DNA of 51,545 nucleotides from Macrostomum lignano (taxonomy: Eukaryota), in contig NIVC01001869.1 in NCBI GenBank assembly GCA_002269645.1, forward strand, positions 1 to 51,545, written 5' to 3'. Below are positions 1 to 51,545 of this stretch, in pieces. Below the pieces are notes generated by a model. That model searched no databases, was not told where the DNA came from, and saw nothing but the letters and a program-made list of their open reading frames with translations. Each line of letters begins with the position of its first letter. Position 1 is the stretch's first letter. Position numbers and translations under genes: made by a program.

Positions 1-699
1 TTTAGGGTGATTGAGGGTGATTGAGAGTGATTGACTGTGGGTGATTGAGGGTGATTGAGGGTGATTGAGGGTGATTGAGGTGACTGTGGGTGATTGAGGG
101 TGATTTAGGGTGATTGAGGTGATTGAGAGTGATTGAGGGTGATTGAGGTGATTGAGAGTGATTGAGGGGTGATTGAGGGTGACTGTGGGTGATTGAGGGT
201 GATTTAGGGTGATTGAGGTGATTGAGAGTGATTGACTGTGGGTGATTGAAGGTGATTGAGGGTGATTGAGGGTGATTGAGTGATTGAGGGTGATTGAGGG
301 TGACTGTGGGTGATTGAGGTGATTTAGGGTGATTGAGGGTGATTGAGAGTGATTGAGGGTGACTGTGGGTGATTGAGGGTGATTTGGGTGATTGAGGGTG
401 ACTGTGGGTGATCGAGGGTAGACTGCGGGAGACTGGCGGGTGATTGAGGTGATTAGGAGTGACTTTGGTTGATTGAGGGTGGACTGCGAGTGATCGAGGG
501 TGACTGCGGGTGATTGAGGGTGATTAGGAGTGACTTTGGTTGATTGATGGTGATTTAGTGTGATTTAGGGTGATTGAGGGTGACTGCAGGTGATTTAGGG
601 TGATTTAGGGTGATTTAGGGTGATTTAGGGTGATTAAGGGTGATTTAGGGTGATTTAGGGTGATTTAGGGTGACTGTGTTGTTGATTTAGGGTGATTTA
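1..699. repeat. 10-bp G-rich minisatellite (GTGATTGAGG / GTGATTTAGG / GTGACTGTGG variants), truncated by the window edge
   Basis: Visible 10-bp periodicity. The 3' part (about 590-699) is nearly pure TGATTTAGGG. Confidence 0.95.
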
Positions 700-1769
700 A
701 AACTCAATATTTATAACAAGATTCATAAATTGTTATAAATATTGATGTATAAATAAGATTCATACATTCATACAGTACAAAAGAAGAAAAACACACATTA
801 ATAATGGATAAAAGAAGAACTCCGTGCGCTACGCAGAGGACATCCAGTTTCTGGAAGTTTCTGAATCTTTTGCATCTCCCTTTGTACCGCCTACAGCTGT
901 GCACAGATCCATCACGTGTTTTTTTTTTCCATCACGGGTGTTCGGTGTCTGACTGTTGGTACCTGGTAAGGTTCAACGCGATGGTGACAGGTGAATTGAC
1001 AGCTCCCAGCTGAAGGTCCAATCCTTGGTAGCCTCTTGTACAGGTGGCCTAGAAAGTCGAGCTACTGGTAAATTGCTTCGGCAGATCCCAGCCTAGTGCT
1101 AATGATGAGGTCTCGGTTAGCATAGCCTAGGATATCTACAACCAGCTACCATTTTCTTTGGCTGACTCTACTTTGAACTAGAGAAAATTTCAACAATTTT
1201 TTAAAGTTAGTAGAGAAGATGCAAAAAGTTCACTGTTTCGCTTTTTTCAAACTGTTTTTCCAGGAAAATCCATAAACAAACCGATGGGGAAAACTTCAGC
1301 CCAGGAACTTTAACTGATAAGATGAAAATTAGGAACCTCTGTCAGGGTTTTATGGATTATTGCTTTTCGAGGGTAGGGGAGGGGGGGAGAGTCGATTATG
1401 TCCCCATGGGAAATTGAATCTTTGCCGTTGCAACAAACAATACTCGTACAGACAAGAGTGAAGAAACTAAAACTGAAAATTAGGTTTAAAAAAATAGTAG
1501 CCAAAAGTTTATGAAAGCGGCACGTAAACCAAATGAGATGATTAATTAAGAGGCGTCATTTATAGAAGACCGCATTCGCACACTTTTGATTTAATGACCG
1601 CGACTAATCAGGGGGCGCGCGGTAGGAGGGGCGGCGCATCCCGACAGGGACCTTTAAAATATCTGGACTGAAAGGAATAGCCACTGGCCATGAAGTTTGT
1701 TGGGAAATTGAGCAGAAACTGAAAATTGTCTCCTCCGCATATGAGTGGAAGTGCGCTTTTTCATCTGAA

Positions 1770-2125
1770 TGGCGCCATTCCATTTTAGAGGGCGCCATTT
1801 TCACTTTAGGGATACATTTTATTTTAGGGGCGCCATTTCATATTAAGGGGCTCAACTTTATCTTAGGGAGTTGCCATTTCATTTGACCATTTCAGCATCA
1901 GGGGCGCCATTTCAGCATCAGGGGCGCCATTTCAGCTCCAGGGGTGCCGTTTCACAGCTTCAGGGGCGCCAATTCAGCTCCAGGGGCGCTGTTTCAGCTC
2001 AGGGGCGCATTTCAACACCAGGGGCGCCGTTTCAGCACCAGTGGCGGCCATTTCAGCCCAGTGGCGCCATTTCAGCCCAGTGGCGCCATTTCAGCCGCAG
2101 CGGCGCCATTTCAGCCGCAGGGGCC
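1770..2125 (+). repeat. GGCGCC-core dispersed element with an internal ~20-bp tandem array (CCATTTCAGCATCAGGGGCG)
   Basis: Spaced GGCGCCATTT motifs (1770-1850) are followed by the tandem array. The same core occurs at 9437-9652 and, inverted, at 12495-13270. Confidence 0.75.
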
Positions 2126-2699
2126 CAAAAATAGTTAAATAAATAATTATTACAACAGCCTTTGAAGATGCTTCATTGATCATATTTTGGCGTGGCGCGC
2201 CGGGTTACCAGTCCAGATCCCATTATAAAGACGTCCACGAATCGCGGCCATGAGAAATCTGGGCAAGAAAAAGAAAGAAGCGAAAATCCCCTAGAGGAAA
2301 TCGCGGTCCCTCATCTCCTCTTCCTCTCCTCTGCGCCATTTGAGAGGAGACGGGCCGGGCCGCCTGACTCAAGCGGGGACGATCTGATTAAAATTGATGT
2401 CCCAATAACAGGCCTATAGTTACCCAGCCTCCTTCCCACTCCTTACCTATAGGCTCCATCAACTTGAGAGACTTGATCGCTAGTTTTTTTAGTTCAACCA
2501 AAACATCATCATTGCTTGCTCTGCAGTGAGCAGGTTGAAAACCTGTTGTGTGCTGCGGTAACTGCACTGTCTCAATCTCATTGAGTGCGTATCAAGTTTC
2601 TCTGTAAGCAAAATTTATTTAGGCAGTGGATTTCGGTCTCAAATACTATTCTCGCAGCTTTCATTTGCTAATAAAGTCAGCTCTAGTGTGTGAGAGGTG

Positions 2700-3181
<482 letters not shown>

Positions 3182-3540
3182 AAGAAGTGGAAAGAGTCTG
3201 GGAGAGCCTGAAAGATGATGCATACTTAGGAATTATTTGCATTTTCATAATTTTCTGAGAAACAGTCCCGTCTGTCTGGCCCGTCAGTATGGTTTATTGT
3301 CAGAGTTCTGCTGGCGTGCGTGACGAATTCTGTTTTGAAAACAATGTGAAACAATGGCAAAGTAAAAAGAGAAAAATTAAAACTCTGTATAGGAAAAGAT
3401 CAATTGGCATGCGTTGTTCAAATTTGAGTGCAAAGCTGTAAAATCTCTGGGCTGAAAACCGAGAAATCATAAAGTCATAAAAATTTAGACTTGACTTTTT
3501 TAAATCATTGTCTAGTGTGCCCTAGAATTCTAAAACTTTA

Positions 3541-4010
3541 TGATAGAGGGGAGGGTGGACAAAGGACAGAGAGAGGAGAGTAGACAGCGGATAGAGGGGA
3601 GAGTAGACAGCGGATTGAGGGGAGAGTAGACAGCGATAGAAGGGAGGGTAGACAGAGGATTGAGGGGGAGAGTAGACAAGATAGAAGGGGAGGGTAGACA
3701 GAGGATTGAGGGGGAGGGTAGACAAGATAGAAGGGGAGGGTAGACAGCGGATTGAGGGGGAGAGTAGACAGAAGATAGAAGGGGAGGGTAGACAGCGGAA
3801 GGAGGGAAGGGTAGACAGCGGATAGAGGGGAGAGTAGACAGAAGATAGAGAGAAAGGGTAGACAGAAGATAGAAGGGGAGGGTAGACAGCGGATTGAGGG
3901 GGGGAGTAGACAGAAGATAGAAGGGGAGGGAAGACAGAGGATAGAGGTGGAGGGTAGACAGCGGATAGAGGGGGAGGCTAGACAGTATAGAAGCTGGGGA
4001 AAGTAGTTAG
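3541..4010. repeat. Purine-rich ~25-28-bp minisatellite (GGGTAGACAGAAGATAGAAGGGGA-like)
   Basis: Recurrent GTAGACAG..GATAGA..GGGGAG units. Confidence 0.9.
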
Positions 4011-4138
4011 ATAGAGGAGATACAAGTACAGTCCTAGAAAGTGCACCAATATTAGAATTTGCTCTCTGAGCCTAATTACAATCTATTGTGAGCTAATTTT
4101 AATCGTTAAGAGCTCAGAATTAGTTAAAGTGGGCACAT

Positions 4139-4142
<4 letters not shown>

Positions 4143-4230
<88 letters not shown>
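4143..4230. repeat. (GA)n microsatellite
   Basis: Pure dinucleotide run. Confidence 0.98.
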
Positions 4231-4231
<1 letters not shown>

Positions 4232-4807
4232 AATCTATACGTAAAAGCACATTGTGAGCAGCCCACAAGCAGCGGAGACTAGAGTAATAAAAACATGCAA
4301 ATCCGCCTCACTAAGCTTGCTGGTTAATATAATCTTGTGCAAGCCAGTGAAGCATTTACAAAAAAACTGGTCGGCATGCAGACAGACGGGACTGGTGTAA
4401 TTAATAGTTTTTAACGAAATGCTCATTGACATGCTTTTTACTCTCTTTAGCTAGTCAACGTACATACACCGTATGAGACGACTTTACTTGGATGCAGAAG
4501 TAATTCGAATTTCGAATCGGACGGAACCTGGCTGCATCAATCAAATTGTGCTTTTTATTCCATCTGGAACTGCAGCTTGTACAGTACAGTATGGATGCCT
4601 TCCTGTGCTCTCCAGCGGTGTTCTCTTGGTCCAGGCTTTCTTTGAGTAGTCGAACACAGATCGAGAGCATTTCCAGAATTTTAGTGCAGTTATGCCTGCA
4701 TATAAAGAAAACTAATGGGGGACGCAGAGTCCTCTTAGGCGACCAAATTGTGTCTTTGAATCCCGTATGGTGTCAAGATGGGCCTCATCTTTTGTCTCAT
4801 ATTTTCA

Positions 4808-5369
4808 TTTGACATCAATATGTCTTAGTAACGCCAAGATGTGTCTTATGTGACGCCAAGATGTGACTTATGTGACGTCAAGATGTGTCTTATTTGAAGT
4901 TGATATGTGTCTCATTTGAAGTCAGGATCTGTCTCATTTGACGTCAAGCTGTGTCTCATTTGACATCAAGATGTGTCTCATTTGACGTCAAGATGTGTCT
5001 CATTTGACATCAAGATGTTTCTCATTTGACATCAAGATGTTTCTTATTTGACGTCGAGCTGTGTCTCGGTTGACGCCAAGATGTGTCTCGGTTGACTCCA
5101 AGATGTGTCTCGTTTGACGTCATTTGACATCAGGATGTGTCTTAGTTGACATCAAGATGTGTCTTATTTGACATCACGATGTGTCTTATTTGACATCACG
5201 ATGTGTCTTATTTGACATCAAGATGCGTCTTATCTGACATCAGGATGTGTCTCATTCGACATCAAGATGTGTCTCATTTGACGCTAAGATGTGTCTTATT
5301 TGACGCCAAGATGTGTCTTTTTTGACGTCAAGATATGTGTCTTATGTGACATCAAGATGTGTCTTATTT
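4808..5369. repeat. 22-bp minisatellite (TTTGACRTCAAGATGTGTCTYA), about 25 copies
   Basis: Period of 22 (for example 4939, 4961, 4983). Perfect TGACGTCA at 4873, 4939, 4983, 5115 and 5323. Confidence 0.93.
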
Positions 5370-7619
5370 ACAGCCACTGCCACTTACAGCCACTTATACA
5401 CATGCACGCTCACACAGGGTCTACAGCAGCCCTGACTTTCTAATTGCCAGGCTGGCATGTTAGTCTGTCAGTCTGGTTAGTAGGTTTAGTCCGTTAAAAA
5501 AAATTTTTTGCAACCTAGCGTGAACAATGACATGTTGTCAGCTAGTTTTACTTATTTAACTGTCATCAATCAGTCAGTCTGTCACTCATCCATTGTTTGA
5601 CTTCAAGGTGTCAGCCAAGCTTCCTTAGGAGCCTCTGATTTTCTGCAGCGTTGTTTGACACTTGTCCCTTGATGGGATGTGAGTTCAAGGGATTTGGGTT
5701 GCAGTAGTGGGGAGGTATAGCTAGATACAGACTCAGACACTCACTGGCTAGGCTGGGAAGCTGGGAGCATGGGAGATTTGACTGACTGCAGCTTCAATGA
5801 GTCCATTGCATAGCTACACGCATACGAGCCAATGCACGCGGTCTTCAAATCAATTAATCAAGATATTTGGAGGTGGATGGTTGGTGGCCTATGCGGGGCC
5901 AAGGTAGGTTAAGGGTTGGACACACTTCAGGTCTGAGAGGTATAAAACGGCCCCCTCACGTGCGTGACGCCCCGGATTGCCGAGGCCTGCATAGAGACTA
6001 GGCAACTAAGCCTGAGCTGCATAGCCCAGCTATGCGCCATGCAGATGAATAATGAAAACCGTCTGGCCTTCAGCATTGCATAGGGGCAGCCTCTCTGCAG
6101 CCTTCTACCAACCGGCCCTCAGTGCGTCTTGACTTGTCTGACAGCACCTTATAACTCCTTATAGATATAGGCACAGCACGCATGCATAAATTGGCTGATA
6201 AATACTCGTACATTATGAAGCTACGAGCTACATTAGATATCCTCAATTTTTGGCAACAGTAAAGTTAAAATTATATCAATCAATGAATAGATTATAAAAA
6301 AAGAAAATCGATTTTCCAGTCGGCTAGGATTAACTAAAAAGAAAATATTTAGGGCTATGGTTTTAATTTATATTATTAATATTTAATTGCTGATTAAAAT
6401 ATTTATTTGTCAATTTTACAGGTTGTTAATTATTGTGATTTACTGTTATTTACCGTATCTACTTATTGTAAATCATGTACGGGCGCTACACAAGTGCGCA
6501 ATTTTCGTGAAAATCGGTCGAGACATTTTTGCTGAAATCAATCACATATAGAGAATCGTGGACATAAAACTCTTTTTACGGTTCTTATTCATTTATTTTT
6601 TAATTTTTTGTGCCACTGTTCTCCTCTAGTGCATTTATTTTCTTTTATTGTTCTTGATAAATTTCAATATAAAATATATAATTATTTGCTTTTCAGCTCT
6701 AGCTATTTGAAGCTTAGGGTAGTAGTCTAAGCTTTTTAAGTTTTTTGGTTATTTTTACAAAAATTTTATTGATTCGCGTTTGGTTATTTTGTCGTTATCG
6801 ATATTTGTTTATTCTTTCTGTTCTTGTTAAATGAATACTCGTAATAACAAATATATTAACCTATGTATTCTACAAATAAATTTTAATAATAAAACACTGT
6901 TATATTGGACAAGCAATATTATTAAAAACCGTTGCAAACGTCATTTATAAACTAGCTCATACCTAGATATCAAATGGCTATACGAGCGTAGCTACTATTG
7001 TCCTTTATCATGTATCTCCCTGCAAAAATGATTTCGTTTTTTGCAAAAAGACAATCTTGTGAGTACAAATGAATTGATCGGCATGAAAGTTAATCCAGCA
7101 CAAAAATCTACTAGCTAATGGACACAAAGCACTAAACAGGGCGAACAGAAAAGAAACGTTGACAGCAAGCAACAATCATTAACATCTATACGTCTGTCTG
7201 AATGGCCCCAATAAGGAATGATATCGCTTTACATTTGGACAGATGCACTTTAGTATAGCTCGGAAAACAATTGCTTAAAAGTAATTACCTGTTGCATACC
7301 CCAAAAATAAATTCAGATAGTATAAATTTAACTGTTGAAATTGCTATTAAAATATCCTGAGGTGTCAAAGAAACTCAGGGCTACCTCAAAGAAACTTACG
7401 GACACTTCAAAAAAACCCCAGTTGTGTAACTAAACAATCTTTCTTTGAAGTATTGAGCCCCCCCCCCCTTGGCTCAGACTAGAGAGAGAGTTGCGCATGA
7501 CGGTGGCTCAACATACAACGCAGCTCTTAACTCTTAGCAGTGATGTCGGCAAGAAGCTACAAAAAGTCAAAAAAGAAAAGACGGATGCAGAATCAGGTAG
7601 CTGTATGTGCTTGGAGCCA

Positions 7620-7977
7620 GCCAATAGCAGCACGGCAAACCTTGGCCTCCCAATCCCCAATCACCGTTTGCAATGAGCCATGTGTAGTGACCGCCCAGGC
7701 GCAATAGGCTACTGCCCCCTCTAAAATACACCCCCAAAGACGCAAGTCGACCACTCTGAAATCTCATCTCCCGTCTCTCACACTCTCTCTCCTGGTCTAG
7801 CTACCTATAAAATTTCATCCTCATTACCTTTCTGAAGACGAGACGCCACGCGTCGTCTTCTGCCTTTCCTCTTTCCGAGATTCTGATTTGAGAAATCGAA
7901 TAATACGTACATCTAGCGCATTGTTTTAGTCACAAATTTTAGAAGCAAATTGAGCTGCAAAACCTCCGCTTTGGAAG
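7620..7977 (+). promoter_or_regulatory. Putative Pol II promoter plus non-coding first exon, possibly of the L1CAM-like gene
   Basis: CCAAT at 7621, 7650 and 7657, TATAAAA at 7806-7812, and a consensus donor AAG|GTAAGA (GT at 7978-7979). No ORF. Assignment to the L1 gene is inference. Confidence 0.4.
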
Positions 7978-8082
7978 GTAAGAAACTACTTACTGCCTTA
8001 TTCATATTCCAGAATATTGAGCCGGCTTCGTTGAGTGATTTTAGCGTATAAGGACTTGTCGTTTGTCCCCCCCCAGCGAATT

Positions 8083-8674
8083 AACTGAGGGATTCCCCTA
8101 ATTAAACCCCTGTATCAACTGCGGGATTCCTCAAATTAAACCCCTGAATCAACTGAGGGATTCCCCTAATTAAACCCCTGTATCAACTGCGGGATTCCTC
8201 AAATTAAACCCCTGAATCAACTGAGGGATTCCTCTAATTAAACCCCTGAATCAACTGAGGGATTCTACTAATTAAACCCCTCAATCAACTGAGGGATTCC
8301 CCTAATTAAACCCCTGAATCAACTGAGGGATTCCCCTAATTAAACCTGTGAATCAACCGAGGGATTCCCCTAAGTAAACCCTTGAATCAACCGAGGGATT
8401 CCCCTAAGTAAACCCTTGAATCAACCGAGGGATTCCCCTAAGTAAACCCTTGAATCAACTGAGGGATTCCCCTAAGTAAACCCTTGAATCAACCGAGGGA
8501 TTCCCCTAAGTAAACCCTTGAATCAACCGAGGGATTCCCCTAAGTAAACCCTTGAATCAACCGAGGGATTCCCCTAATTAAACTCCTGAATCAACTGAGG
8601 GATTCCCCTAATTAAACCTGTGAATCAACCGAGGGATTCCCCTAAGTAAACCCTTGAATCAACCGAGGATTCCC
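8083..8674. repeat. 34-bp minisatellite (AACTGAGGGATTCCCCTAATTAAACCCCTGAATC), about 17 copies
   Basis: Period of 34 (8083, 8117, ...). Confidence 0.95.
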
Positions 8675-9436
8675 AAAAGTCATGGATCTGGTGTGAAATT
8701 ATTCGAATCAAAGCCGGGATAAAATTAACCGATTACTTTGCAGTCAATTAATACCCGCCTAGTAAAAAATCGATATATTTACGCTCGTATTTACGTAGAA
8801 AACACGGCTTCACGGTTAAAATAGACAAAACTACTTCTCAAACTGTCAACCCTATCATACTGACCTCAATCTAGCGAATTTCGACAGAAAAATCAATTTT
8901 TTTTCACGAAAACTATAGTTCTACGTGTTAGTATATATATATATATATAAGATATACATACAAATATTTATACTCAGCACCCTCCCTGGAAACCAGTTTA
9001 CTCCACTTAGTAAATTCAATTTCCAAAGTTAAAGAAGATAGATAGAGTCAGATAAGGATGGCTAGATAGCTAGATAGTTGCCCCTATAACAGCAAGTGGG
9101 CTCCGGCGTGTTAGTTAACTGAAAATGCCACTTCCTCCCTTTTCTCAAATACGTTCCTCTTTCCGCGACGACCGAAGTTCCTGAGATTTCCTAGCCCCCT
9201 ACTCAGGCTGGAGAGAAAGCTTCTCAACTGACAATTGGTTTAAGCCCTGGCGGTGGCTGTAGTTGTATATCCTCAAATTCTATAGATATATGGATGCGCG
9301 GCATCTTTCTGCTGAAAAACTTTGCTGGATTTTTCCCCGTGACTCCCGCCAGGCAATGCAATGCCCAGGTATTGTTTTGCTTTTTAAATCTTCCCAAATT
9401 AAGTATTCCCAATAAGGGTGAGGAGAAAGGGTGTCC

Positions 9437-9652
9437 GGGGCGTAGCCAGGATTTTTTTGTTTCGTGGGGGCGCCATCATGGAGGCGCCATTGTGGGGCGC
9501 CATCGTGGTGGCGCCATAGTGGGGATGACATCGTGAAGGCGCCAAGCAAAAGCACCAGAGGGCGCCAAGCACCAGAGGGCGCCAAGCACCAGAGGGCGCC
9601 GAGCACCAGAGGGCGCCAAGCACCAGAGGGCGCCGAGCACCAAGTTGCGCCA
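9437..9652 (+). repeat. GGCGCC-core element with an ~18-bp tandem array (AGCACCAGAGGGCGCCA), starting GGGGCGTAGCCAGG; MITE-like
   Basis: Shares its core with 1770-2125 and 12495-13270. The superfamily cannot be assigned from sequence alone. Confidence 0.65.
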
Positions 9653-10118
9653 CAAGTTTAGCAAGGAAATTTAATCCAAATGACGGCCAGTCAAACCTCG
9701 GCCACTTTTCACTTTACCTCAGTCCTCAAAACAAACCCCCTTCATCTTGTCCAACGCATTAGCATCGCCGCACATTAGAGCGATGACGTAATAACGCCGA
9801 TTTCAACTCAACGCCTTTAAGTGAGAGAGTTGGACAGGGAATAAGAAGCAATATAAATTGTGAGGGAGAATCTCTCCTAAATCTACTTGTGAAGCCTTAT
9901 AACTAAATATTTTTTCCTTTAAAGCTTTCTTCTGCTTTCGTGAAATACTCTAACGACAACTTTTATTAAAACACATTAGCTTGATTAGCTGGGAACAGAT
10001 GGAGTACAGATAATGCGCCTTTACTACATTTTACCTAGATTGAGCACTCTCTGAACTGTGTTAAAATATCTAATTTACTCGTTGACTTCTTGAGGATTTT
10101 TTTTACCAACTTAACCCG

Positions 10119-10652
10119 TCTAGTATTTCTTAGAAATGTCATCGATCCTGTATTTCTTAGAGATGCTACTACGCTCGTAGTTAGAGTATTTATTAAAAAT
10201 TCAGTTGTCAAGCATTTCCTAGAAAACTCATCTAGCAATTCTTAGAAACTTCACAACCAACAAATTCTTAGAAGTTTCACTAGTCTAGCATTTCTTAGAA
10301 ATGTAACTAATCTAGTATTTCTTAGAAATGTCACTAGTCTAGCATTTCTTAGAAATTTCACCAGTCTAGTATTTCTTAGAAATGTCACTAGTCTAGCATT
10401 TCTTAGAAATGTCACTAGTCTAGCATTTCTTAGAAAAGTCACTAGTTTAGTATTTCTTAGAAATGTCACTAGTCTAGCATTTCTTAGAAATGTCACTAGT
10501 CTAGCATTTCTTAGAAAAGTCACTAGTCTAGCATTTCTTAGAAATGTCACTAGTCTAGCATTTCTTAGAAATGTCACTAGTCTAGCATTTCTTAGAAATG
10601 CCACTAGTCTCGCATTTCTTAGAAATGTCACTAGTCTAGCATTTCTTAGAAA
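10119..10652. repeat. 27-bp minisatellite (TCACTAGTCTAGCATTTCTTAGAAATG), about 14 regular copies plus degenerate ones
   Basis: The 27-bp period matches the 9-aa repeat in the spurious ORF 10251-10631. Confidence 0.93.
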
Positions 10653-11147
10653 TCACTCCTAAAAATGCCTGGCACTTCTACTGCAAAGAAAATTCTAAAA
10701 TCACATTTTAAAACAGCCTCAAATCGAAGCCTCATACACGACTCACGCGCTTCAGCTTAGCTCAAAAACCAATTCAGGCAGTCAGAACGGGAAGCCAATC
10801 CCCCCAACAAATCATCCAGGTCAGCAGAGAGGTGAGACTCAGCTCACAGCTGTTGCTAAGGAGGTCGCGGTGGACAGGAAAAAATTCTACAGCATTCAGA
10901 TGAGTCCACTCAGGCTCTCAGCTGAGCAGAATAGCCGTTGTTGCAGTTTCCTGGCAAAATGGAGAAAGCTGTATTAAAAAACTGGATTTACAGGGCTTGG
11001 TAATGGGGATGAGGTTTTGCAACAGCAGGTCACTGCAGCTTAAAAGTCACTGAGAGGCTGCTGAGAGCAGGGGAACTCAACTGTGCTTCCTTGTTGCAGA
11101 AATTGCATTCCACTTCAGGGTGAGACAGGTGGAGAAGAAGGAGATGG

Positions 11148-11929
<782 letters not shown>

Positions 11930-12494
11930 TACCAGCGCAAATAACCACACGTCATCACCAAGAGCAAGCACCCCATGGCGGACCTCCCGCAGTCACTCAG
12001 AATTGAATATGGGAAATCAAGTCAAGCCAATAAAACGCTCATTATTTGCCTGGACTCACTGTGACTCCTGCTGACTCCACGATCATCTGTCCATCTCAGA
12101 CATCCATTCTCAGTCAGTCTGGCAGCACGCGAAACGGCCCCAACCCCCTCCACAATCCTCTGCAAAAATGGTTATGCAAGCAATTTTGTCAAAGAAAGAG
12201 CTTCACTGCGTGCCACGTCATCAAGAAGGAGGCTGGGAGTTTGGCTGAGTAAAGGAATTCCTCCCAGTATGCGGTTTTTATCACTTCTCTCCAATCTTTT
12301 CCCGTGATGACAGTCTGGCAGTTAATCTCATATATGCATACTAATCCGCTCTGGCTTCTGGTCAACTTCAGCTGGTCAGGTATAAGGTCTAATCCGGAGC
12401 GTGGCCATAATCTGCCAGGTAGCATCTTTTGGCTAATTAATATGAGTCAACATTTTCTGCTTCGTCCTCAATGCAGCTAGCGGGCGCGGGCGGG

Positions 12495-13270
12495 CGTATA
12501 GCCAATGTGGAAGGTGGCTGCGGCCCCACCTACCCCCTACCCCCACAATAGGCTGGCAAAGGGAATGGCGCCCCTTGGTGCTGGCGCCCCTTGGTGCTGG
12601 CGCCCCTTGGTGCTGGCGCCCCTTGGTGCTGGCGCCCCTTGGTGCTGGCGCCCCTTGGTGCTGGCGCCCCTTGGTGCTGGTGCCCCTTGGTGCTGGCGCC
12701 CCTTGGTGCTAAAGCCCCTTGGTGCTAAAGCCCCTTGGTGCTAAAGCCCCTTGGTGCTAAAGCCCCTTGGTGCTAAAGCCCCTTGGTGCTAAAGCCCCTT
12801 GGTGCTAAAGCCCCTTGGTGCTGGCGCCCCTTGGTGCTAAAGCCCCTTGGTGCTAAAGCCCCTTGGTGCTGGCGCCCCTTGGTGCTAAAGCCCCTTGGTG
12901 CTGGCGCCCCTTGGTGCTGGCGCCCCTTGGTGCTAAAGCCCCTTGGTGCTGGCGCCCCTTGGTGCTGGCGCCCCTTGGTGCTAAAGCCCCTTGGTGCTAA
13001 AGCCCCTTGGTGCTAAAGCCCCTTGGTGCTAAAGCCCCTTGGTGCTAAAGCCCCTTGGTGCTGGCGCCCCTTGGTGCTAAAGCCCCTTGGTGCTTCCTTA
13101 AAATGGCGCCTCTTGTCCCTAAAAATGCGCCTTCCCCTAAAATGGCGCTCCTCCCTTAAAAATGGCGCCCATACCCTATAATGGTGCCCTTTCCCTAAAA
13201 TGGGCCCGCTTTCTCTAAAATGGCGCTTCTCCCTTAAAGTGACGCTTCTCCCCTAAAATAACGCCCCTCC
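12495..13270 (-). repeat. GGCGCC-core element (inverted copy) with a 16-bp tandem array (GGCGCCCCTTGGTGCT / AAAGCCCCTTGGTGCT, 12567-13094) and spaced AAAATGGCG motifs
   Basis: The reverse complement of the unit, AGCACCAAGGGGCGCC, matches the cores at 1.9 kb and 9.5 kb. The left end reads GGGCGTATAGCC. Confidence 0.75.
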
Positions 13271-13509
13271 CTTTAGAATAATAAAAGCTTGCAACGAAGC
13301 AAGGGTAGAACGTGTGAAGAGGAGACGCCTGCCGCTATTTTACACACAGAAATCCAAAGCGGCAGAAACTGATGCCTACGGAAATATTTATTTGCCACTT
13401 GTGCCGCCGACGCTTCGTCGCATCCGTCGCTAGAAGCAACAGAGAGTGAAAAAGAAGAAGCAGAGGAGCAGATGAGGACGAGAGGATTACACCGTGTGAC
13501 TTGCTCCCG

Positions 13510-13522
13510 CTCTCTCTCTCTC

Positions 13523-13606
<84 letters not shown>
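13510..13606. repeat. (CT)n microsatellite
   Basis: Dinucleotide run. Confidence 0.97.
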
Positions 13607-13609
<3 letters not shown>

Positions 13610-14440
13610 TCACCTGGGTGGGGATTTTATCCCACCACCCAACTCCGTAGTCAGCCAAAGCCTTTCCCTCTTTCTCTCTCATGGGATTTCTCGGCGCTTC
13701 TTTTGCTGGGCCAATTTTCACATCCCACACGTGCACGCCCCGCTGCCTTGCTGAACAGGGGGGGGGGAATTATATCTGTTCTCCCACTTTCCCTTTTGCT
13801 TAATTTCCTTGCAGAGCCGGGGAAAAAGAAAAAAATGCCTATTGCAAAGGTATATCAGGTATTAATGCAATGCGTCCCGACTACACCGCTAAATGGAGCT
13901 TGAAAAAGTCGAACGAACGAATCTGTTTGAGGGATTTCCCCTTTCTCCTCTAGTCTATCGATAATTCCTTTCTTCCCTAAAATGAGAAAATTGTCTCTGA
14001 GTCACACTCCGGACGAGGTTTGGTAGGGTCGGTGAGAACAGAGTTAGAGCAGAGACGTCAGGTAGGTTTTAATAATAAGACAAATTAGTCTTAACCTTCT
14101 GTCCCAGTGTATGCATAACGTTATTAGAATAGATAAAATCTGCAGGAGGGTCCACGAATTTAAATCTCGTCTGTGACTTGATAATTATTCGATATACAGG
14201 CCGATTCTTTCCAACCGGCTCGGCCGGGGAGCCTGGCTGAGATTCGGGAGGGACATCAATTAGTCACTTTGTGTCCAGCTCCCGGACTGTGCATTCATCT
14301 TTCATTAGGGCATAGGTAATTCTCCTCTCTGAGCATAGCTCTCTTTTTCTTTGGCGTGTGTGTGTGTGCGTGTGCTTCTCTTTTAATGGTTTTTTAATGC
14401 TTTAGCTAGTATGGAGTTGAATATGATTCATATGGGGTAG

Positions 14441-14760
14441 AGTAGAGTAGGGAAGGGTAGGGCAAGGTAGAGTAGAGCAGAGTGGGGCAGAGTAGAGCAG
14501 AGTGGGGCAGAGTAGAGCAGAGTGGGGCAGAGTAGAGCAGAGTGGGGCAGAGTAGAGCAGAGTGGGGCAGAGTAGAGCAGAGTGGGGCAGAGTAGAGCAG
14601 AGTGGGGCAGAGTAGAGCAGAGTGGGGCAGAGTAGAGTAGAGTGGGGTAGAGTAGAGCAGAGTGGGGCAGAGTAGAGCAGAGTGGGGCAGAGTAGAGCAG
14701 AGTGGGGCAGAGTAGAGCAGAGTGGGGCAGAGTAGAGTACAGTAGGGCAGAGTAAAGTAG
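14441..14760. repeat. 20-bp minisatellite AGAGTGGGGCAGAGTAGAGC
   Basis: About 15 copies, built from 5-mers. Confidence 0.96.
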
Positions 14761-15324
14761 CATGAAAAACCAAGCCATAGCTATGAGAAATCTGCTCAAA
14801 CGGCGACAATACCAATCAGGCTTAGCCAAAAATCAAATCATAACCAAATGAGCACAGAGAAATAGCAGGATATTCTATAGCATTTTTATATTACAATAAA
14901 ACATCTGTGAGGAAAGCCAGCCCAGTGCAGAGGAAGAAATGGGGGAAGCACAGAAATTCAATGCCAACTCTGATTGCCATTTTCATTTTTAACCTTCCCC
15001 ACTTGGGCAATTCACTATTCAAACTCGTGTCTCTTTGTGAGCCTCGGTGCGAAAATAATCATATATTCCATAATTCTGTCTCTTTATTCGATTGTACGGG
15101 ACAGATTTTTTTAATACGCTCCGCCTCGCCTTAGGGTAGAGAGAGACAAAAGTGTTGTAATTGTCAACAACTTTTTTTTAGGCCAGCTGACTCTTAAGTT
15201 GAGGGATTAGCCGTGAATGTTGAAGGCATTTCAGCAGAATCGAAAAGGGAGGCGAAAGCTACTTAAAATGAGAGATTTTCGTTTTAAAAAGAGGGCGAGA
15301 AAAAATTGACTACCGAGGGGTTGG

Positions 15325-16080
15325 AGTAGAGTAGAGTAGAGTAGAGTAGAGTAGAGTAGAGTAGAGTAGAGTAGAGTAGAGTAGAGTAGAGTAGAGTAGA
15401 GTAGAGTAGAGTAGAGTAGAGTAGAGTAGAGTAGAGTAGAGTAGAGTAGGGTAGAGTAGAGTAGAGTAGGGTAGAGTAGAGTAGAGTAGAGTAGGGTAGA
15501 GTAGAGTAGAGTAGAGTAGAGTAGAGTAGAGTAGAGTAGAGTAGAGTAGGGTAGAGTAGAGTAGAGTAGAGTAGGGTAGAGTAGAGTAGAGTAGAGTAGA
15601 GTAGAGTAGGGTAGAGTAGAGTAGAGTAGAGTAGAGTAGAGTAGGGTAGAGTAGAGTAGAGTAGAGTAGGGTAGAGTAGAGTAGAGTAAGTAGAGTAGAG
15701 TAGAGTAGGGTAGAGTAGAGTAGAGTAGAGTAGAGTAGAGTAGAGAAGAGTAGAGTAGAGTAGAGTAGAGTAGGGTAGAGTAGAGTAGGGTAGAGTAGAG
15801 TAGAGTAGAGTAGAGTAGAGTAGATTAGAGTAGAGTAGAGTAGAGTAGAGTAGGGTAGAGTAGAGTAGAGTAGAGTAGAGTAGATTAGAGTAGAGCAATG
15901 TAGAGTAGAGTAAAGTAGAGAAGTATAGAGTAGAGTAGAGTAGAGTAGAGTAGGGTAGAGTAGAGTAGAGTAGAGTAGAGTAGATTAGAGTAGAGCAATG
16001 TAGAGTAGAGTAAAGTAGAGAAGTATAGAGTAGAGTAGAGTAGAGTAGAGTAGGGTAGAGTAGAGTAGAGTAGGGTAGAT
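15325..16080. repeat. (AGAGT)n pentanucleotide satellite
   Basis: About 150 units with AGGGT variants. Confidence 0.97.
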
Positions 16081-16533
16081 TGTGGCAGAGTAGTTTTATA
16101 TACCAAGTACACTCCTTTTTTCTGCTAACAGTCAAAAACTGCTCAATTGCGCATGTTAGTTTTAAGCAAAAGCAGAAGCCACTGATCCATTTGTCTGCCT
16201 TGCACAATAAAACCCCGCCTTCCAAAATCTCGCCGGTCTTAGTTGTTTAATTAATTAAAATCGGGACTGAGCTCACCAGACCTGCCGTTTGGCAGTCGTT
16301 TATAGAATTTGATAGCTGAGCCTCCGCACCCCCAGCCTGTCTAAAAATAGGAGCAGATCAATAAAAACAGACAAATGCAATTAATGCCCGAGCCAGAGTG
16401 CCTAGGTTTGCATTACAGAACAGTTTCTGGGTAGAAATGCAATCGATTTGATTTTTGTCGTGTTCAATGAATTTGTTTTAGTGCGTTTTTTGTTTTAAAC
16501 GATCGTTAAATTAGTTAATGTGCGAGTAAGTAC

Positions 16534-17290
16534 ATGAGTGAGTTTCTGAGTGAGTCCGTAAGTGAGTTTATGAGTGAGTTCATGAGTGAGTTCATGAGTG
16601 AGTTCATGAGTGAATTCATGAGTGAGTTCATGAGTGAGTTCATGAGTAAGTTCATGAGTGAGTTCATGAGTGAGTTCATGAGTGAGTTCATGAGTGAGTT
16701 TCTGAGTGAGTTCATGAGTGAGTTCATGAGTGAGTTCATGAGTGAGTTCATAAGTGAGTTCATAAGTGAGTTCATGAGTGAGTTTATGAGTGAGTTCATG
16801 AGTGAGTTCATGAGTGAGTTCATGAGTGAGTTCATGAGTGAGTTCATAAGTGAGTTCATAAGTGAGTTCATGAGTGAGTTCATGAGTGAGTTCATGAGTG
16901 AGTTCATAAGTGAGTTCATGAGTGAGTTCATGAGTGAGTTCATGAGTGAGTTCATGAGTGAGTTCATGAGTGAGTTCATGAGTGAGTTTCTGAGTGAGTT
17001 CATGAGTGAGTTCATGAGTGAGTTCATGAGTGAGTTCATGAGTGAGTTCATGAGTGAGTTCGTGAGTGAGTTCATGAGTGAGTTCATGAGTGAGTTCATG
17101 AGTGAGTTCATGAGTGAGTTCATGAGTGAGTTCATGAGTGAGTTCGTGAGTGAGTTCATGAGTGAGTTCATGAGTGAGTTCATGAGTGAGTTCGTGAGTG
17201 AGTTCATGAGTGAGTTCATGAGTGAGTTCATGAGTGAGTTCATGAGTGAGTTCATGAGTGAGTTCATGAGTGAGTTCATGAGTGAGTTCA
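16534..17290. repeat. 12-bp satellite ATGAGTGAGTTC, about 63 copies
   Basis: Highly regular 12-bp period. Confidence 0.98.
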
Positions 17291-18006
17291 TCGGTGAGAA
17301 CCGCCTCAGCTAACTCCCTGTCAAGCGCTTTTCTACGCCATCATCGGGAGTCTGCGACCCCCCCCCCACATCAACCACACCCCCACCGCGCCCGCAATTA
17401 CAAGGTCGGCATATCAAAGGCGAGCACCAACCCCCTCACCCCAAGCAGTATCGGATTTCATCTTTTAGAAGCAGTTGGACGCAACTCAGAGTTTGAGTCG
17501 ATTGGAACAAGAAAGAGTGACGTAGAACTCAGCTTTGTTGTGGGTTTTGTACACTGGCCAACCGCCAGTTTTCAGAGAGCCTCCTAAAGGCCTTTGTTGA
17601 CCGCTCATGCCCTGTCGTCTTCTGGCGGTTCCTTTCTTGTTGTTGATTTTTTGCAAGAGACTCTGCAGTCTCAACCCCTCCCCCGGTTTGCTTTGCCTCT
17701 CGTTCGCCAGAGTTCTTTTTCTTCCTCTGAAGAATTAAAAAAAACTTCGACTATTTTTCTGGTTGTTGATTACGTAATCAAAAGAAAATGTTAAGGAAAT
17801 TCCCTTGAAGGAGAATCCTCGTGGCTATAGCCAAGCAGAGTAAGAAACGGTCGAACGCTAAATGGACAAAAACATTCTAGTAGGAAATCTTCAGTTTTTT
17901 AGGAAGCCCCTCTTTGTTGTTGTGGCAGAGCGGGGCTTCAAGCGAAGCTGAGTTTGAAAACAGGGGAGGTGAACCTTGACCCCGGCGCTGACCAACAGTT
18001 TTTAAT

Positions 18007-19522
18007 TAGTGTAAACTAGGCGCTAAACACTAGAGTGTAAACATAAACTAGGCGCTAAACACTATAATTTAAACATAAACTAGGCGCTAAACACTATAAT
18101 TTAAACATAAACTAGGCGCTAAACACTAGAGTGTAAACATAAACTAGGCGCTAAACACTAGAGTGTAAACATAAACTAGGCGCTAAACACTATAATTTAA
18201 ACATAAACTAGGCGCTAAACACTAGAGTGTAAACATAAACTAGGCGCTAAACACTATAATTTAAACATAAACTAGGCGCTAAACACTAGAGTGTAAACAT
18301 AAACTAGGCGCTAAACACTATAATTTAAACATAAACTAGGCGCTAAACACTAGAGTGTAAACATAAACTAGGCGCTAAACACTACAGTGTAAACATAAAC
18401 TAGGCGTTAAACACTACAGTGTAAACATAAACTAGGCGCTAAACACTAGAGTGTAAACATAAACTAGGCGCTAAACACTATAATTTAAACATAAACAAGG
18501 CACTAAACACAAGAGTGTAAACATAAACTAGGCGCTAAACACTAGAGTGTAAACATAAACTAGGCGCTAAACACTATAATTTAAACATAAGCTAGGCGCT
18601 AAACACTAGAGTGTAAACATAAACTAGGCGCTAAACACTATAATTTAAACATAAACTAGGCGCTAAACACTACAGTGTAAACATAAACTAGGCGCTAAAC
18701 ACTACAGTGTAAACATAAACTAGGCGCTAAACACTACAGTGTAAACATAAACTAGGCGCTAAACACTAGAGTGTAAACATAAACTAGGCGCTAAACACTA
18801 TAATTTAAACATAAACTAGGCGCTAAACACTATAATTTAAACATAAACTAGGCGCTAAAAACTACAGTGTAAACATAAACTAGGCGCTAAACACTAGAGT
18901 GTAAACATAAACTAGGCGCTAAACACTATAATTTAAACATAAACTAGGCGCTAAACACTACAGTGTAAACATAAACTAGGCGCTAAACACTACAGTGTAA
19001 ACATAAACTAGGCGCTAAACACTACAGTGTAAACATAAACTAGGCGCTAAACACTAGAGTGTAAACATAAACTAGGCGCTAAACACTAGAGTGTAACCAT
19101 AAACTAGGCGCTAAACACTACAGTGTAAACATAAGCTAGGCGATAAACACTAGAGTGTAAACATAAACTAGGCGCTAAACACTATAATTTAAACATAAAC
19201 TAGGCGCTGAACACTACAGTGTAAACATAAACTAGGCGCTAAACACTAAAGTGTAAACATAAACTAGGCGCTAAACACTATAATTTAAACATAAACTAGG
19301 CGCTAAACACTATAATTTAAACATAAACTAGGCGCTAAACACTATAATTTAAACATAAACTAGGCGCTAAACACTATAATTTAAACATAAACTAGGCGCT
19401 AAACACTATAATTTAAACATAAACTAGGCGCTAAACACTATAATTTAAACATAAACTAGGCGCTAAACACTATAATTTAAACATAAGCTAGGCGCTAAAC
19501 ACTAGAGTGTAAACATAAACTA
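18007..19522. repeat. 32-bp minisatellite AAACTAGGCGCTAAACACTA[GAGTG/CAGTG/TAATT]TAAACAT, about 47 copies
   Basis: Period of 32 (18013, 18045, ...). Three variant classes. Confidence 0.98.
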
Positions 19523-19954
19523 AAAATAACTTTGTCAGGAATTTTCAAAGACATAAATCATTATTATTGCTTATAATTTCTAGAATTGAGTTGAAGCCAT
19601 CTCATCATCGTCAGAAAGTTTCTCAAGCATCTTTGTAATTATTTAGCGGTTAAGGGGGGTTGGAAATAGAGGTAGGACTTTCAACGAATTATTTGATCTA
19701 AATATATCTTAATTTGCAGTTTCACAAGTGACAATAGCTTAATGACTGTGTTTATATCTGCATAGATCCTTTGCCAAATAATTGGCATATATGAACAATT
19801 ATGTAAACATGTAAGGCAAAGTATTTATGGAAATTCGAACTGCAAAATCTGAAGCGAATCTAGCCATGATTTATAGCTGTGGATCTGAATGTTGACTTGT
19901 GTATTTATTGCCAGCCTTTACCGATGGTAATAACTAATCTTAGGTTTCAAGAAT

Positions 19955-20750
19955 AGGTAGAGTAGAATAGAATAGAGTAGATTAGAGTGGGGTAGAATAG
20001 AGTAGATTAGAGCGTTGAGTGGATTAGATTAGAGTAGAGCAGGGTGAGTGAGTGGAGTAGAGTGGGGTAGAGTAGAGTGAGTAGAGTGGCGTACAGTGGT
20101 GTAGAGTAGAGTAGAGTGAGTAGAGTGGAGTAAAGTGGGGTAGAGTAGAGTGAGTACAGTGGATTAGAGTGGGGTAGAGAAGGGTAGAGTAAAGTAAAGT
20201 ACAGTAGAATAAAGTAGAGTAGAAATGAGTAGAGTTGAGTGAGTAGAGTGAGTAGAGTGAGTAGAGTGAGTAGAGTAGAGTGAGTAGAGTGAGTAGAGTG
20301 GATGGAGTAGAGTAGAGTGAGTAGCGTGAGTAGAGTGAGTAGAGTGAGTAGAGTGAGTAGAGTAGAGTGAGTAGAGTAGAGTGAGTAGAGTGAGTAGAGT
20401 GGATGGAGTAGAGTAGAGTGAGTAGAGTGGATGGAGTAGAGTAGAGTGAGTAGAGTGAGTAGAGTGGATGGAGTAGAGTAGAGTGAGTAGAGTGAGTAGA
20501 GTGGATGGAGTAGAGTAGAGTGAGTAGAGTGAGTAGAGTGAGTAGAGTAGAGTGAGTAGAGTGAGTAGAGTGAGTAGAGTAGAGTGAGTAGAGTGAGTAG
20601 AGTGAGTAGAGTGAGTAGAGTGAGTAGAGTAGAGTGAGTAGAGTGAGTAGAGTGAGTAGAGTAGAGTGAGTAGAGTGAGTAGAGTGAGTAGAGTGAGTAG
20701 AGTGAGTAGAGTGAGTAGAGTGGATGGAGTAGAGTAGAGTAAGTAGAGTG
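19955..20750. repeat. GAGTAGAGT (9-bp) / AGAGT mixed satellite
   Basis: Degenerate 5' part and regular 3' part. Confidence 0.93.
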
Positions 20751-21871
20751 GGCAGATCAGTAGAGCAGAATTGAGCAGTCAGCTGTAGAAAGCTCAGTCA
20801 TTTTTGCAAGCCGCAGCTCAAATTTCATTTTATACTCCCCTTTGTGAGTAAAAAACTTCGGGCTATACTCAAAACTTCCTGCATAGCTCACAAACAATAG
20901 AGGTAATTTTTCAAAAGCCCCCCCCACAAGAAGGGGGGGGTGTTTAAGTTGACAGACGCTTTTGAGGCCTCCTTGCTACCTTGCTACAGTCCCGTGTGAC
21001 ATTAAAATGTCACTGATAGGCGATAACACCAACTCAACCGTGCATAGGGATATATTGAGTGCTGAGCCGGTTGAGTCCATGACTCATTTTGCATACAAAA
21101 TGAAGCCGAGAAGGGTGTTAGGTAATCCCCGCCGCCACCTCGACAGGACCAAAACCCACCCACCCATCAATTACATCAAACATGTCAAGTCACAACCCTC
21201 TGTAGCAGCTAAATTTTTAAGGCCTACTTTTAGAGAAGTGGTGAAGATTGATATATATCCAACCCAAAATCACGAGAAGAGGCCAAAGTGTTAAGTCACT
21301 GCAGCCCTCATCTAAGCATCTGGTTTGCAGTTGCCGCCAGCGTCCGCAGAAATCTTGGATGACGGCAAAAAAGATAGAAATATGCAATTGCTTGTTTGCA
21401 CCTCTTCTCTACCCCCCCCCCCAAACCATCTGGACCTCTCACTTTCTCTCTCTTCCCATTTTGGGAAGAAAATGTTTTACAAATCCATTTCCAGATTCCC
21501 TAAGCCTGTCCCGCTCTGCATCACTTTGAAGAGGCAGGAGGCGGCTGCAGGACAGAGGGGGGGGAGGGTTGAAATATTATTGTATCTCGCCAAGGTGCGA
21601 TGGCAGCCCTGTCAATCACCTGTGTATTCTTACAAATTCTAAACAGGTTTCTAAGAGCTGGCATAGCGCTGATTCGTTGAACCAAGAAGAGAGTTGAATT
21701 GCTTGAAGAAGAAAAAAGTGAAAGCGAAAAATATTGGTGTCCTTATGTCTCCGTTTAAGTGTGTTTAGCAATCGGGCAGCTGTGATTGCTTTGAGGTCCG
21801 CTGGAATCCCAGCCTCTGTAAATGGGAACAGATTTCATTGCTTCACATCAGGACTCAGATTTAAGATGGTA

Positions 21872-22270
21872 AAGAGGGAGATGGTAGAGGGGAGATGGTA
21901 GAGAGGGAGATGGTAGAGAGGTAGAGAAGGTAGATAGAGAGATGGTAGAGGTAGAGGGGAGACAGGGAGATGATAGAGAGGTAGGGGGAGAGAGGTAGAT
22001 GGTTGAGAGGTAGAGGGGAGAGAGGGAGATGATAGAGAGGTAGGGGGAGAGAGGGAGATAGTAGAGAGGGAGATGGTAGAGAGGTAGGGGGAGAGAGGGA
22101 GATAGTAGAGAGGGAGAGAAGGTAGATAGAGAGATGGTAGAGACAGATGGTAGAGAGGGAGATGATAGAGGGAGAGAAGGTAGAAGGGAGATGGGAGAAA
22201 AGTAGATGGGAAGATAGGAGAAAGATGGAGAAAGTGAAGAGATGAAAAAGGGTTAGACAAAAGGTAGACA
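21872..22270. repeat. Purine-rich low-complexity minisatellite (GAGAGGGAGATGGTAGA-like)
   Basis: Almost only A and G, with recurrent GATGGTAGA/GATAGTAGA. Confidence 0.88.
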
Positions 22271-22686
22271 GAGGTTGGGCAGAGAGGCATACAGAAACAG
22301 AGGAGATTTAGCAGCGGACAGCAGACCCCCCAGTAGTGCCAGACAAATCTACAAGCAAAAGTGAATCCGGCAGCAAAAGTAAGCGCGGCCTCAGGTAAAA
22401 AAGTGTACGCGGTTCACAATTTTTTGGCAGGCATAATTAATTTTGACAAGCGGGCCAGCCAACTCTCGTCATCATTGTCATCCCCCTTCTGTGAAGTAAG
22501 CGTGGATGTCCGCTCACTCGTGCATTTATTAGTGAACAAAAGCGCTCTAACTATTCCCTGCGCAATGGAAATTGAGGATTCAAATTTCTGGGGAAACTTC
22601 TGCCTGTTAACTTGCAGCAGTTAATATTGCATTTCAGAATTCACCTGAGCACTGAGTAAAAAGGCCACTCCGAGGCCGTCAGCGTC

Positions 22687-22765
22687 ATGATGGAGCCGAC
22701 GAAACCGTCTGATGTTGTTTCAGTGCTTCTGCTTTTAACAGCCATGCCGAATTTGGTTTGCACTG
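22687..22765 (+). CDS. L1CAM: L1-family coding exon 1: signal peptide MMEPTKPSDVVSVLLLLTAMPNLVCT
   Basis: ATG at 22687, hydrophobic core, and donor G|GTGAGT (phase 1) matching the acceptor at 22981. An upstream acceptor TTGCATTTCAG lies at 22637. Confidence 0.8.
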
Positions 22766-25700
22766 GTGAGTTCTGACGGCTGCCTGCGAGAGATTGGGAA
22801 ATGGCATTCCGCTGACACCTGATAGTGTACGCCTGGCATGTACACTATCTGTGCCTTGGGGGCTGGCCCTCATGGCCCTCAGGACCAACCCACAAAGGCA
22901 CAGAGTCAGGACCGCTGTACACCCTGTGTGAGCGCGTGTTCTGTGTTCGGAACGACTGTCGCCCCCTCCCTCGTCCTCCAGTCCTGCTGCCGCCCTCCAT
23001 CACGCGCCAGCCGGCCGCTGAGACGCCGTTCATCCCGGGGGAGCCGATCCGGCTGGACTGCGATGCTTCACCGCCTGGCAGCGTCGAGTTCGCCTGGCTG
23101 CGCAACCGGGAGACGCTCAGCCTGCGGGACGGCCGTCGGCTGGCTGGCGGCGCTCTGATCATTGAGTCGCCGACGTTAGCGGACGAAGGTGTCTATCAGT
23201 GCCTCGCTGGCAACCGCTTCGGCTGGGCGGCCTCCCGGGTGTCGCAGGTCCGTCAGGCCGTTCTGCGGCCGTTCCCCAACGCCAGGAAGCCTCCGATTGA
23301 AAAACTGGTAGGCGACAGCCTGCGCATCCCATGCGAGTCGCCAGTCTCGTACCCGACCGCCACAGTGCTGTGGTACAAGACTGACGATCTGACCAACCGG
23401 CTGAGCACCCTGCCGATGTCTAACCGGATTGCCATTCATCCTACTGACGGTTCGCTTCTATTCGCCAATCTGCTCCTGGAAGACGGCAACGCTGGCTACC
23501 AATGCGGCGCTAGAAACGATTTTGTCAGGCGAACAGTTGAAAGTCGAGCGCACCGGCTCATCGTTCGACAGGGCGGCGACAGTTCGACAAAGCGACGACC
23601 GGCCGAGCTGATGGCCCAGAGCGACTCGCGACCGCAGCTGCTGGCCAACAGCACCGGCGATCTGTTCTGCTTCTTCAGCGGCTACCCGACCCCGCAGATC
23701 CGATGGCGTCGACCGGTTGCTGACGGCTCGGACCAGCTGCTCGAGGCCGGAACCCGCCTTCAGCTGCTCTCCGTTCGGACGAAAACTCACGCCGGAACCT
23801 TCGAGTGCTTCGCTGTGAACGGCGGCAGCAGCGCACCGGCCTCCGCTAAGTTTCAAGTAGCCGTCGTGTCGCCGCCCCGATGGCTCGATCGGCCTGAAGG
23901 CGTCGCCCTGGCCGAGGGCGCGGCCAGGCACGAGTTCCGCTGCCGGGCCGAGCCGATGGACGGCCAGCCCAGCTGGTTCGTCAACGGCCGCCCGGTTCAG
24001 CCGACGAATCCTTCGGAGCTGCACCGGCTGATCTTCGAGAACCTGACGGCGGCCGACTCGGCCATGGTGCAGTGCAAATGCAGCAACTCGCACGGCTACA
24101 TTCTGGCCAACGCGCACCTGAGCGTGCTAAACCAACCGCCAGCGTTCACAGAGCCGCCGCCGCCGGGCGGACTGAAGACCGCGGCCGGAGTTGCCAAGCT
24201 GGTCATCCCGTGTCGGACGTTCGCGGCGCCTAAACCGGACATCTGGTGGAGCCGCGACGGTCAGCGGCTGGACGGGGACTCCGGCCGCTACAGCCTGGAG
24301 CAGAACGGCGACCTAGTGATTCGTGACGTCCAGCTGTCCGACGCCGGCCGCTACAAATGCCTGGCCAGCAACCGGTTCGGCAGCAGCGAAGCAGAGTCCA
24401 GCCTGACTGTCCGCCAGCCCACCGAGATCCGCATCCCGCCGGAGTCGCAGACAATTGTCGAAGGCGCCGAAGTTCGCCTCGCCTGCACGGCTGTCACGGA
24501 CGTTGGCGAGGCTGGCAGCCTTCGGCTGACCTGGCTGAAGGACGAACAGCCGGTTGACTTCGGCAGCCGGCCGGGTCTGCTGCACAGCGGTCAGCACGAC
24601 GGCGCTTTGGTGATCTCGCGGGCCCGACCGCAGGACAGCGGCGTCTACTCGTGCAACGCCAGCAACGGGCTGGACTATGACGTCAAGAGCGCCCGCCTGG
24701 TGGTCACGGGCCGGCCCGGCGCGCCCGCCGATTTACGAGTCGCCTGCGACACGCCGGCTGCCAAGGCGACGCTCCGGTGGACAGCCGGGCCGGACAATAA
24801 CTCGCCGGTGCGGCGACACATTGTCGAGTTTGCGACGCAGTTCGACGATCACCTGTCGGGAGTCTGGCGCTCGGCCGAGTTGGCTTCGGCGGCGACAACG
24901 GCAAACTCGGCCACTGTCCGGCTTCGTCCGAATCTTTTATATCGATTTCGAGTCCGAGCTGTGAACGACGTTGGGCCGGGCGACGCCTCCGAGGTTGTCG
25001 GCGCGCCGCCAAACTGTCGGGTGCCGCCCGACCGACCCGCCGTCAATCCCGACGGTCTCCGGGCGGAGGGCAGCCGGCCGCACAGCCTGACAGTCCAGTG
25101 GCAGCCGCTGTCACCGCTGGACTACGGAGCGGACGGCCTGGCGTATGTTCTGCAGCTGCGGTGCATCGACTGCGCTGGGACGCCGATTAACCGCCCGTTT
25201 GAGAAGATCGTGTCGGATCCTAAAGTCGATCAAGTCGACATTGTCGAACTGATCATAGACGGTCGCTCTTATCCGGTAGAAATTTACCGGCGCTATCTGG
25301 TGACGCTCGTTGCTAGGAACTCGCTGGGTGACTGTCGGGAGCGACCAGCTGAAGTTCTGGGTTATTCTGGGAGCTGCAGCCGCTGGTGGCACCAAGCGAC
25401 CTTCGGGTGGCCACGGAGTCCGCGGACGCCGTTGCGGAGAATTCGGCTGTGCTAGCTTGGTCGCTTGGCATCGACCCGACTGTGGACGATAGGGTGAGTG
25501 AGGTTGCTTGGCTCGGGAATGCACTTTTAATTCAGGAATCCGGAAAAAATTTTTAAGAATCCGAAAACTTTTCTAGAAAATCCCGAAAAGTTTTTTTATG
25601 AATCCCGGAACTTTTGCAAGAACCCTGATACTTTCTTAAGAATCTCAAAATCCCGAAAAATTGATACATGTAGATCGTTAAATTTTTCAAGAATCTGCGA

Positions 25701-27238
25701 ACATTTCCAAGAATCCAGTAGCTTTTACTGGAAGATTTGTAGTTTGAATTATTTACTCAGCTTGCTCAATTAATCAGCTACTCAGCTACTCAGCTACTCA
25801 GCTACTCAGCTACTCAGCTACTCAATTACTCAGCTACTCAGCTACTAAGCTACTCAGCTACTAAGCTACTCAGCTACTCAATTACTCAGCTACTCAGCTA
25901 CTCAATTACTCAGCTACTCAGCTACTCAGCTACTAAGCTACTCAGCTACTCAGCTACTCAGCTACTCAGCTACTCAATTACTCAGCTACTAAGCTACTCA
26001 GCTACTCAGCTACTCAGCTACTCAGCTACTCAGCTACTCAGCTCATCCCCTCACGCCTCCCACACGCCGCTCAGGTCCGCGGTTTCTACCGCGGCTTCCG
26101 CATCGAGTGGTGCGCATGGAACTCCAGCGAGGCGGGCTGCGCAGCTGGTCTGAACCGGTCGCAGGACGTCATCTACCGGGAGGCGCCGGTTTCAGGCTCC
26201 TCTTCCGCTTCATCATCATCAGCAGCATCGTCTACATCGACCCTCTCGCTGCCGCTGCAGTTCAAGGAGCGGCTGTTCCGCCTTCCGGGAGACACGAGCA
26301 TCCAAGCGTGGGTCCGCCTGCTCAACAAGCGCTACGCCGGCCCGCCCAGTGAGGCCATCGAGTTCCGCACTCTGGAGGGCACGCCAGGTCAAGTGAGCGA
26401 GTTTGTGCTCAGCCTGACAGGTGTTAATCATTTGGAGTTCGGCTGGTCGCCGCCGCAGCAATGCAACGGCCGCTTGACTGGCTACCAGTTGGCCTACCAG
26501 GAGATCCGCGAACTGCTGCAGGCCGACATTGTCTACACGCCACCAATCAATGACCCGTCGCAACGTCGCGGTCTGATCGCTGGCCTGAAGCCGAACACCA
26601 ACTATCGGGTGTACATCTACGCTCGAACAGCCAAAGGCAACGGTGAGCCAACGTTCCTGGACGTCAGGACGGCTCCGCCCAGCAGAGACTGGCGAGGCGG
26701 CGGACCGTTCACGGTAATCCCCGTCGGTGACCGGGCGTTGAACGTCACCTACAACCCGGGCACCGGGTCGCGATCGATGTTCTATGTGCAGTACCGCGAG
26801 TTGCAGGATGCGAAGTCGCTGGAGCCAAAGCAGCACGAAGAGCAGCAGGAGCAGCAACAGCAACAGCAGCAGCAGCAGCAGCAGAAACAGCAGAAGCAAC
26901 AGCAGCAGCAGCAACCGGCCCCTCCGCCACCGCCAGCCTGGCTGGAGACCAAACGAGAGCTGCAGCGACGCTGGATTCTCATCGACAACTTGGCCAGGAA
27001 CTCCTGGTACGAGGTGCGCGTCATCGCGTCCGAGGATGGCGCCGCGGCCGCCTCCTACACGGAGCCGGTGCGGGCAAGGACCGGGTCGAACCGGCGGCTT
27101 GGCGGCGGCCTGCTGGATGGCGCCGGTTCCACCTGGCTGGTGTGCATGTCCCTCATCCTGCTGGTAGTGGCCGTGTTCCTCCTGTTCATGTGCTTCGTGC
27201 GGCGGCGGCGGGGACGGCCGGAGTACCGTAAGTGATGC

Positions 27239-27335
<97 letters not shown>

Positions 27336-30300
27336 CAGAGCAGTCTAAGACTCCCTGTCCTCCGGCAGACCGCGGCAAGCCGATATCGGCGGAGGACGAG
27401 GCTGCGGCGCAGAGGATGTGTGCCACCACCGACCAGCCGGTGCAGCTGTCGCCGGCCACCCCGCTTGGCCAGCAGACGGTGACTCAGACACGGCAGTGCC
27501 AGCTGCAGTTGCAGGGCTACAATTCTAACAACGGCATCCGTGATCAGAAAGCCTACGCTTTTGCTGGTGAGTTTTCCGCAAGGTTAACAAGATGACGCAG
27601 GTGTGTGCTCTGATGGAGAGATATTTTCCATTTAAAATAGGGACGCCAAACTAACGGTTGCCAAGGACGCTAAAGAACTGGCGCTTAGAGACGCCAAACT
27701 AACGGTTGCCAAGGACGCTAAAGAACTGGCGCTTAGAGACGCCAAACTTACGGTTGCCAAGGACGCTAACGAACTGATGCTTAGAGACGCCAAACTAACG
27801 GTTGCTAAGGACGCTAAAGAACTTGTACTTAGAGACGCCAAACTAACGGTTGCCAAGGACGCTAAAGAACTGGCGCTTAGAGACGCCAAACTTACGGTTG
27901 CCAAGGACGCTAACGAACTGATGCTTAGAGACGCCAAACTTACGGTTGCCAAGGACGCTAACGAACTGATGCTTAGAGACGCCAAACTAACGGTTGCCAA
28001 GGACGCTAAAGAACTGGCGCTTAGAGACGCCAAACTAACGGTTGCTAAGGACGCTAAAGAACTTGTACTTAGAGACGCCAAACTAACGGTTGCCAAGGAC
28101 GCTAAAGAACTGGCGCTTAGAGACGCCAAACTAACGGTTGCCAAGGACTCTAAAGAACTGGCGCTTAGAGACGCCAAACTAACGGTTGCTATTGAACGCT
28201 AATGAGCCAATGCTGGGCGGGACAGAAAAGCCTCAGCGCGATAATCTGGGCAGGAAAAGTTCCTGCGGGAAAGTATCCCCAGACGGAGCATTCTGCTTTC
28301 CGTCTAGAAAACAATTTAGGCAATTAATTCCGCCGATCGCTAATGGATGAAGCGTGGCAGCTGAAAAGATCTAGAAGTCATCACTTGAGGGTATTTTCAC
28401 TGGGAAGAATTAAGTACCTCAGGCGATGGGTCGCGTAGATTAGGGTAGATTAGGCTTTCTGTCCATCTCTATTTGCACCTCTCTGTATGATTCAGTTAAA
28501 GACCGCGGGTAGCATGCATGCACTTCGCTTACTTCCGTCTTTGCTGGACCCGTTAAAGATACAAATCACACTAATTATTGTGGATGGCGTGTGGGACTGG
28601 AAGGTGCGAAAGCTTTGTTGACGATAATTTTCGGCTATTCTCGCTGTTGCTGCTGCATATGGCAGTAGATAAAAGAGGGTAAGGGTGAGACAGTAGCAAT
28701 GAGAGAGTAGGGGTTAGACAGTAGCTAGAGAGGTTAGAGGTGAGACAGTAGATAATGAAGGGTACAGTTGAGACAGTAGATAACAGAGGGTAGAGTGAGA
28801 CAGTCGATAAAGAAGGGTAGATGTGAGACAGTAGATAGAAAGGGTAGAGGTAAGACAGTAGATAGAAAGGGTAAAGGTGAGACAGTAGATAGAAAGGGTA
28901 GGGTGAGACAGTAGATAGGAGAGAGTATGGGTGAGACAGTAGACAGAAAGGGTAGATGTGAGACAGTAGATAGAAACGGTAGGTTGAGACAGTAGACAGA
29001 GAGGGTAGAGTGAGACAGTCGATAAAGAAGGGTAGATGTGAGACAGTAGATAGAAAGGGTAGAGGTAAGACAGTAGATAGAAAGAGTAAAGGTGAGACAG
29101 TAGACAGAAAGGGTAGAGGTGAGACAGTAGACAGAAAGAGTAAAGGTGAGACAGTAGACAGAGAGGGTAGAGTGAGACAGTCGATAAAGAAGGGTAGATG
29201 TGAGACAGTAGATAGAAAGGGTAGAGGTAAGACAGTAGATAGAAAGAGTAAAGGTGAGACAGTAGACAGAAAGGGTAGAGGTGAGACAGTAGACAGAAAG
29301 AGTAAAGGTGAGACAGTAGACAGAAAGGGTAGAGGTGAGACAGTAGATAGAAAGGGTAGGGTGAGACAGTAGATAGAAAGGGTAGAGGTGAGACAGTAGA
29401 TAGAAACGGTAGGGTGAGACAGTAGACAGAGAGGGTAGGGTGAGAAAGTTGATAGGAGAGAGTAGGGGTGAGACAGTAGACAGAAAAGGTAGAGGTGAGA
29501 CAGTAGATAGAAAGGGTAGCGTGAGACAGTAGATAGAAAGGGTAGAGGTGAGACAGTAGATAGAAACGGTAGGGTGAGACAGTAGACAGAGAGGGTAGGG
29601 TGAGAAAGTTGATAGGAGAGAGTAGGGGTGAGACAGTAGACAGAAAGGGTAGAGGTGAGACAGTAGATAGAAAGGGTAGCGTGAGACAGTAGATAGAAAG
29701 GGTAGATGTGAGACAGTAGATAGAAACGGTAGGGTGAGACAGTAGACAGAGAGGGTAGAGTGAGACAGTCGATAAAGAAGGGTAGATGTGAGACAGTAGA
29801 TAGAAAGGGTAGAGGTAAGACAGTAGATAGAAAGAGTAAAGGTGAGACAGTAGATAGAAAGGGTAGGGTGAGACAGTAGATAGGAGAGAGTATGGGTGAG
29901 ACAGTAGATAGAAAGGGTAGCGTGAGACAGTAGATAGAAAGGGTAGAGGTGAGACAGTAGATAGAAACGGTAGGGTGAGACAGTAGACAGAGAGGGTAGG
30001 GTGAGAAAGTTGATAGGAGAGAGTAGGGTGAGACAGTAGACAGAGAGGGTAGGGTGAGACAGTAGATAGGAGAGAGTATGGGTGAGACAGTAGACAGAAA
30101 GGGTAGCGTGAGACAGTAGATAGAAAGGGTAGCGTGAGACAGTAGATAGAAAGGGTAAAGGTGAGACAGTCAGACAGAGAGGGTAGGGTGAGACAGTAGA
30201 TAGGAGAGAGTATGGGTGAGACAGTAGACAGAGAGGGTAGGGTGAGACAGTAGATAGAAAGGTTAGGGTGAGACAGTAGATAGAAAGTTTAGGGTGAGAC

Positions 30301-31100
30301 AGTAGATAGAAAGGGTAGGGTGAGACAGTAGATAGAAAGGGTAGAGGTGAGACAGTAGATAGAAAGGGTAGGGTGAGACAGTAGATAGAAAGTTTAGGGT
30401 GAGACAGTAGATAGAAAGGGTAGGGTGAGACAGTAGATAGAAAGGGTAGAGGTGAGACAGTAGATAGAAAGGGTAGGGTGAGACAGTAGATAGAAAGGGT
30501 AGGGTGAGGCAGTAGATACAGAAGGATTAGGTGAGAAAGTAGATGAAGAGGGTAGGGGTGAGAGACAGAGAGGATAGGGGTGAGACAGTAGATAAGAGAG
30601 AGTAGGGGTGAGACAGTAGATAGGGAAGCGATATACTTGTAAATGCAATTCAGTTAAACAGCTTGTGCGCTGAGTCAGTCAAGCCAGGAAGGAGCCGGTT
30701 AGACAGGGGGGACACAAGGAGAAGCTGATAAAATCACAAGTTAGGGATAGCTTATTTTTACAGGCACAAGCACAACTAATACATGCAATATACAGCTTTC
30801 TACAAGACATCGTAAATGCCGGCCGTTTCAGACTGCACTCACAGCTTGACCCGCGATAACTGCATGGACTTGGCGTCATCAGCAACTACTGGCAAGGATC
30901 GTCTGTGCGGCGGCGGCTACTCGACAATCCGCGGTCCAATGATCCCAATCAGTGAACTGCCCGGCTGCGTACCCGCAAGGGGCGGCTATCAGTACAATCA
31001 TCACCATGGCAACCACGTGGGCTCTATGCCATACAGAGAGCCGGCTTCAGTGCACACGCTAACTACTAATGCAGAGCCTAATGCTACTACAATGATTTGA
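22687..31100 (+). CDS. L1CAM: L1CAM/neuroglian-family cell adhesion molecule (6 Ig + 5 FN3 + TM + cytoplasmic tail), about 1403 aa; join(22687-22765, 22982-25493 [1-nt frameshift at 25369-25371], 26075-27227, 27369-27566, 30832-31100)
   Basis: Six Ig domains with paired Cys and D-x-G-x-Y-x-C motifs, five FN3 repeats, and L1-type motifs (CLASNRFG, GYSGE..P, VRGFYRGF). All four introns are GT..AG with matching phases (1, 0, 1, 1). Exon lengths plus 1 nt sum to 4212 = 1404 codons. The symbol denotes the family, not proven orthology. Confidence 0.9.
22982..25493 (+). CDS. L1CAM: L1-family coding exon 2: Ig1-Ig6, FN1, FN2 and the start of FN3
   Basis: Acceptor CCCTCGTCCTCCAG|, ORF 22825-25455, and donor AGG|GTGAGT at 25494. 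One extra G is needed at 25369-25371. Confidence 0.9.
25779..26043. repeat. 8-bp satellite (CTCAGCTA)n in L1 intron 2
   Basis: About 32 units, ending about 30 nt before the acceptor. Confidence 0.97.
26075..27227 (+). CDS. L1CAM: L1-family coding exon 3: rest of FN3, FN4, FN5 and the transmembrane helix
   Basis: Acceptor CTCAG|GTC. Reads VRGFYRGFRIEWC..., in frame with ORF 26393-27235. TM WLVCMSLILLVVAVFLLFMCFV is followed by RRRR. Donor C|GTAAGT. Confidence 0.9.
27238..27335. repeat. (CAGA)n filling most of the 141-nt L1 intron 3
   Basis: Tetramer run between the donor at 27228 and the acceptor at 27368. Confidence 0.97.
27369..27566 (+). CDS. L1CAM: L1-family coding exon 4: cytoplasmic tail, part 1
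   Basis: Acceptor CTCCCTGTCCTCCGGCAG|, open phase-1 frame (HRGKPISAEDE...QKAYAFA), donor G|GTGAGT. Confidence 0.75.
27639..28190. repeat. 48-bp minisatellite (two related 24-bp halves), about 11.5 copies, stop-free on both strands
   Basis: Unit AGAGACGCCAAACTAACGGTTGCCAAGGACGCTAAAGAACTGGCGCTT, with three variant classes. Confidence 0.96.
28661..30625. repeat. Purine-rich ~24-27-bp minisatellite (GTGAGACAGTAGATAGAAAGGGTAG) with higher-order duplications
   Basis: About 2-kb array. A block of about 160 bp is repeated near 29010 and 29170. Confidence 0.95.
30832..31100 (+). CDS. L1CAM: L1-family terminal coding exon: cytoplasmic tail, part 2, ending ...EPNATTMI*
   Basis: Acceptor GCCGTTTCAG|AC in phase 1. 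Coincides with ORF 30816-31100 in a GC-rich island after the satellite. Confidence 0.65.
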
Positions 31101-31737
31101 TCAATCTGCGTGGCTGTGTAATACAACGGCCATTCTTGGAACAAATCTAAAACGGCCCTTGTAAGGATGGTACAAAAACGGCCCTTTTAAAGAGGATACC
31201 AGAAACGATAACAAAACGGCCCTTTTAAGGACGATGACCCAAACAACCATTTTAGGAGGTGAGGGGGAAAAGAAGAAAGTAATATAATGGTCTTGAAAAG
31301 AGAATTCTTTGTTTGATATCATAGAAAGAGAATTACCAAGTCATTCCATAAAATTCATATACACCCACTGTATTTCTGATTATTTTTCAATCTACCCTTT
31401 CTATCTACTGTCTCACCCCTACCCTTTCTATCTACTTCCAGCATCCAGTAAAAAAATACTCATTGAAAGTTCAATCATACTACTCACAGGCCCCTCGCCC
31501 CCCCCCCGAGTCAATGCGAGTATTGTGCAGTGCAAACTAACTTAATTGTAACTTTGTAATTGTTTGTCAATGCGTTTTGTTGTTAGCTTCGCGTACTATA
31601 CTTGTAAATTGTTGTAACATAATACACCCGTGCATTGACCGTTTTGAACTGCATCAAAGTTGTCTTTTATTATCCGCTAGTCCTGTTCCAATATCACAGT
31701 TTAGAGCATGAAAAAGACAACCCCCTTATTTGTAACT

Positions 31738-31998
31738 TAATAATAATAATAATTGATTGCACCTGCCCTTAATTGGGTCAGATGTGCAACCGACAGCTCA
31801 GCCGCAGCTATTGCGCGGCGCATCTGAAGGCTGCGTACGGCTGTTCAGTCCAAGGACTGGGGGGTCGCCACACACCCTCAATTACCCCAGCTAATGCCGG
31901 CACCCATTTACAGCTGGGTGAACTGAAGCAGTGCAGAGTAAAGTGTCTTGCTCAAGGACACAAATTATTTCCAGTGGGTCGAACCCCCGACCTTTCTA
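31738..31998 (-). mobile_element. tRNA-derived CORE-type SINE, probably 5'-truncated
   Basis: On the - strand: B-box-like GGTTCGACCC (31985-31976), CORE-like GTGTCCTTGAGCAAGACACTTTACTC...CAGCTGTAAATGGG (31961-31903), and an (ATT)n tail at about 31738-31755. The CORE match is from memory of the consensus. Confidence 0.65.
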
Positions 31999-32596
31999 CC
32001 TTGAAATAAATAAACAATAGAAATAAAACAATTGTTTTAATTGACCAAGCAAGAGTTTATAATAGTTTTTTTGCCATTTTACTAATATAATTAAACCAAA
32101 CAAGTGACAAATACAAACTACATTGAATTTTATAATTGCCAAAAGCAAACATCGCACACACACAGCAGGAGTGGAAAGCGGGCGGGACAGAGTCAAATGC
32201 CAGTAGTATATTACTTATAAGTAGCATAGCTGGATCATTCAATCCTGCTATGTTTCGACGGATTTTAAACATAACCAACAGTATACGGAAACTGCTGTAC
32301 AGTTTTTAATCTGGGAGTGGGCTTTGCAACAAAAAAGCACAAAGAAAACGGTACATACTACTTACTATAAACGTTAATGCATCAAACAGATATGCGTTAA
32401 CATCATATACACTTAAATACGATGTATACATAACAATGTGTATTATACTGCAACAATGCCGCTATAATGCAATTTACACATCAAATCAATTTTTAATATG
32501 CTGCTTATAGTAGTATTCATGCCACAATGGAGTAGCACTGATAAGCCACATCTAATCATTAGTTTATCACATATCGAATTACTATCTACGAGTACC

Positions 32597-33285
32597 CCAT
32601 ATTTAATCAGTATCTATCATATATCTAATCATTATCTATCCGATATATCTAATCATTAACTATCTCATATGTCTAGTCATTATCTATCCCATATATCTAA
32701 TTATTATTTATCCCATATATCTAATTATTATCTATCCCATATATCTAATCATTATCTATCCGATATATCTAATCATTAACTATCTCATATGTCTAGTCAT
32801 TATCTATCCCATATATCTAATCATTATCTATCCCATATATCTAATTATTATCTATCCCATATATCTAATCATTATCTATCCCATATATCTAATCATTATC
32901 TATCCCATATATCTAATCATTATCTATCCCATATATCTAATTATTATTTATCCCATATATCTAATTATTATCTATCCCATATATCTAATCATTATCTATC
33001 CGATATATCTAATCATTATCTATCCCATATATGTAATCATTATCTATCCCATATATCTAATCATTATCTATCCCATATATCTAATCATTATCTATCCCAT
33101 ATATCTAATCATTATCTATCCCATATATCTAATCATTATCTATCCCATATATCTAATCATTATCTATCCCATATATCTAATCATTATCTATCCCATATAT
33201 CTAATCATTATCTATCCCATATATGTAATCATTATCTATCCCATATATGTAATTATTATCTATCCCATATATCTAATCATTATCG
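32597..33285. repeat. 24-bp AT-rich minisatellite ATTATCTATCCCATATATCTAATC, about 28 copies
   Basis: The period equals the 8-aa repeat of the spurious ORF 32789-33328. Confidence 0.96.
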
Positions 33286-33933
33286 ATCCCCAAATCTACT
33301 TACTATGAATCTTGTATCTCATAATTAATACACCACCTCCTATGATACACAAGATGGCAAGTTATTTACAAAAAATGTAACTTTCTCACTACAGTGAACA
33401 AGTACCAGTTAATATAAAAAAATTTCTACCTTAATTTTTGGAATAATGGGATTTTAGGTTGACTAACACAGGGCTGCAGGCACGCAAGTATATGGAATAT
33501 AATTGAAAAAAACGAAATTAAGCCGGAGAAAGGAATAACAGAGTTGAAACAAATAATAAAACAATTTAAGTGACTGCAATTAGTGAGTCAATAAAAATGG
33601 CTAGCTAGATGGGAACAGGGAACATAATGAAGAAAATAAAATAAATTTGTTTTCTCAAACAACTTTCAAAGTTTACTAAACGCAAAGATTATTAAGAAAC
33701 AACGCGCAAAAATAAATCTGCACATTTCAAACTTAAAGACTACTCACAAGTAGAAACGAAGGAAAACACATTCTACACAATCAGTAGCAGTTAGGCAAAT
33801 GTTTTAAAAAATGATTGATAATAAACAATGAAATTAATAACTTTTTCAGTAGGAAGAGGCACGAATTAAAAACTCAAATGTCGAATGTCGGATAAGTCCT
33901 ATTGATCCCCTGGTTAAAAGTTAATTTCACAAC

Positions 33934-34550
33934 CTATCAATATGCCATTTCCTAAATCTATCAATATGCCATTTCCCAAATCTATCAATATGCCATTTCC
34001 CAATCTATCAATATGCCATTTCCAAAATCTATCAATATGCCATTTCCAAAATCTATCAATATGCTATTTCCCAAATCTATCAATATGCCATTTCCCAAAT
34101 CTATCAATATGCCATTTCCCAAATCTATTAATATGCCATTTCCAAAATCTATCAATATGCCATTTCCCAAATCTATTAATATGCCATTTCCAAAATCTAT
34201 CAATATGCCATTTCCAAAATCTATCAATATGCTATTTCCCAAATCTATCAATATGCCATTTCCCAAATCTATCAATATGCCATTTCCTAAATCTATCAAT
34301 ATGCCATTTCCCAATCTATCAATATGCCATTTCCAAAATCTATCAATATGCCATTTCCAAAATCTATCAATATGCCATTTCCAAAATCTATCAATATGCT
34401 ATTTCCCAAATCTATCAATATGCCATTTCCAAAATCTATCAATATGCCATTTCCAAAATCTATCAATATGCCATTTCCAAAATCTATCAATATGCCATTT
34501 CCAAAATCTATCAATATGCCATTTCCCACATCTATCAATATGCCATTTTC
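33934..34550. repeat. 24-bp minisatellite CTATCAATATGCCATTTCCAAAAT, about 26 copies
   Basis: Regular period with single-base indels. Confidence 0.96.
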
Positions 34551-34747
34551 CTACCTATTACAACAGACACCAATACAGCACAGCAAGACAGACAATATTA
34601 AATAATAATGTTAATTAATTAACAAACAGAAATTTACATTGAAGCACACAGTACAAGCACACAAGGGTTAGTGATCGAGGCGCTACAGAGTGTCTGTAAT
34701 GTTAAATTACTATAGATAACAGGTAATGCAATACTAGCATACGAACG

Positions 34748-35020
34748 CTACACGTCGCCCCCCTGATACAGGGCGGTGGCTGACGGGTACTCGCTGGCTA
34801 CAGCCGCGGCAGCGGCGGCGGCAGCGGCAGCAACAGCAGAATTGTCGCCATAGTAACCAGGCGGCTGCTGCTGCTGCTGAGCCATGCCGTCCTCCATCTG
34901 TTTAATCAGCTCGACGCAGCTGTCGTCCAGCCAGCGTTTCAATTCGGCGTAGGTTACCAGCATGATGTTCTGGGAGTCGCGCGACACCAGGCACACTCGC
35001 TGCTGCGACCCCATGTCCAG
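34748..35020 (-). CDS. PAN3: PAN3 terminal exon (LDMGSQQRVCLVSRD...; polyQ/polyA tail)
   Basis: Acceptor CCCAG|CTG, 91 codons including the stop. Confidence 0.9.
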   Translation of the reverse strand: MDMGSQQRVCLVSRDSQNIMLVTYAELKRWLDDSCVELIKQMEDGMAQQQQQPPGYYGDNSAVAAAAAAAAAAVASEYPSATALYQGGDV

Positions 35021-38000
35021 CTGGGTTGGGGTGAGCGAATAAACAATTGGTCAATAATAATCCAACTAAACTGCCGCTGATTAGGTAGGAAACCACCTTT
35101 TCTAAGAAACATACACTGCAATTTCTAGGAAACAAAATCTGACCTTTCTCTGAAACGGAATACTGCTTTATTTGAAGCCACTTTCTAAGAAACAGAACCC
35201 ACCGTTTCTAGGAAACAGAAAGTACCATTTCTGCGAAAAATAAAGTGCAATTTAAAAAATAGAAACTGTTATATCTATGAAACAAATACTACCAATTCTA
35301 GGAAAATAGAGACAGCCATTTCTAAGAAACAGAGCCCACAGATTAATAAAATAAATAGATGGGCCACTCAGGCATATATACTTAGTAAAACAGCTTTCGA
35401 CTTCAGTTCAGTAGCAAAGAAGAATACATAAGCTATTTCATAAGAATAAAGCCAGCTGAAATGACTTTGATAAGTTTAGAAGCCCAAGTTTGCAGGCGTA
35501 AACAGCTTGCTAATTGGTTCAGCAATAATGTACATTATCCAGTCCACTGAAATGTACATGGCAGCTTTAAGCTGGAATTCCGAGAAAGGCAATAAAAATT
35601 GGGGCTTGGCGGGGGGGGGGGTAGTGTGGAAAGGCGCGGTTGGAAGGTTTAAGCTGGGACCTGGGGGTAAAAACCAATAAATGTCTTGGCTTTAAAAATA
35701 CATTTAAATGCTTCTGTTTAACTTACTACTGAACTGAAAGTAGCTTACACGCAAATATTTTCTGAGAAAAAAACGCATTTTCTCAGAAACGGAAACCCGC
35801 TTTATTTGGAAATACCATTTCTGCGAAAGAGAAAGTGCAATTTAAAAAACTGTCATTTCTATGAAACAAAATCTGTCATTTCTATGAAACAAAATCTGCC
35901 ATTTCTAGGAAACAAAAACAGCCAATTTTGAAAAGAAGACACTACGAATTTTCTAAGAAACAGTCGTCACCCTTTCTAAGAAACAGAAGCTAACATTTAT
36001 GATAAAGAATAACTATCTTTTCGGATCAATCCTAAACAAACGACTCGTTTATATATCCATTCCAGGAAACAGAAACGGTCGTTTCTAAGAAACAAAATCA
36101 AACTTTTCTTGGAAACAGAATCTACTGAACTCAGAAAACAATAAAACTGTCATTTCTTTAGGAAAATTCCAATTCTCAACCGCGACAAAAACACAAACAA
36201 ACAAACAAACAAGCATTACAAACCCGTTGCAAACAGCTGACAATGTGAGCCAGGTCAATCCATGGATAGGCACCGCTGGGGTCGGTCTGGTGAAAGACGA
36301 AATCGCGGAAAAGTTTCAGCATGTACCGATCGCCAGTCTCGGCCCAGGCCGGATCTGCCGGCAGCTCCCGCTCGCAGACAGTGTTCAGCTTGCTGGCCAG
36401 CCTGAATAAGCGGCCGTTTTCTAATTGTTTGGTCAGTTGAGCTTCCAGAAAGTCCACGCGCTGCTGCGACTCGCACAGGTGATCGAAAAATCGGGCACCA
36501 ATTGCGGGCATCACGTCGTAGATTGATCTGAGTGGGCGGCGAGTCACTCTGTAGCTGATTGGGTCACTCTGTAGCTGATTGGGTCACTCTGTAGCTGATT
36601 GGGTCACTCTGTAGCTGATTGGGTCAACCTGTAGCTGATTGGGTCAACCTGTAGCTGATTGGGTTACTCTGTACCTAATTGGGTCACTCTGTAGCTGATT
36701 GGGTCACTCTGTAGCTGATTGTGTCACTCTTTAGCTGATTGGGTCACTCTGTAGCTGATTAGGTCACTCTATAGCTGATTGGGTCACTCTGTAGCTGATT
36801 GGGTCACTCTGTAGCTGATTGGGTCACTCTGTAGCTGATTAGGTCACTCTGTAGCTGATTGGGTCACTCTGTAGCTGATTGGGTCACTCTTTAGCTGATT
36901 GGGTCACTCTGTAGCTGATTGGGTCACTATGTAGCTGATTGGGTCACTCTGTAGCTGATTGGGTCACTCTACATATAGCTGATTGGGTCACTCTGTAGCT
37001 GATTGGGTCACTACATATAGCTGATTGGGTCACTCTGTAGATGGTTTGGGTCACTCTGTAGATGGTTTGGGTCACTCTGTACCCCATTTAACACACAGTA
37101 GAGTGGAAAAAACACAATGCCAAGCTACAAACCTGCTCAAACCATAAATTAGCTGCCTTATAACCGAGGCCAGATCTTTCGAATAGGCCCTAGTAATGAG
37201 TTCAATTGACGTATTCAAATCTTGCAAAGCAACAGTAGTACCACAGGACAATACAAGCAATAATTTTCCCAGGTCAACCAAATCCTGCTGTTTAGCCTTG
37301 ACTAATTCCTCTTCAGCTTGGGCTGGATCACTGAAACTCGCGCCAATAGCGCCTAGAATTTCTCTGGCGCCCAGACAGTTCACTCGCAGTCTTGGCCGCT
37401 GCTGTTGACCAGCTCTAGAAGCTTCCACATCGATAATTATCTTAGACGGGTCCAACAGTCGGACAGCCCGACTGTGCCTGGCGTGACAGGCCCTGACAGC
37501 GCTGGCTAGCTGCAGCAGCATGTGCCACACAATCGCTTCGGATTGAACGTGCGATTGCGAACGAGATTTAATAGACGATATCGGCCGGGCTTGACCGTCG
37601 ATATTGAAGGGAGAATTGAAACCGTTCACTTTTAACGGGTCAGAGCAGTGCGACGATAGCAGGGTGGTGCTGCCGGGGAAGAAGTCCGTTACTAGGCACA
37701 CCTGGGATCGGGGATGGGAATGTGCGGAGAGCATGCTGGTTATCAAGGGGTCCTCGAACAATAATGAGAGAAAGAGAGAAGAAAGGGGAGAGAGGAAGAC
37801 AGGATGTAGGAAGCTAGGGATATGGAGCTGAAGAGTCCAGGGAGATGGGAGAGGGATCGTGGGAGAGATATAGATAAGAGAAGAAAATAGAAGAAAGGTA
37901 GAGTAGGAGAGAGATGAGAAGGGTAGAGGGATATGAGAGGGGATCGATAGAGATAAGAAGAAGAAAGGGAGATTAGAGCAGCAGAGATGAGAGGGCGAGA

Positions 38001-41000
38001 AAGAGGGGAGAGGAGAGAGAGGGAGAAGAGAGCTGAGAGAGAGAAAGAAGAGAGGTGATAGAGGGAGATGAGAGCAGTCACACGAGATAAGAGGGGGAGA
38101 GAGGGAGAAGAGAGCAGTAGAAATGAGAGAGGAAGAGAGCAGTAGAGATGAGAGAGGAAGAGAGCAGTAGAGATGAGAGAGGAAGAGAGCAGTAGAGGTG
38201 AGAGAGGAAGAGATTAGTAGAGATGAGAGAGGAAGAGAGCAGTAGAAGTGAGAGAGGAAGAGAGCAGTAGAGATGAGAGAGGAAGAGATTAGTAGAGATG
38301 AGAGAGGAAGAGAGCAGTAGAGATGAGAGAGGAAGAGAGCAACAGAGACAGCAGACACAGCAGACCAAAATGCCAGAAGAAGCAAGCCAGCAAATTACCG
38401 AATCGTCTCCAAACGCATCTGTGGCAAAGACGTGGCGCACCGGCACCAGATGAGGATGCTCCAGTTTGCGCAGCGACTCCAGCTGCTGGCCAACTAGCCT
38501 AGCTTGCATCTGGCCAACTCCAACAAATCGTCTCAGCATAACCCAGGTCTGATCCTTGCCATTGAACGCTTTATAGCACAGGCTGGGCAATCCGAAAGTA
38601 CCAGACCGTTTCAACTGAGTCTCCAACGGTGCCAGCTGCTCGTAGTGCAGCAGAGCCGGCGGCAAAGTCGCCGACAGTTGAGCATCGGGAACAATCAGCG
38701 CGAAGTGAATCCGACTTAGAAGGCTGCGCCTCAACTCGGCGTCCATATAAGTGACACCGTCGCCGCGTTCGGTGAACTGCGAGAATTCACCGGCCGGTAA
38801 CTGGGCGTACCAGCTGGGCGAGGTCAGTTTGCCGGCGCTTTGCATTTTTTTCACTTCGTCCAGATTGTTGGCGTCGTAGAAACTGGTGCCGGCTACAAGT
38901 GACGCCGTTTGAGATCGATTGGCCGCTGCGGTTGCTGCCGCTGATATGGCCTTTCATTCGTGTAGGATGAGTTTCATATCGCTATTTGCCCAACGGCAAG
39001 CCTAACTTTAGTGGGGATTCCCCTATTGCGATGCTGGCTGGCATTCCTTCATTGGTTTTTTGGATCAGAAAGAATCCTTTTTGGTAAATGGAAATTTCCC
39101 TTGGTTTATGCATTAGGGAATCCACTTTTATTGGGTAAGATACTATTTTGAGGGACTTCCGGGAATCCCACTTCATTGGGTGGTATTTTCCTTAATTGAT
39201 ATTGAGGGGATTCCCCGTTATTTGGTGGGATTTTCCTTAATTGATATTGAGGGGATTCTTCGTTATTTGGTGGGATTTTCCTTAATTGATATTGAGGGAA
39301 TCCCCGATATTTGGTGGGAGTCCCCTTAGTTAATATTGAGGTAATCCCCCGTTATTTGGTGGGATTTTCCTTAGTTGATATTTACATAATCCCCCGTTAT
39401 TTGGTGGGACCCCCTTAGTTAATATTAAGGGAATTCTCTGCTATTTGGTGGGATTTACGTTAGTTGATATTGACATAATTCTCCGTTATTTGGTGGGATT
39501 CCCCTTAGTTAATATTAAGGGAATTCTCTGCTATTTGGTGGGATTTACGTTAGTTGATATTGACATAATTCTCCGTTATTTGGTGGGATTCCCCTTAGTT
39601 AATATTAAGGGAATTCCCCGCTATTTGGTGGAATTTTCCTTAGTTGATATTGAGGTAATCCCCAGTTATTTGGTGGGATTCCCCTTATTTTATATTGAGG
39701 GAATTCCCCTTCATTGGGTGAGATTTCCGATAGTTTTTATTGAGGGAATCCCGGAAATCCCCCTTGATTGGGTGGGATTTCCCTTAGTTTATATTGAAGG
39801 AATCCTATCAAAAAGCAGAATTTTGAGAATGGGTGCAATATTCCAAAATGGAATCTAAGAAATCCTGCTATTTGTAAAATTTAGCAAGTTATTTTCTAGC
39901 TCTCACGTGCTGCCCAGTGATTAGGCTGCGCGAGTGCTGCGGCGTCATGCCCATGCCGTGCATTCGAACGCCAAGCGCCGCCGCCGCAGTCGCGCCGCTA
40001 TTGCTGGCGTACTGCGTCTGCGACTGCCCTGTGGCACTGCGCGATTGAGCCTGCAAAAAAGTCAGCGAGTTCAATAAATTAAATGGGATTTAATTATTGA
40101 TTATACATATTGAGATTAAGCGCTACTAACCTACTCTTAGTAGAATATTAACAGGATATTTAAAAAATGAATTCAGCCGTTAAAGAATTTTCATTGTCTA
40201 TGGCCAAAACTATGGTCAAATTTCACACAATACGCTAAAATTAAAGTAGGTAAAGTTTACTTGCTTGCTTCTAATTAATTAGTAAAGCAGAAAAATAGTA
40301 CATTACGATTTGCGCTATAAAAACAGGTCGAGATTTTCACCCCCATATGGAATTAAGAATAAACAACAGGCATTTAACTCAATGTACACGAATGAACGCA
40401 AGACTGAAGAAACTCAGCCTAGGGGGGCAGGCTCAAACTAGCTCAGCCAATGAGAGAGCAGTAAGGAGAGAGGTCAAAGTAAGACGGACGAAACAGTAGG
40501 CCCAATCTGGTTCAGCCAATGAGAGTGCAGTAAGGAGAGAGGTCAAAGTAAGACGGACGAAAAAGTAGGCCCAATCTGGCTCAGCCAATGAGAGCGCAGT
40601 AAGGAGAGAGGTCAAAGTAAGACGGACGAAAAAGTAGGACCAATCTGGCTCAGCCAATGAGAGCGCAGTAGGGAGAGAGTTCAAAGTCAAGACACAAGCG
40701 GGCAAGAGGAAAGCCAAACCGTTTTCGGCATGGCTGGGGTACTAGCCCTTTTCTCTCTTGCTCGTTATTCGCGCGCACTGGATTTGCTTTTCAAGTTTTT
40801 CTGTAATATTCCACACTGGCACAGGGAGTGTACAAGCCTGACGATTAGAAAATCTAAAAAGGACCGCTGTACACCCTGTGTGAGAGTGTAGATAAGTGTA
40901 TGACTGCGTACAATATTGGCGCACTTTTATGTGCTGGGGAGTCAGCAGTATGGGCAGAATTGCCACAGCACTGTGTGTGGTACAATGTCGCCTTGCAGAG

Positions 41001-41160
41001 TACCCACAGCCCTTATTGTGTAATATATGAATATTGTCAAATTAAATATTTAAAGCAAGCTCACATAGAACTGGTTGGCATTGTCACTACTATTAGCAGT
41101 AGGCATTGAGGACAGCAGGCCGCCAGATCCATAAAAGAGTCGGTGGTCGCTGCTGCTCAT
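34748..41160 (-). CDS. PAN3: PAN2-PAN3 deadenylase subunit PAN3 (pseudokinase, coiled coil, C-terminal knob); complement join(41160-41065, 40050-39907, 38940-38399, 37701-37133, 36548-36224, 35020-34748); 5' exons less certain
   Basis: PAN3-typical motifs: FATDAFGDDS|VCLVTDFFPGSTTL, IVWHMLLQLASAVRACH, QQDLVDLGKLLLVLSC, RSIYDVMPAIGARFF, LENGRLFRLASKLNTVCER, WAETGDRYMLKLFRDFVFHQ, PWIDLAHIVSCL, LVSRDSQNIMLVTYAELKR. The last four exons join with GT-AG in matching phases (0, 2, 0). The 39907/38940 junction has a phase mismatch. Confidence 0.9.
36224..36548 (-). CDS. PAN3: PAN3 exon (coiled coil and start of the knob domain)
   Basis: ORF 36176-36547, donor CGG|GTTTGT, acceptor CTACAG|A (an in-phase alternative lies at 36527). 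Confidence 0.92.
36549..37081. repeat. 20-bp minisatellite GTAGCTGATTGGGTCACTCT filling a PAN3 intron, about 26 copies
   Basis: Regular period. Runs directly into the exon boundary at 36548. Confidence 0.97.
37133..37701 (-). CDS. PAN3: PAN3 exon (pseudokinase C-lobe)
   Basis: Acceptor CCCCGATCCCAG|GTG, donor AG|GTTTGT, 189 codons plus 2 nt. Confidence 0.9.
37762..38345. repeat. Purine-rich intronic repeat with a 25-bp unit (AGAGCAGTAGAGATGAGAGAGGAAG) in its right part
   Basis: It is the source of the L/S-rich tails of ORFs 37072-38385 and 38078-38854. Confidence 0.9.
38399..38940 (-). CDS. PAN3: PAN3 exon (pseudokinase N-lobe); 5' boundary uncertain
   Basis: Open frame from 38938 through YMDAELRRSL..., LCYKAFNGKD and LRKLEHPHLVPVRHVF. 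Donor TCG|GTAATT. Confidence 0.85.
39175..39800. repeat. 45-bp degenerate minisatellite (TTATTTGGTGGGATTYYCCTTAGTTRATATTRAGGGRATTCCCCG), about 14 copies
   Basis: Period of 45 (39218, 39263, ...). Confidence 0.9.
39907..40050 (-). CDS. PAN3: Probable PAN3 N-terminal low-complexity exon (AQSRSATGQSQTQY...)
   Basis: Acceptor TTTTTTGCAG|, donor CAC|GTGAGA, 48 open codons, GC-rich island. Confidence 0.55.
40441..40690. repeat. 69-bp tandem repeat, about 3.6 copies, with two CCAAT per unit
   Basis: Unit starts at 40441, 40510, 40579 and 40648. Confidence 0.95.
41065..41160 (-). CDS. PAN3: Probable PAN3 first (or near-first) coding exon MSSSDHRLFYGSGGLLSSMPTANSSDNANQFY
   Basis: AATTCAG|ATG, 32 codons, donor TAT|GTGAGC in phase 0 matching the exon at 40050. 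Confidence 0.5.
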
Positions 41161-43589
41161 CTGAATTTAACAAAATTTGTAAACAAGCGCTGAAATAAAC
41201 ATTGGGGAAAAGTCAGATGGAGCAGGAAAAATCTACTATAATAATGACTGGCTGTTGACTTACAACATTAGGCAAAGCTGAAACATAAATAGACTTTTAT
41301 AGATGACAATTGCATAATATGCCAACATGGAAATGTCATCACTATAGCAAATTGTAAATACTATTTTGCTAAGAAAAATTATTTGTTTTATTTCATAGTA
41401 AAATATTAGCATAAAACCATTGCAGATGAGCAATAAGAATCATAAAATTTAGTCCTAAAAGTGTAGCAAGGTTGGCTGCTATTTTCAGATCAACCAGAGC
41501 AATTTTGGGGTCTAAATTCATTATAGTCCATTGCTTGCTTGGAGTTATACTGGAGGAAAACTGATGGAATTTCATCATTTACACAGGATTTATGCAGGCT
41601 TATACACAAACTAGGTATAATGCCTGCACTATAGAGAGGGGGGTGCAGGGCAGTTTGTACAAACATTTTTCAAATTTGTGCATTATAATTAAAATTAAAA
41701 ATACATAAATATTGAAAAGATAATAAGATAAAAGTCTTTATGTTACAGCACAATTCCTTGATTTTAAGCATTGTTTTACTTTTTACAAATAATAAAATAT
41801 GCAGTTATTTAAATTCTCTGTCTTATTCAAATACAAAGTAATTTACATAGCAATTGAAACCCCAGTCACCTTTATTTCTATTTAGAGAAATGTGCAAAAA
41901 GATCATCTATAGTTTTTTTATACCAGCCATTTATGCAAATCTATTTTTCTATCAATTCTTATGCCAAGCATTTATGCTAGATTTAGATTTATGCCAAAGA
42001 TTTCTGGCATAACTATAACAAAATAGACCATAGCAAATTTAGGATGTCATCTAGCAGAAGTCAAATTTTTTTAATTCAAATAAAATACTAACATCTATAC
42101 CTTAAACTTTACATTACCAAGCCTCTTTGATACAGAATTTGTACAAATCTACAATAGATTCCAATAGACTACTAAAATCCAACAATTTATAAAGTTTAAA
42201 ATCCTAATATTTCTAATACTTCTTTCAAAATATTTAAGATTTTAAATTTAATATGGATTGCAAAAAGTATATAGGATCAAGATTCTATCTTTACTCTATT
42301 ATAGTATTTATGTCTAATTAGTATTACAATGGGCTAGCTAGCTATGGCTAGGGCCTAGCTTACTGGTTATACCAATGTGGATTTAAAAAAGTAGACAAAC
42401 GCAAAGCCAAATTTTGAGAAGAATATAACTTTTACAAGCATTTTTAAAAAGCTTTATTAGATATAATTTTCTTTAACTTTATAGCTATAATTATAAATTA
42501 ATAAGACTTATTGCCAAATTTGCCTAGATTGTCATTGAATTTATATACATAATCTAATATATGTTCTATAGAACTTATACTATCTACAACACTTAGGCCA
42601 ACTTTGACCAAGAAGTTCATAATCATAATCTATTCAACTCTTTTAGCTAAAATTATTAGGCCTACCCAAAATTCATTTTCAACATAAAAAATCATTAGTT
42701 ATATTGAAAAAACTGGCAAATAGACTAATCATAATCCTAATTGTAATAAGGATCTTAATAATCTGACTCTGATGTTGCGATTTTTTTTGTCACACTATAG
42801 GCCCTAGGCCTAGAAGTAATTTCAATTCTACAATTTTCAATCCTTAGAACTATTTTTGCATACTCAGCTATTGAAATGAAACGTTTTTAAAAAAAGAATA
42901 TTTTCATTATGCCAATATTTTAGGCCTAGTTATTTAGAAATGTTTAGAAGTATCCATATTTGTTACTTCGAGGGCTGGCCGCTGGGCAACTTCTTGAGGT
43001 GGCAGTGGCACAATCCATATTGGGGCAGGTCTTCTGCCAGCCTTTTATAAGTGGAAAGCACTTTATTTGCAGTATTTTCAGCTAAGCAGCAAATACCGTG
43101 TATTGCTGTGTATAGCTTTCTACTACACCTTGTCGCCGGATTGACTGGATACCAACTAAGACTATATATAGGGGCCTACCCCATTAATACCTGGCATGCT
43201 GAAATAAAATTTATAGGTTAAAAAGGTTTAAGTAGACAAGGCATTGGGCAAAAACTCAAGGCCTTTTCATATTGCTTGTTCTAGTTCTAGAACCAGATCC
43301 AATTTGTAAAGTATAACTTTTGTCTCCTAAACTAGAGGGATAAAAATGCTTTACCCAAGTGCTTTAAAGTTGTGATTATTGAATGGCAATAACCAAGAAG
43401 AAAGTGAAAAATTGTGCAAATTGAAGCTGTAAGGCAGTCAAACATCCAGCAAAGTTACATAGTTATACTGCTTTTTTCTTGGAAGATCCGAATCGATTCT
43501 GGTTCTGTAATTGGTAATGTGAAAAGCCCCTCAGAATAAATTAAAATAGCCATCTTCTTAGCCAAGATGCATGTACCGTCCCAGGAAAA

Positions 43590-43690
43590 TTTCTGATCGA
43601 ACAGTGCAAGTTCGAAGAAAATCGGTCCAGCCATTTTTTCTCTAATCGATTGCGTACAAACAAACAACTCATTTTTAGTATATAGGATTA
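43590..43690. mobile_element. Possible Helentron/DINE-1-like non-autonomous relic
   Basis: AAAATCGGTCCAGCC...ACAAACAAAC...TTTTAGTATATAGG resembles the recalled layout of such elements. A similar AAAATCGGTC motif occurs at about 6510. Confidence 0.3.
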
Positions 43691-43759
43691 AAATTAATAA
43701 AGTGTAATAGTGCTCAATTTGCGTGCGCGTGCACTTCTAGTGTTTTCTCCGTATTTCTT

Positions 43760-44040
43760 TCTGCGTCACCCCACCCCTGCGTATAGCCTTTTCTAGAAAT
43801 TTCTTTTTGTTTCTGATTGGCTGAAAACGCGTGAATAACGAGCCCCAACCAATAGAGTGCTTAGTGCCTACCCTATCGACGAAATCCGATTGGTTAGGAT
43901 TTTCTAAGCTGCGTTTTTCACCCTGCCCTCCCCATCGCGGTCAGTCTATTTAATCAAGTTTTGAAGTTGAAGTTGAAGTTTTTCTCTGACTAAAGAAGTC
44001 CCGGCAGTTCAAACTCAAGAATACGCGGCTACAAAAGTAA
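43760..44040. promoter_or_regulatory. Putative CCAAT-box promoter, probably of PAN3 and possibly bidirectional
   Basis: CpG-richer island in AT-rich DNA, with ATTGG at 43816, CCAAT at 43849 and ATTGG at 43889, upstream of PAN3. Confidence 0.4.
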
Positions 44041-46693
44041 CGAAAGTTTTAAATAAGTTTCATAGAAACTAACGTACTAAAGTAAAATGTAGCGCAAAAT
44101 GTATAAAAAAAATAAATATTTAGATCATGTTTTAAATATAAAATTAAATAACTTTTTTGAGTTCCTTTAAACATTTGCAGAAATGTATTTTTAAAGATAG
44201 CAATTTTTTAATTTACAATACCGTTCTATTTTGCCGGCATCTCAAAACATAATTTATAGCGTAAAGTCTACTTAATTCGACAGTTAAAAGTTTGACCATT
44301 TATCTAATTTATATATATTTAAAAAGTTATGATGGGATTTTATTATGAGCTAGTAGTGCTAAAAGTTAGGTAAAATTACTATGTATGCATATGCAATGCC
44401 TAGCTAACTAACATTTCGTAGATAAATCTGCAGCAGCAAAAAGCTTGTTAGGCCCTAGGCTGTTTCGCATATATACGTCTGTTTGACATTGGACCTGCTA
44501 ACTTTTTTGCCCCTGTTTATGTTATGTAGAGAGAGTAAGAGACCTTATCGGTTGTATAGACTATATGAAGTTTTATTTTATTTGACTCAATTTCAATAAA
44601 GCTAAGTTTTTCTCATTTCTTCTGATCAAAAGGTTGATGGCCAGCTTTTTTCAAGGAATATTTCAAAATGTGTAAGTAAAATTTTATAATTTTTTACTAT
44701 TGAATTACATACTACTGTTAATGTTAATCATTCAGTTTAATTAATGATAGGTTTGAATTGAAATTAAAAAATTTTAGGGGGCCTAGGGGACTAACTATAT
44801 GGCGAAATCCAAAAACGTGGGATAAAATGCTAAAACAAATCTGCGGACATTCGACGGAAAGTAATGTATCTAAAAAAGGTTTTTGAAAGATAGATAGGTC
44901 TTTAAAAATAGTTCTAGATAAAAACTATTGTTTTCATGTTTTATATTGTTGAATACTAACTACTGAATTCACCGGCTGTTTGGTTCACCGGATTTTTAAC
45001 TTTATTTTTAAGGCTTAAAAATATACATAATCAATAACGCAAGTAAAACTAGAGATGCGCCTAGATTTTTGGCTCTGCGCGTTGCCCCTGGACATCAGGA
45101 GGGCGATTTTTGTTATTTTTTGGGGGGTGAAACCGGCGGTGAACCCAATAAATCCTTCCAGAGAGCTGAAAACCTGTCATGCAATATTTCAAAGCAAAAT
45201 ATAGGCAGATTTCGACGTGCGCATAAAATTTCTGCGTTGCTCCTGAACTGCAGGAGAACGTTTCTTGTTAAATTCCGGTGTTGAATGACTGCCGCTGAAC
45301 TCCGCGGTGAACGAAATTAAGTGCGAAAAATAGTAAATTTTCCTATTAAAAAAGTTATCAAAGTAAAGTTTTATCACTTTCATCAGCATTTTTGCTCTCA
45401 CTTTTGTGTTGACTGTTAAGCTATTTATTTTAATGCAAAGCAAAAATATTAAAAAATATTTCGAACTGCGAGTCTTTATTGTGCAACGTGGCAGCAGGCA
45501 GTTACAGCGCACTTGCGCATAAAAAATACATTATATTTATATGCCATGTGGTATTTTTGTGGCCATACTTAATAATGAAGCCTTTTATGCTGTTTTACTT
45601 CCTATATTTTTAGATTTATTTTTCAATTATGTCTTGAAACATGCAGTCAAAGTGTTAATATCAGTATAGGCAATAAAATAAAATTGGCATTTCTTGGCTT
45701 GATGCTTTTTACAACTTGTTAAAACCTCTATTTTAATATTTCTTCTCTTCTAATAAGTCAAATTATAAACATAATATCTATTTAAGATTCCATAGTGCTT
45801 TTCCATTAAGTATAAATTCAATTATATCAGGTAGGCACTTAGTATACTTTTATAAAATAATAACTATAACATGCAGTAAAAATATTGACTATATACATCA
45901 AGAATTATTGATTTTTCTTGATTTGTAAATAAAAATATTACTCTGCAATTTCCAATATTTTTCATGTATTTTATGTAAAATGCGCAATTTCATGTGTTTT
46001 TTGTGTTTTCATCAGTTTAGCTTGGGCTAACTAGAAACTGCAGACTGACAGAATGCATTTCTTTCTCCGGGATATTGCTTCTTTCTAAGTTAAAGAGACC
46101 AATATGCTCATTAGGAGTAGCTTTATGCCCAGAAGCATAGTACGCACAATAAATTGTGTTTTTGTGTTTCCATTAGTTTAGCCTGTTATTGGGCTTTCTA
46201 GAAACTGCAGACTGACAGAATGTATTCCTTTTATGGATATTCCTCGTGTTGCTGAATTGTTGACATCAATGTTGTCACAAGCGATTTTTTGTCGTGCCAT
46301 TGTCAAAATTGGCAATGTTGTTGCAACAACATTGATACATCTTTACTACTTTACTATGAGTAGTGCAGCGAGAGTTGTGAATGAAATAAAGTAATTTAAT
46401 TAGTTGTAATTTTATGTAATATTATATTTTTTGTGTTTCCATCAGTTTAGCCTGTTATTGGGCTATCTAGAAACTGAAGACTGACAGAATGTATTCCTTT
46501 TTCAGGGATACTGTTTCTTTCCAAGTTAAAGAGACGAATCTGCTTCATACCAACGTCTTTATCGCTAAAATCACAGTAACACAATAAATTTGGAACCCAC
46601 TTTCCCTTTTTACTCGCGTTTATTAATGATGCGTACACTGTTTTCGAAGCGCAAGGTCCTCTACCTGCGAATGCTGCTTTTTGTCGGCGTTTG

Positions 46694-46990
46694 AGTTGAG
46701 GCTACTGATGTTCAAGAAGCGACAGCTCTAGGACCAGATGGACAAGATGTCTATGCCACATTTCCTACTGCGGAAGTGAAAAAGTACGAGGATTTGATCA
46801 AGAAGTTTGATGTCTACTGCCAGCCTCTCTCCAACGAGACATTTGAAAGCTATCAGCTGCGCACCAGAATGCAAGGAGAAGCAGAGGACTTCGACCAGTT
46901 CATGGGTTCTCTATGCCAGCTCGTGAAGCACTGCAACTACAGCAAACCTGACAATGACGAGATCAAGAACAGCATCTTCGATATCTTTGA
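46694..46990 (+). pseudogene. Ty3/Gypsy-type gag fragment inside the foldback element
   Basis: GPDGQDVYATF...KYEDLIKKFDVYCQPLSNETFESYQLRTRMQGEAEDFDQFMGSLCQLVKHCNY resembles the Gypsy capsid pattern F..YC.P..N...E.Y.F..R.Q...E..D.F...L..L...C. Truncated at both ends. Confidence 0.75.
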
Positions 46991-46994
46991 TAGC

Positions 46995-48115
46995 TTACAG
47001 CCTGGCCTTCTGGCTGTTGGGGTGAAGCGCGAGAAGCGTGGGCCCGCTCACAATACGCCCGAAGGTTCTTGGCCTGGTCTAGCGCGCGCTGGATCAGGCC
47101 GGACCTCCGGGTGCTCCTGGCGGGTCTGCGATTGCGATTTCCGGTTTCAGCAGCGCGAACTGCCCTACCAGGCATAGGATCGGCCGTTTGCCTCGGCTTC
47201 TTTGCTGGAGGAGCCTGGGCCCCAGTTCCGGTTTCGGAAGCCTTGGCATTCTTGGCTTCATCAGCTTTCCACTCCTCGCAACGGAGGATGGTCAGCTGAG
47301 TCAAACCAATATGGATTGTGGACTTAGGCGGCAAGTGCTCAGCCCAGTCATTAGAGAGCCCTAGGATCACTGTAGCCCCCTTCTCCTTGCGGGAAGTGGC
47401 GTGGTGTAGGAGCCCGTTGACCTCAAGGTCAGGGTGCAGCTTTAGCAATATTTGCCTAAGCTGATCTCCGGACTTAATGGCACTGCCGGCCGGGATCCAG
47501 ACACGAAAGGGCTGGCGAAGACATGCTTGCCAAGCTTCTTGGGCCAGTTCAGCTTTGGCAGAAGCTCGCGTATACTGCGGCTGCTCTCCTCCGAGCTGCA
47601 CCAGATGAAGATGCAGCCGTCGGTCTTGGCGGACTTGACCACGCTCACAGGGCGGCCCGCCAGGAGCTGGTCAATGAGCGCAGCATCGATGGTGCGCCAG
47701 GCACTGTCGAGCTCGTCGTCCGTGAGGTCTTGCTCTTCCCCGAAGATGATGACTGCCGGTTGGAGCTTGACCTTTGAGGTGTAATTAGTGTGGCGGTTCC
47801 CCAGCTCACCAGCGGGGGTTGTATCCTTGGGGGCAGGGGTTGCTGTGGCTCCTTTCGGGCCAACAGCAGCCTCGTCCTCTCTAGGTTCCCCCTCTGCCGG
47901 TAGTCAGCCCGCAGTCGCCATTTCCGCTCATTGCGGCATTGGTTGCGGGCGCTTCGGGCTTCAGCGGAGGGCCCGGTTGCGCGTGCGGGCATGTCACCGG
48001 CCGAGCCGGCGGCAAGCCCATCTGCCCCAAGTGGGGCGGCACTCGTGCCAGAGTCACCGGCCGGAGTTGCCGGGGCCCCGGCTTCAGCGGGGGTTAAAGA
48101 GCCGAATGACGCCAT
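46995..48115 (-). pseudogene. Frameshifted gag-like ORF1 of a non-LTR retrotransposon (DUF4780-like, R1/Loa type)
   Basis: ATG at 48115 and an Ala/Pro/Gly-rich N-terminus. Across frameshifts it then reads YTSKVKLQPAVIIF...IDAALIDQLL...DGCIFIWCSSEESSRSIRELL...FRVWIPAGSAIKSGDQLRQILLKLHPDL...GATVILGLSNDW...IHIGLTQLTI. The DUF4780 resemblance is recalled, not searched. Confidence 0.5.
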
Positions 48116-48154
48116 AGCTGAAAGCTATGAGATGAGGATGAGATGAGGCACAGT

Positions 48155-48751
48155 GCTGATGAGATGAGACACTTCGCTTCGCTGAAGGCCATCTTGCATT
48201 TTGCATCCCAGTTCCATGGCGTGTCCTTGCGCAGGAGCGCTGTTAGTGGCTCGGCAATGTGAGACAGGTTCTTGATGTAGAACTGGAAGAACTTTGCAAA
48301 GCCAAGGAATGAGGCTAACTTTGCCGTATTGGTGGGTGCCTTGAGTCCCGATACGGACTCGGTGTGCGACTGGATAGGTTGAATTCCCGCTGCGCTGACG
48401 CGGTGTCCAACGAACTCGATCTCCGACGCCTTGAAGGTTGCACTTCTTGAGGTTGACAGTTACTCGATGCTGCAGCAGCTTGTCCAGTACCTGAAGTACG
48501 CGACTTTCGTGCTCAGCTTCAGTACCGGCATGAATGGCAATGTTGTCTTGATAGTGAACGACGCCTCTGATGCCTTGGAGGATCTTGCCGACGACCTTCT
48601 GGAAGGCCGCCGGATCCGAGCTGATGCCGAATGGCATGCATCTGAAATGGTAGAGGCCGAATTCGGTGTGGAAGCAGGTCAGATTCTTGGCGTCATCGTG
48701 CAGAGGCAGCTGTAGATACGACTGGTTGAGGTTGATTTGTGAGAAAAACTT
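48155..48751 (-). pseudogene. Ty3/Gypsy reverse transcriptase fragment, inactivated
   Basis: FFSQINLNQSYLQLPL...FHTEFGLYHF / MPFGISSDPAAFQ...YQDN...NLKKC / IEFVGHRVSAAGI...SFLG...LSHIAEPLTALLRKDTPWNW. Two frameshifts, and the catalytic YxDD is changed to YQDN. Confidence 0.9.
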
Positions 48752-51545
48752 CGAATTGTAAACCTCAAATATATTACTAATTTAAAATTTTAAAACACGT
48801 TTCCATTCTTTTGAATTAGAATAGCAGGTATGTTCAGAGCTAAAGTAATTCTGGTTTAACAATTTTATGCCTTACTTTATTTCATTCACAACTCTCGCTG
48901 CACTACTCATAGTAAAGTAGTAAAGATGTATCAATGTTGTTGCAACAACATTGCCAATTTTGACAATGGCACGACAAAAAATCGCTTGTGACAACATTGA
49001 TGTCAACAATTCAGCAACACGAGGAATATCCATAAAAGGAATACATTCTGTCAGTCTGCAGTTTCTAGAAAGCCCAATAACAGGCTAAACTAATGGAAAC
49101 ACAAAAACACAATTTATTGTGCGTACTATGCTTCTGGGCATAAAGCTACTCCTAATGAGCATATTGGTCTCTTTAACTTAGAAAGAAGCAATATCCCGGA
49201 GAAAGAAATGCATTCTGTCAGTCTTCAGTTTCTAGATAGCCCAATAACAGGCTAAACTGATGGAAATACAAAAAACACAATTTATTGTGCGTACTGTGCT
49301 TCTGGTCATAAAGCTACTCCTAATGAGCATATTGGTCTCTTTAACTTAGAAAGAAGCAATATCCCGGAGAAAGAAATGCATTCTGTCAGTCTGCAGTTTC
49401 TAGTTAGCCCAAGCTAAACTGATGAAAACACAAAAAACACATGAAATTGCGCATTTTACATAAAATACATGAAAAATATTGGAAATTGCAGAGTAATATT
49501 TTTATTTACAAATCAAGAAAAATCAATAATTCTTGATGTATATAGTCAATATTTTTACTGCATGTTATAGTTATTATTTTATAAAAGTATACTAAGTGCC
49601 TGCCTGATATAATTGAATTTATACTTAATAGAAAAGCACTATGGAATCTTAAATAGATATTATGTTTATAATTTGACTTATTAGAAGAGAAGAAATATTA
49701 AAATAGAGGTTTTAACAAGTTGTAAAAAGCATCAAGCCAAGAAATGCCAATTTTATTTTATTGCCTATACTGATATTAACACTTTGACTGCATGTTTCAA
49801 GACATAATTGAAAAATAAATCTAAAAATATAGGAAGTAAAACAGCATAAAAGGCTTCATTATTAAGTATGGCCACAAAAATACCACATGGCATATAAATA
49901 TAATGTATTTTTTATGCGCAAGTGCGCTGTAACTGCCTGCTGCCACGTTGCGCAATAAAGACTCGCAGTTCGAAATATTTTTTAATGTTTTCGCTTTGCA
50001 TTAAAATAAATAGCTTAACAGTCAACACAAAAGTGAGAGCAAAAATGCTGATGAAAGTGATAAAACTTTACTTTGATAACTTTTTTAATAGGAAAATTTA
50101 CTATTTTTCGCACTTAATTTCGTTCACCGCGGAGTTCAGCGGCAGTCATTCAACACCGGAATTTAACAAGAAACGTTCTCCTGCAGTTCAGGAGCAACAC
50201 TGAAATTTTATGCGCACGTCAAAATCTGCCTATATTTTGCTTTGAAATATTGCATGACAGGTTTTCAGCTCTCTGGAAGGATTTATTGGGTTCACCGCCA
50301 GTTTCACCCCCCAAAAAATAACAAAAATCGCCCTCCTGATGTCCAGGGGCAACGCGCAGAGCCAAAAATCTAGGCGCATCTCTAGTTTTACTTGCGCTAT
50401 CAATTATATATATTTTTAAGCCTTAAAAATAAAGTTAAAATCCGGTGAACCAAGTGCCAGTGAATTCAGTAGTTAGTTTGTTGAATAAATAAGAAAAAAC
50501 CACAAAAAAGCATTTTGAAAGTCCAAGTTGACCGATTTGCAATTTTTTGTTTCACTTTTTTCATTATTAAACAATTAATTTTAAGACTTGTAGGCCTTTG
50601 AGAAGGCTAATTTTTTCACTACTTACAAAACAGAAAGTAATCTGTGTTTTACTTTTTATTCAATTCAAAAAGATGAAGTATTTCTAAGGATTTCAAAGTT
50701 TTTCTAAAACCATATAAACTTGCAAAAATTCATACTAATATAAAGTGCAAAGTTTGCCAGCAAACATCTTTCTCTAAAAGTAAATATATCGCTAATTCCT
50801 TGTTGCAAAATAATCTTTAAGTTGTTTTCTTTCATTTAAATATCAACTTGCATAGTATCAGTATTTGTAAAATGCCTATATTTAGACTTAAAAATTTTGG
50901 ATACAAATTGGTACCACAAAATGTGAACCCGGCATCCAAATCAGATGCTTTTTGTATGCTCATTAAGCGACAAAGAACAATGAAATTACACTAAAACATG
51001 TATCATCGCAGCGTGTATGCAGGAAAAAAAAGAATTTTCGAAATCACTTTAGTAAAAGCTGAGTAAAATGCAATTTTCCGATCCTTACAGGAATTTGTAT
51101 GTTTAAATAATAAACTTACGTTGAATACAATTTATTGCAAATGAACTCTACAAAATACACGTCAAGAGTAACGAAAGTGATAAACAAATAAACCCTTGAA
51201 AATAATGTTAAATATGTTGTAGAATTATAGAGTGTAACATTATAAGATAGTTAATAAAATACATTATTATAGCTTTTCTATCATTTTCATTAGACTATTT
51301 TAGGTCATAATTAAACTTACCATTTTAACAAATCATTTATTAAAAATAAAGCTATACAAAAATAATTTGTGCTTTATCAGACTTTTTTACCTTTAAAAAC
51401 TTGAATAAATTTATTTTATAGCTTTATTGCTTTCAAATTGCCAAAAAACGAATTTTCATACAACTTGCCCCGATTTTTGGATTTTACCATATCTTTCTAT
51501 TAGACTATAAAATCTAAACACTGTTTTAGGGCCTATAGGGTTATC

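What the first reader, a model, noticed from the sequence alone, without database searches (positions are those of the whole stretch)
46395..48871. Best candidate system: a DNA transposon packaging fragments of different retrotransposons (Pack-MULE-like mobile trap)
The 2.5-kb core holds a Gypsy gag piece (+), a non-LTR-type ORF1 (-) and a Gypsy RT piece (-). They abut each other with no LTRs, poly(A) tails or TSDs of their own, and the two Gypsy pieces face opposite ways. All three are crippled (frameshifts, YQDN), yet they were moved together. Plant Pack-MULEs capture gene fragments, and maize MuDR TIRs contain inward-facing promoters. By analogy, convergent or hairpin transcription here would give dsRNA or antisense RNA against at least two retroelement classes, a portable piRNA/siRNA source. 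The mundane alternative is nested insertions scrambled by deletions.
Basis: partly seen in the sequence, partly recalled or inferred. Interest (0 to 1): 0.8.

Follow-up and report, generated by a model that had tools for sequence, protein, structure and literature searches.

The report
Foldback transposon carrying scrambled retrotransposon scraps
A 5.5-kb non-autonomous "foldback" DNA transposon with 1.4-1.6-kb inverted arms and a 9-bp target duplication carries about 2.2 kb of broken retrotransposon pieces in its middle; this looks like ordinary transposon junk, and nothing shows it acts as a mobile silencing device.

Summary
Window 44955-50477 is one TIR element. Its arms are 1440 and 1606 bp and differ at 16 of 1438 aligned bases. 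The inner arm parts carry 168-bp tandem subrepeats. A perfect 9-bp direct repeat, TTGTTGAAT, flanks the whole element.

Between the arms lie three retroelement pieces:
- a Ty3/Gypsy gag fragment on the + strand;
- the 5' 85% of a non-LTR ORF1 on the - strand;
- the second half of a Ty3/Gypsy RT on the - strand, with YQDN in place of YLDD.

All three are broken. None has an LTR, poly(A) tail or TSD of its own.

The carrier matches the foldback architecture described for Tetris and Tm1: flanking domain, tandem repeats, inner domain, variable middle domain, 8-10-bp TSD. That TSD length suggests a Mutator/FB-type transposase.

The order and orientation of the pieces are what one ordinary nest would give: a Gypsy, a 5'-truncated non-LTR inserted in its pol in the same orientation, then one inversion and flanking deletions. 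Three separate captures are not needed.

The cargo probably arrived with the element. The other 46 kb of the window holds host genes and satellites but no retroelement coding remains. I could not test this directly because no other copies were reachable.

The proposed hairpin-dsRNA "trap" does not fit the anatomy. The cargo sits in the loop and has no internal complementarity. Small-RNA function is untested.

The parts
44946..44954 (.). Left target-site duplication TTGTTGAAT (10 bp if the ambiguous next A is counted)
   Evidence: Sequence read directly. It is identical to 50478-50486, with a chance probability of about 2e-5.
44955..45992 (+). Left arm, outer flanking domain. The tip is ACTAACTACTGAATTCAC. 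A GGTGAAC motif occurs three times in the outer 360 bp.
   Evidence: 14 of the 16 arm mismatches lie in the outer 530 bp.
45993..46231 (+). Left arm, about 168-bp tandem subrepeats, 1.5 copies
   Evidence: This arm has one unit fewer than the right arm.
46232..46394 (+). Left arm, inner domain (163 bp), identical to 48872-49034 in inverted orientation
46395..46590 (+). Start of the middle domain: a 33-bp AT-rich spacer plus a diverged third subrepeat copy (46428-46590, 83-96% identical to the arm units)
46591..47033 (+). Ty3/Gypsy gag fragment, about aa 20-165 of gag, with an in-frame stop at 46692-46694
47026..48124 (-). Non-LTR retrotransposon fragment: 9 bp of 5'UTR plus ORF1 aa 1 to about 438 of 506. 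There are two frameshifts (about 47870 and about 47508). The rest of ORF1, ORF2 and any tail are missing.
48125..48141 (-). 17 bp at the RT/ORF1 junction, part of a slip-like CTCATCTCATC repeat. This is either filler or the last Gypsy bases.
   Evidence: sequence read directly
48142..48785 (-). Ty3/Gypsy pol fragment, from mid-RT to the start of the RNase H linker. It has one frameshift at about 48440 and YQDN in place of YLDD.
48786..48871 (.). AT-rich unique end of the middle domain, with no match to anything
48872..50477 (-). Right arm: inner domain 48872-49034, 168-bp subrepeats 49035-49441 (2.5 copies), flanking domain 49442-50477
50478..50486 (.). Right target-site duplication TTGTTGAAT

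Best explanation
Window 44955-50477 is a non-autonomous foldback-type DNA transposon. It encodes no transposase.

Inferred mobilisation: a transposase supplied in trans recognises the arm tips and subterminal motifs and makes a 9-bp staggered cut, which suggests a Mutator/FB-type enzyme.

The middle domain holds a passive 2.2-kb remnant of an ordinary retrotransposon nest. The inferred history is:
1. A Ty3/Gypsy element was present.
2. A 5'-truncated non-LTR element inserted into its pol gene in the same orientation.
3. One inversion followed, with breakpoints in gag (about aa 165) and in the non-LTR ORF1 (about aa 438).
4. Deletions then removed the LTRs, the rest of pol and the non-LTR 3' part.

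The palindromic foldback structure is a plausible driver of those rearrangements. The scrambled block was most likely already inside the element when it inserted at this gene-bearing site. It has no demonstrated function. Any small RNAs it yields would be incidental.
For: Shown:
- Defined inverted termini and a perfect 9-bp TSD.
- Arms 98.9% identical, built as flanking domain / 168-bp tandem repeats / inner domain. This is the layout published for the foldback element Tetris, which has 8-10-bp TSDs (PMC4079207), and for Tm1, which has 9-bp TSDs (PMC3169594).
- No transposase-like ORF in the element.
- The identity of each cargo piece.
- The non-LTR similarity to L001 starts only 9 bp upstream of the ORF1 ATG and abuts the RT/RNase H-linker end on the same strand. 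This is the normal 5' junction of a truncated TPRT (target-primed reverse transcription) insertion into a Gypsy pol.
- The observed order gag[20-165](+), ORF1[438-1](-), pol[RH start to mid-RT](-) is exactly what one inversion predicts.
- Nested TEs inside foldback-like Galileo copies are documented (PMC2775673).

Supporting arrival with the cargo:
- No other retroelement or arm sequence occurs in the window.
- ORFs of 75 aa or more in the rest of the window give only host domains: Ig/FN3 and Pan3 pseudokinase.
Against: - No second copy of the family could be retrieved, so co-mobilisation of the cargo is unproven.
- Whether gag and RT come from one Gypsy element is unresolved. In polyproteins related to the gag piece, RT identity to the window is 28-36% against 29-38% for gag. 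That is about 1 SD lower than the control pairs and is not decisive.
- Five events (two insertions, one inversion, two deletions) are many for an element whose arms differ by only 1.1%, unless they predate the last transposition or arm homogenisation.
- The cargo carries 3 frameshifts and 1 stop in 2.2 kb. This is not significantly more damage than the arm indel rate predicts (P about 0.1), so relative ages are not resolved.
- The superfamily is inferred from TSD length alone.
Confidence: 0.58

Rival explanations
1. One-step transduplication. A double-strand break or stalled fork inside a foldback copy was repaired by copying a contiguous chunk of about 2.2 kb from an already scrambled TE nest elsewhere. 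This is the gap-filling / FoSTeST route described for animal Pack-TIRs. The chimera then transposed here. The cargo is non-functional.
For: - The pieces abut without LTR, poly(A) or TSD.
- Junction B (47026-47033) has no filler, and the two homologies overlap by about 8 bp.
- Only one event inside the element is needed, which fits arms that are still 98.9% identical.
- A Foldback element capturing foreign sequence in an animal is documented: Ssk-FB4 (PMC8277862).
- The cargo is the only retro-derived DNA in a genic 51.5-kb window.
Against: - No donor locus could be searched, so border microhomology cannot be scored.
- At 2.2 kb the cargo is far above the median captured length of 224 bp (PMC8277862).
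- The internal arrangement is equally explained by a nest formed inside the element lineage.
Confidence: 0.25
2. A Pack-MULE-like element has packaged pieces of several retroelement families and acts as a portable source of antisense, si- or piRNAs against them. Transcription would be driven by inward promoters in the arms or by a hairpin.
For: - The carrier is mobile and MULE/FB-like by TSD.
- The cargo covers two retroelement classes on both strands.
- The element sits near transcribed host genes.
- Pack-MULEs are reported to possibly encode small RNAs (PMC8277862 introduction).
Against: - The cargo lies in the loop, not the stem. The pieces share no complementarity with each other, so a hairpin transcript would give dsRNA against the foldback arms only.
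- The piece order is explained by one ordinary nest plus one inversion, not by selection of targets.
- No small-RNA, promoter or copy-number data are available.
- No Rfam family matches.
- Pack-TIR and Pack-MULE definitions require non-TE cargo.
Confidence: 0.05
3. In-situ nesting. The empty foldback element inserted here first. The Gypsy and then the non-LTR inserted into its centre at this locus, and were later scrambled and deleted.
For: - Foldback-like elements create local insertion hotspots and accumulate nested TEs (PMC2775673).
- The damage in the cargo is statistically compatible with the age of the arms.
Against: - It needs five events inside about 0.3 kb of target while 46 kb of neighbouring sequence took no detectable retroelement hit.
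- No TSD, LTR or poly(A) of the nested elements survives.
Confidence: 0.1
4. Not a transposon. The structure is a local inverted duplication or a palindromic assembly artefact around a TE remnant.
For: Long, near-identical inverted repeats can arise from foldback chimeric reads or from palindrome formation.
Against: - The arms differ by 16 substitutions, two 1-bp indels and one 168-bp unit.
- The ends are sharp and bounded by a perfect 9-bp direct repeat, with unique sequence on both sides.
- The spacer is 2.5 kb and asymmetric.
Confidence: 0.02

Closest known systems
Tetris foldback element of Drosophila virilis (PMC4079207)
   Same: - TIRs longer than 1.4 kb, built of an outer flanking domain, a variable number of tandem repeats of about 200 bp, and an inner domain.
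- A variable non-coding middle domain.
- No transposase.
- TSD of 8-10 bp.
- Tandem-unit number differs between arms or alleles.
   Different: - No sequence comparison was possible.
- The subrepeat here is 168 bp rather than 220 bp.
- The middle domain here is recognisably retrotransposon-derived.
- The host species is unknown.
Tm1 Mutator/Foldback family of Meloidogyne (PMC3169594) and the Drosophila FB / FB4 family
   Same: - Composite TIRs with internal repeats.
- 9-bp TSD.
- Mostly non-autonomous copies with a variable interior.
- FB4 is known to carry foreign cargo (Ssk-FB4, PMC8277862).
   Different: - Tm1 subrepeats are 13-15 bp.
- An autonomous partner with a MULE-like transposase is known for Tm1. 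None was found here.
Pack-MULE / Pack-TIR transduplicating elements (PMC8277862)
   Same: A non-autonomous TIR element with TSDs that carries foreign sequence between its TIRs. Gap-repair or template-switch capture is a viable origin.
   Different: - These elements are defined by non-TE host cargo with an identifiable parental copy, median 224-305 bp.
- The cargo here is 2.2 kb of TE fragments, and no parent was identified.
- The survey in that paper found no Pack-MULE in animal reference genomes.
Galileo (P superfamily, foldback-like) with nested TEs at D. buzzatii inversion breakpoints (PMC2775673)
   Same: Long TIRs with tandem repeats. Copies harbour nested insertions of other TEs, including a LINE-like fragment. 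The elements are associated with rearrangements.
   Different: - Galileo makes 7-bp TSDs, against 9 bp here.
- Its nested TEs keep their own TSDs and poly(A).
- Here all such hallmarks are gone and the pieces are inverted relative to one another.

Membership tests
Foldback-type TIR elements (structural class) | Very long terminal inverted repeats that make up most of the element | tested here: met
   Arms of 1440 and 1606 bp in a 5523-bp element, 98.9% identical
Foldback-type TIR elements (structural class) | TIRs contain internal tandem subrepeats, variable in number | tested here: met
   168-bp unit, 1.5 copies on the left and 2.5 on the right, plus a diverged copy at 46428-46590
Foldback-type TIR elements (structural class) | Variable middle domain, usually without coding capacity for a transposase | tested here: met
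   The only domain hit in the middle domain is RVT_1, and homology searches identify only retroelement fragments. No transposase domain was found
Foldback-type TIR elements (structural class) | Repeated family with several genomic copies at sites with different TSDs | not testable with these tools
   The source genome is not available. There is no second copy in the window. The metagenome scan gave only chance matches of about 20 nt
Mutator superfamily (MULE, including FB-like) | Target-site duplication of 8-11 bp, typically 9 | tested here: met
   Perfect 9-bp TTGTTGAAT, or 10 bp if the ambiguous A is counted
Mutator superfamily (MULE, including FB-like) | Mobilised by a MURA-type DDE transposase whose autonomous copies share the TIR tips | not testable with these tools
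   The window holds no transposase. An autonomous partner would have to be sought in the source genome
Pack-MULE / Pack-TIR | The internal sequence is non-TE host DNA | tested here: not met
   The cargo is Gypsy gag, non-LTR ORF1 and Gypsy RT. The definition is in PMC8277862
Pack-MULE / Pack-TIR | An identifiable parental copy elsewhere, not linked to the TIR element | not testable with these tools
   No genome to search. The nearest relative of the ORF1 piece is a 76-82% nt metagenome contig, which is not a donor
P-superfamily Galileo-like foldbacks | 7-bp TSD | tested here: not met
   The TSD is 9 bp
Hairpin-RNA / siRNA source directed at the cargo families | The target-derived sequence is present as an inverted duplication, so that it forms the stem | tested here: not met
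   No inverted repeats among the cargo pieces. Only the arms are complementary
piRNA-cluster-like TE trap | A dense array of nested TE fragments that produces small RNAs | tested here: inconclusive
   Only 2.2 kb of TE fragments sit in an otherwise genic and satellite window. No small-RNA data are available
Non-LTR ORF1 with DUF4780 | Pfam PF16012 match above the gathering score | tested here: inconclusive
   The window piece has no hit. The relative P0001 scores 16.2 bits against a cutoff of 24.5, E=0.008. The non-LTR origin is instead shown by the adjacent APE+RT ORF2 in L001

The most novel reading that the evidence does not exclude
An animal foldback (Mutator/FB-type) element has transduplicated a multi-family retrotransposon cassette and amplifies it as a unit. 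That would be a 'Pack-FB' whose cargo is TE-derived. Wherever it lands in transcribed chromatin, it would seed antisense or pi/siRNAs against a Gypsy and a non-LTR family, acting as a mobile trans-silencing locus.
Probability: 0.06. Interest if true: 0.75.

Novelty: new member of a known kind. Interest (0 to 1): 0.22.

Why it matters
As it stands, this is a well-preserved example of a foldback transposon. It has a full domain architecture, an intact TSD and a middle domain filled with retrotransposon debris. That makes it useful for TE annotation of the source genome and as a possible fragile site next to a PAN3-like gene.

It would matter more if genome-wide copies showed that the cargo is co-mobilised and produces small RNAs. 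That would extend transduplication in animals from host genes (Ssk-FB4) to TE-derived cargo, and would offer a mobile alternative to fixed piRNA clusters.

Tried and rejected
1. Other copies of the arms. None occur in the window (blastn with word size 9, and the TIR-tip pattern with up to 3 mismatches). blastn against the fetched locus file aligned only about 20 nt on two of them (L006, L007), so I treat all 7 as chance matches.

2. Exact look-up of 10 element and window ORFs in the 15-billion protein collection. None is present, so no contigs from the source organism could be pulled.

3. Word-indexed protein search with the RT piece. I set E<=1e-20, which was too strict. It returned one 33% hit, so there are no close relatives and no species clue. 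I used PDB instead.

4. Species identification from the Ig/FN3 exon. The best hits are 41% (unnamed Logan transcript-like contigs) and 34% (Mesocestoides 'neuroglian'). This is too distant to name the host.

5. Testing whether gag and RT come from the same Gypsy, by comparing gag and RT identities across 17 polyproteins against control pairs. The window differs by about 1 SD, which is inconclusive. GC3 values (0.56 against 0.66-0.69) are also indecisive.

6. Dating the cargo against the arms from indel counts. Not significant.

7. Each arm as a complete element, making this a composite transposon. Rejected, because the tip motif is absent from the inner arm ends.

8. Rfam scan of the element. 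No match.

9. Bacterial promoter/terminator scan. Not run, because it does not apply to a eukaryotic locus.


Full report
**What is there**

The finding's interval, 46395-48871, is the spacer between two long inverted arms. A gapped alignment of the arms defines the element as 44955-50477, or 5523 bp. The left arm is 44955-46394 (1440 bp) and the right arm is 48872-50477 (1606 bp). They differ by 16 substitutions in 1438 aligned positions, two 1-bp indels and one complete 168-bp unit.

Both ends start with ACTAACTACTGAATTCAC. This 18-mer occurs nowhere else in the window with fewer than three mismatches. Immediately outside the ends lies the same 9-mer, TTGTTGAAT, in direct orientation at 44946-44954 and 50478-50486. 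The chance probability at local base composition is about 2e-5. One ambiguous A could make it 10 bp.

This is the signature of a cut-and-paste TIR transposon insertion. It is not a palindromic artefact or a local inverted duplication.

**Arm architecture**

Each arm has three parts:
- an outer flanking domain of about 1 kb;
- a block of 168-bp tandem subrepeats, 1.5 copies on the left and 2.5 on the right;
- a 163-bp inner domain.

The motif GGTGAAC occurs three times in the outer 360 bp of each arm, spaced 155-168 bp apart. Six of the nine occurrences in the whole 51.5-kb window are there. These are plausible subterminal binding sites, but that is inference.

The layout is the foldback architecture described for Tetris in D. 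virilis. Tetris has TIRs up to 1735 bp, built of a flanking domain, about 220-bp tandem repeats and an inner domain. It also has a variable non-coding middle domain, 8-10-bp TSDs and no transposase (PMC4079207). The layout also resembles Tm1 of root-knot nematodes, which makes 9-bp TSDs (PMC3169594). Those authors, citing earlier work, place most foldback elements in the Mutator superfamily on the basis of TSD length and transposases. Galileo-type foldbacks of the P superfamily make 7-bp TSDs (PMC2775673) and are excluded here.

**The cargo**

The first 196 bp of the 'core' (46395-46590) is a 33-bp spacer plus a diverged third copy of the arm subrepeat. The last 86 bp (48786-48871) is AT-rich and matches nothing. 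Between them lies a GC-rich block of about 2.2 kb made of three pieces.

1. gag, + strand, about 46591/46640 to 47033.
   - Pfam finds nothing.
   - An exhaustive HMMER search gives 854 relatives at E<1e-3, the best at 3e-17 and 48% identity.
   - The long relatives have RVT_1, then RT_RNaseH, then Integrase_H2C2, then rve. This is the Ty3/Gypsy domain order. They match the query at their N-terminal residues 50-200.
   - tblastn places the homology at gag aa 20-165, with an in-frame TGA at 46692.

2. Non-LTR ORF1, - strand, 48124 to 47026.
   - The only database relative is P0001, at 68% identity.
   - P0001 is the ORF1 of metagenome contig L001. It is followed directly by an ORF2 with Exo_endo_phos_2 and RVT_1 domains, so it belongs to a non-LTR element.
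   - The window copy covers ORF1 aa 1 to about 438 of 506, read in three frames because of two frameshifts.
   - Similarity to L001 starts only 9 bp upstream of the ATG.
   - DUF4780 is only a sub-threshold hit in P0001.

3. Gypsy pol, - strand, about 48785 to 48142.
   - RVT_1 positions 67-205 of 205 match at E=1.3e-16, with one frameshift.
   - The best PDB match is Ty3 RT at E about 1e-24. YQDN aligns with YLDD.
   - The piece ends in the RT/RNase H linker.

The core has no A or T run of 7 or more, no LTR-like direct repeats and no inverted repeats among the pieces.

**How the cargo is organised**

Read on the minus strand, the pol fragment ends at the RT/RNase H boundary. After 17 bp of slip-like CTCATCTCATC sequence, it is followed by the non-LTR starting 9 bp before its ORF1 ATG, in the same orientation. 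This is what the 5' junction of a 5'-truncated target-primed insertion into a Gypsy pol looks like.

The other end of the non-LTR is broken at ORF1 aa about 438. It is joined, with no filler and about 8 bp of overlapping homology, to gag aa about 165 in the opposite orientation.

Take a Gypsy with a same-orientation nested non-LTR and invert the segment between a break in gag and a break in ORF1. The predicted result is gag(5' part, +), ORF1(-, 3' to 5'), pol(-, from the insertion site back toward gag). That is the observed order and orientation. Two flanking deletions, or one excision of this chunk, then remove the LTRs and everything else.

So the opposite orientation of the two Gypsy pieces needs only one inversion of an ordinary nest, not independent packaging.

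Whether gag and RT really come from one element could not be settled. Relative to 17 polyproteins, the window's RT identity is about 1 SD lower than its gag identity would predict. GC3 is also indecisive.

**Did the cargo travel with the element?**

No direct test was possible.
- No second copy exists in the window.
- The metagenome scan gave only chance matches.
- The window's ORFs are not in the protein collection.

The indirect evidence favours co-arrival. The remaining 46 kb contains no sequence similar to the cargo, to Gypsy polyproteins or to the non-LTR ORF1 and ORF2. Its ORFs of 75 aa or more hit only host domains:
- an L1CAM/neuroglian-like Ig/FN3 gene at 22.8-27.2 kb on the + strand;
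- a Pan3 pseudokinase gene at 36.2-38.9 kb on the - strand.

The locus is genic and rich in satellites. It is not a TE graveyard. Five successive events confined to the few hundred bp at the centre of a young element would be surprising in situ.

The damage in the cargo, 3 frameshifts and 1 stop in 2.2 kb, is not significantly more than the arms' own indel rate predicts. Ages therefore do not discriminate. A one-step gap-repair or template-switch copy of a pre-scrambled nest remains a serious rival. That route is documented for animal Pack-TIRs and for Ssk-FB4 (PMC8277862).

**The proposed function**

Pack-MULE and Pack-TIR elements are defined by non-TE cargo with an identifiable parent (PMC8277862). 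That feature is not met here, so the element works partly like a Pack element, in that foreign DNA sits between mobile TIRs, but it is not a member of that class.

The hairpin-dsRNA idea does not fit the anatomy. In a read-through transcript the 1.4-kb arms form the stem and the retro pieces form the loop. The pieces cover non-overlapping gene regions and share no complementarity. Any hairpin siRNAs would therefore target the foldback family itself.

Antisense or piRNA production from the loop cannot be excluded, but nothing here supports it. No Rfam family matches. Eukaryotic promoters and small RNAs cannot be assessed with these tools.

**Verdict**

This is a new member of the known foldback class, Mutator/FB-like by TSD, with a middle domain made of a scrambled Gypsy and non-LTR nest. 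The 'transposon carrying retro fragments' reading is partly supported. The 'mobile trap' mechanism is unsupported, and for the hairpin route it is contradicted by the structure.

Noticed in passing
window 44955-46394 vs 48872-50477: 15 of the 16 arm-to-arm substitutions are transitions, 6 of them at CpG sites. 14 of the 16 lie in the outer 530 bp. The inner 900 bp is almost identical between the arms. This suggests deamination-type decay where CpGs are concentrated, or conversion/homogenisation spreading from the hairpin centre, or both.
   Followed up: partly
window 44983, 45138, 45306 and mirror sites 50444, 50290, 50122: GGTGAAC (extended C[CG]GGTGAAC) occurs three times per arm, spaced 155-168 bp apart, which is the same period as the inner 168-bp subrepeats. 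These are candidate subterminal transposase-binding sites.
   Followed up: partly
window 48125-48175 (- strand): The sequence around the RT/non-LTR junction is a local slip-like repeat (GTGTCTCATCTCATC / GTGCCTCATCTCATC / CTCATCTCAT). It may be junction filler or replication slippage.
   Followed up: no
window 22816-25452 and 25937-27232 (+): Two large GC-rich (about 65%) exons of an L1CAM/neuroglian-like gene. The first holds at least 5 Ig domains and an FN3. The second holds an FN3, a poly-Q stretch and a transmembrane segment. The best named relative is only 34% identical (Mesocestoides 'neuroglian'), so the host species stays unidentified.
   Followed up: partly
window 36179-36583 and 38081-38953 (-): Exons of a PAN3-like gene (Pan3 pseudokinase domain, E=3e-40). 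The foldback element lies 6-11 kb beyond its 5' side, either upstream of the gene or in a 5' intron.
   Followed up: no
window 2616-3100, 7976-8770, 10996-11950, 12458-13174, 14335-16200, 16381-17300, 17884-19400, 25706-26100, 32474-33421, 33850-34628, 40429-40693: An unusually dense set of micro- and minisatellite arrays, with periods of 8, 34, 8, 16, 10, 12, 32, 8, 24, 24 and 69 bp. Several produce long spurious ORFs.
   Followed up: no
window 4129-4235 and 13485-13613: Two simple-repeat blocks about 100 bp long that are reverse complements of each other (95-99%), 9.3 kb apart.
   Followed up: no
L001 (JGI metagenome 3300038379, contig Ga0394873_0103931) 521-4146: An apparently intact non-LTR retrotransposon, with a 506-aa ORF1 and an APE+RT ORF2 cut by the contig end. 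It is 76-82% identical at the nucleotide level to the window's ORF1 fragment. This is eukaryotic TE DNA inside a metagenome, from a related host or a related TE lineage.
   Followed up: partly
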